From a virus, in the IMG/VR virus record IMGVR_UViG_3300009159_008968, positions 32,001 through 96,000 of that record: DNA of 64,000 nucleotides; one strand, written 5' to 3'. This document shows, in pieces, positions 1-64,000 of this stretch (its first letter is position 1; each line of letters begins with the position of its first letter). The notes under the pieces are model-generated. The model made no database searches. It had not been told where the DNA came from and saw nothing but the letters and a program-made list of their open reading frames with translations. Both the position numbers and the translations under genes were made by a program.

Positions 1-227
1 TTTTTCCCTTTAACCAGCAAATCATTATTTTCCAATGTTATTTCAATTTCATTTTTGTTGAATCCGGGGACTACTAATTCCAGAACAACATCTTCTTCCA
101 TTTCTTTGATGTTGGAATAGATTTTTTTACTAATTAAAGTTGTTGGAAATAAATTTTTTTCCAAAGTTGAGTCAAGATCTAATTTCATTAGATCAAATAA
201 ACTGTAAGGGTTTGTAAGTGTTTTCAT
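1..227 (-). CDS. Small heat-shock protein (Hsp20/alpha-crystallin), runs off the window edge
   Basis: Not in the ORF track. Manual translation from ATG 227 gives MKTLTNPYSLFDLMKLDLD...NIKEMEEDVVLELVVPGFNKNEIEITLENNDLLVKGK, matching the Hsp20 pattern NI.E......L...PG..K..I.I.LE...L.V.G. Confidence 0.85.
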   Translation of the reverse strand, partial: MKTLTNPYSLFDLMKLDLDSTLEKNLFPTTLISKKIYSNIKEMEEDVVLELVVPGFNKNEIEITLENNDLLVKGK

Positions 228-292
228 AATTTTTATATTTTTTTTAAATTTAAAACCACTTATTTCAAACCATATACCATTTGTATTTTAAT

Positions 293-610
293 TTATTTTT
301 CGGTCAATTTTTCTAGGCCGTCAAAAGAATTTGTGATAAAATGTCTTAGATCTATTTTTCCCTCTGACGTTTTGTCAATTTGTTCTCTTTTCTTTCCATT
401 AAGAGCTCCTCCGGGGTTTTCTAATTGTTCTAAACCGTTTTTCCAATTAGTAAGTCTTTTTTCAAAACCCATCATTAAGTTATCAAAAGATTTTTGAGAA
501 TATTGTTCTTTAGGAAATTTTGGAAAAACATTTTTATATCCAATTTGTCTTGCACGATTTTTTAAATCGTTAATTTCGTTCTTTAAATTTTCGTTTATTG
601 AATATTTCAT
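293..610 (-). CDS. Hypothetical protein
   Basis: 105-aa ORF overlapping the upstream ORF by 4 nt (translational coupling); no recognisable motif. Confidence 0.6.
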   Translation of the reverse strand: MKYSINENLKNEINDLKNRARQIGYKNVFPKFPKEQYSQKSFDNLMMGFEKRLTNWKNGLEQLENPGGALNGKKREQIDKTSEGKIDLRHFITNSFDGLEKLTEK

Positions 611-918
611 TTTTCAGTTTTTTTAAAGTTTTTATTTTTTTGCTCAACTTGAGTAGTAATTACATTACAAGAATAAGGATAAACAGAAATTCTATTTTCT
701 TCAACATTAAATGTTGCATGAATAATATCTAAATCATATTTAAAACCTCTTGTATCTTTTAAATAGCATTTTCCTTCAGCATTTTTCTTGTAAAGAATTT
801 CCATGATTTTAGATGTTGCCTCATTAAACTCTTCATGAGTATCAAATTCAATGTGAACATAATCCCATTTACCATTTTTTTCTACTGGCTTTCTTTGAAT
901 TGTTCCTAATATTTCCAT
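607..918 (-). CDS. Hypothetical protein
   Basis: 103-aa ORF downstream of a consensus Bacteroidota promoter. Confidence 0.65.
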   Translation of the reverse strand: MEILGTIQRKPVEKNGKWDYVHIEFDTHEEFNEATSKIMEILYKKNAEGKCYLKDTRGFKYDLDIIHATFNVEENRISVYPYSCNVITTQVEQKNKNFKKTEK

Positions 919-951
919 AAAATATTTTTTTGTTTTTTTAATTTACTTAAA

Positions 952-984
952 CAAATATAATAATTATAAAATGATAAAAGCAAA
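952..984 (-). promoter_or_regulatory. Bacteroidota primary-sigma promoter (-33 TTTG, -7 TAnnTTTG)
   Basis: Minus strand reads TTTG-N21-TATATTTG, 34 nt upstream of ATG 918. Confidence 0.7.
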
Positions 985-991
985 TATTTTA

Positions 992-1420
992 TTAAAAAAT
1001 TTCATAGTCAAAAACAGGTGTTAAAAAATCGTTTGTTTTATAATCACATTCTAATTTATATCCTAAATAATCAATGTTAAAATCCACAAACCTTACAACA
1101 TTTCCATCTTTATCATAAAAAAAGATTTTTGCAAAATCTATTTTTTTAAAATCATCAATCCAATCATTTATACATAAAGTGCTTTTAATTAATAAATTTT
1201 TTTTATTATTATATTCAACTAATTTAAAACCTTTAATTCTATTAGGGCTTATTTTAATATCTTCACCTTCTAAGTGAACTGAAAATCTATTTTGTAAAAA
1301 AAAATTACTTTCTCCAAGTAAAATTGGATATTCTTTTTCTAATTTGAATTCTTCTAAAGGATTAAAATCATTAATGAATTCAAGTAAAATATTTTTTTTA
1401 TTCCTGAGTCTATTAAACAT
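992..1420 (-). CDS. Hypothetical protein, possibly a divergent tail-tube-fold protein
   Basis: NRFSVHLEG..I....IK and YDKDGNVV...LECDYKTNDFLT resemble the NRF..F / D..G.VV / L.Y..D.L pattern of T4 gp19-like tube proteins. Confidence 0.4.
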   Translation of the reverse strand: MFNRLRNKKNILLEFINDFNPLEEFKLEKEYPILLGESNFFLQNRFSVHLEGEDIKISPNRIKGFKLVEYNNKKNLLIKSTLCINDWIDDFKKIDFAKIFFYDKDGNVVRFVDFNIDYLGYKLECDYKTNDFLTPVFDYEIF

Positions 1421-1429
1421 GAAATAGAA

Positions 1430-2248
1430 TTAAATTCTATCTTTATATTTTAGAATTTTCTGCATTTTTATAGCATCAAGAACTAAACCAGTTCCATTCT
1501 CTAAAACTATGTTCAATTCTTTTGATAGTGCAGCTTCTAAAAATTCAAAACTTAATCTTGTGTTTCCAATTAAAAAACCTCTTTCAGTAAATTTTACTTG
1601 AAAAGGAGCTTTTGTTGATTTATCAAAATTAACAACTAAAGTTTTTTTCTTATTAATTGGTGATTCCTGTTCTTCCATTCTTGCAAATTTTCTTTTAATC
1701 ATAAAACCATATTTGTCCAAATAATCTTCATCTTCTCCTTCCAAAGTTATTTTTGCTTGAGGAGCTGGAACTTTTGCTTGTTGAGCTTTGGCTGCATCTT
1801 CACTAGTTTTTATTGTTTTACCAATCTCAGCTTTCATTTTTTGATCTTCTCTTATTTCATCCTGAATTTGTTTCATTTCTTCATTTTTCAATTTGAGAAA
1901 TTCTTGCTTATCTTTAGCTATATCATTAATAGTATCAACAATTCTATTTCTCTCTTTTTCTAATCTAGCTAATTCTAATCTAATTCTTTTTTGCTCTTCA
2001 GGGCTTTTGGTTACATTATAAGCAGCCTTCTTTTGAGTTATTTGTTCTAAATTATATTTTTGACTTTCTTTTGTTTTTATTTCTAATTCTTTGTCTTGTT
2101 CCTCTCTATTTTTAATAGATTCTTGTGCAACTTTTAAACGATCTTGTTTAGTTTTAATATTATTATCTAAAGTAGACGCATAATTCTTGACAGTGTCAGT
2201 AAAATCTGTTGCTTCATTTATAAAAATTTTAAAAATTTTACTTCTCAT
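1430..2248 (-). CDS. Coiled-coil protein with C-terminal globular domain, possibly virion-associated
   Basis: 272 aa; residues ~25-150 are K/E/Q-rich heptad-like; TATTTAT motif upstream at 2275-2281. Confidence 0.65.
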   Translation of the reverse strand: MRSKIFKIFINEATDFTDTVKNYASTLDNNIKTKQDRLKVAQESIKNREEQDKELEIKTKESQKYNLEQITQKKAAYNVTKSPEEQKRIRLELARLEKERNRIVDTINDIAKDKQEFLKLKNEEMKQIQDEIREDQKMKAEIGKTIKTSEDAAKAQQAKVPAPQAKITLEGEDEDYLDKYGFMIKRKFARMEEQESPINKKKTLVVNFDKSTKAPFQVKFTERGFLIGNTRLSFEFLEAALSKELNIVLENGTGLVLDAIKMQKILKYKDRI

Positions 2249-2285
2249 TCTTTGAATAATGGTATTTCTAAATAATAAATAGTAT

Positions 2286-2313
2286 AAAAAATAAAACCAC
2301 CCGAAGGTGGTTT
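2286..2313 (-). terminator. Rho-independent terminator with UUCG tetraloop
   Basis: Minus strand AAACCACC-TTCG-GGTGGTTT followed by a T-rich tract. Confidence 0.85.
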
Positions 2314-2335
2314 CATTTTAGTTAACTTTTAAAAA

Positions 2336-2518
2336 TTATTGCCCCATTAAATTATTCATATATTCCCTAAACTTCTCTTCTTTTTTAATTTTTTCCATTC
2401 TAATTGCTTCTTTTTTGTCAAGTTTTTTAAGATGGGCAACTTTTTTTCTTTTCTGTCTTTTTTCTCCTAGTTTTTTAGCTCTTTCTGAGGCGTTTTTGTC
2501 TTTTTTAGGCTTTTTCAT
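2336..2518 (-). CDS. Small very basic protein
   Basis: 60 aa, K/R-rich, followed by a terminator. Confidence 0.6.
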   Translation of the reverse strand: MKKPKKDKNASERAKKLGEKRQKRKKVAHLKKLDKKEAIRMEKIKKEEKFREYMNNLMGQ

Positions 2519-2574
2519 AGTAAATTAAATTTACAAGAAAAATAATTAATTTAAATCAAAAACCGAATAGTAAA

Positions 2575-4209
2575 TTATCTTCTATTAATTTCATTTCTTG
2601 CTTCAGCAGCTTTTTCGTATTCCTCATTTTCAATTGCCCAAGCTAAATATGTATTTAATTCATCAATTGACATATCAGGTAATTTTTTAGAAACTAATTT
2701 TTCAGGAACACCAGTTTCAGTTTTCTTTCCTAAGATATCATCCAAAGCACTACTAACAAGATCACCTATCTTATTCATATCAGGTTCTCCAGCTATATCT
2801 TCCGGTTCCGGCATTTCATCATTTTGATTTCTATAATCTTCAATTTCTTTTTCAAGTTCATCAACCATTTTTTCTAGTTTTTGGATAGCTGTAGCTCCAT
2901 CATTTACCACTTCATCCATAAGTTGCAAGAAATCATCAGGTGCTAACATTCCAATTTTATTCAAAAGATAAGATACTATTGAGTAATCATTATTTCTTTC
3001 TTTTACTATATAATCAATACAATCATGTAAATATTTCCAAAGACGTGGACCAATTAATTTCATCCATTGTTCTTCTTCATATTTATCTGCTTGAGAAATT
3101 ACGTATTTACTCATTTCCTCACCATGTTCTTGAGCGATATCCTCAATACTTTGTAAGAAAAGTAACTCAACAGCAATTTTTGCAGTTTCATGTAAAAGAA
3201 TTAAAAATAATTTTGCTTGTGCTTTTCCTTCTCCTGATTCTTTATCAATTTCACATTTACCCCAATTTTGTCTTCCTGCTACTGGCATTTCTATTTTCCA
3301 TAGTTGAAATTCCACATTAGGCATGAATTTTTCATACAATGGATACAATCTATCATCAATAGCATCTAATGATGCCTTAACTCCGTCAAATAGCTTATGA
3401 GCTCTATAACCAGAACCCATCATCAGAGCATTTTGAATTTTTCTTTTATCAATGTATTTTTTTGCTAATTCTTTTTCTTCATCTGTTAATTCAGCTTCAA
3501 CAGCTTCAATTGGATTTTCATCATCCCCATCCATTTCAATATTTTCATCTGGAGTTAATCGTGCAACAATCATTTCTTTTACCTCATCAGGTAAACCAAA
3601 ATTTCTTGCTACAGTTTCAATTGCTAATTCTTCTAATTGTCTTTTATGACGAGATTCAATAGTCATAATAGATTGCAAAGAAGTATAAATAGCTTGCATA
3701 CTTAAATCACCAGCATCAACTAACGTATTGACAATTGAATTAAATTCTTCACTTCCAAGTTTTTCAAGTGTAGATTTATTCATTTGTTTTTTCTGTAAGA
3801 ATTCAATATCACTGAAAGGTGATGGTCCTTGACCTTCAATTCCACTTTTAAAGCTTGATGCAGGTTCTCCGTATCTTGGATTATCAATGTCCATAGGTGG
3901 TGCTTCTTTTAATAATTGACGAAATCTTATTCTTTCGTCATTTTCTTTTAAAAATTTTTTAATTTCATTAACACCATTTCCTTTTACAACTACCTCTTGA
4001 CCTTTATCTTCAGCCTTTGGATTAGGACGTGTATTAGGTCCCGGTTTAGGTATTTTTAAAGGATTAGGCTTTTTATCTGGGGTTGTTTTCGGAGGAGTTT
4101 TTACAGGAGCTGTTTCAGTATCACCTTCATTTTTCATTTTTTTCAAATGATTTTTGACTGCTTTCAAAACAATCTCTTTTAATTCGTGGTATTTAATTTT
4201 CTTTGACAT
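2575..4209 (-). CDS. Acidic 544-aa protein with Pro-rich linker and C-terminal UVR (UvrB/UvrC) motif
   Basis: C-terminus LAWAIENEEYEKAAEARNEI fits the UVR consensus (A+..E.YE.AA..RD.I); TATTTAT upstream at 4228-4234. Confidence 0.75.
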   Translation of the reverse strand: MSKKIKYHELKEIVLKAVKNHLKKMKNEGDTETAPVKTPPKTTPDKKPNPLKIPKPGPNTRPNPKAEDKGQEVVVKGNGVNEIKKFLKENDERIRFRQLLKEAPPMDIDNPRYGEPASSFKSGIEGQGPSPFSDIEFLQKKQMNKSTLEKLGSEEFNSIVNTLVDAGDLSMQAIYTSLQSIMTIESRHKRQLEELAIETVARNFGLPDEVKEMIVARLTPDENIEMDGDDENPIEAVEAELTDEEKELAKKYIDKRKIQNALMMGSGYRAHKLFDGVKASLDAIDDRLYPLYEKFMPNVEFQLWKIEMPVAGRQNWGKCEIDKESGEGKAQAKLFLILLHETAKIAVELLFLQSIEDIAQEHGEEMSKYVISQADKYEEEQWMKLIGPRLWKYLHDCIDYIVKERNNDYSIVSYLLNKIGMLAPDDFLQLMDEVVNDGATAIQKLEKMVDELEKEIEDYRNQNDEMPEPEDIAGEPDMNKIGDLVSSALDDILGKKTETGVPEKLVSKKLPDMSIDELNTYLAWAIENEEYEKAAEARNEINRR

Positions 4210-4255
4210 TGTAAATTTACATTTTTAATAAATATAAAACAAAATTATTTAAAAT

Positions 4256-4285
4256 AAAAAAAACCCACATTTCTGCGGGTTTTTT
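4256..4285 (-). terminator. Rho-independent terminator downstream of nrdJ
   Basis: Minus strand AAAAAACCCGC-AGAAAT-GTGGGTTTTTT. Confidence 0.75.
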
Positions 4286-4302
4286 AAATTATAATTATTC
4301 AA

Positions 4303-7300
4303 TTATCCACACTTGCTTAAACCGCATTTCGGACAACTTAAACAACCTTCAGTGTATTGTAAAGCACAATCTGGATCATTATTGACACATTTTGAATTTC
4401 TTGCTTTAGTACCATCTTTAATATATTTTTTAATAGTACGGATAATTCCATTTTTCCAAGTATCCAATCTTTCTTCGTCAAGATTTAATTTTTCTACCAT
4501 CTCTACAACATATTCCAATGGCATACCATGACGTAAAATACCAGAAATCATTTTTGCATAATTGTGATAGGTAACTTCAAATGCATTTGAAAGACCTTCA
4601 ACGACCATAACATCATCTGACTTTGGATTTATAATAAAATCATATCTTGATGCTTCTTCTAATTTTAATCTTCTAATTTGACCATTTTCAACATTTTTTG
4701 GAATTCTAAATGCATCTTCCAAACCAGTAAATATTTCATATGGTCTTCCATCTAATAAACCAACAAACGCAATCCATCTTTCACCTTTGTTCATAAATCT
4801 ATGAACTTGAGCATCTAAAAACTTAGGACGTTTTGGTGCGTGATTATCTTCAAATATTTTTTTCTTTTCTTCTTCTTTCTTAGTTTCTTCTGAAATCAAT
4901 ACACCACTTCTTGAACCGTCACGATATACTGTAATTCCTTTACAGCCGCTTCTCCAACCTGTTTCATAAACTTTACCAACGATTTCTTCAGTAATTTCAT
5001 TTGGAAGGTTTACGGTAACTGAAATACTATGATCAACATGTTTTTGAATTCTTCCTTGCATTTCTACTTTCTTCACCCAATTAACATCATTGGAAGTAGC
5101 TTTGTGATATGGGGATCCTTCAATTAAGTTTTTTATTTCAGTTTCGTTAAGATTTTCTATTTGAGCTTTATCATAACCTTTAGCTTTCAAATAATCAATA
5201 AATTTATGGTGAAACACCGGATAATTCTGCCAACTATCTCCAACTTGATCAACGAAATCAACTCTTGCATCTTTATCATTAGGATTAATTTTTCTTCTTC
5301 TCATATATGATATTAAGAATGCAGGTTCAATTCCAGAAGTTGTTTGAGTCATAATAGAAACAGATCCTGTAGGAGCAATCGTCAAAAGAGCAATGTTTCT
5401 TCTTCCGTACTTCATCATATCAGCATAAAGTTCCATATCTTCTTCTTTAATTCTATTGATAAAAGGATTATTTCCTTCTTTAATTGAAGCGTAAATTGGG
5501 AATGATCCTCTTTCTTTAGCTAAATTTACTGAAGAACGATAAGCTGATAATTTTAATTGTTTATGAACTTCTTCAGTAATATCATTTGCCTTATCTGTAC
5601 CATAAGTAATTCCTAAAGCTGCAACCATATCACCTTCTGCAGTTACACCAAGACCAGTTCTTCTACCTTGTGTACATTTGTGTTTAATGTTTGTCCAAAG
5701 ATTTTTTTCAGTTAATTTTAAAAATTCATCTTCTGGATCAGAATCAATTTTCTCTAAAATTCTATCAACTTTTTCAATCTCAAGATCAATTAAATCATCC
5801 ATTAATCGTTGGGCTATAACTGCATGTTTCTTAAATAAATCCCAATTGAAATAAGCATTTTCAGTAAATGGGTTTTCTACATAAGAATATAAATTTAAAC
5901 ATAATAAACGACAAGAGTCATCAGCACAAAGAGTGATTTCGCCACAATTTTTTACAGTAATTCCAGCAGAAACGATGTATTTATTATCATCGAATTTTGT
6001 AATTATATCATAATTGTGATTATCGTCTACTGTGATATTATAAACATCTTCATAACCATAAAATTCAACCGATTCTACTTTGTGATTTGTGGCTACTTGA
6101 TTTTTAAAATTATTCCAAGTTTTAAACCTGAATTCATTCTGAATAAATTGTGGTAAACTATGTTCTTTAGCATGTTTAAGCCATAATTTATAAGTTAATT
6201 TTCCGTTTTTTTCAAATATTTTTTCACCCTCTTTTAATAACTCCTCGTTGGTAACATTTAAATATCGTCCGTTTTCAGCACCATTATGAGTTGCAAATTT
6301 TAATTTCCACTCGTTAGACATTTTATAATATGGGTTATTTTTCCCTATCATTTTTTCTCTATGAATTAAATTATGATCCTCATGTAATAAAACTTCTAAA
6401 TTTTCATATCGGTCGTCTTTTGAATCAAAATTTTTATGATGAATTGCATATTTTTTTGAATCAACAACATTGTTTGATATGAATTCGTGTACAATTCTAT
6501 ATTGTCTTCTATTTCTAAATGCTCCACCAGACATTTTGGCTCCAACTGATGAAATTTGTCTATAACCATTTGATTCAAATGAATAAAAAGGATTCAATGA
6601 ATCACCTTTTTTTAGATCTTTTAATTCAACATATTTTAAATTTTTCGTCAAAATTTTGTGATCAGGAGTCGCTATTAATTCACTTCCATCATCTAAAACT
6701 AGTTTCCAAACTTCAGTTTTATTTTTAGTTAATCTTGGATTTCTACCCCATTTTATTTCTCTTTGACCCGTTTTTGAATTTACAGAGTACACTGGAACAT
6801 CTTTACCTTCTTCAGCAAGCTGTTTTATTGTGACTGCATTTCTTCCGTCAGCAACTGCAATTAAAGTATTTCCAACGATACATGGATTCGTTGAAATAGT
6901 TTTGAAACCTAAATCTGCGTAGCAATCAGGAATAGATTCACGAATGATCGTATCCCAAAATAAAATTCCCGGTTCAGCACGTTGCCAAGCATTGTGTACA
7001 ATCTTTTTCCATAAATTAGTTGCATTAACTTCTTTTGTGAAAGTTGGATTATTGCTATCAACAGGAAATTTTGCAGTAAATGGAGTTTCAGATAATGCTG
7101 ATTCCATAAATGAATCACTAATTCTTACTGATACGTTTGCACCAGTAACTTTTGTTGGATCCATTTTAGCATCAATAAAATCTTCCGCATCAGGATGAAC
7201 AATAGAGAATGATTCCATTAAAGCACCTCTTCTTCCATCTTGAGCGACTTCTCTAGTAGAGTTAGAAAATCTTTCCATATAAGGAACAACACCAGTACTT

Positions 7301-7812
7301 GTCAAAGCACTATTTTTTACAGCAGTTCCCTTTGGACGAATAAATGATAAATCAAGACCTACGCCAGCTCTTCTTTTTTGTAACTGTACTAATTCTTGGT
7401 CTAATTTTAAGATACCACCATAAGAGTCACCTTCATTAGAATTACCAATTACAAAACAATTTGAAATTGATACATATTGAAAATTATTTCCAATACCTGC
7501 CATTGGACTACCTTGGGGAACTATGTATTTAAATCTTTTAATTAAATCAAAGATTTCTTCTTCTCCTAATCCATTTTCATAGTTGGCTTCAATTCTCGCA
7601 AATTCTTTTGCAATTCTTTTATGCATATCATTTGGAGTTAATTCATAAATATTACCCATACTATCCTTCAAGGCATATTTATTAATCCAAACTTGAGCTG
7701 CTAATTCATCTCCTTCAAAATATTCTAAACAAGCTTTGAATACTTCATCTCTAGAGTAAATTTTTAAATTTTCATCCATTTTTTCTTCTTTTTTTTCGAT
7801 TTGTAATTCCAT
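4303..7812 (-). CDS. nrdJ: Class II (adenosylcobalamin-dependent) ribonucleotide reductase with intein
   Basis: SNCFV, TNPC...CGE split by the intein, TIAPTGSVS, QKHVDHSISVTVNL, GCKGITVYRDGSRSGVL, and a C-terminal TSCPD-like domain with CxxC zinc motif typical of Bacteroidota NrdJ. Confidence 0.95.
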   Translation of the reverse strand: MELQIEKKEEKMDENLKIYSRDEVFKACLEYFEGDELAAQVWINKYALKDSMGNIYELTPNDMHKRIAKEFARIEANYENGLGEEEIFDLIKRFKYIVPQGSPMAGIGNNFQYVSISNCFVIGNSNEGDSYGGILKLDQELVQLQKRRAGVGLDLSFIRPKGTAVKNSALTSTGVVPYMERFSNSTREVAQDGRRGALMESFSIVHPDAEDFIDAKMDPTKVTGANVSVRISDSFMESALSETPFTAKFPVDSNNPTFTKEVNATNLWKKIVHNAWQRAEPGILFWDTIIRESIPDCYADLGFKTISTNPCIVGNTLIAVADGRNAVTIKQLAEEGKDVPVYSVNSKTGQREIKWGRNPRLTKNKTEVWKLVLDDGSELIATPDHKILTKNLKYVELKDLKKGDSLNPFYSFESNGYRQISSVGAKMSGGAFRNRRQYRIVHEFISNNVVDSKKYAIHHKNFDSKDDRYENLEVLLHEDHNLIHREKMIGKNNPYYKMSNEWKLKFATHNGAENGRYLNVTNEELLKEGEKIFEKNGKLTYKLWLKHAKEHSLPQFIQNEFRFKTWNNFKNQVATNHKVESVEFYGYEDVYNITVDDNHNYDIITKFDDNKYIVSAGITVKNCGEITLCADDSCRLLCLNLYSYVENPFTENAYFNWDLFKKHAVIAQRLMDDLIDLEIEKVDRILEKIDSDPEDEFLKLTEKNLWTNIKHKCTQGRRTGLGVTAEGDMVAALGITYGTDKANDITEEVHKQLKLSAYRSSVNLAKERGSFPIYASIKEGNNPFINRIKEEDMELYADMMKYGRRNIALLTIAPTGSVSIMTQTTSGIEPAFLISYMRRRKINPNDKDARVDFVDQVGDSWQNYPVFHHKFIDYLKAKGYDKAQIENLNETEIKNLIEGSPYHKATSNDVNWVKKVEMQGRIQKHVDHSISVTVNLPNEITEEIVGKVYETGWRSGCKGITVYRDGSRSGVLISEETKKEEEKKKIFEDNHAPKRPKFLDAQVHRFMNKGERWIAFVGLLDGRPYEIFTGLEDAFRIPKNVENGQIRRLKLEEASRYDFIINPKSDDVMVVEGLSNAFEVTYHNYAKMISGILRHGMPLEYVVEMVEKLNLDEERLDTWKNGIIRTIKKYIKDGTKARNSKCVNNDPDCALQYTEGCLSCPKCGLSKCG
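5947..6882 (-). mobile_element. Intein with HNH homing endonuclease in NrdJ (312 aa)
   Basis: Begins CIVGNTLIAVADG, has block B ATPDH, HNH motif AIHHKNFDSKDDRYENL...H...H, block F EDVYNITVDDNHNY, and ends TVKN before the extein CGE. Confidence 0.93.
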
Positions 7813-7855
7813 ATTTTTTGTTATTTTTTTATATTTTTCTTTTTGTTTTAGACAA

Positions 7856-7885
7856 AAAAAACATCATTTTTTTTATGATGTTTTT
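7856..7885. terminator. Inverted repeat, possible terminator between helicase and nrdJ
   Basis: AAAAACATCA-loop-TGATGTTTTT; the stem is AT-rich and weak. Confidence 0.4.
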
Positions 7886-8026
7886 ACGTAACTAATTGAT
7901 TATAAATGACTTATATTTATTTGGTTTAAAAAAAAATAAAACTTTTTTCTTTTACATAAATAATAAAAAATTAAAAAAAATTATAAATTATTAAAAACTT
8001 TTTTGTCGTTGAAAATGAGTTGGTTA

Positions 8027-9436
8027 CTACTCCTCAAAATCTTCTGCAGATAATTGTGAACTTATACTTTGAATTGCTTGTTGTTCAATCATTGCAACGT
8101 GAGGTGCAATATTTTCAAGTCCATGAGAAGGTTGTCCAGTTCTATCAATTTCAATGAAAACTTTAGAAGTATCAAATAGTAATGGTAATTCAAAACCATC
8201 ATTACCATTTCTATTTTTCAATACTATTAATTGTGCTTTTTTCTCTCTTTTATTTTCATCGGTTCTAGCCAAACCTAATATAACATCTGCCGTTTGAGCT
8301 TTTCCTAAACTTTCTGAAATAACACTTAAATCAAATCTAGCTGAATTGATGGCAGAACGTCCCGCCTGAGAGGCTGTCCAAATGGGAATATCTAACTCCA
8401 TAGATAAAGCTCTTAAAGTTTCATAGATTTGAGTTAAACTATGTCTTTTTTCTGCATAAGTTGATGTAGGCTTCATGATATCAGCATAATCAACAAATAT
8501 TTCATCTGGTCGAAATCCGTCCCTTTCTAATATTTTAATATGATTTCTTACTGTATTAACAGTTGCAGAACCTGTTGGAAATTCTTTAATAAATAAATTT
8601 CCTCCCATTTTCTTTAACTCTTCAATTCTTTCACGAATAGCATCAGGGTTATCTAAAACATTTTTTAATTGAATATCATTTAAACAAGCATCAAAACGAT
8701 TTCCAATTACACGTTCAGCTAATTCCAAGCTATAGTAAACAACATTTTTTCCAAGCAGAAGCGCAGTAGATGCAAACTTTACCAACATCATTGATTTACC
8801 GCCACCTGTTGGAGATAAAATTACTCCTAATTCTCCACCTGATAACCCTCCACCAATTTGTTCATCTAATAAATCTAAACAAGGAACTGGTTTACGATGT
8901 TGTCGTACTAATCTTTTTTCAAGATCTTCGATATAATTGTGTCCACTATCTTTTATTTCTCCAAGCTTAATAGAGTCAGTAATTATTTTTTGTATTAATT
9001 CATAATCACCTTTCTCCCAACTTTCTGCTGCTTCTAATAAACCTTTTTTAAGTGATTGTTTTCTACAGAAATCAATTGAAATGTCTTTGACAAATTGTTT
9101 ATCAGTAACATTTAAATCTTTTAAAATATGTAGTAAATCAATAAGGCGTTCTTTTAAAACAGAATCCGATTCTTTTTCATTAATCAGATTAGTTATTGTA
9201 TTATACTCAGGAATTAGATTGTACTTACCGTAATAATCAACTATGTACTTGAGAATTATTTTTGTAAGAATTGAATCAAAATAATCCGGTTTTAAAATTT
9301 CTAATATTTGTTCTGAGAATTTCTCATCTTCTATAATAAGTTTTATTAGCTTTATTTGAAAATTTTCATCTAATAATACGTTGTTATCTTTTATGTTTAT
9401 TATAGTAGATTTAATCTCGTTAGAGTTATTTTCCAT
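8027..9436 (-). CDS. dnaB: Replicative DNA helicase (DnaB / T4 gp41 family)
   Basis: Walker A SPTGGGKS in GGLSGGELGVI, YYSLE, Walker B FVDYAD, WTASQ, ADVILGL, KNRNG. Confidence 0.92.
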   Translation of the reverse strand: MENNSNEIKSTIINIKDNNVLLDENFQIKLIKLIIEDEKFSEQILEILKPDYFDSILTKIILKYIVDYYGKYNLIPEYNTITNLINEKESDSVLKERLIDLLHILKDLNVTDKQFVKDISIDFCRKQSLKKGLLEAAESWEKGDYELIQKIITDSIKLGEIKDSGHNYIEDLEKRLVRQHRKPVPCLDLLDEQIGGGLSGGELGVILSPTGGGKSMMLVKFASTALLLGKNVVYYSLELAERVIGNRFDACLNDIQLKNVLDNPDAIRERIEELKKMGGNLFIKEFPTGSATVNTVRNHIKILERDGFRPDEIFVDYADIMKPTSTYAEKRHSLTQIYETLRALSMELDIPIWTASQAGRSAINSARFDLSVISESLGKAQTADVILGLARTDENKREKKAQLIVLKNRNGNDGFELPLLFDTSKVFIEIDRTGQPSHGLENIAPHVAMIEQQAIQSISSQLSAEDFEE

Positions 9437-9454
9437 GCTGTAAAATTATAATTT

Positions 9455-9739
9455 TTATTTTTCATTTTCAAAGTTCTTCCACAATTTATTTACTTGCTCT
9501 TCTTTGTTTTTGTTTTGAATTTCTTTTTCTTTTTCAGCATATATTTCTAAAACCTTTTTTTTAAGATCAGTCATTAAAAAATAAGTTCTAGTTTCAATTA
9601 ATGTTTTAGGATCATACTTATCAGCGGGAAAATCAAGTTCTTCAATAACTTTTCCATTAAGACTTAAAGTTAAAGTAAAATAATTTTTTTTACCGGCTTC
9701 TCTTAATTTTTGGAGAAGTTCTTTTTCATTTGATTCCAT
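9455..9739 (-). CDS. Hypothetical protein
   Basis: 94-aa ORF tightly packed in the replication operon. Confidence 0.6.
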   Translation of the reverse strand: MESNEKELLQKLREAGKKNYFTLTLSLNGKVIEELDFPADKYDPKTLIETRTYFLMTDLKKKVLEIYAEKEKEIQNKNKEEQVNKLWKNFENEK

Positions 9740-9745
9740 AACACA

Positions 9746-10777
9746 TTAACTATTTAAAACTTTTTTACTATACTCTTTTTCTTTTGTAACTAATCTATAA
9801 AAAGGCTTGAAGAATGATTCCATATCATTATTATAAACAAGTTTTGTATACCCATCTTTAATCATCATTTTCATTGCATTGTTTATACTTCTATCATTAA
9901 AATTATCATTAGTATATATGATACAATTTTTTAACTCTTCTATCTCACTTAAAGATTCTTCAGGCAAAAAAGGTTCTTTTAAATTCATAAGTTTTTTATT
10001 TCTCTCAAAAATTCTTCTGGAGCCAATTATTTTTTCAAGTGTTTTTAATTTTTTTGTTTTATAAAGTTCAACACTCTCTGAAATTACTCTATCAATATCA
10101 TATTCCTCATCTACGAACTTTGGAAAGAATTTTAATATTGTTTTTAAAGCTATACCTTCAATACCAGTAATATTATCAGAATCATCACCTTCAAAACATT
10201 TAAGCAGTAAAACGTTTTTTATATCATATCCAAATAATTCTTTAAAATTATGGATAGTAATTAATTTTTTATCAGATGGTCTTAATACTGAAACATTTTC
10301 ATTGATTAATTGGTAAAAATCTTGATCTGAACTATATATTACTACTTGTTCATTTTCATCTAAATATTGAACATATCCAGCAATTAAATCATCAGCTTCA
10401 ATAAAATCAACTTCAAGCTGGCGAATAAATAACTCTTCAAGATAATTTTTGACTTTTATTTTTTGATTTAATATACTGTATTTTCTTTGTTCTTCATACT
10501 TGTATATGTTATCGCTCATATGTTGTGAACTATGTAACCATGATTTATCTCTGTTGCCTTTATAGGATGGATAGATTTCCTTTCTTGATTTACCGGAAGC
10601 TTCTCCATCCCACATTACGACAACTCTATCTGGGAAAACATAATTCACAACAGAACGTAAACTATCAAGAAAACCAAAAGACCCTCCACAATGTTCACCT
10701 TTCAATGAAAACATTTCATTGAGCTTCATGAAATTTCTTTTCAGATTCCAATTCCCATCTACAATCAATGTCTTCAT
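9746..10777 (-). CDS. Stand-alone 5'-3' exonuclease / flap endonuclease (Pol I N-domain, T4 RNase H-like)
   Basis: LIVDGN, VVMWDG, RKEIYPSYKGNR, EADDLIA, SSDQDFYQL, GDDSDNITGIEGIALKT (helix-3-turn-helix). Confidence 0.92.
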   Translation of the reverse strand: MKTLIVDGNWNLKRNFMKLNEMFSLKGEHCGGSFGFLDSLRSVVNYVFPDRVVVMWDGEASGKSRKEIYPSYKGNRDKSWLHSSQHMSDNIYKYEEQRKYSILNQKIKVKNYLEELFIRQLEVDFIEADDLIAGYVQYLDENEQVVIYSSDQDFYQLINENVSVLRPSDKKLITIHNFKELFGYDIKNVLLLKCFEGDDSDNITGIEGIALKTILKFFPKFVDEEYDIDRVISESVELYKTKKLKTLEKIIGSRRIFERNKKLMNLKEPFLPEESLSEIEELKNCIIYTNDNFNDRSINNAMKMMIKDGYTKLVYNNDMESFFKPFYRLVTKEKEYSKKVLNS

Positions 10778-11871
10778 TATTCATCTGCTGTAACTTGATC
10801 CCAAAATTTGTCAAAATTCAAATCCCAATCATCTTTATATTTCTTTTTGTATTCATCAATAGCTTTTTTATCATCCATAATGAAACCGTGATCAGTACAA
10901 ACAATTTTACCTTTTGAAGTTACGTTTGTAATATGGTTTTTATCAACTACTAATGCAGATTTAATTGCAAATCCTACCTCATTACCATCTTTAACCGCTG
11001 TTACTTTAGAGGATCTTGACATTACACCACCCATTCTAAATACTAAAGTTGCAGCAAGATAAATTCCATCGCCACCACTATGTACTAAAGATGGTTGAGA
11101 TTGGCCCGGAGAACTTTGCGGATATGCACCACTTACAAAAAAAGCTGTTGCATTATAAGGAAAATCCTGCTTTTGGGTTGCTGTTATTCTATGCCACATA
11201 TATCTGTGGATTTTTTCTCTTAATAATTTAGCAGTTTCCATCATCGCTCTTCCTTTGCCTTCTTCGTTTGATAAATATTCTGCTCTTGATGGAGTTGAAC
11301 CAACACTATCCCAAAGGAAAACTATATCTTGTGGTAATTCTCCACTTTCTTGATAATCGAGCATTTCCTTCATGAAATCAATTCCTTCCTCAATATATTC
11401 TATTCCATCCTTCAAAATACAATTCTCTAGATCTAATCCCATTGTGGCTGCACGTTCTTTTGAGAATTTATTTTCTGTTATAATAAGAACAGGTAAAATC
11501 CCATTTTGTTGAGCACTTACTGCTAACTCAACTAACATAGTTGTTTTACCAACGTCACTTCGTCCAAACACCATTGAAATATGACCTTCTGGTATTCCCG
11601 GAAGATGTGTAGTTTCTTGAAATGCTGGTGACATCGGAATCCATGAAACAGGTTTTTTTGGAACCTCTTCATGTTTTATGTTTTTCTTAAAATCAGCTAA
11701 TGAAAATTGTTTTTTCTCTTTTACTACAATTTTCTTTTTAGGTTTTTCTTTTGGAGCTTCAGAATCAAATTGAGCTTCTAATTCTTCCTGTGTTAATTCA
11801 TCATCACTACGAGTACCGGTAAAATTCGCTAATGAAATATCATCGTTGTCTTCGGTTTTTTTCTTTGCCAT
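10777..11871 (-). CDS. recA: RecA/UvsX-family recombinase
   Basis: LPGIPEGHISMVFGRSDVGKTT Walker A, FLWDSVG Walker B, SGGDGIY..A, VDKNHI. Confidence 0.88.
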   Translation of the reverse strand: MAKKKTEDNDDISLANFTGTRSDDELTQEELEAQFDSEAPKEKPKKKIVVKEKKQFSLADFKKNIKHEEVPKKPVSWIPMSPAFQETTHLPGIPEGHISMVFGRSDVGKTTMLVELAVSAQQNGILPVLIITENKFSKERAATMGLDLENCILKDGIEYIEEGIDFMKEMLDYQESGELPQDIVFLWDSVGSTPSRAEYLSNEEGKGRAMMETAKLLREKIHRYMWHRITATQKQDFPYNATAFFVSGAYPQSSPGQSQPSLVHSGGDGIYLAATLVFRMGGVMSRSSKVTAVKDGNEVGFAIKSALVVDKNHITNVTSKGKIVCTDHGFIMDDKKAIDEYKKKYKDDWDLNFDKFWDQVTADE

Positions 11872-11882
11872 TTTATTTTATT

Positions 11883-12251
11883 TTAATTATTAAAAAATAT
11901 ATTTTCTTCTTCGTCCAAGTATTTATCCTTTACAGTATCGTACTCCTTTAATTCATCTATAATGTTTTCAGCATATTCATTATCTATTGGAGCCATATCA
12001 TACTTGTTTTCCTGAATATATTCTTTCATTTCCTCTAAAGTCATTCCTTCTAATTCAGGATGTGTTTCTGCGCTAATAAAAATTGGACCCTTGCTCATAT
12101 AGTGAACGTATGATTCTTCTAACCAAACTTCAACAACAGGTTTTTCTTCTTTTTTAGTAACCTTTGCTTTTACTGTAGTTTTTTTTGCAGTTTTCTTCGC
12201 AGTTTTCTTCGCAGTTTTCTTTGCGGGAGTTTTTTTAGTTTTTGTAGCCAT
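11883..12251 (-). CDS. Protein with histone H1-like AKKT repeats and an acidic C-terminal half
   Basis: N-terminus KKTPAKKTAKKTAKKTAKKT encoded by 12-bp tandem repeats near 12185-12226. Confidence 0.7.
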   Translation of the reverse strand: MATKTKKTPAKKTAKKTAKKTAKKTTVKAKVTKKEEKPVVEVWLEESYVHYMSKGPIFISAETHPELEGMTLEEMKEYIQENKYDMAPIDNEYAENIIDELKEYDTVKDKYLDEEENIFFNN

Positions 12252-12268
12252 GATTTTAATATTTTATA

Positions 12269-12595
12269 TTATTCGCTCATTTCAGGATTGTAAGGTTTCC
12301 AGTCATATTTTTTAGATTCCTTATCTCTACGTAAATAAAAAGTATTAGGATCTTCTTGTGTTTGACCAAATACTAAACTTGCTTTACATTTATAACATTT
12401 GATTTCAAGATATTTATATTTATTTTGAGCTAATCTTGCATTCAAATGAATGTTGTCACTTTCACACACTCCGCATTCTTCAATATCTCCAAAAGATAAT
12501 TTTTGAGCTTCCATTTGACACTCATAAGGATTTTTACCTTCAACCATAAAAGTAACAACCTCTTTTCCAATTTTTTTCTTAACAACTAATTGCAT
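12269..12595 (-). CDS. Putative zinc-ribbon protein
   Basis: CGVC-x23-CYKC; first gene of the recA operon. Confidence 0.65.
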   Translation of the reverse strand: MQLVVKKKIGKEVVTFMVEGKNPYECQMEAQKLSFGDIEECGVCESDNIHLNARLAQNKYKYLEIKCYKCKASLVFGQTQEDPNTFYLRRDKESKKYDWKPYNPEMSE

Positions 12596-12651
12596 TTATT
12601 ATAATTTTTTAAAATGTTAGATATTAAAAGTAATACATATAAATGAAAAAA

Positions 12652-14274
12652 TCAATTTATAGAATCAATTTCTTCTTCAATATTTTGTTCAGTACATTCC
12701 ATTAAATTTTTTCCTGTAATGTATTGAATATCAAAATTATATTTCCCATTTTTTTCCAGAATATTTCTAATATTTTCTAATAAATACATTTCTTCCGGAT
12801 GGATATCAAAAACAAAAGAATCAAATACCTGATACATAAATTGACTTTTTTTATCACTTAAGAGTTCTTTTATTTTAAAAAGTTTATCAACAACCATATC
12901 TGCTGCTATTGATTGGACATAGTTATTATAAGCAGCCCATTCTTTATTTGGATAAACTATTGTATTATAAGGATTTATAATAAATCCTTTTTCTTTAAAA
13001 TTTTCGGATAATTTTTTTGAATTATCAATTATAGGTTTGAGAAATTCTTTTATCTTATCAATTAATTTTATACTTAATTTATTTTCTTGTAAAATTGATT
13101 TGAGTTTATCATTTCCAACACCATATATTATAGCGTGATTTATTTGTTTTCCAATTTTTCGTTGTTCTGGAGTAATATCAGGCTTACCAAAAATTATTTT
13201 AGATGTTTCTAAGTGAAGATCACTATTTTTTAATTTTTCAATAAAACTCTCATCCTTAGTTAAATAAACTGAAAGTTTGGTTTCAAAAGAAACATAATCG
13301 AAAATTGCTATTTGGCCTTTATTAAATCCTGAAACGATTTCATTTCTTAATTCGCTGTTTTTTGGTAAAAGTTGTGGGTTAAATCTTTTATCAACACAAT
13401 TAATCCTTCCAGTAATAGTTCTTTTATTTGAATATTTTAAAATTAATTTCTTTCCGTTAGAAAAATTTATTATTTTATTTGAAAGCCAATTAGTTATTTG
13501 ATCTTTTTTATTAAATCTACTTAAAATATCTTTATTCTTTGCTATATCACAATTAAGTACATCATAAAATTTGTTCATTAGAAATACAAAATATTTCTCA
13601 TTAATTGGATAAGGAGAAAATTTATGCAAACTGGATTCAGTCAAAATAAAATTACTGCACATCCAACAAATGTTTTCTAATGTTTGAATTTCAAATTCAT
13701 TTAGATTTGAATAGTATGTAAAATTATCATAATTAAAAAAAACTAAATTGTATTTTTTTATGATATTTTTTAAGAAATCTTTTTTATTTAAAAAAGTATA
13801 ATCAATTGAATTTAAGTTAATACCACAAAATGATTTATCATTGAAAACATATAGAATATCATTTGATGATAAAAAACAAAAATTGATTTTATTAGAAAAT
13901 ATTTTTTCTAAATTATCATTTATGTCACCATCTAAAACACAATCAAAAGTTTTATAATTTTGGGGAAGATATTCTTTTAAAGATTTATTAAGAAATTTTT
14001 TTAAATCTTTTTCATTTATTTCCAAATCTTCCTCCGGAGAGAAAGTCCAATACAAATTTTTCCTTATTCTTTTTTGAGAGATTTTAACCTTATCAAAATT
14101 ATTTTTTACAAAACTCCAGCCAATTATTATTGTTGGTATTGCAAAATCTTCATTTAAATTAAAATCTTTATATGTGTTTATTCCAACGCAATAATTATCA
14201 TATTCAAAAGAATATGAGTTTATATTTGACTCAGACGTAAAAATTTGACAAAAATTAGTTTTTATAACTTTCAT
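12652..14274 (-). CDS. Minimal family A DNA polymerase-like protein
   Basis: RTITGR, motif A IFDYVSFE, motif B RKIGKQINHAIIYG, AYNNYVQSIAAD, motif C QVFDSF; no recognisable exonuclease motifs. Confidence 0.8.
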   Translation of the reverse strand: MKVIKTNFCQIFTSESNINSYSFEYDNYCVGINTYKDFNLNEDFAIPTIIIGWSFVKNNFDKVKISQKRIRKNLYWTFSPEEDLEINEKDLKKFLNKSLKEYLPQNYKTFDCVLDGDINDNLEKIFSNKINFCFLSSNDILYVFNDKSFCGINLNSIDYTFLNKKDFLKNIIKKYNLVFFNYDNFTYYSNLNEFEIQTLENICWMCSNFILTESSLHKFSPYPINEKYFVFLMNKFYDVLNCDIAKNKDILSRFNKKDQITNWLSNKIINFSNGKKLILKYSNKRTITGRINCVDKRFNPQLLPKNSELRNEIVSGFNKGQIAIFDYVSFETKLSVYLTKDESFIEKLKNSDLHLETSKIIFGKPDITPEQRKIGKQINHAIIYGVGNDKLKSILQENKLSIKLIDKIKEFLKPIIDNSKKLSENFKEKGFIINPYNTIVYPNKEWAAYNNYVQSIAADMVVDKLFKIKELLSDKKSQFMYQVFDSFVFDIHPEEMYLLENIRNILEKNGKYNFDIQYITGKNLMECTEQNIEEEIDSIN

Positions 14275-14279
14275 TCCTA

Positions 14280-14287
14280 CAAATGTA
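14280..14287 (-). promoter_or_regulatory. Bacteroidota -7 box
   Basis: TACATTTG 5 nt before ATG 14274; no clear -33 element. Confidence 0.45.
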
Positions 14288-14312
14288 AGAAAAAAAAATT
14301 ATAATTTTATAA

Positions 14313-17300
14313 TTAACCTTCGTTCATTCCTAATCTTTTTAACATTGCGACCAATTTAGGCGTTGGAGCAGAATCAGTATGAGTACCACCATTAGAAGAC
14401 CAGTGAGTGAAAATACCATAATTGGCTGAATTGCCTTTTCCATATTTAGGTACTCTTGGTGTACTTCCCGGTGCTGGTTTTCCATCAACAGCTCTAAATG
14501 TAAACGACCAAAGATTTTGACCTTGTATAGCCTGTTGTATTTTTGGATACCTTGTAAACAATTCTCTTATTAATTTTTCTAATGCTACAATTTGAGCATC
14601 AGTATATTCTTGATAATATTGATAACCTAACCAATTAAATCCTAAATTAACATTAGGAGGCATGATTGAACCCATAAATTTTTGACCATCATAATGGAAT
14701 CTTCCTCCAGCAGGGCTATAAAAAATAGGATTTCCATTATCACCATTACCTTTATCTGGCCTAGGTTCCATTTTTCCTAAATTACACATTTCAATTCCTA
14801 TTCCATGGTCATTCCAACTATTACCGTGAACAGAATAGATATCCTCTGGTATACCAGCTGCAGTTTTTCCTTGCCAATCTATTGCGTAATGAATACCTCC
14901 TGTTTTAAATGGACCTCCACAACTTCCTACGTGGTCAACTGTATCTACTGCATTCCTACCATATCCAGCAGTGAAATGTAAAGTTATAGAACGAACTTCT
15001 CTCTTGAAAAATTGTTTCTCTTTACCAGTGTGTATCCATATAAAACTATTTCCTCTTTTAACCGATGTACATGTATTGTCTGCATTTCGTTGTCCTTCTT
15101 CGTTGGGCGGTGCTAAACTAGTAGTTGCATTTGAATTAAATGGAACAGAAGGGGCAACAGCACCCTCAGGATATAATGTATCTAAAATTGTATAAACTCT
15201 AGTTCTATGTACTTTTTGATAATCGTCTCCAGCATTAACTTTTTTTGCTTCTTTTTCAATTGCTCTAATTAATTCTTCTTTTGGCTTATCAAGAGGAGCC
15301 ATATATTGGTATTTAGAAGATTTTGCATGAGTATATATTGCAAAACCTTGTATTGCTCCAGATGTAAATAAATCGTCCCAATCAGCATTAGAAGATTTTG
15401 TTAATATCACTTCTTTGTTTCCATTGTATGGACTTGCTTTCCAATTACCTTGATATTTTCTTACAATAGAATCAGTTCCAATGTATGTTAAAATAAACTC
15501 TACAAATTTTTCGTATTGACTTCTCCAAGTACTTTGAATGAATCCTCTGCCAGCAAATTTATAAAAGTCTGCTTCACTAATAAAAGTAGAACTTGTAGTT
15601 GCTGCATCTTGAACATTTGCAAATAAAGATTTTGGAAAAGTTGTTCCTTTCCAAGCTGCATCATTAGATTTGGCAACTTTAGGATCGGTACCAAATTTAA
15701 GACCTTTGAATGCATCAATATAATTTGGATTATTAAATAATTCTCCTGCAGTTTTATTTGGAGCTTTATTATAAGAAGCTTTGCTACGAGCATCTTTACC
15801 ATTAGTAGCTGGTAACGCATAAGCATCAAACGCATATGCTATTCCGGGATGTTCAGCATTACTTAAAGAATTCATTCCTTCGTGCTTACTTTGATAACTA
15901 CCTCCAGTTTCTTCATAAATAATAGCATTAAGTGCAACAAATTCTAAGAAATTGCACCCTGATGTTCCATAATCAGGCCAAACTATAGGTATAAGAAAAT
16001 CCCAAACACTCTTAAAATTAGCTGCATTTATTTTAGCATTACATAAAGGTTTTTTATTTCCAGCTAATTCAGCATTGAACCAAGTGGCAAAATCATTATA
16101 TTTATTTTTGGTGAATTCTTTTATAATCGGATTTATATCGTCTGTTTTTGTTATTTTTTTATTTTTTATTTTTTGTAAAAATGTATAATTTAAATCACCA
16201 CCAAAACCAAGATTTTCTGTTCCGCCTCCACCACCAACAGATCCACCGCCATCATAACTTTTTAAACTTGTTCTTGTAATTGGCATTACAGCAGCAAAAT
16301 TTTCACCACCACCATACTTCATTTTAACTGCATCAATGGTAGTTTCCATGTTGTTAGGAGTAATTTTATGTTGAACTTCTGTTATCCAATATAAACCAGT
16401 AAAAATAGGAAGACCTTCAACTGCTATTAATTGTGTTGGATACAACTGAGCATTACCAATTAAATCTAAAGATATTTTATAACTTCTTCCTTGCATTACT
16501 GCTAACATAGAACAATCAAAACTTTTTCTTTTATTTTGATTTTGAGGATTTGCAATATCACTTGTTGCTTGTATACTTTCAGATGTTACTTTATTGTCAT
16601 CTGTTCCAGCCTTAATTGATTTTACGATTACATTATTAGGATCGCCATATCGTAAACCTAAAATAGGTTGATCTATTTTATTTAATTGATCAAAGAAAGT
16701 ATCGTCTGGATAAATTGATTCATTACTATTATTTTTTAATAATCTATTTTCTGGTGTAGGGGCCCAAATAATTGATAAAGCGTTTTTACCAGCACCATAA
16801 TCTAATCCATTTGTTGGCAAAAAAATATCACGCAGGTCATCAGTTATTCCACCGGGAATAGGTTGTAATAAAAAATTATTCGTAGTGCAAATATTTTGCA
16901 TCATATTAAGAGTCGATGTCTGAGAATTATTTTCTAATAATGAATCTGTATTAATAATAGCATCTTTAATATCTATACCAGCAGTAACTTGATTTGCTAA
17001 TGGAAATTGAAAATTCAAATAGAAAAAAGAATTTTTGTCAGTTGATCTGTATGCATTTTCTAAAGCTGTTCTTAAATTCATCGATCTAGAGTTTGTACCA
17101 GCAGGCAAGCTCCCATTTCCTTCTAAATCATTAATATTTGCTAAAGCAATCCATGCTTGACAAATATGATGAAATTGTGTATAAACAGCGTTAATTTCAG
17201 CTTGATCATATGTGTAAGGTTGTGGCCCTGTAACTTCTGTTGTGGCTATGTCTGTAAATGCTCCGCCTCCGCCAAAAGCAGAAGCTGTTTGTGCATCTTG

Positions 17301-19727
17301 TACTTTTTTCTTTTTTACTTCTGAATCTGTTAAACTTAAATATGTTTTATTAGGATCTAATATAGCGCCACAAAAAAAGTATAAATAAGATCTAGTTAAT
17401 GTATTGTCTAAATCTATAACATATGAACTAGCATTTTTCATTGTTTTACCATCCAATAATCTAAAAATAAAATCATTAGGTTTTGGTGCTGAACCTTGTG
17501 CTCCACCACTTTTAGAATGTTGAACAAACATTTGTTGTGGTGTAAAATAAACTGAAGTATAAATTCCATTTGCATCAGGATTACCTAATAAATTATAATA
17601 ATCAATGAAAACAGATTTATTTTTATCATCAGTTTTAATCAAATCTGTTGCTCTAAACATTTGATAAAATGCTGAACTTGTAGTTCCAGTAATTGGAACT
17701 TTAGGATCTCCCATAGAAGGATCAAAAGTAGCTGTATCGGCTAACTTTTCACTAATTAAACTTTGGGCAGCTTGGACAGGATTACCATCCTTGGGAGAAG
17801 CATACACTATTATGTCGTTACCATCACCTAAAAGATTATTATTAAATAGATTATTTGTATTGGGTCCACCTAGAGTAGTAGCGACATCTTTAAGACTTTT
17901 AGGATTATGATATAAAATATCATTGTTATAAGTATATACAGATTTAAGAGTTGATGCGTCTTTGTTATAAAATTGAGCTGTTTCAGGAGCTTTAGGGAAT
18001 TTTCCAAAATATCCAGCTAAATAATTTTTAAGTGTTAAGTTTGCACTTGTAGTATAATTAAATTTTTGCGGGGATTTAAAAGCACCTGTGCCATCCCAAC
18101 TTTCTCTTATTACCTTACAAAATCTTGTTAAAGTTTCTTTTTCATTTCCCTTTAATTGATTCACTAATTCTTTGACATTTTCTAATTCAGAATCAATATA
18201 AAATTGAGCAGGTGATCCACTAATATCAGCAACAGAACCACCAAATCCAGAACCTAACAATCCTGCTCTTTGAATTAAATTAACAATTATAGAATCAGCG
18301 GTTGCAAAGTATGGTGAATTATCTCTAAATGTTTCAGCGTTTCCAATTTTTTTACTAAAAGTTCCGGGTGTAGCACCTTGAGTTGGATCTGCACTTTCAG
18401 TACCTTCTTTTTTGGCTTGAACTTCATCAATTACTTTATTAGCTTCTTGATTACCAATATAAAATGCTTTAACAAATTCCTTAACTTTTGCTATTTCTTG
18501 TGTATCAGCTCCATTCCATGGAATTTGTTCTCCAAGTGTAGTTGCTTCAGCATTTGGGTTTTTATTTTCAAACAAAGGATAATAGTTGCCAAATATTTCA
18601 TTATTTGTTAGCCTACTACTATCACTATTAAATCCTGCAAGACCACCTTCTAAAATATATCCGAGAATATAAGCACAATCACCAGCCAATCTTGTCATTA
18701 CATTGCCTATTGATTGGGTATCTAAAACTTTATTTTCTACACTAGAATAAGCTTGTGTTTTTGATAGATCTTGTACTATTTTTAAATTTTCATTTAGTAT
18801 TTTTTTTACATTTGCTTCTTGAATTTGTACAGAATCTATTGTTGTAGAAGCACTTAATTTTTTAAAGTCATCATTAAGATTTATTTGCGTTGTTGAATTT
18901 ATGCTTAAAAAAATTGATTTACCATAAACTTCTAATTGATTATCTGCTATTTTATTGAGTAATTCGCCTTTTGGGTTTTTTGTATTAATATTAAATGATA
19001 TTGATTTAAAATTTTTTCCAATTAAATCACTATCTCCGAGAATTGGATCTAATTTTAATGTTCCATCTCGAAAAGCAGTACCAATTGCATTATAGTTTCC
19101 AGAAAATGTTTGTAATTGTGAAATTAATGGGCCATATTTATCTGTAGCTTGTTGAATTTGAATGTTTATATCAAAACCAACTTTTGCTATTTCAATAATA
19201 GAACTATCAGATCCGTTTGTAGTATCGCCATTAATTTTTTTTAATTCTTTTACAGCAAACAAAAATTGATATGGTATATCATTAAGAAAACCAAAAACAT
19301 TAGGAACAAATTCTGCTTTAATTTCATAACTTCCGTCTGTTGGTACAAAAGTTGTTTTTACGGATTTAACTTGTAATAAAAAACTTACAGGTTTTCCAAG
19401 GTATCCTTTAACATATAATCTAAATTTTGGATATGGTAATTGAAATAATACTTTATAATTAAATTCTGATTCTTGATCATTAAAAATTAAATTTCCATAT
19501 AAATCTTTAAATGTTATACTTACTACAGGCTGTAAGTTTGGCTTTATATCTATATCAATACTAGTAATACCAAATCCTAAATTACTTTGAAATGGACCTA
19601 TTCTATAAGAATCAAGACCAGTCATATTAATAGGTTTACCTCCTCCAATAGGAGTTGCTTCTAGATAGAAATCCAGTGTTAAATCTTGTGGTCTAATTTC
19701 ACTATCTTTAGTATGAATTACTGCCAT
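14313..19727 (-). CDS. Baseplate hub / tail-associated peptidoglycan hydrolase (GH19-like plus Amidase_2)
   Basis: N-terminal hub-like region; late-control-D-like segment (LIGNAQLYP...GLYWITEVQHKI); EETGG...E and GRGFIQSTW..QY (GH19/lysozyme-like); ITLHFTAG, IHYAID, IGIEMCN, YTDAQ, THW (Amidase_2). Confidence 0.82.
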   Translation of the reverse strand: MAVIHTKDSEIRPQDLTLDFYLEATPIGGGKPINMTGLDSYRIGPFQSNLGFGITSIDIDIKPNLQPVVSITFKDLYGNLIFNDQESEFNYKVLFQLPYPKFRLYVKGYLGKPVSFLLQVKSVKTTFVPTDGSYEIKAEFVPNVFGFLNDIPYQFLFAVKELKKINGDTTNGSDSSIIEIAKVGFDINIQIQQATDKYGPLISQLQTFSGNYNAIGTAFRDGTLKLDPILGDSDLIGKNFKSISFNINTKNPKGELLNKIADNQLEVYGKSIFLSINSTTQINLNDDFKKLSASTTIDSVQIQEANVKKILNENLKIVQDLSKTQAYSSVENKVLDTQSIGNVMTRLAGDCAYILGYILEGGLAGFNSDSSRLTNNEIFGNYYPLFENKNPNAEATTLGEQIPWNGADTQEIAKVKEFVKAFYIGNQEANKVIDEVQAKKEGTESADPTQGATPGTFSKKIGNAETFRDNSPYFATADSIIVNLIQRAGLLGSGFGGSVADISGSPAQFYIDSELENVKELVNQLKGNEKETLTRFCKVIRESWDGTGAFKSPQKFNYTTSANLTLKNYLAGYFGKFPKAPETAQFYNKDASTLKSVYTYNNDILYHNPKSLKDVATTLGGPNTNNLFNNNLLGDGNDIIVYASPKDGNPVQAAQSLISEKLADTATFDPSMGDPKVPITGTTSSAFYQMFRATDLIKTDDKNKSVFIDYYNLLGNPDANGIYTSVYFTPQQMFVQHSKSGGAQGSAPKPNDFIFRLLDGKTMKNASSYVIDLDNTLTRSYLYFFCGAILDPNKTYLSLTDSEVKKKKVQDAQTASAFGGGGAFTDIATTEVTGPQPYTYDQAEINAVYTQFHHICQAWIALANINDLEGNGSLPAGTNSRSMNLRTALENAYRSTDKNSFFYLNFQFPLANQVTAGIDIKDAIINTDSLLENNSQTSTLNMMQNICTTNNFLLQPIPGGITDDLRDIFLPTNGLDYGAGKNALSIIWAPTPENRLLKNNSNESIYPDDTFFDQLNKIDQPILGLRYGDPNNVIVKSIKAGTDDNKVTSESIQATSDIANPQNQNKRKSFDCSMLAVMQGRSYKISLDLIGNAQLYPTQLIAVEGLPIFTGLYWITEVQHKITPNNMETTIDAVKMKYGGGENFAAVMPITRTSLKSYDGGGSVGGGGGTENLGFGGDLNYTFLQKIKNKKITKTDDINPIIKEFTKNKYNDFATWFNAELAGNKKPLCNAKINAANFKSVWDFLIPIVWPDYGTSGCNFLEFVALNAIIYEETGGSYQSKHEGMNSLSNAEHPGIAYAFDAYALPATNGKDARSKASYNKAPNKTAGELFNNPNYIDAFKGLKFGTDPKVAKSNDAAWKGTTFPKSLFANVQDAATTSSTFISEADFYKFAGRGFIQSTWRSQYEKFVEFILTYIGTDSIVRKYQGNWKASPYNGNKEVILTKSSNADWDDLFTSGAIQGFAIYTHAKSSKYQYMAPLDKPKEELIRAIEKEAKKVNAGDDYQKVHRTRVYTILDTLYPEGAVAPSVPFNSNATTSLAPPNEEGQRNADNTCTSVKRGNSFIWIHTGKEKQFFKREVRSITLHFTAGYGRNAVDTVDHVGSCGGPFKTGGIHYAIDWQGKTAAGIPEDIYSVHGNSWNDHGIGIEMCNLGKMEPRPDKGNGDNGNPIFYSPAGGRFHYDGQKFMGSIMPPNVNLGFNWLGYQYYQEYTDAQIVALEKLIRELFTRYPKIQQAIQGQNLWSFTFRAVDGKPAPGSTPRVPKYGKGNSANYGIFTHWSSNGGTHTDSAPTPKLVAMLKRLGMNEG

Positions 19728-19729
19728 TT

Positions 19730-20032
19730 TTAATTATAGTTACTACTAAGTATTTTTGAATTAAATTCAGATAAAACATCTGATATCGGATTAGGAACTC
19801 TTATTACTGCGCCAGAGGGTATATTAAATTCCATATAATATTGTGGGTTGGCTAACAATATTAACCAATACAAAGTATCATCACCATAAGCATCTGCGGC
19901 TATTCTATCAAGTCTAGTTTTGTTTGGATTGTATGTAACAAAAATATCAGTAGATCTATTACTAATTTTTATCTTAGGAAGAGATCTCATCTCTCCATTA
20001 AATTTTAACTTTGCATATCTTGAAACTGGCAT
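19730..20032 (-). CDS. Baseplate wedge protein (T4 gp53-like / LysM-like)
   Basis: RLDRIAADAYGDDTLYWLILLAN...IRVP. Confidence 0.85.
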   Translation of the reverse strand: MPVSRYAKLKFNGEMRSLPKIKISNRSTDIFVTYNPNKTRLDRIAADAYGDDTLYWLILLANPQYYMEFNIPSGAVIRVPNPISDVLSEFNSKILSSNYN

Positions 20033-20071
20033 TTTTCTAAATTATTTTTTTTATTTTTAAAGTAAATATTA

Positions 20072-23000
20072 TTATTTTCCAAATAGACCAAACGAACTGA
20101 ATCCCTGTGCGGGTTGAAGTCCTGTTATTAATGTTCCTGAAGATGGTGTTGGTTCACCTGTAACCGGTTCATTTGGTTTTATGTCATTATCTTTTTTAAG
20201 TGTATCATCAGGATTATCTTGTGTTTTTGCTAGTATTCCAAAGAATCCGTCAGTATCACTTGCTAATGGTGGAGCAATGTCAGGATTAATACTAGCCCCA
20301 TATTTACCAAGTATTTTAAAACCAAGCGTAACGGCAACCATAAGAGGTTGTACTCCGTCTGTAACTAACCCATCTTCTTCTCCAAAGCTATCTAATGTCC
20401 AAGTCCCTTCTTTATAATCATAATCAACACTATCAAATAACACATAGTGATCAATCCAATCCCCTAATTTCATTTTACATATTGGAGGAGTTATGAAATT
20501 GAATCCGGATCTAGCACTAGGGTTTTTAGCAGGTTTAGTTAATTTTTCAATAAATTTTACTCTATTTCTAAAATCCACTTTTGAACCGGAGAAAAATGCT
20601 GGTTGAAATAATAGATTCTTTTTCATATTAGCAAGTCTATCAGCTGTTTTAGATAAAGATGAAACAACATCACCATATCTATCATCTGGAACTGTACCAG
20701 TATTTAATAAATCTGCATAAACATTATTAAATCCTTTTCTTTGTTCTGTATATATATTTTCTTCAGTTTTATTTATTAGTTCAGCTTGTTTAGCTTCTAA
20801 AGCTAATTTTTCATTGTTTAAATCTTCTATTTTTTGTGTTAAATCACTAGTTTCTCCGTTTACTGGGTTATTTAATTTTTTATTATAAACATCAAGTTGT
20901 TCATTTAATTTTATAATTTGTTCTTTAGTTGATTTTATTTCAGCTCCTAATTGGTTATCTATAGAAACACCGTTAATTTGATCTTTTGATATTGTTGTTT
21001 CTGTAAAATTATCATTAAATGTTTCTTGATACGTTGTGTATAAATTCCAATTTACACCCATATCAACTTTTTGTGCATAATCTGTTAATATGAAAAATGA
21101 AATTGTTCCCTTTCTACTGCCTTTTGAGTAAGTGTACAATGCTTCTGGTCTACCAAGGAAAAATTGTTCATTCCAATCTGCTTGAGAATTATGAGAGAAT
21201 TTTTCAATATATGGAGGAAAAAACATTTTTTTAACATCAGAAGAAGTGTCTGGTATTGCAAGATTTTCAATTGAGAATATTAAATTTTTTGAAGAGGTTG
21301 CACCTTTGTAAGGGTTTACAATAGTATATCTTTGTTTTGCTCTTTTAGGGGCTCCAAATGCATCATAACCTATGACAAATTCTCTGCTTTTTTGAGATTG
21401 GTAATTTTGATTTAATAAAGAATTACCTCCATTTCTTATAGTGTTTATGATATTACTAACTCCACGTCTATGTCTTCTAAAGTCAACCTCAATTTGTTGA
21501 GTAGGATTTGTTTGAGCCATCATTGACTGACTTGTGCCCAATTCAGTAGAAGGTGTTCCATCTAAACCAATTTCTGGTTTTAAAATTAATTCAGCATGAT
21601 TACCAAGATATAATCCTTTATTAGCATTTATAACTTGAGCAGGTACCGAATTTGTAGCCTCTTTATCTCCTTTTACACGATTCGCAAGATAATTAGGAAT
21701 ATACTGTCCCGGACCTAATCCCTTTGCAGTATAGAAAGATGCTCCAATATCACCAAATCGTCTTCCATGAAGACCCATGACATTCATTTCTAACTGTCTT
21801 TGTTGAGCAAGAGCCACCCATTCGCCATTACCTTTTACATTTTGATTAAATGAAGGTCCCATTAAGTTCCAATGTGGAAAATCAGTATCAGGACTTTGGA
21901 GAGTTGCTATAAATTGATTTTTTAATTTATTTAAAGCTCTTATTATTGCTCCATTAATATCTAAATTAGAAACTCCTAAGAAAACACTTGTTCCACCAAT
22001 AAACACATTAACACCGAGATCAAATCCATCTGGATCATTTTTTGCTAACAATGATTCTCTTATTGGCTGTGCTTCTAAATCTAAGCTTACAAATTGTGGT
22101 TGATTAGAACTTAATAAATTATCTCTTTGTGGTTGTGCTAAAGCATCTAAATTTATTTGATTAATTTGATTACTAGATAATAAATTAGTTCTAAATGGAG
22201 CAACTAAATTATCTAAATCAATTATTGATGGGATGTTATTTGCTAATAAAGCATTTCTTTCAGAATTAGCAAGTGCATCTAAATCAATATTTGAAGGTAC
22301 ATTGCTTGACAACAATGTTGTTCTTATTGGAGCAGCTACAGCGTCCAAATCCAAAAACTGTGCTTGATTAAATGCTAATAAATTATTTCTTGGACTTACA
22401 GATTCTATATCTAAATCTATGTTACTAGGAACATTCTTTACTAATAAATTAGTTCTTGGATTAACAGCCTCTGCATCTAAATCAACAAACTGAGGTTGAT
22501 TTATTGCTAACAAATTAGATCTAATGCCAGCTGCTTCTGCATCTAAATCAACTAATAAAGTGTTAACATTTTTAGCTAATAAAGATAATCTTTCTTGTTG
22601 TGCTTGAGAATCTAAATTTACTAATAGAGTATTAACATTTTTAGCTAATAATAAAGATCTCTCTTGTTGTGCTTGAGCATCTAAATCTACTAATAATGTA
22701 TTAACATTAAATCCAAATAAATTTAAGCGTACAGATGTTGCTAAACTATCTAGATTTATTGTTGATGGTACATTAGCTGATATTAAATCATTTCTATAAC
22801 TCGCTGAAAGTTGATCTAAGTCAAATAACCTTATAACATTAGATCCTACTAATTTTTCTCGAATAGGCTGAGCTGTTGCATCTAAATCATTTACTAATAT
22901 TTTAGAATTTGCAACTAAAAGATTTTTTCTTAGTGGCTCAGAGAATTTATCAAGACTAATAAATTGAGGAACATTAAATGATAATAAATTTTCCCTTGCA

Positions 23001-26000
23001 GCGTTAGCTGTTTTTTCAAGATCTTGTGTTATAATAGAATTGTTTTTAGCTAAAATTTCTTCTCTATTTCGAGAAGCTATTTTATCCAAATCAATGTTTT
23101 TTATATTTTGATTACTAGTTAATGCATTTAATCTTGGTTGAGCTGATATGTTATCTAAGCTTATAAATTGAGGTTGATTAAAACCTAAAAGATTGTTTCT
23201 GGAATTCAAAGCTATTCCTTCAATATCAATTTTACTCGCAACATTTTTTTGTAAAATGTCTTTTCTATTAGAAGCAGCGATAGCATCTAAATCAATTGCT
23301 AGTATTTGAGTGTTTCTTGTTAATAGATCTTTTCTATATGGTTCTGCTGCTTTATCTAAATCAGGAAATTGAGGTATATTTTTAACAATTAATGATCTTC
23401 TTAATGTTTCTGCATTTCCATCTAAATCAATAAGAGTTGGAATATTTTTACTTAAAATATTAATTCTTTGCTCACTTGCAGTAGCATCTAAATCTATTTG
23501 TTTTATATTGTTTCTAGAAATAGCATTTACTCTAATTGGTAAAGCAATAGCATCAAGATCCACAAACTGAACTTGATTAAATGAAACTAAATTATTTCTG
23601 ATTGCCTGTGCTTGTGCATCTAAATCAAAAAGTTTAGTTTCGTTTTTACCTAATAAGTTGGTTCTTTCAATTTCTGCTAATTTATCTAAATCAATAACTC
23701 CATAAATATTTTTACTAACCAAGTTATTTCTAACTACAGTTGCAGTCTTATCAAGGTCAATTAATGTTGTTTGATTCTTCGATAACAAATCTTGTCTTTG
23801 ACTTACTGACAATGTATCTAAATCAATAAATTGAGCTCTATTAAATGCTAATAAATTATTTCTTAAACTTACAGAATCTTTATCTAAATCAACAAGGCTA
23901 ATCTGATTGAATTTTAATAATGCTACTCTGTTTGGAGCAGACAAATCATCAAGATTAAGTGATTTTTCTATGTTTTTCCCAATAAGAGTTTCTCTTATAG
24001 TTTGTGCTTGAAGATCTAAATCGAAAAATTTATACTCATTACTTTTAAGTAATAATTTTCTATATTGTTCAGACAAAGAATCTAGATTAATTCTTGCTTC
24101 TTCATTTTTGCTTAATAAATTATTTCTTTGATCATTTGAAATATTATCAAGATCAATAATTTTTGTTTCATTTTTACTTAAAGAAACAGTTCTTATTTCT
24201 AAACCTAATTTATCAAGATCAATTAATTTTCCGGAGTTTGCAGTAAGTAATTTATATCTTATTGTATTTGCTTGATTGTCTAAATCAAAATATTTTATTT
24301 GATTTTTAGAAACAAGATTACTTCTTATTTTTGTGGCCTGAGAATCAAGATTTATTGGAGTTCCTTCGTTTTTATTAACTAGAGTTTTTCTAATTTCAGA
24401 AGCTTGAGTATCTAATAAATCATTTTTTTCAGTATAATTATTTTTACTTAGTAATTTTTCTCTTTGAGTAATTGATGCTTTTTCAATATCAATAGTATTG
24501 GTTAAATTTTTACCAATAAGATTATTTCTTATTAACTGAGCTTCAAATTCAAGATCAACTATTTTACTTCTATTTTTACTTAAAAGATTAGTTCTAGTAA
24601 TTAAAACAAGTTCATCAGTTTGTACTGAAGTAGAATTTTCGTGATTAGCTTTTAATAAATTATCTCTATAAAAACGTGCTAGTTTATCAAGATCAGCAAC
24701 ATTGACAATATTTTTTGTTATCAATCCTTGTCTGATTGTATATGCTTTATCATCTAAATTTATCGCTTCAAAATTAACATTCTTAGATAAAGCATTTGTT
24801 CGTGCCTTTAAAGATATTAACTCTAGATTGGCTTCTACAATTTCATTTTTAGCTAATAGATTCCTTCTGATTTCTAATGCATTAGTATCTAGAGTAGTAT
24901 CAATAATTTTTTTGATATTACTATTTTTAACCAATAAATTAGTTCTTGTGTTTCTTGCAATTATTTCTAATTCATCACTTAAATTTTCATTATTTTTTGC
25001 TAATAAATTTTTTCTAGGATTAGCAGCAATATCTTCTAATATCCTATTAAAGGTGTCATCATAAGTATTTTTACTCAACAGTTGATTACGATATGTAACA
25101 CCAACAGAATCTAAATCTATTAACTTATTTAAATTTTTAGTAATTAATCTAGTTCTTTCAGGTAACGCAACATCATCAAGATTTAAATCACCAAAATTCT
25201 GATTTTTTGCAAGTAAAGGTAATCTTACTGTTTCAGAAAGATTATCTAAAGCACCATTAGCTTCTGTATAATAATTTTTACTTAAGAGATTTGCCCTTTG
25301 ATTAATCGAAAGAATATCAATATCAATTAAATTAGAAACATTTTTAGAAATTAAATTATTTCTTAAACGTTCTGATTCAGTATCAAGACCCTTAAAGTTT
25401 GATTGATTCTTGGCTAAAAGTTCTTTTCTGTAATTTTCAGATTCTAAATCCTTATTGACTACATCTAAATACTGATTTGATTTTAATAAATTTAATCTTT
25501 GTATTTCAGCTTGTTCATCAAGATTTATTAAATTAGTTTGATTTTTTGCTAATAAATTATTTCTATATACTTGTATTTCTTTTTCAAGTTCTAGTTGATT
25601 AACTATTTGATTAGAACTTAAAAGATTATTTCTTATTTCCTGAGCAGCTTTATCTAAATCAACAACTTTGTTTTGATTTTTAGTTAATAGATTTGCTCTT
25701 TGATTAATTGATAACGTATCAATATTTATAAGATTACTAACATTTTTAGATATAAGTTTATTTCTAGTTGTTTCCGCTTCACTATCTAAATCAACAGTTT
25801 TATTTTGGTTTTTTGCTAGTAAATTATTTCTAAATACATTTGTCTGATCTTCTAATTCAGATTCATCAATTATTTGATTAGATTTTAATAAATTATTTCT
25901 TTGTATTTCCGCTTGTTTATCTAAGTCAAATAGTTTTATTGAATTTTTTGCAACAAGTGTTAACCTTTGATTAATTGCTAATTTTTCAAGATCTACCGGT

Positions 26001-28738
26001 TCGTTTTGATTTTTATTTAATAAGTTGTTTCTGAAATCTAGTGCAAAATCATCCAGATCAATAATATTGGTTTGATTCTTTGCTAATAAATTTTTTCTTA
26101 TTAATTGTACATCTCTCTCAATTTCTAATTGATTTAATATTTGATTGGAACTTAAAAGATTGTTTCTAATTTCTTGAGCAGCTTTATCTAAATCAACTGT
26201 CTTAGTTTGATTTCTAACAAGTAAATTTTGTCTAATTGAATTATAATCAAGCCCTAATTCATTAATTATCTGATTTGATTTTAATAAATTATTTCTTGTG
26301 TCTACAGCCAGTTCATCTAAATCAATAATCTTAGTTTGGTTCTTTGCTAAAATACTAAGCCTGTAATTATCTGTATTTCTTTCTAAATCTGCTTCAGTCG
26401 CTACTTGATTAGATTTTAACAAATTATTTCTTTGCGTTTCCGCTTGTTTATCTAAGTCAAATAACTGTATTGAATTTTTTGCTACTAGGGTTAATCTTTG
26501 GTTAATTGCTAGTTGCTCAAGATTTACTGGTTCATTTTGATTTTTATTTAATAAATCATTTCTAAAGTTTACAGCAAATTGATCAAGATCAACTATTGTA
26601 GTTTGATTTCTAGCTAATAAATTTTTTCTTATACCATCAACATCATCTAAATTTGTTACTAATCCGACAATTTGATTATATTTTAAAATATTAGCTCTTT
26701 GAGTTTCTGCTAATTTATCTAAATCAAATTCTTTTATTTGATTTTTTGTTAATAAATTAAATCTTTGATTAATTGAAAGAATGTCAATGTTTATAAGATT
26801 ACTAACATTTTTAGAAATCAATCTATTTCTACTAGTTTCAGCCTCACTATCTAGATCAACAGATTTGGTTTGGTTTTTAGCCAAAATACCTAATCTTATT
26901 AAATCATAATTAACTTTATTCTCACTAACAATTTCATTCTTACTTAATAAATTATTTCTATTAGCTTCTGCTAATTTATCAAGGTCAAATAAATTATAAA
27001 CATTTTTAACTACAAGAGTTGATCTAACTTTTCCAGCAACTTCATCAAGAGAAAATTCTTCAATTTGATTTTTATTTAAAGAAGCCAATCTTATTTCACT
27101 AGATAATGCATCTAAATCAAAAAGTTGATTTTGATTCCTTGCTAATAAATTTTTTCTAACATCATCAAAATTCTTATCTTGTGGATCTATAATTTGATTT
27201 TTAGCAACTAATGTTGTCCTGATTCTATTAGCAACAACCTCAAGATTTTCTTTATTTAAATTTTCATTTTTAGCTAATAAATTAAGTCTTTGATTTATTG
27301 AAGTTTCGTCTAATATATTATTTGGACCACCTTCAAAAGTGTTTTTTGATAATAATGTATCTCTTATATCTTTTGCTAGAGCATCAACATCAAAAATATT
27401 TTTTAAATTTTTACTTAAAATTTTAAATCTAGCTTCAGTAGCTGTTTTTTCTAAATTATTTTCAGTAGTGTTCTCGTTTTTAGCAAGAGAATTATTACGA
27501 AATAATTCAGATTGCTTATCTAATAGACCATTTGATTCTGTATATATATTTCTTTTTAATAAATTAGATCTTTGATTAATTGATAAAAGATCAATGTTTA
27601 TTAAGTTAGAAAGATTCTTAGAAAGTAATTGGTTTCTTAATTCTTCAGTATTTTTTTCTAAATCTGCCGGAGGAACACTGTTTCTAGCTAACAAATTAAG
27701 TCTATATTGATCTTGCTTTGCTACCTCCTGTTCAACAGTAGAAGAAACTTGATTTGATTTTAATAGATTGTTTCTGTTACTTTCAGATAATTTATCTAAA
27801 TCAATTGTATTATAAATGTTTTTACTTAAAAGAGATAATCTTAGAGATGAATAATCTGTTGGATTTTTACCATTTAAAGAATTTTTACTTAAACTGGAAT
27901 TCCTTATATCTTCAGATAGTTTATCTAAATCTATTTCTCTTATTTCATTTTTAGCTAATAAACTATTTCTAACCACCACAAAATCGTTATCCATAACATT
28001 CTGAATAACTTGGTTTTTATTTAATAGTGTATTTCTTATTTCTTCTGAAGATTTATCAATATCATAAACTCCAAATTGAGAGTTTTTAGCTAATAAATTA
28101 TTTCTTTGATCATTTGATAAACTATCTAAAATTTGAGTATTGTTTTCAAATGTATTTTTCGCCAATAATCCACTTCTTATTTTTTCTGCAGCAATTTCTA
28201 CATCTACTAATGTGTTTAAATTTTTACTTAATAAATTAAACCTAGTAACATTAGCAGTTCTTTCAACACTATCTGGATTTACTATTTCATTTTTAGGTAA
28301 TAGATTTTGTCTGGCTAATGTAGCAGTTCTGTCTACTTTACCATATAATTGAGATTCATTTTTTGCTAATAAAGATAATCTAGTTTTTTCTGATAATTCC
28401 TCAAGATCTTGATTAGAATTTAATAAAATATTTTTTGAAATAAGATTTTCTCTAATTGTTTTTGATATTTCTTCTGTATCAGAAATATTTTGAACGTTTT
28501 TAGATAATAAAAGTGTTCTTAAATATTGAGAATTTTCATCTAAATTAGCAACAATTGATTGATTTTTGGCCAATAGATCCTTTCTTACCTTATAGGCATC
28601 ATATATATTTTTTGGAAAAGGGACATTTTTACTCAGTAACTGTTGTCTTACCGAATCTGTATATCCACCAAAAAACTCTTCAAATTTAGTCCTTTGCCTA
28701 CGTTCTTCTTCTGACTCAAAAGGAAAATCTTCAATCAT
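20072..28738 (-). CDS. Giant repeat protein with C-terminal baseplate/tube-like domain
   Basis: 2888 aa; about 2200 aa of DLDxxAxxxRxxLLxKN repeats; C-terminal FFPPYI..F...W....LGRPE.LYTY....R...ISF and PPICKMKLGD; lies between tape measure and wedge genes. Confidence 0.85.
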   Translation of the reverse strand: MIEDFPFESEEERRQRTKFEEFFGGYTDSVRQQLLSKNVPFPKNIYDAYKVRKDLLAKNQSIVANLDENSQYLRTLLLSKNVQNISDTEEISKTIRENLISKNILLNSNQDLEELSEKTRLSLLAKNESQLYGKVDRTATLARQNLLPKNEIVNPDSVERTANVTRFNLLSKNLNTLVDVEIAAEKIRSGLLAKNTFENNTQILDSLSNDQRNNLLAKNSQFGVYDIDKSSEEIRNTLLNKNQVIQNVMDNDFVVVRNSLLAKNEIREIDLDKLSEDIRNSSLSKNSLNGKNPTDYSSLRLSLLSKNIYNTIDLDKLSESNRNNLLKSNQVSSTVEQEVAKQDQYRLNLLARNSVPPADLEKNTEELRNQLLSKNLSNLINIDLLSINQRSNLLKRNIYTESNGLLDKQSELFRNNSLAKNENTTENNLEKTATEARFKILSKNLKNIFDVDALAKDIRDTLLSKNTFEGGPNNILDETSINQRLNLLAKNENLNKENLEVVANRIRTTLVAKNQIIDPQDKNFDDVRKNLLARNQNQLFDLDALSSEIRLASLNKNQIEEFSLDEVAGKVRSTLVVKNVYNLFDLDKLAEANRNNLLSKNEIVSENKVNYDLIRLGILAKNQTKSVDLDSEAETSRNRLISKNVSNLINIDILSINQRFNLLTKNQIKEFDLDKLAETQRANILKYNQIVGLVTNLDDVDGIRKNLLARNQTTIVDLDQFAVNFRNDLLNKNQNEPVNLEQLAINQRLTLVAKNSIQLFDLDKQAETQRNNLLKSNQVATEADLERNTDNYRLSILAKNQTKIIDLDELAVDTRNNLLKSNQIINELGLDYNSIRQNLLVRNQTKTVDLDKAAQEIRNNLLSSNQILNQLEIERDVQLIRKNLLAKNQTNIIDLDDFALDFRNNLLNKNQNEPVDLEKLAINQRLTLVAKNSIKLFDLDKQAEIQRNNLLKSNQIIDESELEDQTNVFRNNLLAKNQNKTVDLDSEAETTRNKLISKNVSNLINIDTLSINQRANLLTKNQNKVVDLDKAAQEIRNNLLSSNQIVNQLELEKEIQVYRNNLLAKNQTNLINLDEQAEIQRLNLLKSNQYLDVVNKDLESENYRKELLAKNQSNFKGLDTESERLRNNLISKNVSNLIDIDILSINQRANLLSKNYYTEANGALDNLSETVRLPLLAKNQNFGDLNLDDVALPERTRLITKNLNKLIDLDSVGVTYRNQLLSKNTYDDTFNRILEDIAANPRKNLLAKNNENLSDELEIIARNTRTNLLVKNSNIKKIIDTTLDTNALEIRRNLLAKNEIVEANLELISLKARTNALSKNVNFEAINLDDKAYTIRQGLITKNIVNVADLDKLARFYRDNLLKANHENSTSVQTDELVLITRTNLLSKNRSKIVDLEFEAQLIRNNLIGKNLTNTIDIEKASITQREKLLSKNNYTEKNDLLDTQASEIRKTLVNKNEGTPINLDSQATKIRSNLVSKNQIKYFDLDNQANTIRYKLLTANSGKLIDLDKLGLEIRTVSLSKNETKIIDLDNISNDQRNNLLSKNEEARINLDSLSEQYRKLLLKSNEYKFFDLDLQAQTIRETLIGKNIEKSLNLDDLSAPNRVALLKFNQISLVDLDKDSVSLRNNLLAFNRAQFIDLDTLSVSQRQDLLSKNQTTLIDLDKTATVVRNNLVSKNIYGVIDLDKLAEIERTNLLGKNETKLFDLDAQAQAIRNNLVSFNQVQFVDLDAIALPIRVNAISRNNIKQIDLDATASEQRINILSKNIPTLIDLDGNAETLRRSLIVKNIPQFPDLDKAAEPYRKDLLTRNTQILAIDLDAIAASNRKDILQKNVASKIDIEGIALNSRNNLLGFNQPQFISLDNISAQPRLNALTSNQNIKNIDLDKIASRNREEILAKNNSIITQDLEKTANAARENLLSFNVPQFISLDKFSEPLRKNLLVANSKILVNDLDATAQPIREKLVGSNVIRLFDLDQLSASYRNDLISANVPSTINLDSLATSVRLNLFGFNVNTLLVDLDAQAQQERSLLLAKNVNTLLVNLDSQAQQERLSLLAKNVNTLLVDLDAEAAGIRSNLLAINQPQFVDLDAEAVNPRTNLLVKNVPSNIDLDIESVSPRNNLLAFNQAQFLDLDAVAAPIRTTLLSSNVPSNIDLDALANSERNALLANNIPSIIDLDNLVAPFRTNLLSSNQINQINLDALAQPQRDNLLSSNQPQFVSLDLEAQPIRESLLAKNDPDGFDLGVNVFIGGTSVFLGVSNLDINGAIIRALNKLKNQFIATLQSPDTDFPHWNLMGPSFNQNVKGNGEWVALAQQRQLEMNVMGLHGRRFGDIGASFYTAKGLGPGQYIPNYLANRVKGDKEATNSVPAQVINANKGLYLGNHAELILKPEIGLDGTPSTELGTSQSMMAQTNPTQQIEVDFRRHRRGVSNIINTIRNGGNSLLNQNYQSQKSREFVIGYDAFGAPKRAKQRYTIVNPYKGATSSKNLIFSIENLAIPDTSSDVKKMFFPPYIEKFSHNSQADWNEQFFLGRPEALYTYSKGSRKGTISFFILTDYAQKVDMGVNWNLYTTYQETFNDNFTETTISKDQINGVSIDNQLGAEIKSTKEQIIKLNEQLDVYNKKLNNPVNGETSDLTQKIEDLNNEKLALEAKQAELINKTEENIYTEQRKGFNNVYADLLNTGTVPDDRYGDVVSSLSKTADRLANMKKNLLFQPAFFSGSKVDFRNRVKFIEKLTKPAKNPSARSGFNFITPPICKMKLGDWIDHYVLFDSVDYDYKEGTWTLDSFGEEDGLVTDGVQPLMVAVTLGFKILGKYGASINPDIAPPLASDTDGFFGILAKTQDNPDDTLKKDNDIKPNEPVTGEPTPSSGTLITGLQPAQGFSSFGLFGK
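22036..28650 (-). repeat. About 100 degenerate ~22-aa (66-bp) coding repeats with higher-order duplications
   Basis: R-to-R spacing counted as 22-23 aa in several units; block duplication at 531 nt offset (25990 vs 26521). Confidence 0.9.
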
Positions 28739-28797
28739 TAATTATAGTTTAGTAATAAATATAAACTATAAAAAAAAACTGAATAAATAATGTAAAA

Positions 28798-31700
28798 TTA
28801 AGTTCTATTATAATTAGCTTCAACAATTAATTGTTGTAACTGTCTACCGTTCAATTTCAAATCAATTTGAATAGGTTTAATTTGTACAACTTGAACACCT
28901 CCACCAGAATTACCGCCACCTACATTATTTGCGCCAGTTCTTCCTGCAACATTTTCAGTTCTATTAACTGTAGGTTGTGCTATTGCACTTTGCTTTAATC
29001 TATTAGTTTGATCTGTTATAACTGGTTTTGGTGCATTTGCTACAGTTTTTAATCTTTCACTTTCTTTTGAGTAATTTGACATAGATTGTGTAGAAAGTGC
29101 AAAATTTGATGATAATCCTGTTAAAGATCTTCCTAGAACCCCAAATGTAGCAGCCATAGCTAGAATTCCCGGAGCTGCTAAAAGTCCTTTAAATCCAAAA
29201 TTTATAAGCGTACTAAGCAATCCATTAAGCGTTGGAAGAGCAGTTCCTATAATTGTCCATGGAATGCTTGCAAATGTTACAAAACCTATACTAGCTTTTT
29301 GTAATGATCTTCCTAATGTTGCTAAAGCCAAACTTGCTGAAAACAATAATGGAGCAACTAAACCTATTGATGAAAACTTTAATAAAGTAGGAGTCAAGCC
29401 ACCTAAAATTGGAGCAGATATCGCTAAACCTTTCAAATCTAACCTAGACACTGCAGCTAATGATCTAAAAATTCTAGATACACCAGCAGCAGCAATAATT
29501 GCAGGAACTATAAATGGAGTTATTACTGACCACAATGTAATTGCAGTTAACATATTTTTACCACTAGCACTTAAAGTTTCAGCTAATCCCACTATTGGTT
29601 TTGAATCAATAATAGCTATACTCAAAAGAATTCTGCTTAATTTTCTTAAACCATAAGCAGTTAATATTGCAGGAGCTATTGCAAATGTAATTGTAGCAAA
29701 CTTTAATAAAGATTTTAAAATAGGAGTTGATGTTGAACTTAGAGAAGTACTTATACTAGATAAATTTTTAACTTGAATTTGTTGAACCGAACTAAGTATT
29801 TTTGAAAGTTTAACTAGTGATTTTGCCGCTATAATAGCTGGTAAAATTGCTAAATTTATAGAACTTAATTTGATTAATCCTTTAAATATTTGACCTGATT
29901 CTTTATTTATTACACTTCCAATACTAGATAAACCCTTAGAAAGAGTAACTGGTATTTGATTTATTATTTTAGATAAAACAACTAATAATTTTGCTGCTAT
30001 AATAGCTGGTAATAACAAAATATTAGAAGATCCCAATTTAATTACACCTTTAAAAACATTTGAAGCATTTGAATTTAATACAGTTCCAATACTAGCTAAA
30101 TTTTTACTGTTTATTGGTAAAATTTGATTTATTAATTTTGAAATAGTAACTAAACCTTTTGCTGCAATAATAGCGGGTATAATAAATATAGATGCAAAAC
30201 CAATCTTTCTTACACCAGATGATAACGAACTTCCTGATGACGTTAAGCTCGTTCCTATATTAGTCAAAGTTTTTGAGTTTATAGGTGAAATATTTTTTAA
30301 TATATTACTTACTGTTGCTATTCCTTTTGCAGCTATAATAGCTGGTAATATAAACAATCCAGCTGTGGATAATTTCAATAAACCTTTTGTTATTGGACCA
30401 CTAACTGAATTAAGTGTATTTCCTACATTAGATAATAATTTGAAATTTACATCAGATGTAGATTTCAATAATTTTGTAATTAGAACCAATGAGGTTGCTG
30501 CAGTTATAGCCGGTATTGCAAATGTTCCTGCTAATCCTAGTTTTAATAAACCTTTAGCTATCGGACCACTTGCTGAATTGATGGCAGTTCCTATAGTCAC
30601 CAATTTAACCAAATTAATTGGTGAAGCTAAATTTAATAATTTGGTAATTGTAACCAATCCTATGGAACCAGCTATCGCTGGAACAGTTAAAATACTTATT
30701 CCAGAGAATTTCATTAATCCCATAAATAATTTACCAGCTGAACTAGAAAGTGCTGAACCTAATTTTATTAATTTTTCACCACTAACTAAACTTACTCTGC
30801 TTAAGAATGTAGATATTTTCATTACACCTGCAGACGCTGCAATTGCTGGTAAAACAAATAAAGAAATACCACTGAATTTAATTAATCCTTTAAGAATTGA
30901 TCCGGCTGTACTGTTTAACACAAAACCTATATTAAACATTTTTTTGAAATCTATACTTGTAGTTTTAGATAACAATTTAGTTACTACAATTAATCCTGTA
31001 GATGCAATTATTGCAGGTAATGTAAACACTCCAACTAGTGCTAATTTTGCTAATCCTTTTGCTATGGGACCACTTGTATTATTTAATGTCAAACCAATAT
31101 TTGACATTTTTTTCATATCTAAATTTGAAGATAAATTTAATAATCTTGTTACTACTACTAAACTTGCTGCAGCAGCAACTGCTGGTATAGCAACAAAACC
31201 TACTAATGCTAATTTAGCTAAACCTTTAGCAATAGCACCACTGGTACTATTTAAAGTAAAACCAATATTTGACAATTTTTTATAACTTAAATCAGAAGAT
31301 GTATTTAAAAATTTGGTAACAACAGAAATACTTTTAGCAGCTGCTATTGCCGGAATAGCAACTAAACTAACTAAAGATAATTTTGCTAAACCTTTAGCTA
31401 TAGGACCTGCAGTATTATTCAATGTAAAACCAATGTTTGACATTTTTCTATAACTAATATAGGAAGATTTATTTAATAATGTAGTTACTACAGCTAAACT
31501 AGCTGTTGCTGCAATTGCTGGTATTGCGTAGAATCCTACCAGTGCTAATTTTGCTAAACCTTTTGCAATTCTTCCACTAGTGCTTGATAATGTATAAGCT
31601 ATGTTAGACATTTTTTTGAAATCTAGTGGTATAGCACTTTTTAGAATATTAGTTATTTTGACTAAACCTAATGCAGCTGCAATTGCTGGAATAATAACTA

Positions 31701-34700
31701 GACCCATCGAAGCTAAAGCTCCAAATGACTTTTTCAACATTGGAGTAGTCATTGAAAGAGATAAAGCTATATTAGTAAGTTTATTAACATCAATCGGTGT
31801 AGTAGAAGCAAAATATTTTGTAATTTGATTTATACCTCTAGCAACTCCGATTGCAGGTAGAATTGTAAATGCAGAACCAGCTAATTTACCAAGAGAAAAA
31901 AAGAATGGTTTTGAAACATTTGAAAGTGTATCAGATAGCGTGATTAATGCTTTTTCTTTAATTGTAGAAACTGTTGCTAAGTATTTTGATATTTGATTTA
32001 TACCTGCTGCAACTCCTATGGCTGGAGCAACTTGCAAAATTGATGCGCCAAGTTTACCTAATGACCAGAAGAAAGGTTTTGCTATTTTTGACAAAACTGA
32101 AGAAGCATTTAAAAGTTTTGCAGAATCTAATGCAGGTACTCCAAAAAGTGCTTTTGTTACTTCTAAAATTCCTTTAGCTGCTAAATAAGCTGGTCCTGCT
32201 GTTGCAACTGTAGGAGCTAATTTACCCATAGATACAGTAAAAGGCCAAGCTATTTTTGATAAAACGGATGCAGTAGTTAAAAGAGTTGCTGGATTTAGAA
32301 AAGGTATATTTTTCAATGTTTGTGTAACTCCCAATATTCCTAATGCTGCAGCCATTGCTGGGACAACAGCTACAGCTGCTGGTGCTAATAACCCTAATGA
32401 TGTAGTAAAGGGCCAAGCTATTTTAGATAAAACCGAAGCAGTGATTAAAAGAACTGCAGGATTTAAAAATGGTACTGATTTTAATGTTTTTGTTACAACT
32501 AATATTCCAGCAGCTGCCACTACTGCAGGAGCAACAAAAACTGAAACTGTTGCAATTTTTGCCATTGATTTTGCAAATGGAAAGGAAATAATAGATAAGA
32601 CTTTAGAAGTCATTATTAAGAAAACAGGATTTAATAATGGAACAGATTTTAATATTTTAGTTACTGCTAAAATACCAGCTGCTGCTACTATTGCTGGCAC
32701 AGTAAATATTGCTAATGAACCTAATTTTGCTAATGATTTAGAGAATGGCCAAGATACTCTTGATAGAATCGATGAGGTCATTATCAATGTTATAGGATCT
32801 AACATTGGAACAGACTTTAATATTCTAGTAACCGATAAAATACCTATTGCTGCTAATATTGCAGGTCCGGTAAATATTGCTAATGAACCTAATTTTGCTA
32901 ATGATTTAGAAAATGGAAAAGATACTTTTGATAGAATCGATGAGGTCATTATCAATGTAACCGGATTTAATGGAGCAACTCTTGATAACAATCTTGTTAC
33001 CATCATTATTCCTAATGCTGCTACTACTGCAGGACCAGTGAATATTGCTAATGAACCTAATTTTTTTAATGATTTAGCAAAAGGTTCTGATACATTTGTT
33101 AAAACCATTGAAGTTATTTTTAAGGTAACAGGATTTAATGGAGCAATTTTTGATAATAATTTTGTTACCATCATTATTCCCGAAGCTGCTTTTACTGCAG
33201 AACCAGTCAACATCGATAATAATCCTAATTTTAATAATCCTTTAGAAAATATACCTGATGACATTGATATTGATTGAGCTGCCGTCATTAATTTTAATGG
33301 TGAAACAGGAGATACTTTTGATAATGATTTTGTAATTGACAACAAACCATAAGCTGCTATAACTGCAGGACCTGTAAGTACACTAACAAGACCTAATTTA
33401 AACAATCCTTTTGCTAATGGTCCAGCTATTATTGATATAACATTAGCAGCTCCTATTAAAACCCCAGCTTTTAAAGGTGTAATCTTATTCAATATTTTTG
33501 TAATAGCTAAAATACCAATTGATGCTATCATTGCTAATGGAGCAAAAAATCCTGCCAATCCTAATTTTAATAATCCTTTAGCAAATGGACCAGAAACTAC
33601 AGCTAATGTAGCTGCTGCCATCATTAATACTGGAGCTTTTAAAGGAGTAATTTTATTTAATATTACAGTTATTCCTAATATACTAGCAGCTGCAACTAAT
33701 GCTGTTGGTGCAAATACTCCCAATAAACCTAATTTAAATAATGCTTTTCCAAATGGTCCAGAAACTTGATTTAAAACTGTTGCTGTTAAAATTAAAAAAG
33801 CAGGGTTTAATTTAGGTACTACACTTAATGCTTTTGTGACACCTAAAATACCTACTGCTGCTAATAATGCAAGTGGCGTAAGTGCTCCAACTGCTTGTAA
33901 TTTAAAAAATGATTTAACAAAAGGCCAAGCAATACTAGATACAACACTAGCTGCTTGTTTCAAACTTTTTTCATTAAGAGAAGGAACAGCTTTTAACATT
34001 TTTGTTACTCCCCAAATACCACCAGCTGCAAGTAAAGCTAAAGGTGTTAAAGCAGCTACCGGTATTAATTTTATAAAAGCTTTAGCATAAGTCCCAGAAG
34101 CAGAAGATAAAGCTGATGCATTAGCACTAAGTGTTTTTGTATTTATTAAAGGAATGTTTTTTAACAATCTTGATATTAAATTAATTCCACCAGCAGAAAC
34201 AACACCTAAAGCTACAAACGGACTTATTGCTCCAAGTTTTATTAAACCAAAAATCATAGCTGCAGAAACTGCTCCTAATGACATTCCAAACGCTTCTATT
34301 TTTTTAGTATCAACAATCGAAATACTTCCTAATGCTTTTGATATAGCCCATATTCCACCAGCAGAAACAATTCCAAGAACAACAAATGGACTTATTGCTC
34401 CAAGTTTTATCAATCCCCACATCATTTTCTCACTAACCAATCCCATACTTTCTCCAAAATTTTGAAGACTCTTAAGATTTATTACTTTAATTCTTGACAA
34501 AGCTTGAGATATGGCCCATATACTACCTGCTGAAACCATTGCCAAAACTGCATATGGTGCAATTGCTCCTAATTTAATTAAACCTTTAATCATAGTTCCA
34601 GAAATTGCTCCTAAACTTTGACCAAATTGACTTATTTTTTTAACATCAACAGCAGAAATATTTTTTAATGCTACGGCAACTACCATTAATGATGTTGCTG

Positions 34701-37521
34701 AAACCATAGCTAAAACTGCTGGTCCTGCTGCCAATCCTAATTTTACAAGACCCCAAGCAATTGATCCCATTGAATCACCAACTTGTGATATTATTTTTGG
34801 ATTTATTCCTTTTGCAGCAGCTAATCCACGTAATAAATAACCAAAAGCAATCATTCCCGGAACCGCAATTAAACTAGCAGCACCAAAAACCAACAATGCA
34901 GGAGATATTAATAATAAAGCACCTCCTATCGTAACCATTCCAGCAGCAGCTCTAAATAAACTTCCTGAATATTTTCCAAGTTGCATGAACGATGTTACTA
35001 ACATACTAAATCCTTTTGCAGCAAAATAAATTCCTCCACCAACCATTAATAGACTAGCTCCTAATGCTAATAAACCAACAGCACCTGCAGTACCGGCAGC
35101 AGCCAAAGCAGCAACTGCACCAACCATAAGATATAACATGGCTACAAATCCACCCATAACAACACCTATAGCTGCTAATGCCATACCAGCATTTCTACTT
35201 TCATTAAATGCTCTAACCAAATTTGCAAATCCATTAGCAGCTAATTGAATTCCTTTACCTATCATCAATAAAGCAAGTCCAAGAGCAACTATCGCTGCTG
35301 CAACTGCAAGAATTTGTGCTGGATTTGGAAGACTTCTTGTAAAGCCACCCATTCCAGTTTGTTTTCCCGGCACAGAAGTAGGGGTCGCCATTTTTGAAGA
35401 TGGGACGAGTGATTCTGCGGCTTTTTTACCAGCTCCACCCTTAAAAGCTGAACTTAATTTTGATCCTAAGCCAGAAAGCATTTTAACCGGAGCTGTAAAC
35501 GCTCTAAATAAACCTCCAAAAAATCTTGCCATTGCAGCTGGACCAAAAGTCAACATTAAAACAGTGGTTAAAAGAAGCATTGGTTTTGCCCAAACTGCTG
35601 CTTTTGCACCAAATATATTTCCTATAAATTTTTGAAAACCATCTAAACCTCTTTGGAGAATACCAAATATTTTTTTCATTTGATCTAAAATTGGTCTAAA
35701 AGCAAGCATTTCATTATGTAGACCCTGAATAAAGGCAGTCATTGTTTCTTGGAAACTCTGAGTTGCTTTAGCTCTTTTTTCTGCATTTAAAGCTTCAGTC
35801 TTTCCAGCATTCATTTGTGCTTGTATAGAGTTTCTACCTATACCTTTTAAATCTTGTATTCCATTAAGACCCTCAAATTTCCATTTACCGCCCTTATTAA
35901 CCATTTTGGACATGAGGAAATCTTTTTCTTCGTCACTTAAACTATTGAAAACTCCCGGCGGTAATGCAGCTTTTTTCGCTTGATCTTGTAATTTTGATGT
36001 TAATTGATTTGTTAATTGTTCAACATCTTGACCAGTTGCCTCTGCGATACCTTTTAATCTTCTACGATCCATTCCGGTAAATTTAATTAAGCCATCTGAG
36101 CCAATTTTACCAATATCAGATGTCATTCTACCAGTAATGTCTATTAATGCATCACCACCTTCTTCAGCTGCCCTCATTAAATCAGTAAAAGAAACTTGAG
36201 AAGCAGCACCTCCTAATAAACTAAGATCAGCAGAAGCCTCAAGTGCTGTATTTAAATCTAAGAATTTATCACTCATGTCAAGTGTTTTACCCAAATCCAT
36301 ACCCATCTTTTCAGCTTTAGCTGCCATTTTTGCAAGAGATTCTTCACCGCCTTTAAATCCCATTCTTGCGTATTTTGGAAATACGTCAGCAAATACTTTT
36401 CCTACTTTCGTTACATTTACTCCGAATCTATTAGCTGATTGTTGTATACTAGTAAATGCATGCTTTGCTCTTTCAGCATTAGCACCAAAAAACATCATTT
36501 TACCAGCAATATCTCCAACGGTTTCTACAGCAATACCAGTTGCTTGTGGAATTGCAGCTAAGGCCTTTGCAGTTTCAGCTACATTTTGAATGTTATTTGT
36601 TCTTGCTTCTTCTGCTAAATTTTTAACCAAACCAAATGATTGGTCCATGGTTAATCCAAATTGAGTACCTTTCTTAACCATGCCCTGCATTGCTGCATCT
36701 GCTTTAGCAAAACCTTGAACTGGTACTCCAAACTCTCTCTTAATATTCGATAATTTATTATCGAATTCCATAATATGATCAATTATACTTCTTAAGTTCA
36801 TATAATTAAGAAGATTACTGCCAATTTGTTTAAATAAACTTCCCCAATTAAATATAACTTTTGTAGTTTTTTGAGCTGCAGGCTCAAATGATTCTAATTG
36901 TTGTCTAAAATTTATTGCAGATTTTTCTCCTTGTCCTCCGGGTTTTAACCAATCTTTCATTCCTCCAAAACCCTTTTTATCTTTCATAAAATTTTGGAGA
37001 TTTTTCATTCCTTCATCCCCAAACTTCCTATAAAATGTTGCAATATCTCCAGTCTTAAATGCTTTTTGCATTTCATTACCCATTTCAGGGAATGAAGATT
37101 TAAATTCACTAATTAAAGAATTTAGATTAATTTGTGCTTGTATATCTTTTGGATCTGGAAGTGCACTACGAAAAGAATCATTAAACTCTGCTGATATATT
37201 AGCGGCAATTTCAGGAGCTGATGTTTCAAGATCAGAAAACATAGTAGAAATATCCCTAGTCGTTTGTTCAACTTCAACTTGTATCTTTTGGAACATACTG
37301 CCCAAACGAAGACCAAAGTTTTCCCCAACATTATCAAGACCTTCTTGCATTTCCCCAAAAGCTTCTGTAGTTTCTTCAGTTGCTTTAATGGTTTTCCTAT
37401 TCTCTGCTTGTAATTTTTTCAATAGAGCAATTTGCTCTTTGGTTAAATTACCAGCACGAATGAGGTTTTCTATTTCTTGATTTGTGTCTCTTGAGGCCAT
37501 TAAAAATAAATATAGTCTCAA
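28798..37521 (-). CDS. Tail tape measure protein (likely start ATG 37500, ~2900 aa)
   Basis: Charged helical N-terminal ~600 aa, then Ala/Gly/Leu/Lys-rich amphipathic repeats; C-terminal IQIDLKLNGRQL is typical of tape measure ends; lies next to baseplate genes. The ORF-track start is TTG. Confidence 0.88.
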   Translation of the reverse strand: MRLYLFLMASRDTNQEIENLIRAGNLTKEQIALLKKLQAENRKTIKATEETTEAFGEMQEGLDNVGENFGLRLGSMFQKIQVEVEQTTRDISTMFSDLETSAPEIAANISAEFNDSFRSALPDPKDIQAQINLNSLISEFKSSFPEMGNEMQKAFKTGDIATFYRKFGDEGMKNLQNFMKDKKGFGGMKDWLKPGGQGEKSAINFRQQLESFEPAAQKTTKVIFNWGSLFKQIGSNLLNYMNLRSIIDHIMEFDNKLSNIKREFGVPVQGFAKADAAMQGMVKKGTQFGLTMDQSFGLVKNLAEEARTNNIQNVAETAKALAAIPQATGIAVETVGDIAGKMMFFGANAERAKHAFTSIQQSANRFGVNVTKVGKVFADVFPKYARMGFKGGEESLAKMAAKAEKMGMDLGKTLDMSDKFLDLNTALEASADLSLLGGAASQVSFTDLMRAAEEGGDALIDITGRMTSDIGKIGSDGLIKFTGMDRRRLKGIAEATGQDVEQLTNQLTSKLQDQAKKAALPPGVFNSLSDEEKDFLMSKMVNKGGKWKFEGLNGIQDLKGIGRNSIQAQMNAGKTEALNAEKRAKATQSFQETMTAFIQGLHNEMLAFRPILDQMKKIFGILQRGLDGFQKFIGNIFGAKAAVWAKPMLLLTTVLMLTFGPAAMARFFGGLFRAFTAPVKMLSGLGSKLSSAFKGGAGKKAAESLVPSSKMATPTSVPGKQTGMGGFTRSLPNPAQILAVAAAIVALGLALLMIGKGIQLAANGFANLVRAFNESRNAGMALAAIGVVMGGFVAMLYLMVGAVAALAAAGTAGAVGLLALGASLLMVGGGIYFAAKGFSMLVTSFMQLGKYSGSLFRAAAGMVTIGGALLLISPALLVFGAASLIAVPGMIAFGYLLRGLAAAKGINPKIISQVGDSMGSIAWGLVKLGLAAGPAVLAMVSATSLMVVAVALKNISAVDVKKISQFGQSLGAISGTMIKGLIKLGAIAPYAVLAMVSAGSIWAISQALSRIKVINLKSLQNFGESMGLVSEKMMWGLIKLGAISPFVVLGIVSAGGIWAISKALGSISIVDTKKIEAFGMSLGAVSAAMIFGLIKLGAISPFVALGVVSAGGINLISRLLKNIPLINTKTLSANASALSSASGTYAKAFIKLIPVAALTPLALLAAGGIWGVTKMLKAVPSLNEKSLKQAASVVSSIAWPFVKSFFKLQAVGALTPLALLAAVGILGVTKALSVVPKLNPAFLILTATVLNQVSGPFGKALFKLGLLGVFAPTALVAAASILGITVILNKITPLKAPVLMMAAATLAVVSGPFAKGLLKLGLAGFFAPLAMIASIGILAITKILNKITPLKAGVLIGAANVISIIAGPLAKGLFKLGLVSVLTGPAVIAAYGLLSITKSLSKVSPVSPLKLMTAAQSISMSSGIFSKGLLKLGLLSMLTGSAVKAASGIMMVTKLLSKIAPLNPVTLKITSMVLTNVSEPFAKSLKKLGSLAIFTGPAVVAALGIMMVTRLLSRVAPLNPVTLIMTSSILSKVSFPFSKSLAKLGSLAIFTGPAILAAIGILSVTRILKSVPMLDPITLIMTSSILSRVSWPFSKSLAKLGSLAIFTVPAIVAAAGILAVTKILKSVPLLNPVFLIMTSKVLSIISFPFAKSMAKIATVSVFVAPAVVAAAGILVVTKTLKSVPFLNPAVLLITASVLSKIAWPFTTSLGLLAPAAVAVVPAMAAALGILGVTQTLKNIPFLNPATLLTTASVLSKIAWPFTVSMGKLAPTVATAGPAYLAAKGILEVTKALFGVPALDSAKLLNASSVLSKIAKPFFWSLGKLGASILQVAPAIGVAAGINQISKYLATVSTIKEKALITLSDTLSNVSKPFFFSLGKLAGSAFTILPAIGVARGINQITKYFASTTPIDVNKLTNIALSLSMTTPMLKKSFGALASMGLVIIPAIAAALGLVKITNILKSAIPLDFKKMSNIAYTLSSTSGRIAKGLAKLALVGFYAIPAIAATASLAVVTTLLNKSSYISYRKMSNIGFTLNNTAGPIAKGLAKLSLVSLVAIPAIAAAKSISVVTKFLNTSSDLSYKKLSNIGFTLNSTSGAIAKGLAKLALVGFVAIPAVAAAASLVVVTRLLNLSSNLDMKKMSNIGLTLNNTSGPIAKGLAKLALVGVFTLPAIIASTGLIVVTKLLSKTTSIDFKKMFNIGFVLNSTAGSILKGLIKFSGISLFVLPAIAASAGVMKISTFLSRVSLVSGEKLIKLGSALSSSAGKLFMGLMKFSGISILTVPAIAGSIGLVTITKLLNLASPINLVKLVTIGTAINSASGPIAKGLLKLGLAGTFAIPAITAATSLVLITKLLKSTSDVNFKLLSNVGNTLNSVSGPITKGLLKLSTAGLFILPAIIAAKGIATVSNILKNISPINSKTLTNIGTSLTSSGSSLSSGVRKIGFASIFIIPAIIAAKGLVTISKLINQILPINSKNLASIGTVLNSNASNVFKGVIKLGSSNILLLPAIIAAKLLVVLSKIINQIPVTLSKGLSSIGSVINKESGQIFKGLIKLSSINLAILPAIIAAKSLVKLSKILSSVQQIQVKNLSSISTSLSSTSTPILKSLLKFATITFAIAPAILTAYGLRKLSRILLSIAIIDSKPIVGLAETLSASGKNMLTAITLWSVITPFIVPAIIAAAGVSRIFRSLAAVSRLDLKGLAISAPILGGLTPTLLKFSSIGLVAPLLFSASLALATLGRSLQKASIGFVTFASIPWTIIGTALPTLNGLLSTLINFGFKGLLAAPGILAMAATFGVLGRSLTGLSSNFALSTQSMSNYSKESERLKTVANAPKPVITDQTNRLKQSAIAQPTVNRTENVAGRTGANNVGGGNSGGGVQVVQIKPIQIDLKLNGRQLQQLIVEANYNRT
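29100..34900 (-). repeat. About 35 tandem 56-aa (168-bp) repeats in the tape measure
   Basis: Homologous anchors at 32702, 32870 and 33038, and at 31190 and 31358, all 168 nt apart. Confidence 0.9.
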
Positions 37522-37542
37522 ATAAATATTTATGAATAAAAA

Positions 37543-37570
37543 AACCCCCTAGTTTTTTTACTAGGGGGTT
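37543..37570 (-). terminator. Rho-independent terminator, possibly bidirectional
   Basis: AACCCCCTAG-N8-CTAGGGGGTT perfect 10-bp stem flanked by A-tracts. Confidence 0.85.
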
Positions 37571-37589
37571 AAAAAAAATATTATATTTT

Positions 37590-38135
37590 TTAAATACTTT
37601 TTCCTCTCATAAAATTTATTAATTCTTTTCTTGGTCTTCGACATTCAAAATCTAAACGTTCAATGGCTCTTTTGGTGTGAGGATATTTTTCAAGATTTCT
37701 AACGGAATCTTCTGTTAAAGCACCAGTTTCAACAAAAAATTTTGCTTTTTCTGTATTTGTTAAACCTTGAATATGGTTATCACGAACTCGGAACCACCAT
37801 GTTAATCCGGGATATTTTGACTCAAAAGATCGTGAATCTTCTAAAACTTGAATTTCGCCTGATCTAATACCTTCTTTAATTTGAGCATTTAATTTAAAAT
37901 CAAGTGGTCCGTTTATTGAATGTGCTCCTCCCATTTGTATCATACCAATAATAAATTCAACGAAACAAAATAAAAAAATTATAACACCCCAATCAGAATC
38001 TCCAAAATTACAACTCATCATTAAATATAAATAAAGACACATTCTTAAAAAGCCCATAAATCTGCTTTCTTCCCTTGGCCATCCAATAAAGTTAGACCAA
38101 GCCCAAATAAATACATTTGCTATGAAATTTCCCAT
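37590..38135 (-). CDS. Predicted membrane protein
   Basis: Two to three hydrophobic N-terminal segments followed by a soluble domain. Confidence 0.7.
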   Translation of the reverse strand: MGNFIANVFIWAWSNFIGWPREESRFMGFLRMCLYLYLMMSCNFGDSDWGVIIFLFCFVEFIIGMIQMGGAHSINGPLDFKLNAQIKEGIRSGEIQVLEDSRSFESKYPGLTWWFRVRDNHIQGLTNTEKAKFFVETGALTEDSVRNLEKYPHTKRAIERLDFECRRPRKELINFMRGKSI

Positions 38136-38151
38136 AATATTAAGATTTTTC

Positions 38152-38184
38152 TAATTTAAACGAAAAAAAAGGAAAATTGTTACA
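38152..38184 (-). promoter_or_regulatory. ECF-sigma-like promoter TGTAAC-N16-CGTTTAAATTA
   Basis: Same elements and same 16-nt spacer as at 43458-43490. Confidence 0.65.
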
Positions 38185-38219
38185 CTTTTTTAATTGATTT
38201 ATTATCAATTACTTATATA

Positions 38220-39302
38220 TTATACTGTAATGCTGGGGTTGCTGATTTTTGATAAACTTTTTAGTTCATCATAAAAATTATTGATTTTTGAATCAATCAT
38301 TTTAAAATATTTAAACAAATCATCTATCTCTGATAAAATATCATCCAAATCACCATTCTGATCAATTTTAGATTTTATTTTATAAATTTCATCAGATTTA
38401 ATATAAGAACTTCCTCCCATTCCCTGTTTTAATTCAATTGTGGAAAGATACTTTTTTATTCTATACAATTCAGGAATAAAATTAATTAATTTTTTATTAT
38501 CTGACTTTTTTATTCTATTTTCTAATTCATCAAAGTTTTCAAATTTAAATTTAGAATCAAAATTATTTTTTGTTTGCTTGATTAAATCTTGAAGACTTTT
38601 AAATTTATTTAATATCTCATTTTTAGACAAAGAAGGTTTAATTCTATTAAGTGCTTTTGAACCTGCAAATTTTCCATAAAATTTTCCAGTATACCACTCA
38701 CCATCAAAATTTAAAGGTTGATTAAATCTGTTGGCATATAATTTACCTGAAATTTTTTTTGCTTCGTAACTAGCACCATCATGAAAAAGCCATCCTATTC
38801 CATACAAATCTCTATTAATATCATAGCATACAAAATCTTTTACTCCTATCTTTCTAAAAGATCTCATTCCCTCGCCTCTAATTGTATTTTCAATATAAAC
38901 ATCTGAATAATCAATAATATTTTTATCTCCATTTATTGAAATCCCTCCACCTGACAAGTAAGATATTCTGCCTTTTTTTACTGGTTTTTTATTATTTTTT
39001 TCTTTAGTACTTTTTTCAACATAATTGGGATCACAAAAACTAGGGTCTAACAATTTGTTTTTTTGATTTTGTATCTTTAATTGTAGCTCTATATCTGCCT
39101 TTCTAGCAAATTCCTCTTTGTCTTTATTAGATAAATTAATTAAAGATGTTTTACCCTTTTTTTTATATGAACCTGTAAGACCATCATTTTTATTAGATGA
39201 ACTAAAAAATTTGGCAATTTTTCCAAATATTTCATCTATTCTATTTTGATGATTTTTGTGAGTATTAATAGGATTTTTCATTACTATAATAAATATAAAC
39301 AA
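38220..39302 (-). CDS. Hypothetical protein (likely start ATG 39281)
   Basis: Long K-rich ORF; TATTTAT at 39289-39295 lies just upstream of the internal ATG. Confidence 0.65.
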   Translation of the reverse strand: MFIFIIVMKNPINTHKNHQNRIDEIFGKIAKFFSSSNKNDGLTGSYKKKGKTSLINLSNKDKEEFARKADIELQLKIQNQKNKLLDPSFCDPNYVEKSTKEKNNKKPVKKGRISYLSGGGISINGDKNIIDYSDVYIENTIRGEGMRSFRKIGVKDFVCYDINRDLYGIGWLFHDGASYEAKKISGKLYANRFNQPLNFDGEWYTGKFYGKFAGSKALNRIKPSLSKNEILNKFKSLQDLIKQTKNNFDSKFKFENFDELENRIKKSDNKKLINFIPELYRIKKYLSTIELKQGMGGSSYIKSDEIYKIKSKIDQNGDLDDILSEIDDLFKYFKMIDSKINNFYDELKSLSKISNPSITV

Positions 39303-39338
39303 AAAAAAAAGACCGAATTAAATCCAGTCTTTTTTTTG
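39302..39338 (-). terminator. Rho-independent terminator
   Basis: Minus strand AAAAAAAGACTGGA-loop-TTCGGTC followed by a poly-T run. Confidence 0.7.
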
Positions 39339-39359
39339 CAGTCTCAGAAGTCTTTTATA

Positions 39360-39542
39360 TTATTCTTTCTCAGTTTTCATGTTGTCGGAAATATTTTTTC
39401 TTGTTTCCTTAACAAACTTACCAATTTCTTGTAAGATTTTTCTAGCTCTACGTCCGGCAACTTTTTTTCCTTTGTCTTCAAACGAAGTCATCTCGGTAAC
39501 AAATTGCTCTACAAGCTGCTGTAATTGTTCTCTTGAATTCAT
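39360..39542 (-). CDS. Histone H1-like (Hc1 family) nucleoid-associated protein
   Basis: GKKVAGRRARKILQEIGKFVKETRK resembles the GNKAAGTRARK...EFRK core of Bacteroidota/Chlamydia Hc1-like proteins. Confidence 0.75.
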   Translation of the reverse strand: MNSREQLQQLVEQFVTEMTSFEDKGKKVAGRRARKILQEIGKFVKETRKNISDNMKTEKE

Positions 39543-39568
39543 GTTTTTAAATTTTATGTTTATACAAA

Positions 39569-39943
39569 TTAAATACTTTTTATTAATAATTCCAAATTTT
39601 TTTCAGCTTTTTCAACTAAATTAGTTCTTATTTCAAACTCAATATCATCATTTTTCTGAAGAAATTTTTGACTTAACTCTAAAAACTCGTTATCACTTAT
39701 GTCAAAAGAAGAAAATTCTATATAACTTCCAACGATAATACTAATCTTTGGCTTATCTCCTTGTAATTTAAAAATTTGTATAACACAAAGAATTGGCTCT
39801 TCTAAAAACGATGGCAATTGAACGCTATAAGAGCTAATTAATGGGGTTTCTGACACTTCATGTGCCACATCAGGAGTCATGTTTTTAATTGATAAATCCC
39901 ATACTTTGATCAAAGTATCTTTATTAAATTCAGTTCTATTCAT
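39569..39943 (-). CDS. Hypothetical protein
   Basis: 124-aa ORF, no motif recognised. Confidence 0.6.
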   Translation of the reverse strand: MNRTEFNKDTLIKVWDLSIKNMTPDVAHEVSETPLISSYSVQLPSFLEEPILCVIQIFKLQGDKPKISIIVGSYIEFSSFDISDNEFLELSQKFLQKNDDIEFEIRTNLVEKAEKNLELLIKSI

Positions 39944-39991
39944 TTTAAATATTTTTTATAAAAATAACATTTTTATTCTAAAAACAAATAA

Positions 39992-40945
39992 TTAACCACG
40001 CTTTGCTTTATCAGCAGCAGATTGTTCTGCTTGATTACGTTTTTCAATTTCTTCTGATATTCTTTGTAAAGACCAACGTCTTTCAACTGTAGACATATTA
40101 TAAATATCTGACCTATTAACTCCTTTACCATAATACCAAATAAGGAATATTTCTTCCCATAAATTTGATTTATATGATGGATCTAAAGAGAATATTGAAT
40201 TATCTATATACACAAAACTAGTATACTCATGACTACAGTTTTGACATACAATTTTTATATTACTATCAATACCGGGCTCTACCAATTCCATATACTCTCT
40301 CAAATCAGTTGAATCTTTAATAGGGAATTTTTTAATAACTTTTTTTATATAATCTTTATCAGTAATTCCATTTATTGAATGAATTTGTTTTTGAAATTTT
40401 AAAGTAACATTAGAATTGTAAGTTTTATTAGATTTTTTTTCTTCCTCTATTGCTAAGTTTATTTCTTTTTCATGTTTAAGTCTCATTGGTTCAAATTTCA
40501 CATAAACTTTTTCTCCATTTAATTTCATTTTTGGCATTGTGAAATTAAAAAATCCATTTTCATCTGGTTTTTCTTCCACTTCTTTAACAGGTAAACTAGA
40601 AAGTTCAAATTTAGTTTCTCCTGTAGTACTACAATTAGGACAATGTGTTGCTATAGGAAAATTATCTCCATATGATGTAGATCTTAAATAGACCAACATT
40701 GATTGTTTATCTCCAACCAACAATTCATCAAGAGGAAAATCTTTGTTAATAATAACTGATTCCATAACAAGTTCTAACCCATAACCATTTTCCATTAAGG
40801 AAGGTTGAGTTAGAATGTTCTCTTCTCTTGCTGTAATATATTTTACATAAAGAGTTGCTGTTCCTGAAGAATAAAAATGTCCCATACTCGGCAGTGTTAA
40901 TGCGTCAAATGGGACATCTATATTTTTAAAATAATCTATATTCAC
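39992..40945 (-). CDS. Baseplate hub assembly chaperone, T4 gp26-like (paralog 1, extended C-terminus)
   Basis: LTLPSMG.FY, YITAREENILT, VGDKQ.ML.YLR..SYG, CPNC, CQNC. Confidence 0.78.
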   Translation of the reverse strand: MNIDYFKNIDVPFDALTLPSMGHFYSSGTATLYVKYITAREENILTQPSLMENGYGLELVMESVIINKDFPLDELLVGDKQSMLVYLRSTSYGDNFPIATHCPNCSTTGETKFELSSLPVKEVEEKPDENGFFNFTMPKMKLNGEKVYVKFEPMRLKHEKEINLAIEEEKKSNKTYNSNVTLKFQKQIHSINGITDKDYIKKVIKKFPIKDSTDLREYMELVEPGIDSNIKIVCQNCSHEYTSFVYIDNSIFSLDPSYKSNLWEEIFLIWYYGKGVNRSDIYNMSTVERRWSLQRISEEIEKRNQAEQSAADKAKRG

Positions 40946-40956
40946 ATACTATAAAA

Positions 40957-41835
40957 TTATATTTTTGCATTAGGCCAGAATAATTTTGGAGTAATAGGAA
41001 TATCACCATCAAAATTATGACTGCAATTAGTACAAGTATAATTTGTTTCTAATAATAAGCCCGGCTCAACTTCTGCTACATATTCACGTAAATACAAACT
41101 ATCAAGAGCTGGCATATTAGAAATAGCTTTTTTAATTTGTAATTTGTCTCTATTACCATTTACTTCCATAATTTGTAATAAAAATCTTTCAGTTAAAAGA
41201 TTAGAATAAACTACACCTTTTTTACCTTTTTTGTTTTTTCCAGTTAATTGAGCAAGATAATTTTCATCTTTTCCATTTAATAACCTGAATTTAACTTTCC
41301 ATTTTGTTTTAGGAAGCTCCATTAAAAATTCTCCATTAGAATCAGGTGTTGTTTCAAGAAGCTTAGGTTCAATATTAGAAATTTTGACAATTGTTGTGAA
41401 ATCTTCACTACAAGAAGGGCAACCAATCTTTACTTCATAATCATCACCATAACCTTCTTTTCTCAAATACATCAAAACTGCATTTCTATCTCCAACAAGC
41501 ATATCATCAGCATTTAGAGAACTATCAATAATTGCATTATCCAAAAGAACGTCTAATACCTTACCATTTCTGATCAAATCCGCTGACGTAAGAATATTTT
41601 CATCTTCTGCTGTAAGATGTTTAATTTTTACAGAACCTTGTTTGTTTTTGTAAAAAACACCTTTTGATGGTAATTGAATTGTGTCTGTAATTACTGGAAA
41701 TTCATCATCTACAATCTGATTTAACATATAATCAGGAAGTTCTGCATTATTCATTACAGCTGCAGCAGCTTGTACTTTTTCTTGGTCTACCGGTTTTTTG
41801 GCACCTAGATTTACGACATTATCTTGTTCGCTCAT
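40957..41835 (-). CDS. Baseplate hub assembly chaperone, T4 gp26-like (paralog 2)
   Basis: IQLPSKGVFY, HLTAEDENILT, VGDRNAVL..LR..GYG, CPSC, CTNC, PITPKLFWP. Confidence 0.82.
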   Translation of the reverse strand: MSEQDNVVNLGAKKPVDQEKVQAAAAVMNNAELPDYMLNQIVDDEFPVITDTIQLPSKGVFYKNKQGSVKIKHLTAEDENILTSADLIRNGKVLDVLLDNAIIDSSLNADDMLVGDRNAVLMYLRKEGYGDDYEVKIGCPSCSEDFTTIVKISNIEPKLLETTPDSNGEFLMELPKTKWKVKFRLLNGKDENYLAQLTGKNKKGKKGVVYSNLLTERFLLQIMEVNGNRDKLQIKKAISNMPALDSLYLREYVAEVEPGLLLETNYTCTNCSHNFDGDIPITPKLFWPNAKI

Positions 41836-41921
41836 AATTTTTTTTATTATTTTTTAAGTATAACTATATTTCAAAAAAAATATAGCATTAAATTAAAAAA
41901 AAAAGCGATTAATGTGAACTA

Positions 41922-42365
41922 TTAATTTATTTTTTTTAAAAGTTCTGACTTAATAAAATCAGGATTATCATAAATATCATGTTCCCAAAATCTTATAATA
42001 TCATAACCTAAACCTTTGGCTAAGATATCTTTATCCCTATCATTTCTTTGAGATTTTTTTTGAACTTCGTTTAATTCCGAATACTCTTTTCCGTATCCGT
42101 GCCAATAGTCACCATCAACTTCGATCAAAAGATTAATTTTTGGAATATAATAATCGAAAATCTTGTCCTTAACTATTTTTTGTGAAAAGTGATATATGTT
42201 TAATTCATCTAAAATTAAACCCAACTGAACTTCAGGTCCGGTTGGGTTTAAATGCATTTTTTTTGCCTGACGCTCTATATAGTTTTTTTTCTGAGTAGGT
42301 GTTTTAGGTATTTTAAGCTTCTTTTTCTCTTGCTTCAATAACCAGTTGATCTTGGATTTTGACAT
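41922..42365 (-). CDS. Vsr/DUF559-like endonuclease
   Basis: FDYYIPKINLLIEVDGDYWHG...DKDILAKGLGYDIIRFWEHDI. Confidence 0.85.
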   Translation of the reverse strand: MSKSKINWLLKQEKKKLKIPKTPTQKKNYIERQAKKMHLNPTGPEVQLGLILDELNIYHFSQKIVKDKIFDYYIPKINLLIEVDGDYWHGYGKEYSELNEVQKKSQRNDRDKDILAKGLGYDIIRFWEHDIYDNPDFIKSELLKKIN

Positions 42366-43440
42366 ATTCTAATAAATAGAAATGTTTTCTTATTTCTATC
42401 AATAAATCATTAACAAAATTCATATCAACATTATCTGGAAGATTAGATTCAATATAAAGTTTATCAATTTCTTTTATTTCATCTTCTGCATGTTGAATCA
42501 GATCCTCTAAATTTACTTTGCCTTGCCTGATTGAAATTAAAAACTCGGCATTTGGTCTACGAACATTAATTCCTTGCCCCAAAGCAATCTCTTTTGCCAT
42601 ATCCAATAACCTACGAGTATGCATCATATTTTTACCATCAATAGATTGTTGGTGATTTTCAATCTCAACATAACGCTGAGTATTTCTGTTCTTTAACCAC
42701 TCTTCGTATTCTTTGTATTTACGACAATGCATAGAATATCCGTCTTCGTTGTAATAGAATATGCAAGTATGCTGCATATCTTTTGGAATATTACTTAATC
42801 GAATTTTATTTGAATTTTCAACAACAATTCCTCTGAAACCAATACTAGATTCTAAATTACTATCAAAAAAAAGAGCATACATATCCCTAGCATGAGGAAT
42901 TTTTGAAATACCACAAAATTTTTGATCAATTCCATTTTGTTTTAGAAAATCAATTAATGGAATAGTTTTTTGCCCTTCTACAACATAACAAAAATCAAGT
43001 GGTCCTTTGCGAGTTACTTGTGATTGCTCCCAATTCATTTTTTTATTTAAACCCTGAGCTTTTGATATTTGTTGACGAGCATAACCTCCAAAGCTATTAC
43101 GACAATTTTTAGTAATAAATTTTTCTTTATTTTCTAAAATCATGTCCATAACAGGATGTTTATAAACAATACAATCTTCAGAAATATTCAATAATTCTAA
43201 AACGGTTGGATTGTTTGATGCTAGAAGTTCTAAAAATCTTCTTATTTCATAATAAACAATATCATTTTTTGAATCATTAACTTGATCACGATAACCAAAT
43301 CCAAGAATATCATCTAAAGATTGTAAATAAATTCCTGAATAATCAGTATCGGAGCTTGGTAAGTTTGTCCCATAAGCATGGGAACCTCTGATTACTTTAT
43401 AAATTAAAATCCCCTGTTTTTCAACTTCTTGTACTGTCAT
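42313..43440 (-). CDS. Pol-beta-superfamily nucleotidyltransferase (RlaP-like)
   Basis: IRGSHAYGTNLPSSDTDYSGIY, YEIRRFLELL..NNPTVLELL, DGKNMMHTRRLL. Confidence 0.88.
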   Translation of the reverse strand: MTVQEVEKQGILIYKVIRGSHAYGTNLPSSDTDYSGIYLQSLDDILGFGYRDQVNDSKNDIVYYEIRRFLELLASNNPTVLELLNISEDCIVYKHPVMDMILENKEKFITKNCRNSFGGYARQQISKAQGLNKKMNWEQSQVTRKGPLDFCYVVEGQKTIPLIDFLKQNGIDQKFCGISKIPHARDMYALFFDSNLESSIGFRGIVVENSNKIRLSNIPKDMQHTCIFYYNEDGYSMHCRKYKEYEEWLKNRNTQRYVEIENHQQSIDGKNMMHTRRLLDMAKEIALGQGINVRRPNAEFLISIRQGKVNLEDLIQHAEDEIKEIDKLYIESNLPDNVDMNFVNDLLIEIRKHFYLLEYVKIQDQLVIEAREKEA

Positions 43441-43457
43441 TTTAAAATTTATTTATT

Positions 43458-43490
43458 TAATTTAAACGAATTTTTTTTGTTAAAGTTACA
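43458..43490 (-). promoter_or_regulatory. ECF-sigma-like promoter TGTAAC-N16-CGTTTAAATTA
   Basis: Second copy of the motif, upstream of the nucleotidyltransferase. Confidence 0.65.
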
Positions 43491-43520
43491 AAAAAACCCA
43501 CTCTTTTTTAAGGAGTGGGT
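43491..43520 (-). terminator. Rho-independent terminator
   Basis: ACCCACTC stem pairs with GAGTGGGT; the minus strand is followed by TTTTT. Confidence 0.8.
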
Positions 43521-43563
43521 CTAACAACTAAAAACTAACTAAAACTATGAACAATAAAAATCT

Positions 43564-44445
43564 TTATTTTTTTGTATGTCTTTCACTAGCATGATATGGA
43601 AGGTGTTTTACACGATCTCTAGGCTGCAAATTAATTGCACTAAAAGCTAAATTTTCTTCTTCTAAATTCTCATCTTTTGAACCAATTATTGCTTTTTGTA
43701 AATGATCTGGCAATTTGGATTGTTTTCCTTTTAATTTAGGATCATTATCATATTTATTAGTAAATTCATTTTCTTCTTCTAAACTTTCGTCTGCTGAACC
43801 TTTTTTATTGATAATTGCTTTCTGTAAATGATCTGGTAATTTAGACTGCTTTCCTTTTAATTTAGGATCATTATCATATTTATCAGTGAATTCGATTTCC
43901 TCTTCTAATTCTTCATCTAGAGTTTTAGAAACTGGGCTATGATAAGGAAGATTTTCTTTGTTACGACCCGGAGTTCTAGTTTTGTCTGGGAAAGCTAACA
44001 TTTTTTCATCCATTTCTTGTTGTAAATTTTCACAACATTCATCGCACCATCCTTTTGCCTCATCTTCTGAATCAAAATATTCATTATCATGTACATCATC
44101 ATTTTTCAAAATAATAGCAAGCCATTTATTTGAAGCGTTGATTCCATCTCTTGGAGATATGATTTTGCTATCAAAATTACCAACAGACATAGGCTCAACA
44201 CGATCAAATTCCATTTCCTCTTCCATATCTTCTGCTAATTCTTTTGCTTGAGCAGTAGCTATAGCATACGTTTTTGGAGTTTTGCCATATTTTGGTTTAA
44301 GAGCTTTGACTAATTCTTCTTTCTTTTTTTCTTCAGCAGGAGTCAAAGGCCTTTCTTGAATATACCCATCTCCGGGCATTTCCATGATGTTTTTTACTGC
44401 TTCACGAACAATTTGTCTTAAATTATTTTTAATATTCTCTGCCAT
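43564..44445 (-). CDS. Acidic protein with internal duplications, probable head/prohead-core-associated protein
   Basis: LRQIVREAV N-terminal helix; FT(D/N)KYDNDPKLKGKQSKLPDHLQKAII twice (126 nt apart); motif shared with the scaffold; TATTTAT upstream. Confidence 0.7.
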   Translation of the reverse strand: MAENIKNNLRQIVREAVKNIMEMPGDGYIQERPLTPAEEKKKEELVKALKPKYGKTPKTYAIATAQAKELAEDMEEEMEFDRVEPMSVGNFDSKIISPRDGINASNKWLAIILKNDDVHDNEYFDSEDEAKGWCDECCENLQQEMDEKMLAFPDKTRTPGRNKENLPYHSPVSKTLDEELEEEIEFTDKYDNDPKLKGKQSKLPDHLQKAIINKKGSADESLEEENEFTNKYDNDPKLKGKQSKLPDHLQKAIIGSKDENLEEENLAFSAINLQPRDRVKHLPYHASERHTKK

Positions 44446-44480
44446 TTTTTTATTACTATAATAATAAATAGAGAAAAAAA

Positions 44481-44807
44481 TTAATCAATGACGTTTAGGT
44501 TTTTGATCCCTTCTTTTTTAAAAGTTTTTTGAGAAATGTGCTTTGGATTTAATCCTTTTGATTCTACATACTCTTGCAAAGTCATAAAAATATCGGAATA
44601 GTATTCTTCAATAGTTTTTTCATAAGCCAAAATTTGCTCATCGGTTAAACTTTCCTTTATTACTTCAATTCCTGATATGTATTTAACTTCATTTTTTTCA
44701 AAATCTTTATAATTATTATAACTTTCTTTTAAAAAAGAAGGGTTTAGAATTTGACGTTCAGTTTTGGAACCGTCTTCTTTTATGTACTGAAATTTAGCTT
44801 TCTTCAT
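44481..44807 (-). CDS. Hypothetical protein
   Basis: 108-aa ORF. Confidence 0.6.
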   Translation of the reverse strand: MKKAKFQYIKEDGSKTERQILNPSFLKESYNNYKDFEKNEVKYISGIEVIKESLTDEQILAYEKTIEEYYSDIFMTLQEYVESKGLNPKHISQKTFKKEGIKNLNVID

Positions 44808-44895
44808 TTTTTTATAGTTTATAGAGCTGAAATTAAAAAAATTTTTTAATATTTAATAATAACAAAACAAAAACTTTTATAAAACTTTTAAAAAA

Positions 44896-45399
44896 ATGCT
44901 TAAAGACAACAATTTGATGTGTGGATATGAATCATTTAAAGATCTTTTTAAGAGTGCTTTTGGAACAGAACATTTACACGCTAATATGATTATGGCCTCT
45001 TTAGGTGCAGTGATTACATTTATTACTTCATACATTTATGATGACCCTCAAGCAATTTTTGTTTTGATGGGTATGATTGCTTTTGATTCTATTACCGGGA
45101 TAATGAAAGCATTTAAAAACGGAACATTTTCATCAGCTAAACTTCCAAGAATATTAGTAATAATGTTGGTTTATACAGGGTTATTATCTCTAGGTTGGAA
45201 CTTAGCTAAAGTTGATGAATTATTTAGTTGGGTTCCCGGAACATTATATTTTGGATTTATAACCACATTGGTAATCTCAATAATTGAAAATTTATATCAA
45301 TTAAATATAATTTCTGATAACATGTATAAATTCATGAAGAAAAAAATGGCATTGGTTCAGGAATTCTTTTTCGGCAAAAACCTAAAAAATAATCCTTAA
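44896..45399 (+). CDS. Holin (Phage_holin_4_1-like)
   Basis: Several transmembrane segments; FDSITGIMKA...FSSAKL and SIIENL are typical of this holin family. Confidence 0.8.
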   Translation: MLKDNNLMCGYESFKDLFKSAFGTEHLHANMIMASLGAVITFITSYIYDDPQAIFVLMGMIAFDSITGIMKAFKNGTFSSAKLPRILVIMLVYTGLLSLGWNLAKVDELFSWVPGTLYFGFITTLVISIIENLYQLNIISDNMYKFMKKKMALVQEFFFGKNLKNNP

Positions 45400-48032
45400 A
45401 CAATAACTTTTCTAAAAGGTGCTGATAAATTAAAATTTAAGAAACCTTTTTTATTTTTGAAGAATTTTGTAACATAAAAACAGTTTGCCTCCAGCATAAC
45501 TCTTAGTTTTTCATACATATCGTTATTCATAGTTACTTTTTTTAATGCAGATCCATCTGATATTGTTATTATATAATAATTTGATCCGTCCCAAGTAGCA
45601 ATTTTTTTCTCCATATGAGTAATCATAAAATAATAAAATTTATTAATATCCTCAAAATTAAGAGCAGAATCAATATTCAATCCAGTTGCTTTCATAAATT
45701 GTTCTTTAACACTAGCAATCTTATTAAGCAAATTCAGATCCAACGAACAAACCTCCAAAAATTCGGCATACCTTTGTTCATCTGTAGTTTTCTGTAAATT
45801 TTTATCTATTTTTCTTTCTGCAACAGTTAAAACAGTATCAACCTCACCACTGAATAAATCAATTTGATTCGTCTGTTTATATTTTATTTGCTTTATCTCT
45901 TTTAATTCTTCACGGGATTTTGACCAATCATCAAACAATCCTGCTTTCAAACAAGATTCAAAATTAGTTTTATTGAATTTGGACCATTTAGTAGAAAAGA
46001 ATTCCTCTTTATCCATTAGTTCAACTTTGTTATTTTTTAATTCCTTAAATGCTATTTCTCCCATTCCATTTATAGATGAATAACCCATGGCAATTATCTT
46101 ATCATCAATAATTGTCCAATCCCAATTAGATTTTCTATTGGGTGGAACAATCTTAATTCCCTTTGACATTGTGGAAATAATTGCGGAATTTAACCACGCT
46201 TTGTTTTTTTCTAAATCATTTCCAGATTTAGGGTGATTTAGAAGAGCACAATAAAATTCAGTAGGATAATAGTGTTTCAAATACAAAGTTTGAGCTGCAA
46301 CATATGAATAGCTCAAACTGTGACTATTACTTACACATATTTCATTTGCATAAAAATTATGGAATAGACTTTCAATTTCAAGGTCGATAGTTTCTTCAAA
46401 AGAAGAAAATTCAGCTTTAACGATGTTTTCAAATTCAGAAACTTTGACTTTAAAACCTTTTTCAATAATTTCTGCAAGTTTTAACATGCCGTTTTCAGTA
46501 AGTAATTTATGATCAAGCGTACATTTTAAGCTTGCCCCAGACTCAGTTTCTAATTTCCAAATTTCTTTTTTTCCATTATAATATACTTCTAAAACTTGAT
46601 TATATTCATCAGTCTTGTTTATAGGGTTATAACTTTTAATTTGATCTCCTTTCTTTATTTCTGTTATTGGAATTTGACCTTTAATTTTATCAATAACAAT
46701 AGTATCAAATGATAAGCATTTGTTAAATGAATATCCTAAATATTTAATTAACCAAGATTCAATTTTTTCAACATCTTCAACAGATAAACCTTTTGCAATA
46801 GCACCATCAATAAACTTTCTCCATAATTCCTTATAAGATTTATAATTTTTATTATTTTCCTCATCTTCAGTCAACTCTTTTCCCTCTAATTTTTTGGATA
46901 TTATTTTTCCGGCACCATCCATTGCTTTACGTAAATTATCACCTTCTCCTAAACTCATTCCTCCAATTTGGTTTGCAATAAACATTAATTGTTCTTGATA
47001 AATTAACACACCATTTGTTTCTTCTAATAGTGGAATTAAAATATCATGAGCATAAGTTCTTTTCTTTGGTTCGAATTTATTTTTAATAAATTCTTCATGA
47101 GCTTTAATTCCCATTGGACCGGGACGATACAATGCATTGGCTGCTACTAATTCATCAAAATTTTCACATTTCATTGCCTTTAACATAGCATTCATTCCCT
47201 CAGACTCAAACTGAAATATACCTTGATTGAATCCTAATCTTAATTCTTCATAAAGATTTTTATCTTCTAAATTAACATAATCAACTTCTAATTGAACTCT
47301 GTCAGCAAATTCATCACCATGTCTTTCACGAATATATTTTAAACAATCTTTTATTACGTTTAATGTTTCTAATTTTAAACGATCAAGTTTCAATATTCCA
47401 ATTGATGATAAATCTTTTGCGTTTCCTGATTCTTGGAAGCCAGATACTATTTGACCTTTACAAATATTTACTGGCATACTTTCCCAAATAGGACCCGGAG
47501 TTATTACAATGCCAGCAGCATGTTTTCCAAGATTTCTTAATTGGCCTTGTAATTTTAAAGTATTATCAATTATCTCCTTATTCTCACCATGTAAAATCCA
47601 AGTTCTAACTCTTTCAGAACAAAGTGCATTATTTGGCCATTGAATAAACCATTCTTCTAAAGAACAATCCCACTTTGTTGGCATTTCTTTAGTAACAGCA
47701 AATACATCACTTTCAAAACCTGTATCTTGACCTAATGCTCTAGCAACATCTTTTAAACAACCTTTTTCATTGAAGGTTCCGAATGTGACTACAGGAACAA
47801 CTCTTTCCCTACCATATTTTTCATATAAGAAATTTAATGTTGTTTCGTCTGTACCTGCTTCGAAATCAATGTCAATATCTGGATTGCTATTGTGAACTAA
47901 TACACTATTAATCAATTGATTACAAGTGATTCCAGCAAAAAATAAGTGATCTTTTTCTAATACTAAATCATAAAAAGTATTATAATCTTTTTTATTAACC
48001 TGTTTTATACTTTTTATTTTAGAAATTTTCAT
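45396..48032 (-). CDS. dnaE: DNA polymerase III alpha, C-terminal half: split-intein C fragment, PDIDIDF palm, mini-intein, thumb/OB region
   Basis: HN|SNPDIDIDF, KHAAGIVI, IFQFES, ANALYRPGP, GVLIYQEQLM, YSFNK...SHSLSY, YLKHYYPTEFYCALLN. Confidence 0.93.
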   Translation of the reverse strand: MKISKIKSIKQVNKKDYNTFYDLVLEKDHLFFAGITCNQLINSVLVHNSNPDIDIDFEAGTDETTLNFLYEKYGRERVVPVVTFGTFNEKGCLKDVARALGQDTGFESDVFAVTKEMPTKWDCSLEEWFIQWPNNALCSERVRTWILHGENKEIIDNTLKLQGQLRNLGKHAAGIVITPGPIWESMPVNICKGQIVSGFQESGNAKDLSSIGILKLDRLKLETLNVIKDCLKYIRERHGDEFADRVQLEVDYVNLEDKNLYEELRLGFNQGIFQFESEGMNAMLKAMKCENFDELVAANALYRPGPMGIKAHEEFIKNKFEPKKRTYAHDILIPLLEETNGVLIYQEQLMFIANQIGGMSLGEGDNLRKAMDGAGKIISKKLEGKELTEDEENNKNYKSYKELWRKFIDGAIAKGLSVEDVEKIESWLIKYLGYSFNKCLSFDTIVIDKIKGQIPITEIKKGDQIKSYNPINKTDEYNQVLEVYYNGKKEIWKLETESGASLKCTLDHKLLTENGMLKLAEIIEKGFKVKVSEFENIVKAEFSSFEETIDLEIESLFHNFYANEICVSNSHSLSYSYVAAQTLYLKHYYPTEFYCALLNHPKSGNDLEKNKAWLNSAIISTMSKGIKIVPPNRKSNWDWTIIDDKIIAMGYSSINGMGEIAFKELKNNKVELMDKEEFFSTKWSKFNKTNFESCLKAGLFDDWSKSREELKEIKQIKYKQTNQIDLFSGEVDTVLTVAERKIDKNLQKTTDEQRYAEFLEVCSLDLNLLNKIASVKEQFMKATGLNIDSALNFEDINKFYYFMITHMEKKIATWDGSNYYIITISDGSALKKVTMNNDMYEKLRVMLEANCFYVTKFFKNKKGFLNFNLSAPFRKVIV
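46326..46718 (-). mobile_element. Cis mini-intein (131 aa) at the FNK|SH site of DnaE
   Basis: CLSFDT..., block B CTLDHK, block F TIDLEI...HNFYAN, ends VSN before SHSLSY; no endonuclease domain. Confidence 0.92.
47889..48032 (-). mobile_element. Split intein C fragment (48 aa)
   Basis: MKISKIKSIK...FYDLVLEKDHLFFA...VLVHN followed by Ser+1. Confidence 0.9.
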
Positions 48033-48043
48033 TTTTTATTTTT

Positions 48044-49108
48044 TTACAAATTTAATAAAATTTGTTTAATATAATTTAACTGCTCTTCTTTGTTTTGTTT
48101 CCAATCTTTTTCCCAAATAGTCAAAATCTGAATGTTGTAATTATTTTTTATTTCACAAATTCTTTTTTTATCGTGTTCCCATATTTGTCCAGCGGTCATA
48201 TTTTTATAAGAGTGATTATAATCTCTATTATAAATTTCAGGATTACAATGCCAGTAATCACCATAAAATTCTATTGCAGTATTATATTTTGGAATAAAAA
48301 TATCTACTGTGTAAAAGTATTTATTGTCTATAAAAAAATTTTTACACCCCATTTTAATATTATTATTAGAAAAATATTCTTCTTCTAATAATTCAAGTGT
48401 TTCAACTACTTCATCACAAAAAGAAAATTCAATTTTAGAACAAGCTATATTTCTGTTATATCTATGCACTTTACTCTGCCATTCAATATCATTAAATAAG
48501 TTTGTAACACCATATTTATCATACATCGCCTTTTCGATTTTTTTATAATGTTCACCCCTTGTTAAAAACCACTTAACTCCATATTTTTTTTCTATTGTAT
48601 TTGAAATTTTATTTTTAATACCGGCGTTTTGAATTGGAGATGTAATATTTTCACCAAAATTTTCAGATAATTTCGTAGTATACTTTAATCTATATTCTTT
48701 AGTTTTATAGTATATTTCTTTAAAAATATTCTCTTTTAAATAATAACCTTTACTCCAAATTTTTTTTCCTTTTCTTCCCGGATGTAATTGAATAATCTCT
48801 TCTTTGTTAGTTAAGGGACAATTCTTAACCCAAAAGGAATTTGACAAATTACCAATAGAATCATCATTAAACTTAATAATATTTTTACCAAATTTATTAA
48901 AAAATATATTTTTTATATTTTTTCTTGATTTATTATGTATGATATTTTCTCCAATAAAGTTATTTAATGATATTTCAAGGTCAGTTTTATATTTCCAAAG
49001 TTTCTTTTCTTCTTCACTTGCTTTTTTTAATCCCCATAATTGGGATAGTTCATTTTCTAAATCATTTAAATTATTAAATTCTTTTTCTATTATACTGTTA
49101 TTATTCAT
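48044..49108 (-). CDS. Free-standing Vsr-like (PD-(D/E)xK) homing endonuclease between the split-intein halves
   Basis: VDIFIPKYNTAIEFYGDYWHCNP...ILTIWEKDW; KYGV repeats; read in a different frame from both DnaE halves. Confidence 0.85.
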   Translation of the reverse strand: MNNNSIIEKEFNNLNDLENELSQLWGLKKASEEEKKLWKYKTDLEISLNNFIGENIIHNKSRKNIKNIFFNKFGKNIIKFNDDSIGNLSNSFWVKNCPLTNKEEIIQLHPGRKGKKIWSKGYYLKENIFKEIYYKTKEYRLKYTTKLSENFGENITSPIQNAGIKNKISNTIEKKYGVKWFLTRGEHYKKIEKAMYDKYGVTNLFNDIEWQSKVHRYNRNIACSKIEFSFCDEVVETLELLEEEYFSNNNIKMGCKNFFIDNKYFYTVDIFIPKYNTAIEFYGDYWHCNPEIYNRDYNHSYKNMTAGQIWEHDKKRICEIKNNYNIQILTIWEKDWKQNKEEQLNYIKQILLNL

Positions 49109-49125
49109 TTGAAATCTTTTTCTAT

Positions 49126-49132
49126 ATAAATA
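49126..49132 (-). promoter_or_regulatory. TATTTAT motif upstream of the endonuclease gene
   Basis: Motif 17 nt before ATG 49108, within the 35-nt gap after the DnaE-N stop. Confidence 0.5.
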
Positions 49133-49143
49133 GAAATAGATTT

Positions 49144-50736
49144 CTAAAAAGTAAACAAAAGATCACTAGAAATTATTTCTTCAGCCTTTATTTGTATAAA
49201 TTTTCCATCTCTTAACACTGGTATAATATGATTATTCGTTATTCTTACTTTTGCACCTTCTTCGGTTTCTATTTCAAAAATAATATCTTTATCCTCTATA
49301 TCTCTTTGAACTAATTCTAAAACACGTGAAACACCATTTTTTGTTTGAACTATATCGTTTTCATTTATTTCAGTAATTATTTTATAACTTCCATCAGCCA
49401 TTAGCACAAAATTATCTTCAGTCAAACATTTCCTTTCAGGATTTAAAAATCTTTCAAAATATAAGTCAAAACGAACTGGATCTATCTTAGTAATATCAAG
49501 GCACCAAGATAGTAAACAGCCTGCAGCCGATCCTCTTCCAACACCTGAGGATACCCCATTTTCTTTACAAAATCTAATTAACTCCCAGACCACCATAAAA
49601 TAATCTAGTACCTTTTTATCTTCAATAACTTTTAGCTCATATTCCAGACGATCATAATATACTTTCTCTCTTTCAGCATCTATTTTAACAACACTAGTTT
49701 TTTCGTAATCTTTTAATTTTTGTTTTAATTTAGCTTTTGAGAGTTTTTTAATTATTTCTGCTGTATTATCGGTTTTGAAATAATTAATAACATCCGGAGT
49801 TGCTTCATATTTTGGATATTTATCATCCGTCATATTAAACTCAAAATTGCATTTTTCAGCAACCTTTAGAGTATTATCTAAACATAAATCAACATAATGC
49901 TCAGGATAATTAAATCCTAAACGTTTATTCATATCATGAAAACTGTCAAAATTCGTATAATATAATTCTCTTGCTTGCAATGAAAATGCTCTTCCTACTG
50001 GTTGGCTTTGATTGACCGCAATAAGAATGTCTTGTAATCTATTATCTTCCGGTAAAGCATAATGAACATCCCCAGTTAATATGGGTTGTAAATCGTGCTT
50101 TTTAATCATTTTTAAAATAAACTTATTATAATTCTTTTGCTCTTCAATTTCATTAAATTGAAGTTCTGCATAAAAATCATCACCAAATTCCCTTTTAAAT
50201 AAAAGTATTCTTTCCTCTGCTTCTTTTTCTTTACCCTCGGCTATTAATCTGGCAAATTTGGAAGCCATACAAGAAGAGGTTACAATTAATCCTTTTTTAT
50301 TTTCAATTAGCCATTCTGTGGTTATTCTTCCCTTATAATAATATCCTTCAGTAAAAGACCTATAAATTAATTTATTTAAATTAACATAACCTTCCTGATT
50401 TTTAATTATAATCGATTGATGGGTGTTTTTAGCAGAATTATCAATACTTTCAGCTTCTTCTTTTGGTATGTTTTTATCTAAATTATCATTTAAATAAGCC
50501 TCCATACCCAAAATAGGCTTAATTCCGGCAGATTTACATTTTTGGTAATGTGTTAGCCAACCTGAAGCATTTCCGTGATCTAAAATGGTTATTGCTGGGT
50601 GATTATATTCTTTTGCTAATTTTACATAACTAGCTGATTTTGAGGCTCCGTCTAAAGCTGAAAAGTCAGTATGTAAATGTAAATGAACCATTGGGCGGTG
50701 TTTACATCTTGAATTATTACAACTGCAATTTGACAT
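49144..50736 (-). CDS. dnaE: DNA polymerase III alpha, N-terminal half (PHP domain) fused to split-intein N fragment
   Basis: HLHLHTDFSALDG, LDHGN, KPILGMEAY, TGDVHY, GRGSAAG, FERFLNPERK|CLTED. Confidence 0.93.
   Translation of the reverse strand: MSNCSCNNSRCKHRPMVHLHLHTDFSALDGASKSASYVKLAKEYNHPAITILDHGNASGWLTHYQKCKSAGIKPILGMEAYLNDNLDKNIPKEEAESIDNSAKNTHQSIIIKNQEGYVNLNKLIYRSFTEGYYYKGRITTEWLIENKKGLIVTSSCMASKFARLIAEGKEKEAEERILLFKREFGDDFYAELQFNEIEEQKNYNKFILKMIKKHDLQPILTGDVHYALPEDNRLQDILIAVNQSQPVGRAFSLQARELYYTNFDSFHDMNKRLGFNYPEHYVDLCLDNTLKVAEKCNFEFNMTDDKYPKYEATPDVINYFKTDNTAEIIKKLSKAKLKQKLKDYEKTSVVKIDAEREKVYYDRLEYELKVIEDKKVLDYFMVVWELIRFCKENGVSSGVGRGSAAGCLLSWCLDITKIDPVRFDLYFERFLNPERKCLTEDNFVLMADGSYKIITEINENDIVQTKNGVSRVLELVQRDIEDKDIIFEIETEEGAKVRITNNHIIPVLRDGKFIQIKAEEIISSDLLFTF
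49147..49428 (-). mobile_element. Split intein N fragment (94 aa)
   Basis: CLTEDNFVLMADG block A, block B ITNNH, ends KAEEIISSDLLFTF at a TAG stop. Confidence 0.9.
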
Positions 50737-50762
50737 AAATGTTTTAATTATAAATAGACTTT

Positions 50763-50770
50763 CAAAGATA
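50763..50770 (-). promoter_or_regulatory. Bacteroidota -7 box upstream of dnaE-N
   Basis: TATCTTTG 26 nt upstream of ATG 50736; a TATTTAT motif also lies at 50750-50756. Confidence 0.55.
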
Positions 50771-50807
50771 ACATAAAATTATAATTTTTTCTAATTTTTT
50801 TAAAAAT

Positions 50808-52520
50808 ATGGTTATTTATAATAAAAAAATGCCAGTTCCACCAAATAAAATAAAATACACAACTACCAAAGTTGATAATACAATAAAAGCAAAAAATTTT
50901 GCACTTGGTATTAATGCTGGTATTGATTATGGGCCAACTTCTACAACTGGATTTTGGAATGGAATTACACCAACAGTAAGTGGTTATACAATTTACATCA
51001 ATAAAGCAATTCAAGGACCTTCTATTTTTTATCCAGCTAATGATTCTTCATTAATTAATTTTACAAATTACATAAGTGGTAATACTTTTACAACATTAAC
51101 ACAAGCAACAGCTTGGTATGCTGGTCAAACAGAAATAGTTTGTGTAAATTCTGATTATCCAGATGTCGTGACCAATGGATTGAGTTTAATGGTTGATTCA
51201 GGTTTTTTACCATCTTACTGTGGAAGTGGTATAACATGGACAGATTTAAGTTATAGTGGATTTAATGCCACTTTAATTAATTCTCCTTCATATGTTTTAT
51301 CTGGCAAAAGTTCATATTTAAATTTCGCTTCATCAAGTAGTAATTATGCAACATTTAGTGATTTAGGTAATCTTAGTAATTTTAGTTGTGAAGTTTGGAC
51401 TAAACAAAATAGTTTGCCAGCAACAAACTCTTTTCCAGCTTTTATAACAAATCCCGGACCTTTAGGAAGCTATATAAATTATGCAATAGGATATACGTTT
51501 GCTCCATGGGATGGTAAAATATATGGAGGCTTTTTTAATGGTACTTGGCAATTACCATCATTAGGATTTACACCAACAACAGATCAATGGTATCATTACG
51601 CTGTTACTTATGATGGATCAAAAATAGTTTTTTATGTTGATGGTAAATATTATTCTTCAGGATCAACTTCTACAGCCGCTTTAAGTTCAGGTGCTGGAGG
51701 TAATTTAATGAAAAGATGGGATGATACAAATTATATTGATGGATTTCTATTAAATGCTAAAGTTTATAATCGTGCATTAAGTTCTAATGAAATATTGCAA
51801 AATTATAATGCTCATGCAATTCCAATTGGAGTTAGTAATATTGGATTAATTCTTAATCTTGATGCGGGTAGCGTTTTATCATATCCTTATACAGGTACGT
51901 TATGGAAAAGTACTATTTCATCAATTCAAAATAATGGAACATTAACAAATGGTCCAACATTTAATTTATCTAATGGTGGAAGTTTAGTTTTTGATGGGAC
52001 AAATGATTATGTTTCTTTACCTTCTAATTTTTTTAATCCAGATGCAGGAACACCTTTTAGTGTATCTATTTGGTTTAAAACAACTACAGCAGGAGGAACT
52101 TTATTCGGTCAACAAAACACATCAAATCCTTCTTCTGCATCTGGTTATGTTCCTGCTATTTATATTAATAGTAGTGGACAAATTGTTACATCATGTTTTT
52201 GGGGAGGCTCTGTAAGTAATGTAACCACATCAACTGCTGTTGTTAACGATGGTAATTGGCACAATATAGTTGTAACCTTTGCATTAACATCTCATAAAAC
52301 ATATTTAGATAATTCTTTAATAGGAACAATCACTAAAACACAAAATAATTATGCAGCAACTTATTATTATTTCTTAGGAGCAGGCTTTAGTGCAGCTTGG
52401 ACAGGTGTTAATGGTTATTATTTCAATGGAAATATAGCTTATGCTTCTTTTTATAATGTTGAACTAACTTCAACAATAATAAGTAAAAATTATCAATCAT
52501 TACTAAGTAGATTTACATAA
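50808..52520 (+). CDS. Virion fibre/adhesin with two LamG (concanavalin A-like) domains (likely start ATG 50829)
   Basis: Two related units beginning VTNGL.L..D / SNIGLILNLDAG; FS.EVW.K; QWYHYAVTYDG and GNWHNIVVTF; VYNRALS..EI.QNY. Confidence 0.82.
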   Translation: MVIYNKKMPVPPNKIKYTTTKVDNTIKAKNFALGINAGIDYGPTSTTGFWNGITPTVSGYTIYINKAIQGPSIFYPANDSSLINFTNYISGNTFTTLTQATAWYAGQTEIVCVNSDYPDVVTNGLSLMVDSGFLPSYCGSGITWTDLSYSGFNATLINSPSYVLSGKSSYLNFASSSSNYATFSDLGNLSNFSCEVWTKQNSLPATNSFPAFITNPGPLGSYINYAIGYTFAPWDGKIYGGFFNGTWQLPSLGFTPTTDQWYHYAVTYDGSKIVFYVDGKYYSSGSTSTAALSSGAGGNLMKRWDDTNYIDGFLLNAKVYNRALSSNEILQNYNAHAIPIGVSNIGLILNLDAGSVLSYPYTGTLWKSTISSIQNNGTLTNGPTFNLSNGGSLVFDGTNDYVSLPSNFFNPDAGTPFSVSIWFKTTTAGGTLFGQQNTSNPSSASGYVPAIYINSSGQIVTSCFWGGSVSNVTTSTAVVNDGNWHNIVVTFALTSHKTYLDNSLIGTITKTQNNYAATYYYFLGAGFSAAWTGVNGYYFNGNIAYASFYNVELTSTIISKNYQSLLSRFT

Positions 52521-52780
52521 TGGAAAATAACAATAGAAATTATTTAATTTTTAATGTATCAGAATTAAATAAAATAGATTTTGAAAAAATACATGAAACT
52601 TCATTAGAAACATTAAGATATAGTGCAGATAATTCAAAAACTTTTATTAAATGGGATAATGATCTTGAACCTGATTTTATTTCTAATTTATTAACTAAAG
52701 AAGGACCTTACAATCAAGAAGAAATTTTACAAATTCTTTCTACTGATTTTTGGATTGACTCTAAAAACATAATGAGTTAA
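52520..52780 (+). CDS. Small acidic protein coupled to the LamG gene, possible fibre assembly chaperone
   Basis: Start overlaps the LamG stop codon (TAATG). Confidence 0.65.
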   Translation: MENNNRNYLIFNVSELNKIDFEKIHETSLETLRYSADNSKTFIKWDNDLEPDFISNLLTKEGPYNQEEILQILSTDFWIDSKNIMS

Positions 52781-52831
52781 AATTTATTTTTTTTTCTTTT
52801 ATTTTTATATTTATTTTAAATCATAATAGTA

Positions 52832-53695
52832 ATGTCAGATATTTCAAATCAATTAATAAAAGATTCTTATAATAACGTAGTTCAGGTTGATCCTGTTACA
52901 AGAGAATTTTTAAGAATTGGTGGTAGTCCAGTAGAAAATCCTCACTTTTTATCTGGTGTTACAATATCTAATGGAATTCAAATTACTAATAATGCTCAAA
53001 ATGGATATGTTTTACAGTCTGATGGATTAGGTAATGGTAATTGGGTTGTTCCTCCCGGTGGAGTTGGGTCTTCTGGTTCTGCAGGTAGTGCAGGAATAAA
53101 TGGGAGTTCAGGATCATCTGGAGCAAATGGAAGTTCTGGTTCAGCAGGTAGTAATGGCACATCAGGATCAGCAGGATCATCAGGATCGTCTGGTTCTTCT
53201 GGTATTGATGGTAGTTCTGGTATTAATGGTAGTTCTGGTATTAATGGTAGTTCTGGCACTAACGGTACATCAGGAGTTGATGGCGCAAGTGGTACTTCGG
53301 GCACATCTGGTAGTGCTGGTGTTAATGGTACTTCTGGTAGTGCTGGAAGTTCTGGTGCTAATGGTACATCTGGTTCATCTGGTGCTAATGGAACAGGATT
53401 GGTTAGGGGAGATACAGGCTATATTGCGTATTTTGACACTACGAGTTCAGTAGCTAGTTCAATTATATTTCAAGAATCAACAACTGGTATTGGAATAGGT
53501 ACAGCAGATCCTAATAATTCAGCTATTTTACATTTACAAACTACAAATAGAGGATTTTTGCCTCCTGTTATGACTGCATCACAAAGAGATTTAATAAATA
53601 CACCAGCTAGGGGTCTTATGGTTTATGTAACAGATATTGAACCGGGCGTTTGGGTTTATGATGGAGGAAGTTGGAGAAGATTATTATTTGCTTAA
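52832..53695 (+). CDS. Collagen-like fibre protein
   Basis: 37 consecutive Gly-X-Y triplets between globular ends; the C-terminal RGFLPPVMT...GLMVY segment is typical of fibre tips. Confidence 0.88.
   Translation: MSDISNQLIKDSYNNVVQVDPVTREFLRIGGSPVENPHFLSGVTISNGIQITNNAQNGYVLQSDGLGNGNWVVPPGGVGSSGSAGSAGINGSSGSSGANGSSGSAGSNGTSGSAGSSGSSGSSGIDGSSGINGSSGINGSSGTNGTSGVDGASGTSGTSGSAGVNGTSGSAGSSGANGTSGSSGANGTGLVRGDTGYIAYFDTTSSVASSIIFQESTTGIGIGTADPNNSAILHLQTTNRGFLPPVMTASQRDLINTPARGLMVYVTDIEPGVWVYDGGSWRRLLFA
53066..53398 (+). repeat. Gly-X-Y repeat, 37 triplets, Ser/Thr/Asn-rich with no Pro or Lys
   Basis: Counted from GSS at 53066 to GTG ending at 53398. Confidence 0.92.
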
Positions 53696-54112
53696 CAAAG
53701 AATTTTCTTTTAAAATTTTAGATAATTCTTCTTTTGAATAAAAAAATTCTTCTTCTTTTTGTTCTTGAACAATTACTTTAATTTCTGTCTTTGGTTCTTC
53801 TTGTTCATTAACTGAAACTTTTACATTTTTTGCATTTTTAACAAAAAATTCAGATGACCAAGGTTCAAAAAAAACATCATCTGCAATGACTTCTAATTTA
53901 ATTTTTCCTTGAGTGTTTTCTGACAAAAAGCTTTTTGTTTTAGGAATTATAATTTCACATTTCCCTCTAGAATCAATCGTTCCATTAAAAATATAGTTAA
54001 ATTCTTCGGATTCTATAATAACCCTAGCTTTAGATTTATTTAAAGAAGCTCCTTTTAATTCTACATTACAAGAAAATTTATTTGTTTTATCAGAATATAA
54101 TTTATATTTCAT
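53684..54112 (-). CDS. Hypothetical beta-rich protein
   Basis: 142 aa; IKLEVIADDVFFEPW segment; coupled to the upstream ORF. Confidence 0.7.
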   Translation of the reverse strand: MKYKLYSDKTNKFSCNVELKGASLNKSKARVIIESEEFNYIFNGTIDSRGKCEIIIPKTKSFLSENTQGKIKLEVIADDVFFEPWSSEFFVKNAKNVKVSVNEQEEPKTEIKVIVQEQKEEEFFYSKEELSKILKENSLLSK

Positions 54113-54506
54113 CGAAGTTAATTTTTATTGAAATTGTGTTGGATTTTGTTTTTTTTATTTCAATGTCTTTGATATCAATAATTATGTCAGAATTCTTTTT
54201 TTTCGTTATTTCTTCTAAAATTTTTGATTCTTTATTTTCCATTGAAATTATCAGATTAATAAAAGCTTTTTTTTCTACTTCAGTCAGATCTTCAATCTTT
54301 TGAATTTCTTCTTCTGATTGATCATTTTCTTCTTCTTCTTTAATTTTTTCTAATTCATGACGTTTACGCCATGTCTTATTTTTAGCTAAAGCACTGCCGG
54401 TTCTAGAAGTAAGGACTGTTTGGATAATACAAAAGTCGGCCCAAGATAATCTAGCGTTTTGCCAAGAAAACGGAGAATTATTCCAAGTATAACAAACTGA
54501 AGCCAT
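54102..54506 (-). CDS. Hypothetical protein
   Basis: 134 aa, Trp-rich N-terminus, acidic coil. Confidence 0.6.
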   Translation of the reverse strand: MASVCYTWNNSPFSWQNARLSWADFCIIQTVLTSRTGSALAKNKTWRKRHELEKIKEEEENDQSEEEIQKIEDLTEVEKKAFINLIISMENKESKILEEITKKKNSDIIIDIKDIEIKKTKSNTISIKINFDEI

Positions 54507-54579
54507 ATATAATTAAATAGTTTCAAATACTACAATCAATTAAATTTTTTTTTAATATTTATTACAAAAGCTTAAAAAA

Positions 54580-55038
54580 ATGAAAATAACAAAATCAGAT
54601 TTACAAGAAATCATAAAAGAAGAAGCAATTAGACTTTTTCAAATTCAAAAACTAGAAGAAGCACAAATGAAAGTTCAAGAAGAATTAAAACTTATTTCTG
54701 AAGGCAAAAAACAAATGTCTGATGAAGAAATGAACGAACTTTTAGCTGGTCTTAAAAGTGTTTTTGGTGCAGGAGCTCAAAAAGCAGGTCAAGTTGCAGC
54801 TAGTGCTGCACAAAAAGTAGGACAAGCAGTTGCTGGTGCTGGAGATAAAGCGAAAGAAGTTGCCGGTAAAGTAGCTACAAAATATAAAGAAGGTGAGGCA
54901 GCTGCTAAAAAAGTAAAAATAGAGAAAAGAAGAGATGAAATTGTTGCAAAAATAAAAGAGTTAGCTAATGAATATAAAACGATCACAGGAAAGAGATATT
55001 CAATGGTTGGTCAAAAAATTGATGCTGTTAAAGCATAA
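54580..55038 (+). CDS. Probable head-associated protein with Ala-rich helix
   Basis: MKITKSDLQEIIKEE N-terminus; TATTTAT 17 nt upstream; has its own terminator. Confidence 0.7.
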   Translation: MKITKSDLQEIIKEEAIRLFQIQKLEEAQMKVQEELKLISEGKKQMSDEEMNELLAGLKSVFGAGAQKAGQVAASAAQKVGQAVAGAGDKAKEVAGKVATKYKEGEAAAKKVKIEKRRDEIVAKIKELANEYKTITGKRYSMVGQKIDAVKA

Positions 55039-55060
55039 TATTTAATATAATAATTATTGT

Positions 55061-55090
55061 AAAAGGAGGTTAGAAATAATCTCCTTTTTT
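55061..55090 (+). terminator. Rho-independent terminator with GAAA tetraloop
   Basis: AGGAGGTTA-GAAA-TAATCTCCT followed by TTTTTT. Confidence 0.85.
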
Positions 55091-55175
55091 ATTTTATAAT
55101 TTATTTTGCTTTTAATTTAAAATTTTTTTAATTTTAATTTGTACAACAAAGTATAAACAAATTTATGTCTAACTC

Positions 55176-55736
55176 ATGCAAAATATTGAATATGAAGAAT
55201 TAAATCAAAAACAAACACGTCCCGGAAAAAAAATTAAAATTAATAACAGATTAATTGATAATAAAAAAATATCTGTTGACATTGGAACGGTTGATAATAA
55301 AAATTGCCCTAAAACTGTTTATTTAAATATAAGTTTTTGGGTTGATATTAAAAATCGTGAAGAACAAGAAAATGATAACAATTTTGATAAAAACATATCA
55401 AAAGAATTTTCAAAATATCTAAAACATATTTATAAGAAAGATTTATATGATTTTTTAATAGACAATAAATTTTTCCCTTTTTATTACGAAAATATTTATT
55501 CTTTTGATTTTCCTGAAAACTTAAATTATAATAATAAAAAGAGCTTTGTAAGTATTGAGATTCATTTTCACACAATGAATAACAATATTAATTCAAAAAA
55601 TATTTCTGATTATTATACTCTTAAAAATGATTTAAAAAATGATTTTTTCTATGAATTAATTACTATAGCTAATATAATAGGAAATAGTGATTTATTAAGA
55701 GAAAATGAAAATTTTTGTATCTCAAAAAAGAAATAA
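55176..55736 (+). CDS. Hypothetical protein
   Basis: 186-aa ORF upstream of the protease. Confidence 0.65.
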   Translation: MQNIEYEELNQKQTRPGKKIKINNRLIDNKKISVDIGTVDNKNCPKTVYLNISFWVDIKNREEQENDNNFDKNISKEFSKYLKHIYKKDLYDFLIDNKFFPFYYENIYSFDFPENLNYNNKKSFVSIEIHFHTMNNNINSKNISDYYTLKNDLKNDFFYELITIANIIGNSDLLRENENFCISKKK

Positions 55737-55766
55737 TTATTTATTTGATTTTTTTTAATCTATTTA

Positions 55767-56441
55767 TTGGTAATTAACAAATTATCAATGAATAATCTCG
55801 ATAATAAATATATTATTTCTGAATTTCTAGCTATAGATCCCGATGTTCAGAATATAAAAGAGGCGATTGAAAAAAATCAGCCAATTATTGTTCCTTGTAT
55901 TTTACAGAAAGCGAACACTTTAAATAGAAATGGAAGACTTTATCCTTTTGATATTTTAAAAAGAGAAGTTGATAAATATCAAGAATTGGTAAAAGAAAGA
56001 AGTGCTATGGGCGAATTAGATCATCCAGATTCTGCTGTTATTTCCCTTGCTAATGTTTCACATATAATTACAGAAATGTCGTGGAAAGGTGAAACCTTAT
56101 ATGGAAAAATTCAAATTGCAGATACTCCTGCAGGTGATACCGTTAAAGGCCTTTTAAAAACTGGAATAAAATTAGGAATATCTTCTCGTGGTGTTGGATC
56201 AGTAAAGAAAAATAGAGAAGGACAAGATGTTGTTCAAGAAGATTTTGAATTAATTGGATTTGATATTGTTTCATCTCCTTCTACGCCGGGAGCATATTTA
56301 TTCAAAGAATCAAAACAATGGGGAATGAAAAAATTAATGGATTCTGATCACAAATTATTAAAGACAGATGACGTTAAAATTAAAATAAAAAATTTAAAAA
56401 ATAATCTAAATAATTTATCCAAAGATGGGTTTTGGAATTAA
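55767..56441 (+). CDS. gp21: Prohead core protease (T4 gp21-like; likely start ATG 55788)
   Basis: QKANTLNRNGRLYP, GELDHPD, ANVSH, GISSRGVGS, FDIVSSPSTPGA. Confidence 0.95.
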   Translation: MVINKLSMNNLDNKYIISEFLAIDPDVQNIKEAIEKNQPIIVPCILQKANTLNRNGRLYPFDILKREVDKYQELVKERSAMGELDHPDSAVISLANVSHIITEMSWKGETLYGKIQIADTPAGDTVKGLLKTGIKLGISSRGVGSVKKNREGQDVVQEDFELIGFDIVSSPSTPGAYLFKESKQWGMKKLMDSDHKLLKTDDVKIKIKNLKNNLNNLSKDGFWN

Positions 56442-56524
56442 GTAAATAAAAAAAATAATAATTTTTATAATTTATAATTTTTTTTTCTATTTATAACAAA
56501 ATATCTATTATTTAAAATAATAAT

Positions 56525-58060
56525 ATGTTGAATAAAAATATAATTAAAGACGCATTAGCTGATGCTAAAGAAATTGAAAAGTTTGCAATTGAGCAAGCTA
56601 GAAAATCTTTAGAAGAAGCTTTAATGCCTCAAATAGAAAAAGCGATTCAAGATAGTCTTCAAGAAAATACAACAGTAGAATCAGTTGAAGAAAATGAAAT
56701 TGAAACTATAACAATTTCTGAATCCTTTGAATCATCAGACAATTTAATATCTGAAAATACAAACTCACAAAATATACAAGAAATGTACAACGAAAAAGAA
56801 GAAACAAATGAAGAGCTATTCGAGGTTGAAGGTCTTTTTGAAGATGAAGAAACTGCCCAAGAACCTACTGAAGCTTCATTAGAAGCAAAGCTTGATGCTA
56901 TGACTGCTAAACTTGATACATTAATAGCTGCTGCACAAGGTGGTGGCGAAGAAGAAGCTTCTGCTGAAGGAGAAGTGGAAGTAGTAGATGATGAAGCTGC
57001 TGAAGCACCTGCTGCTCCAGCTCCAGCTGAACCTGCTGCTGCTGCATCGGCTCCGGCTGCACCTGCTGCTCCAGCTCCAGCTGAACAGCCTACTGTTACT
57101 GAAGATACCATGTTTGAAATAGAAATGGAAGAAGACATGGAAGAAGGTCTTTTTGAAATGGAAGAAGATATGGAAGAAGGCATGGAAGAAGGTGATAAAG
57201 TTTATGAAATAAACGTTGAAGAAGATATGGAAGAAGGTGATAAAGTTTATGAAATAAACGTTGAAGAAGATATGGAAGAAGGAGAAAGTGAAGTTGATCC
57301 TAAAACTGGTTTGCCTTTACCTCCAAAAGAGTATGGTGGAATTAAAGGTGGAATGGTTGGCGAGGACATGGAAGAAGGTCTTTATGAAATTGACATGGAA
57401 GAAGACATGGAAGAAGGTTGGAAAAAAGTTGAAGAAGATATGGAAGAAGAAGGAATGTTTGAAGTTGAAATGGAAGAAGGCGATATGGAAGAGTCAAGAA
57501 GTTTAGCTTTTTCTTCAAAAAATCGTGGTCCAAGATATAATCATAACAATTTACCTAAACATGCTCCAGTAACTACTCCAGCAAAAGGGTTAAATGAATC
57601 AAAAATAAAAGCTCAATATGAGTCTAAATTAGACGAGTTAATAAAGGAAAACGCAAGTTTAAAAGGTGTGATTAAAAACTACAAATCAAATTTAAAAGAA
57701 TTTGAAAATTCATTTGTAGAATTAAAATCGCAATTAAATGAAATGCAGACTTTCAATGGAAAATTAGCTTATGCAAATAAGTTATTAACCAAAGGTGGTT
57801 TGACAAATGATGAGAAAATTAGAATAGCTGAGGAATTTGATAAGTGTGCAACTGTTGAAGATGCAAAAAAACTTTATAACAAAATCATCAGTGAAAATAA
57901 ATTCTCTTCTAAGTCTAACGCTACTGATAAATTGAAATCTGTAAAGCCTAGCACGGCTTCGGTTCAAAATCTTTCTGAAAACAAAGCTGAAAAGCTTTTT
58001 GAAAGTGAAGAAAGAAGAAGAATGAAAATGCTCGCTGGTATCGTAAAACCAATTAATTAA
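56525..58060 (+). CDS. Prohead core scaffolding protein (gp22-like)
   Basis: Lies between protease and capsid genes; very acidic EEDMEEG repeats; C-terminal coiled coil; ends RRMKMLAGI. Confidence 0.85.
   Translation: MLNKNIIKDALADAKEIEKFAIEQARKSLEEALMPQIEKAIQDSLQENTTVESVEENEIETITISESFESSDNLISENTNSQNIQEMYNEKEETNEELFEVEGLFEDEETAQEPTEASLEAKLDAMTAKLDTLIAAAQGGGEEEASAEGEVEVVDDEAAEAPAAPAPAEPAAAASAPAAPAAPAPAEQPTVTEDTMFEIEMEEDMEEGLFEMEEDMEEGMEEGDKVYEINVEEDMEEGDKVYEINVEEDMEEGESEVDPKTGLPLPPKEYGGIKGGMVGEDMEEGLYEIDMEEDMEEGWKKVEEDMEEEGMFEVEMEEGDMEESRSLAFSSKNRGPRYNHNNLPKHAPVTTPAKGLNESKIKAQYESKLDELIKENASLKGVIKNYKSNLKEFENSFVELKSQLNEMQTFNGKLAYANKLLTKGGLTNDEKIRIAEEFDKCATVEDAKKLYNKIISENKFSSKSNATDKLKSVKPSTASVQNLSENKAEKLFESEERRRMKMLAGIVKPIN
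57182..57282 (+). repeat. Exact 45-bp tandem duplication (MEEGDKVYEINVEED)
   Basis: Identical units at 57182-57226 and 57227-57271 plus a partial third. Confidence 0.95.
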
Positions 58061-58077
58061 TTAGAAAAATATAAAAA

Positions 58078-59673
58078 ATGTCTGAATTATTAAACAGTGG
58101 ACAAGTCGGTATGACCGTACTCCGTAACTTGTCTGAACAAAGAAAACAAATCATCAAAAACTGGGATAACTCTGGTTTACTTGAAGGTTTGAACGGTAAC
58201 AAAAAAGCTAATATTGCTCAATTATTAGAGAACCAAGCGTCTCATATGCTTAATGAGGTAACTCTTGATAGTTCTGCTGGTCGTTTCGACACTGTAGCGT
58301 TTCCAATGGTAAGACGTATCTTCTCAAGATTACTTGCTTCTGAAATCGTTTCAGTTCAACCTCTTGCATTACCTTCAGGTTTGTTATTCTACATGGATGC
58401 TGCAGTATCTTCTGATAAAGTAGCTCCTTATTCTGTGGCTAACTCTCAAAATGGTCCTACATTCCCAGCGAATAAATCAGCTTACGAAAGATTTTATGAT
58501 AACCGTGGTTATGATGCTTCTTGGGGTGTTGCTACTCAACGTGTTGGTTCTGCAATCTCTATCGGTTCTGGTTCTACTACAACTGGTTTAATTGCTACAG
58601 CTGTAACTTTAAGTTCTAATTTTGATGTGACTCTTAACCAGTCTTATACATCTTTAGTTCTTTCTGCAACTAGTGCAATTAGCTATGCTGGTACACAATT
58701 ATATGCTGCTGGTGCAACTGGTGTAACTTACTATTCTAACCTTCAAACTTATGGTGCTGAATTAGTACAAAATGGTAATCCGGGCAATGTAAACAACATC
58801 TATAACATCGTTATTGATTTACGTCCAGCTCCAACATCTACAGCTGCTTATTCTTGGATTCAATCTGCTTTAACAGCTTCGTTTACGCTTACACCAATGT
58901 TCTACACTTACAATACAATTGAAGCTAGTCCGAACATGTCAGAATTAACTCTTCGTTTCTCTTCTGTAACTGTAAACTCAATTACAAGAAAAATGAGAGC
59001 TCATTGGACTCCGGAATTAGCTCAAGATTTGGAAGCATACCATTCAATTGATGCTGAAGCTGAATTAACAGCTTTATTATCAGAAGAAGTTGCTGCTGAA
59101 ATTGACCGTGAGATCATCCGTGACCTTATCACTGGTGCCATGTTTGAAGCTCGTTGGGATTACCAAGGTCTTCGTGACAATGTTAACTTCTTCGGAACTC
59201 AAAAGGACTGGAACCAAACTTTAATCACTCGTATTAACGAAATTTCTGCTCAGATCCATAAAGCTACTCTTCGTGGTGGCGCTAACTGGGTTATCTGTTC
59301 TGCAGAAGCTGGTGCAATTTTCGATGATTTAGAGTATTTCCATGTAGATTCATCTGCATCTCCTGAGACTGAAAAGTATAACTTAGGTATGGAAAAAATC
59401 GGAAACTTAGGTAACCGTTATGTAGTGTACAAAGATCCTTATATGCCTGCTAACTTAGTATTAGTTGGACACAAAGGTAATACATTCCTTGAAGCTGGTT
59501 ACGTTTACGCTCCGTACATTCCTCTTCAATTAACTCAAACGATCTACGATCCGAATGACTTTACACCTCGTAAAGGTATCATGACTCGTTATGCGAAGAA
59601 AATGATCAATAACCGTTTCTATGGTGTTATCATCCTTGATAATCTTAACACTTATACTCAGGTATATAGCTAA
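58078..59673 (+). CDS. gp23: Major capsid protein (T4 gp23-like)
   Basis: W..SGLLEGL, IAQLLENQ, FPMVRR, VSVQPL..PSGLLFY, RKMRAHWTPELAQDL.AYHSIDAEAEL, EIDREI, GYVYAPYIPL, FTPRKGIMTRY. Confidence 0.97.
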   Translation: MSELLNSGQVGMTVLRNLSEQRKQIIKNWDNSGLLEGLNGNKKANIAQLLENQASHMLNEVTLDSSAGRFDTVAFPMVRRIFSRLLASEIVSVQPLALPSGLLFYMDAAVSSDKVAPYSVANSQNGPTFPANKSAYERFYDNRGYDASWGVATQRVGSAISIGSGSTTTGLIATAVTLSSNFDVTLNQSYTSLVLSATSAISYAGTQLYAAGATGVTYYSNLQTYGAELVQNGNPGNVNNIYNIVIDLRPAPTSTAAYSWIQSALTASFTLTPMFYTYNTIEASPNMSELTLRFSSVTVNSITRKMRAHWTPELAQDLEAYHSIDAEAELTALLSEEVAAEIDREIIRDLITGAMFEARWDYQGLRDNVNFFGTQKDWNQTLITRINEISAQIHKATLRGGANWVICSAEAGAIFDDLEYFHVDSSASPETEKYNLGMEKIGNLGNRYVVYKDPYMPANLVLVGHKGNTFLEAGYVYAPYIPLQLTQTIYDPNDFTPRKGIMTRYAKKMINNRFYGVIILDNLNTYTQVYS

Positions 59674-59693
59674 TTTTAAGATTAGTATTATTG

Positions 59694-59729
59694 AAAAGGG
59701 CGAGATTTTTCTCGCCTTTTTCTTTTTCT
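59694..59729 (+). terminator. Rho-independent terminator after the capsid gene
   Basis: AAAAGGGCGAG-loop-CTCGCCTTTT followed by a T-rich tract. Confidence 0.88.
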
Positions 59730-59745
59730 TTTATATTTATAGTAT

Positions 59746-60501
59746 ATGTCATCAAGAAACTTAAATAAAACTATTGAGTATTTAAAAAAACAAAATAAAA
59801 TTTTGTTTATTACTACTTCTACAAGATGGGATCAGAGTCAAGAACAACCTAAGTCCACTCAATTAGCTTATCATATTGCTGAAGAAGTAGGTTTGGATAA
59901 AGTTAAAGTTATTGATGCTACCAAAATCAAAATTTTTCCATGCGAAGGAAATGTTTCTAGTGTTACAGGGAACGGTTGTGGATTAAAAGATGCTTCTTTA
60001 AAAGATGAAAAAAAGAATCCAACAGGCAATCATAGATGTTGGGCTTCAATAAATCAGCCGGATGATGAATTATGGAAAATTTCTAAAAATATATTTGAGT
60101 CTGATGTTGTAGTATTTTTTGCTTCTACAAGATGGGGTCAAACGAATTCTATCTATCAAAAACTAATTGAAAGGTTAACTTGGATAGAGAATAGACACAC
60201 AACTTTAAAAGAGGATAATATTGTAAAAGACATTAAGTCTGGTTTTATAATTGTTGGTCATAATTGGAGAGCTAAAGAAGTAATAGAAGTTCAAAAAAAT
60301 GTATTAAAATTTTTTGGTTTTCAGGTGCCAAATGAATTATTCTGGGGTTATCAATACACCATGAACGTAAATGATGAAACAGAAGAGTCTTACAAAAAAA
60401 CAATACCTGCTTTTGAAAAGTTATATAATTTTATTTTGAATAAAACTGCTATTCACGAAGTAAAATTAAGTATCAAAAAGTTATTGAATTTTAAAAAATA
60501 A
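59746..60501 (+). CDS. Flavodoxin-like protein (NADPH-dependent FMN reductase / WrbA / iron-sulfur flavoprotein family)
   Basis: ILFITTS.R, KIFPCEGNVS, DVVVFFASTRWG, YQKLIERL, GFIIVGHNW. Confidence 0.8.
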   Translation: MSSRNLNKTIEYLKKQNKILFITTSTRWDQSQEQPKSTQLAYHIAEEVGLDKVKVIDATKIKIFPCEGNVSSVTGNGCGLKDASLKDEKKNPTGNHRCWASINQPDDELWKISKNIFESDVVVFFASTRWGQTNSIYQKLIERLTWIENRHTTLKEDNIVKDIKSGFIIVGHNWRAKEVIEVQKNVLKFFGFQVPNELFWGYQYTMNVNDETEESYKKTIPAFEKLYNFILNKTAIHEVKLSIKKLLNFKK

Positions 60502-60504
60502 TTA

Positions 60505-61968
60505 TTAAGATTTTAGTAGTTTATAGAAATTTGAATGTTTATTTACAAATAAAACATCAATTTGAAAAACTCTATCTTCCCATTCATGTATTTCAAAAAT
60601 ATCAAAAGGATAGAAATCTTTATTTTCCATATAATTTAAACATTGATAAAAATCCGGAGTTCCTTTGTTATATTCTTTTAATGATAATTCCATTAAAATA
60701 AATTCAATAAAATTATTTTTAAACATATTTTCAGCTCCATCAAAAATATCTAATTCAGATCCTTGTACATCTATTTTAACAAAATTGATATTTGATATTT
60801 TATTTTCTTCTAATAAACTATCAAGAGTTTGAGTTTTTAATTTTTTAATTACAGTAGTTGTTTCATTATAAACAGGTGTATTCTCAATATATAGCGAAGA
60901 TCCTGTATTTATATTAGAAAGATCTTCAGTTAGAGTATAAAAATCCTTTTCAACATCTGAATATTTCCATAACAATTTATTGAAATATCTATAATTACTT
61001 TCTTTTAAATATTGCTCGTTTATAGGATTAGCTTCAAATAGTATTATTTCAGAATAAGGAAATATATGAGTAAATGATTTAGCCCAATGACCTCTCCAAG
61101 CACCAATATCTAAAACAGTTTTAGGTTTAAATCCTTCATTTCTTATTCTGGTAAATTTATTAATCATTTTTCCATCAAAATAAGAATTGAATTTTTTTGT
61201 TTCTCCAAAAAACTCTATTAACCCTGTTCTTAATGGCCAAGGACCATTTTGATGTACAATAGATGGCAAAGATCCATTTGGGGTTGTTAATCTACCATTA
61301 TCAATATTATAATCTTTTTCAATATTAGTATTACAAAGATTAAAGAAAATATAATTCTGTCTATCTAATTGTATTTCATATTTACCTGAATAAAACATAA
61401 TTTGCCAAACTCCCTGATCAGATGCATAATTAATCTTTTTTTCTGAAATCATTTTTTCTGAATCGCCAAGAATTTTTAAAAAATTTTTAATTTCAGAAAA
61501 TATCATTCCCGAATTAAGATATGGACCAGAACCAAGATCTATTCCCATATCCCAATTATCAACTGTTACTTTTAATGGAAATTGGGTTTTTTCAGCACCA
61601 AGTAAAGTTTTTCCATTAAATTCATTTAATTTAAATAATAATTCTTCATTTGAAGAAATAATAATTGTATCAGAATAATCTAAAAATAAAATGTATTTAA
61701 AATTGTTTTTTTTAAGATATTCTTCTAGGCTCTTTTTTAGTAAAATTATTTTATAATAAATATATTCACCCATTGGGCCATAATCATTGGCATATGTTAT
61801 TTCTTTTTGTATTTCTCTTTCATAATTAAAAACTTTGTAATTGAATCCTGATTCTATCCATTGCAATTCAAAAGGAAAAAATCCATTTTTACTATCAGTA
61901 TTATAATCACCCCACCGAACAGAACAAATTAACAAATTTTCTTTTGTTATGATTTCTTGTGTATTCAT
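60505..61968 (-). CDS. Fusion of a PLOD-type glycosyltransferase domain and an FkbM-family methyltransferase
   Basis: N-half ILFLDYSDT, LLGAEK..FP, YLNSG, SDQG, I.LD...IFFNL, P.IVHQNG; C-half VLDIGAW.G, FEANP, TLDSLL, VKIDVQGSELDIFDG. Confidence 0.82.
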   Translation of the reverse strand: MNTQEIITKENLLICSVRWGDYNTDSKNGFFPFELQWIESGFNYKVFNYEREIQKEITYANDYGPMGEYIYYKIILLKKSLEEYLKKNNFKYILFLDYSDTIIISSNEELLFKLNEFNGKTLLGAEKTQFPLKVTVDNWDMGIDLGSGPYLNSGMIFSEIKNFLKILGDSEKMISEKKINYASDQGVWQIMFYSGKYEIQLDRQNYIFFNLCNTNIEKDYNIDNGRLTTPNGSLPSIVHQNGPWPLRTGLIEFFGETKKFNSYFDGKMINKFTRIRNEGFKPKTVLDIGAWRGHWAKSFTHIFPYSEIILFEANPINEQYLKESNYRYFNKLLWKYSDVEKDFYTLTEDLSNINTGSSLYIENTPVYNETTTVIKKLKTQTLDSLLEENKISNINFVKIDVQGSELDIFDGAENMFKNNFIEFILMELSLKEYNKGTPDFYQCLNYMENKDFYPFDIFEIHEWEDRVFQIDVLFVNKHSNFYKLLKS

Positions 61969-61992
61969 GTTTTACTTTAAAATCTTTATAAC

Positions 61993-62000
61993 CAAAGATA
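61993..62000 (-). promoter_or_regulatory. Bacteroidota -7 box
   Basis: TATCTTTG 24 nt upstream of ATG 61968. Confidence 0.5.
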
Positions 62001-62054
62001 GTATTTTTATTTTAAATTTAATATTTTTTAGGTTATTTATTATTAAAACCTTTT

Positions 62055-63557
62055 ATGGATAATTTATCTGAAGAACTCAATATTTTAATTAAAAATCATT
62101 TAGATTATTTAAATGAATCACTTGTAGCTGGAGAAAATGTCCAAGAAGGAGATTTTATTGTAAAAAGTAGTGATAAATCAAAATTAACTGGAGATTTCAA
62201 AAAAGATTATAACTTATTTTATAAAGTTACTGATTTTACAGAAACAGGAAACTCATTAATTATCAGTTTAGATCAACTTGATAAATGGAGAAATTCAAAT
62301 AATGTTGATAGAACTTTAATGTCAAAAGAGGTAAACCTTAAAGATTACGATGTAATTGATGTTGAAGAAGATTATGCTGATTTTCCTAAAACATATCTTG
62401 ATGAGGGTAAAGTAAAATCTTCAAGAATAAAAAGTGGTAGAAAAGTTCCGGGTAAATATCTTACAAAAGATAAAGCAGCTATGAAGGGTGAAATTGAGAG
62501 AGTTTCTAAATTAAAAGCTGATGATCCATCCGCTTATGGAAAATGGGAAGCAGATTATAAAGCAAGAAACACTAAGTCTGGAGAACCTCATAAAACAAAG
62601 AAAAGTGCTGCAACAATAGCTTATGAAAAAAAGTTTGGTAAAAAAAATGAACAAATGGAAAATTTGAATGAAGATTTTATAAATGAAGAAACAGATGCAA
62701 TGATAAAAAATAAAGCTAAAGCTTCAGGTATATCAGCATCAATATTAAGACAAGTTTATTCTAGAGGAGCTGCCGCTTGGAAAAGTGGTCATAGACCCGG
62801 AGTTTCTCAGCAACAGTGGGCAACTGGAAGAATTAATTCATTTATCACTGGAAGTGGTGGTGCAAGAAAAGCTGATGCTGATCTCTGGGTAAAAGCAAAG
62901 AAATCTAAGAAAAGAAAAAATGAATCTACAGAAGAGCAACTATTAAGAAATAAAATAAGAGAAATTCTTTATGAAGAACTAAATAAAGATCTTGAAGAAT
63001 TATATCCAATGTTAGTTGGTGAAGATGATCTTGAAGAGTTGTATCCAATGTTAGTTGGTGAAGACAATCTTGAAGAAGGATTAGGTAAATATGTAGCTGG
63101 AGCTGCCTTGGCTGCATCGTTAGCTGGTGCTCCAATGAAGAGTTCAGCTCAGACTCCCATAAAGGATTTCGCAAAAGAAAAAATTGCGATGGTACAGGAT
63201 AAGGTAGGAAATCTTTTTAATAAAAAAACAACAGCCGACTTTTCACAGAAAGGTGGAGGTGCTGAAGCAAGTATTGATAGTCTTAACAAGATGGTTGGTA
63301 AGATTGAGAAGATTGGTGACAACAGATTTCAGACCGTTGGTACGGCGACATCTGATAACCTTGATATGGCGTTGGATCTTGCAAGAAGTAACGGAATGAA
63401 CAGCATTGCGGATGGAGTCAAAGGCAAAGAGATTTCACCGGGAAAAAGAGTTTACTCTGCAAGATTGACGAACACCCAAACGAAAGACGAAAGGGTTTTT
63501 CAGAACGAAGACGGTAGTTACACCTGTTTCATCACAGTTGCCTCTTTTGTGAACTAA
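62055..63557 (+). CDS. Modular acidic/basic protein with DUF5824-like domain, LEE repeats and a C-terminal signal-peptide-like module
   Basis: VPGKYL, HKTKKS..T.AY.KKFG, SGI..SIL.QVY.RG.AAW..GHRPG..QQQWA.GR.NSF; internal GLGKYVAGAALAASLAGAPMKSSAQ; TATTTAT upstream. Confidence 0.75.
   Translation: MDNLSEELNILIKNHLDYLNESLVAGENVQEGDFIVKSSDKSKLTGDFKKDYNLFYKVTDFTETGNSLIISLDQLDKWRNSNNVDRTLMSKEVNLKDYDVIDVEEDYADFPKTYLDEGKVKSSRIKSGRKVPGKYLTKDKAAMKGEIERVSKLKADDPSAYGKWEADYKARNTKSGEPHKTKKSAATIAYEKKFGKKNEQMENLNEDFINEETDAMIKNKAKASGISASILRQVYSRGAAAWKSGHRPGVSQQQWATGRINSFITGSGGARKADADLWVKAKKSKKRKNESTEEQLLRNKIREILYEELNKDLEELYPMLVGEDDLEELYPMLVGEDNLEEGLGKYVAGAALAASLAGAPMKSSAQTPIKDFAKEKIAMVQDKVGNLFNKKTTADFSQKGGGAEASIDSLNKMVGKIEKIGDNRFQTVGTATSDNLDMALDLARSNGMNSIADGVKGKEISPGKRVYSARLTNTQTKDERVFQNEDGSYTCFITVASFVN
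62988..63065 (+). repeat. 39-bp tandem duplication (DLEELYPMLVGED twice)
   Basis: The two units differ only by synonymous changes. Confidence 0.92.
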
Positions 63558-63596
63558 TAGAATTACCGTTGCAGGCTACGATAAATTAATCAATAT

Positions 63597-63956
63597 TCAT
63601 TTTTGTGATCTTTGATTTGTATAATCTTTTCTATTCCAAGATGGCCCATTATATAGACCATTTTTTAATAAGTTGTAAAATTCTTTTTCACCATACTTTT
63701 TTAAAAGTATTTCATTACTCAACAATGCTTTTTGTATTGATTTTTCAATTTCTAACATAAGAAAATGCATTTCTTTGCCAGATATTCTACTTAACTCATT
63801 CCATGGAATTTCTCTATTTGGAGTGACTACTTTTACATCAGTGTAATCACCAATTAAAGATTGTGGAACTTTTCCCGCATGTAAATCTTCAAGTGTATTT
63901 CTAACGTGACATGCTATAAGAAGAGCCTGTAAACTATTTTTTTCTTTTTTTGTCAT
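63597..63956 (-). CDS. Hypothetical protein
   Basis: 119-aa ORF. Confidence 0.6.
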   Translation of the reverse strand: MTKKEKNSLQALLIACHVRNTLEDLHAGKVPQSLIGDYTDVKVVTPNREIPWNELSRISGKEMHFLMLEIEKSIQKALLSNEILLKKYGEKEFYNLLKNGLYNGPSWNRKDYTNQRSQK

Positions 63957-64000
63957 ATATTAATTAATTGCTAAACACATGGTTAATCCTTCTTTTTTTA

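Follow-up and report, generated by a model that had tools for sequence, protein, structure and literature searches.

A 99-unit repeat array fused to a tube-initiator-like domain of an uncultured jumbo myophage points to a second length-matched part of long contractile tails

What a 2888-residue protein, most of it a single short repeat, does among the tail genes of a phage is the question raised by the locus described here. The protein, P0001, is encoded at 20072..28738 (2888 aa plus stop, open under table 11; minus strand, as are all features given below) in the window, a 64,000-nucleotide stretch of a 135-kb IMG/VR virus record with a CheckV completeness of ~55% and a G+C content of ~28%. 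The source is an uncultured jumbo myophage. The same phage genome carries two sheath genes and one gp19-like tube gene, and its tail is therefore contractile. Contigs of the clade reach 519 kb. For forty years, the tail length of long-tailed phages has been attributed to one ruler, the tape measure.

A reading of P0001 from its sequence only had described about 100 repeats with the consensus DLDxxAxxxRxxLLxKN, near-invariant Arg and Asn residues, and a repeat family that was not recognized. Scanning with an anchor pattern (R-x-x-Φ-Φ-x-x-N, where Φ is hydrophobic) identified 99 contiguous, gapless units from aa 31 to 2227, compared with a mean of 2.9 and a maximum of 9 anchor matches in the shuffled P0001 sequence. 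Together with AlphaFold2 modeling, this pattern delimits an array of 99 units of ~22 aa at aa 19-2235 (22034..28684). Spacing between units was 22 residues in 62 cases, 23 in 21, 24 in 7, 21 in 5, 25 in 2, and 26 in 1, and the self-identity of P0001 at a lag of 22 was 0.245, against a family background of ~0.08. Arg and Asn proved to be invariant (99 of 99 units each). Counted from the Arg, the 99 units hold L(-8) in 76, D or E(-7) in 92, D(-9) in 53 with N in 18, A or S(-4) in 82, L or I(+3) in 92, L, I, or V(+4) in 98, and K(+6) in 65. These per-position counts showed the earlier consensus to be right, and the unit can be written as (I/V)-D-L-D-x-L-A-x-x-I-R-N-N-L-L-(S/A)-K-N. No Pfam match to known repeat families (LRR, TPR/HEAT, RTX or EF-hand Ca-binding, or pentapeptide) was obtained at an E value of <=0.01, and with no match in Pfam or PHROG the family stays as unrecognized as it had been described. 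The N-terminal extension is hydrophilic and, in most lineages, net acidic. It begins with a cap (aa 1-59; 28562..28738) in which an acidic and aromatic head precedes two special units, with the motif FF-G-Y..R..LLSKN..P...YD..Y..R..LLAKN; the cap consensus is kept at a level of at least 80% across 66 homologs.

A 12-unit block was modeled with AlphaFold2 from 79 aligned blocks. The modeled unit is a 15-residue amphipathic helix followed by a 7-residue loop, twelve times over, with good local confidence (pLDDT 76) and a pTM of 0.17, and therefore no confident tertiary or solenoid arrangement of the units is predicted. In the model, D(-9) immediately precedes each helix and N(+7) immediately follows it. 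Each helix bears a single hydrophobic stripe, formed by L(-8), A(-4), I(-1), L(+3), and L(+4), and the invariant Arg flanks this stripe. Since the units show a helix and a loop without self-packing, each appears unable to fold alone and to need a partner surface. Three functions had been offered for P0001 in the sequence-only reading, namely, a long filament attached to the baseplate, a second ruler, and a Ca-binding solenoid. The repeat-block model bears out helix-loop units but not a confident solenoid, and the recurring D/E residues are located at the beginning of each predicted helix; the Ca-binding solenoid is thus not upheld.

The C-terminal ~650 aa of P0001 are non-repetitive. After the last unit comes a junction (aa 2236-2475; 21314..22033) that opens with a β-hairpin motif conserved across the family, G-V-N-V...G-T-S-x-F-x-G-V-S, and continues with low-confidence helices. 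It leads into a tube-protein-like β domain (aa 2476-2833; 20240..21313), and the protein ends in a Pro/Gly/Ser-rich tail (aa 2834-2888; 20075..20239) with a pLDDT below 50. In an AlphaFold2 model of the C-terminal domain (C-domain) built from 50 homologs (mean pLDDT 63; β core, 70-89), the β domain (C-domain residues 241-334 and 509-598) is split by a helical hairpin (residues 342-428; aa 2577-2663 of P0001; 20750..21010). What had been called a coiled-coil insert is this hairpin, which interrupts the β-rich tube-like domain. When C-domain residues 241-598 were compared by fold, Foldseek returned the tube-initiator chains 7b5h_AK, 7aeb_M (AlgoCIS), 9qgl_7A (Pvc7), 6j0n_b, 6rao_G, and 8kea_P/R with a probability of 1.0 and E values of 1e-4 to 1e-2 (best, 7b5h_AK at 1e-4). 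VIA-align gave Z scores of 9.2-10.6 over 130-150 aa to initiator chains, including 6j0n_b (PVC, Pvc7; Z 10.6, 138 aa, rmsd 2.9), 9ay5_G (Z 10.6), and 6rao_G (AFP, Afp7; Z 10.3). The matches include initiator chains of the Anabaena CIS, the 8kea chains, which are 'baseplate-initiators' of cyanophage A-1(L), and P1 baseplate chains. Both programs ranked tube-initiator chains highest. The remaining high-scoring rows were generic helical hairpins aligned to the insert alone.

At the level of sequence, no Pfam or PHROG family was found for whole P0001, its pieces, the C-domain, or the 50 homologs, and PF11091 (T4_tail_cap, gp48) had nothing in the phage's own genome at an E value of <=10. Two sequence profiles searched against solved structures returned no true match, the signal being coiled-coil noise from the helical insert only, and the ESM Atlas gave only a weak lead (0.85; PF11091 in 14% of one cluster). 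Without a sequence link to PF11091 or to the solved chains, P0001 therefore lies outside the curated gp48 family despite its fold and position, and the analogy with T4 gp48 is one of fold only.

The position of the gene is also that of an initiator. In P2 and R2 pyocin, the order is tape measure, initiator, and hub (10.64898/2026.09.14.750843). In the window, the order is a tape-measure-like gene, P0001, a 100-aa gp53/LysM-like gene for a small baseplate protein (19730..20032; phrog_7145, 4e-10, with a weak PF11246 match), and an 1804-aa hub/lysin in the hub/spike position (14313..19727; C-terminal Amidase_2 domain, placed by domain match and synteny). This order is kept in ~60 loci, and the 100-aa gene is kept directly downstream of P0001 in all loci. 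Two paralogous baseplate-hub genes of the phrog_150/T4_baseplate type (39992..41835) lie upstream of the tail module. Pvc7 is the tube initiator equivalent to T4 gp48, and its LysM-like domain has been equated with T4 gp53 (10.1101/2025.04.20.649488). The known initiators (T4 gp48, Pvc7, Afp7, Mu gp43, and P2 gpU) share with P0001 the tube-protein β fold, a gene right after the tape measure and ahead of the hub, and a LysM/gp53-like partner. Unlike in the known initiators, the LysM-like part is absent in cis and encoded by a separate gene, the adjacent 100-aa ORF, which would supply a small 'glue' protein in trans. Moreover, known initiators are ~150-490 aa long and none is known to carry an N-terminal repeat array on the kilobase scale, whereas that of P0001 is ~2200 aa. 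Together, predicted fold and gene order support the conclusion that the C-domain is tube-initiator-like, in line with the tube-initiator or baseplate resemblance noted earlier. The helical hairpin is possibly an analog of the gp48 helix-turn-helix, which in T4 grips the tape measure where the tube ends at its tip (10.64898/2026.03.06.709160).

The gene immediately upstream, P0002 (28798..37521; 2907 aa from TTG, with a probable start at the ATG at 37500 that gives 2900 aa), encodes a helical region followed by ~33 hydrophobic repeats, each precisely 56 aa long and all in the same register (29353..34881), and the window copy is hydrophobic overall (KD +0.6). In Pfam and PHROG scans, this copy had no tape-measure family match of its own. 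Three of 29 homologs matched PHROG 'tail length tape measure protein' families, ESM Atlas neighbors include PF10145 clusters, and homologs occupy the same position in every related locus. From these matches and this position, we infer with good support that P0002 is the tape measure. P0001 itself carries no tape-measure family signature (PF10145 or tape-measure PHROGs).

A word-index homolog search recovered one true long relative of P0001, and an exhaustive HMMER search was needed to recover the family. With the last 649 aa as the query, 1135 representative metagenomic proteins were found (E <= 0.001); among the best-scoring matches listed, most were 1000-1500 aa long with the domain at the C terminus. 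Loci were collected from 39 IMG/VR, 80 metagenome, and one Logan contig. A tblastn search of GenBank phages with five diverse family members gave no match, and no cultured phage carries the family; a control DnaB query retrieved 3462 records, indicating that the search works. Of 66 non-redundant full-length homologs, 63 had a best self-similarity lag of 22 aa in the N-terminal extension, two had a lag of 44, and one had a lag of 23, and the 22-aa period persists despite drift of the motif (for example, S-D-L-E-x-D-S-x-x-F-R-x-x-x-L-S-K-N-V-P). Distant relatives with the same synteny have a single N-terminal F-R-D-x-L-L-x-R-N-L motif and no array, which suggests that the array arose when an N-terminal motif of the ancestor was amplified.

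Across the 46 non-redundant loci in which both genes were complete, and with tape-measure length used throughout as a proxy for tail length, the length of the N-terminal extension equaled 0.83 times the tape-measure length minus 157 (r = 0.98; Spearman coefficient, 0.88). The shortest pairs combine a tape measure of ~1000 aa with an extension of ~520-640 aa, and the common pairs combine ~1130 aa with ~820 aa. Longer pairs were 1488 and 1056 aa (L002), 1594 and 1222 aa (L110), 1650 and 1164 aa (L053), ~2505-2535 and 1928 aa (L047/G001), and, in the window, 2900-2907 and 2235 aa. Phylogenetic contrasts by the method of Felsenstein gave an r of 0.93 and a slope of 0.84, with the ten largest contrasts sharing one sign, and on the C-domain tree the long forms fell into at least two to four separate clades. 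A distant relative with a non-repetitive N-terminal region of ~1170 aa and a tape measure of 837 aa (L129) breaks the rule. In the window and its sister phage G001, the tape measures differ by 395 aa (2900 versus 2505 aa), or seven 56-aa repeats, and the arrays differ by exactly 14 units (99 versus 85), a ratio of 2:1 to the tape-measure repeats.

Because repeat number covaries this tightly with tape-measure length, the second ruler was the best of the three functions that had been offered. Giant repetitive proteins are frequently fibers, and the length, hydrophilicity, and repetitiveness of P0001, as well as its recurring acidic residues, would suit a baseplate-distal filament, an adhesin, or a Ca-binding solenoid unrelated to tail length. 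Such a protein would leave the r of 0.98 and the 7-to-14 repeat match unexplained; the repeat-block model predicts no solenoid packing, P0001 has no Pfam match to a Ca-binding or fiber family, and tube initiators are reported to be buried in the baseplate core, and we consider this reading most improbable. A long baseplate filament, as a reading, would need to account for the length coupling.

The coupling could also mean that the real length ruler is P0001. P0002 would then serve chiefly in ejection or as a channel, inserting into the membrane, and its length would passively trail that of P0001. In favor of this, P0001 is built like a ruler, with one end anchored, a periodic spacer in between, and a conserved cap at the far end, and hydrophobic 56-aa repeats dominate P0002. 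Correlation alone cannot tell which of the two proteins sets the length, but P0002 homologs match tape-measure PHROGs and hold the tape-measure position, and a reversal of roles is in our judgment very unlikely. P0001 resembles the tape measures (lambda gpH, T4 gp29, and TP901-1 TMP) in growth and shrinkage by tandem repeats, in a baseplate-anchored end, and in a conserved far end, and its length follows that of the neighboring tape measure, as the length of a tape measure follows that of the tail. It differs from them in being hydrophilic, in having short looped helices instead of long helices, in being fused to a tube-fold domain, and in coexisting with a bona fide tape-measure-like gene.

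With a unit of 22.3 residues, the slope of 0.83 corresponds to ~27 tape-measure residues per unit. Tape measures span ~1.5 Å per residue, the classical value for lambda and T4, and at this assumed value ~27 residues come to ~40 Å per unit, about the height of a tube ring. The ring rise has been reported as 39.8 Å in PVC, 37.7 Å in phiKZ, and ~35 Å in Mu, and a 15-residue helix with a stretched 7-residue loop can span ~40-46 Å. The short-tailed majority alone gave a steeper slope of 1.75, and a correspondence of one unit per ring therefore leans on the long-tailed lineages and on the assumed 1.5 Å. A two-ring super-period, in which the 44-aa and 56-aa periods would be linked to alternating sheath paralogs, was considered and is unproven, the 44-aa period occurring also in single-sheath relatives. 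Two sheath genes were found only in the two longest-tailed genomes.

The length coupling, the conserved period, and the conservation of both ends argue that the array spans the entire tail, in register with something periodic. We tentatively favor, at somewhat short of an even chance, the reading that P0001 is an initiator-tethered strap on the outside of the tube, beneath or alongside the sheath. The C-terminal tube-like domain would be seated in the baseplate, on the hub, where it would nucleate the tube, and the N-terminal 2235 residues would form a flexible strap of 99 helix-loop units spanning the full tail. Aligned with the tail lattice, the strap would have about one unit for each tube/sheath ring, and the conserved N-terminal cap in which it ends would reach the head-proximal end of the tail. 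Selection would keep its length matched to the tape measure, which would make the strap a second length-matched element; it may register or stabilize the tube and sheath along a tail of such length, or co-determine how long the tail becomes. A stricter form, a quantized second ruler in which each 22-aa rung docks one tube/sheath ring so that length is read ring by ring, is possible but rather unlikely. If true, such a ladder readout would be a mechanism unlike the continuous tape measure, and the ladder may be what enables contractile tails of 160-440 nm to form with accuracy and keeps them in the cocked state.

Against this path, there is little room between tube and sheath, and to our knowledge no protein runs there. 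In T4, an N-terminal anchor loop of gp48 is positioned on the outside of the tube, with gp53 on one side and the first sheath ring on the other (10.64898/2026.03.06.709160), and if the gp48 topology is common to both proteins, the extension of P0001 would exit at the baseplate-sheath interface and follow the outer tube face. Like this loop, the 'ripcord' of R2 pyocin is an extension of the initiator layer that threads the baseplate-sheath interface and holds the precontraction state. Both are local, tens of residues long, and confined to the baseplate, whereas the P0001 array is of tail length; they are nevertheless a plausible precedent, by analogy, for an initiator-borne strap outside the tube. 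An external path also agrees in charge, the outer face of the phiKZ tube being reported as positive and the extension being acidic in most lineages.

The main rival to an external strap places six N-terminal extensions inside the tube together with the tape measure, where they would line the wall or wrap around the hydrophobic tape-measure helices and, at infection, be expelled or displaced. The length coupling and the 2:1 repeat quantization apply to it equally, one hydrophobic stripe per helix would suit a hydrophobic tape measure, and elements of gp48 touch the tape measure in the T4 lumen (10.64898/2026.03.06.709160). However, with a gp48-like topology, the N terminus would be outside the tube wall and the lumen inaccessible, and six extra chains in addition to three to six tape-measure chains would crowd a lumen of ~45 Å (10.1101/2025.04.20.649488). 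The extension is net acidic in most lineages and tube lumens are reported to be negative, and an initiator-tethered chain would block DNA exit unless cleaved. Nor do hydropathy and charge of the extension correlate significantly with those of the tape measure, which gives no support for direct coating of the tape measure. Topology, crowding, charge, and DNA exit thus disfavor a luminal path, and we regard it as unlikely.

Coating of the tape measure during assembly only, by a concatenated chaperone that is then cleaved and gone from the virion, would share the tape-measure-covering role of lambda gpG/gpGT. It would fit the length coupling and the amphipathic units that appear not to fold alone, and the region upstream of the tape measure showed no recognizable chaperone pair made by frameshifting. 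Lambda gpG/gpGT are small, separate, frameshift-made, and absent from virions, and they show no apparent sequence or fold relation to P0001. In most lineages the tape measures are aperiodic, and nothing in them corresponds to the conserved 22-aa period; there is no protease site or sign of cleavage, and a conserved N-terminal cap is unexpected in a pure coat; such a chaperone is accordingly quite improbable.

Literature searches yielded no account of a second ruler or of an initiator with a length-matched array. The Moraphage paper, considered as a possible description of the clade, reports that no tape measure was found and does not describe a P0001-like protein (PMC12619734). In a large clade of uncultured jumbo myophages, the array of a second protein, fused to the putative tube nucleator, is kept in step with the tape measure, and these results suggest that long contractile tails have a second length-matched component not described before. 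Since the family has been without Pfam or PHROG annotation, three big genes gain names, namely, tape measure, initiator-strap, and hub-lysin, in hundreds of metagenomic phage genomes, and the coupling offers a simple sequence-based predictor of relative tail length. The finding would be categorically new if a ladder-type register proves real. If the array lies along the tail, it would be a new structural layer of contractile injection machines and would open a direct route to the question of how tails of great length are measured, registered, or held extended.

The distant homologues of the tube-like domain of P0001, the 2888-aa tube-initiator-like protein (P0091-P0157 and positions 8001-12542 of locus L129), carry a single F-R-D-x-L-L-x-R-N-L motif at their start, and their N-region is long and non-repetitive. 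Therefore, the tandem array of P0001 seems to be an amplification of this ancient N-terminal motif. The P0001 homologue was present as two ORFs (756 aa and 570 aa) in L009 and as one 1362-aa ORF in L010, two loci that represent one phage recovered in two samples; the split in L009 is a frameshift or an assembly error within the repeat array.

The tape-measure-like protein encoded upstream was also repetitive: a unit of exactly 56 aa recurred about 33 times in tandem (window 29353-34881, minus strand), covering about 1850 residues without an indel at a lag-56 identity of 0.48. The tape measure of the sister phage (G001) contained about 26 such repeats, compared to about 33 in the window, and no periodicity was found in the tape measures of other lineages of the family. 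In the 1804-aa protein at the hub/spike position (14313-19727, minus strand), the sole recognised domain was a C-terminal Amidase_2, and the approximately 1550 N-terminal residues matched no family.

The family-A DNA polymerase was fragmented into 530-aa and 878-aa parts (window 45396-50736, minus strand) separated by a 354-aa homing-endonuclease ORF (48044-49108, minus strand), and a 540-aa polymerase-like ORF (12652-14274, minus strand) lay 30 kb from these parts. The replication and baseplate genes were interspersed with several HNH or homing-endonuclease ORFs, including the 354-aa ORF and another at 41922-42365 (minus strand). The ribonucleotide reductase large subunit (1169 aa; 4303-7812, minus strand) contained an HNH-endonuclease-like stretch at about aa 453 to 490, possibly an intein.

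Two sheath paralogues were encoded in the genome containing the window (786 and 786 aa; L125 and L126; G000:C1 about 124-129 kb, outside the window) and two in the sister phage (786 and 879 aa; G001:C1 209.9-213.1 kb). Such pairs occurred only in these two longest-tailed genomes; four relatives whose tape measures are about 1000-1100 aa long had one sheath gene. By analogy with PVC, it is possible that the sheath layers alternate between the two paralogues.
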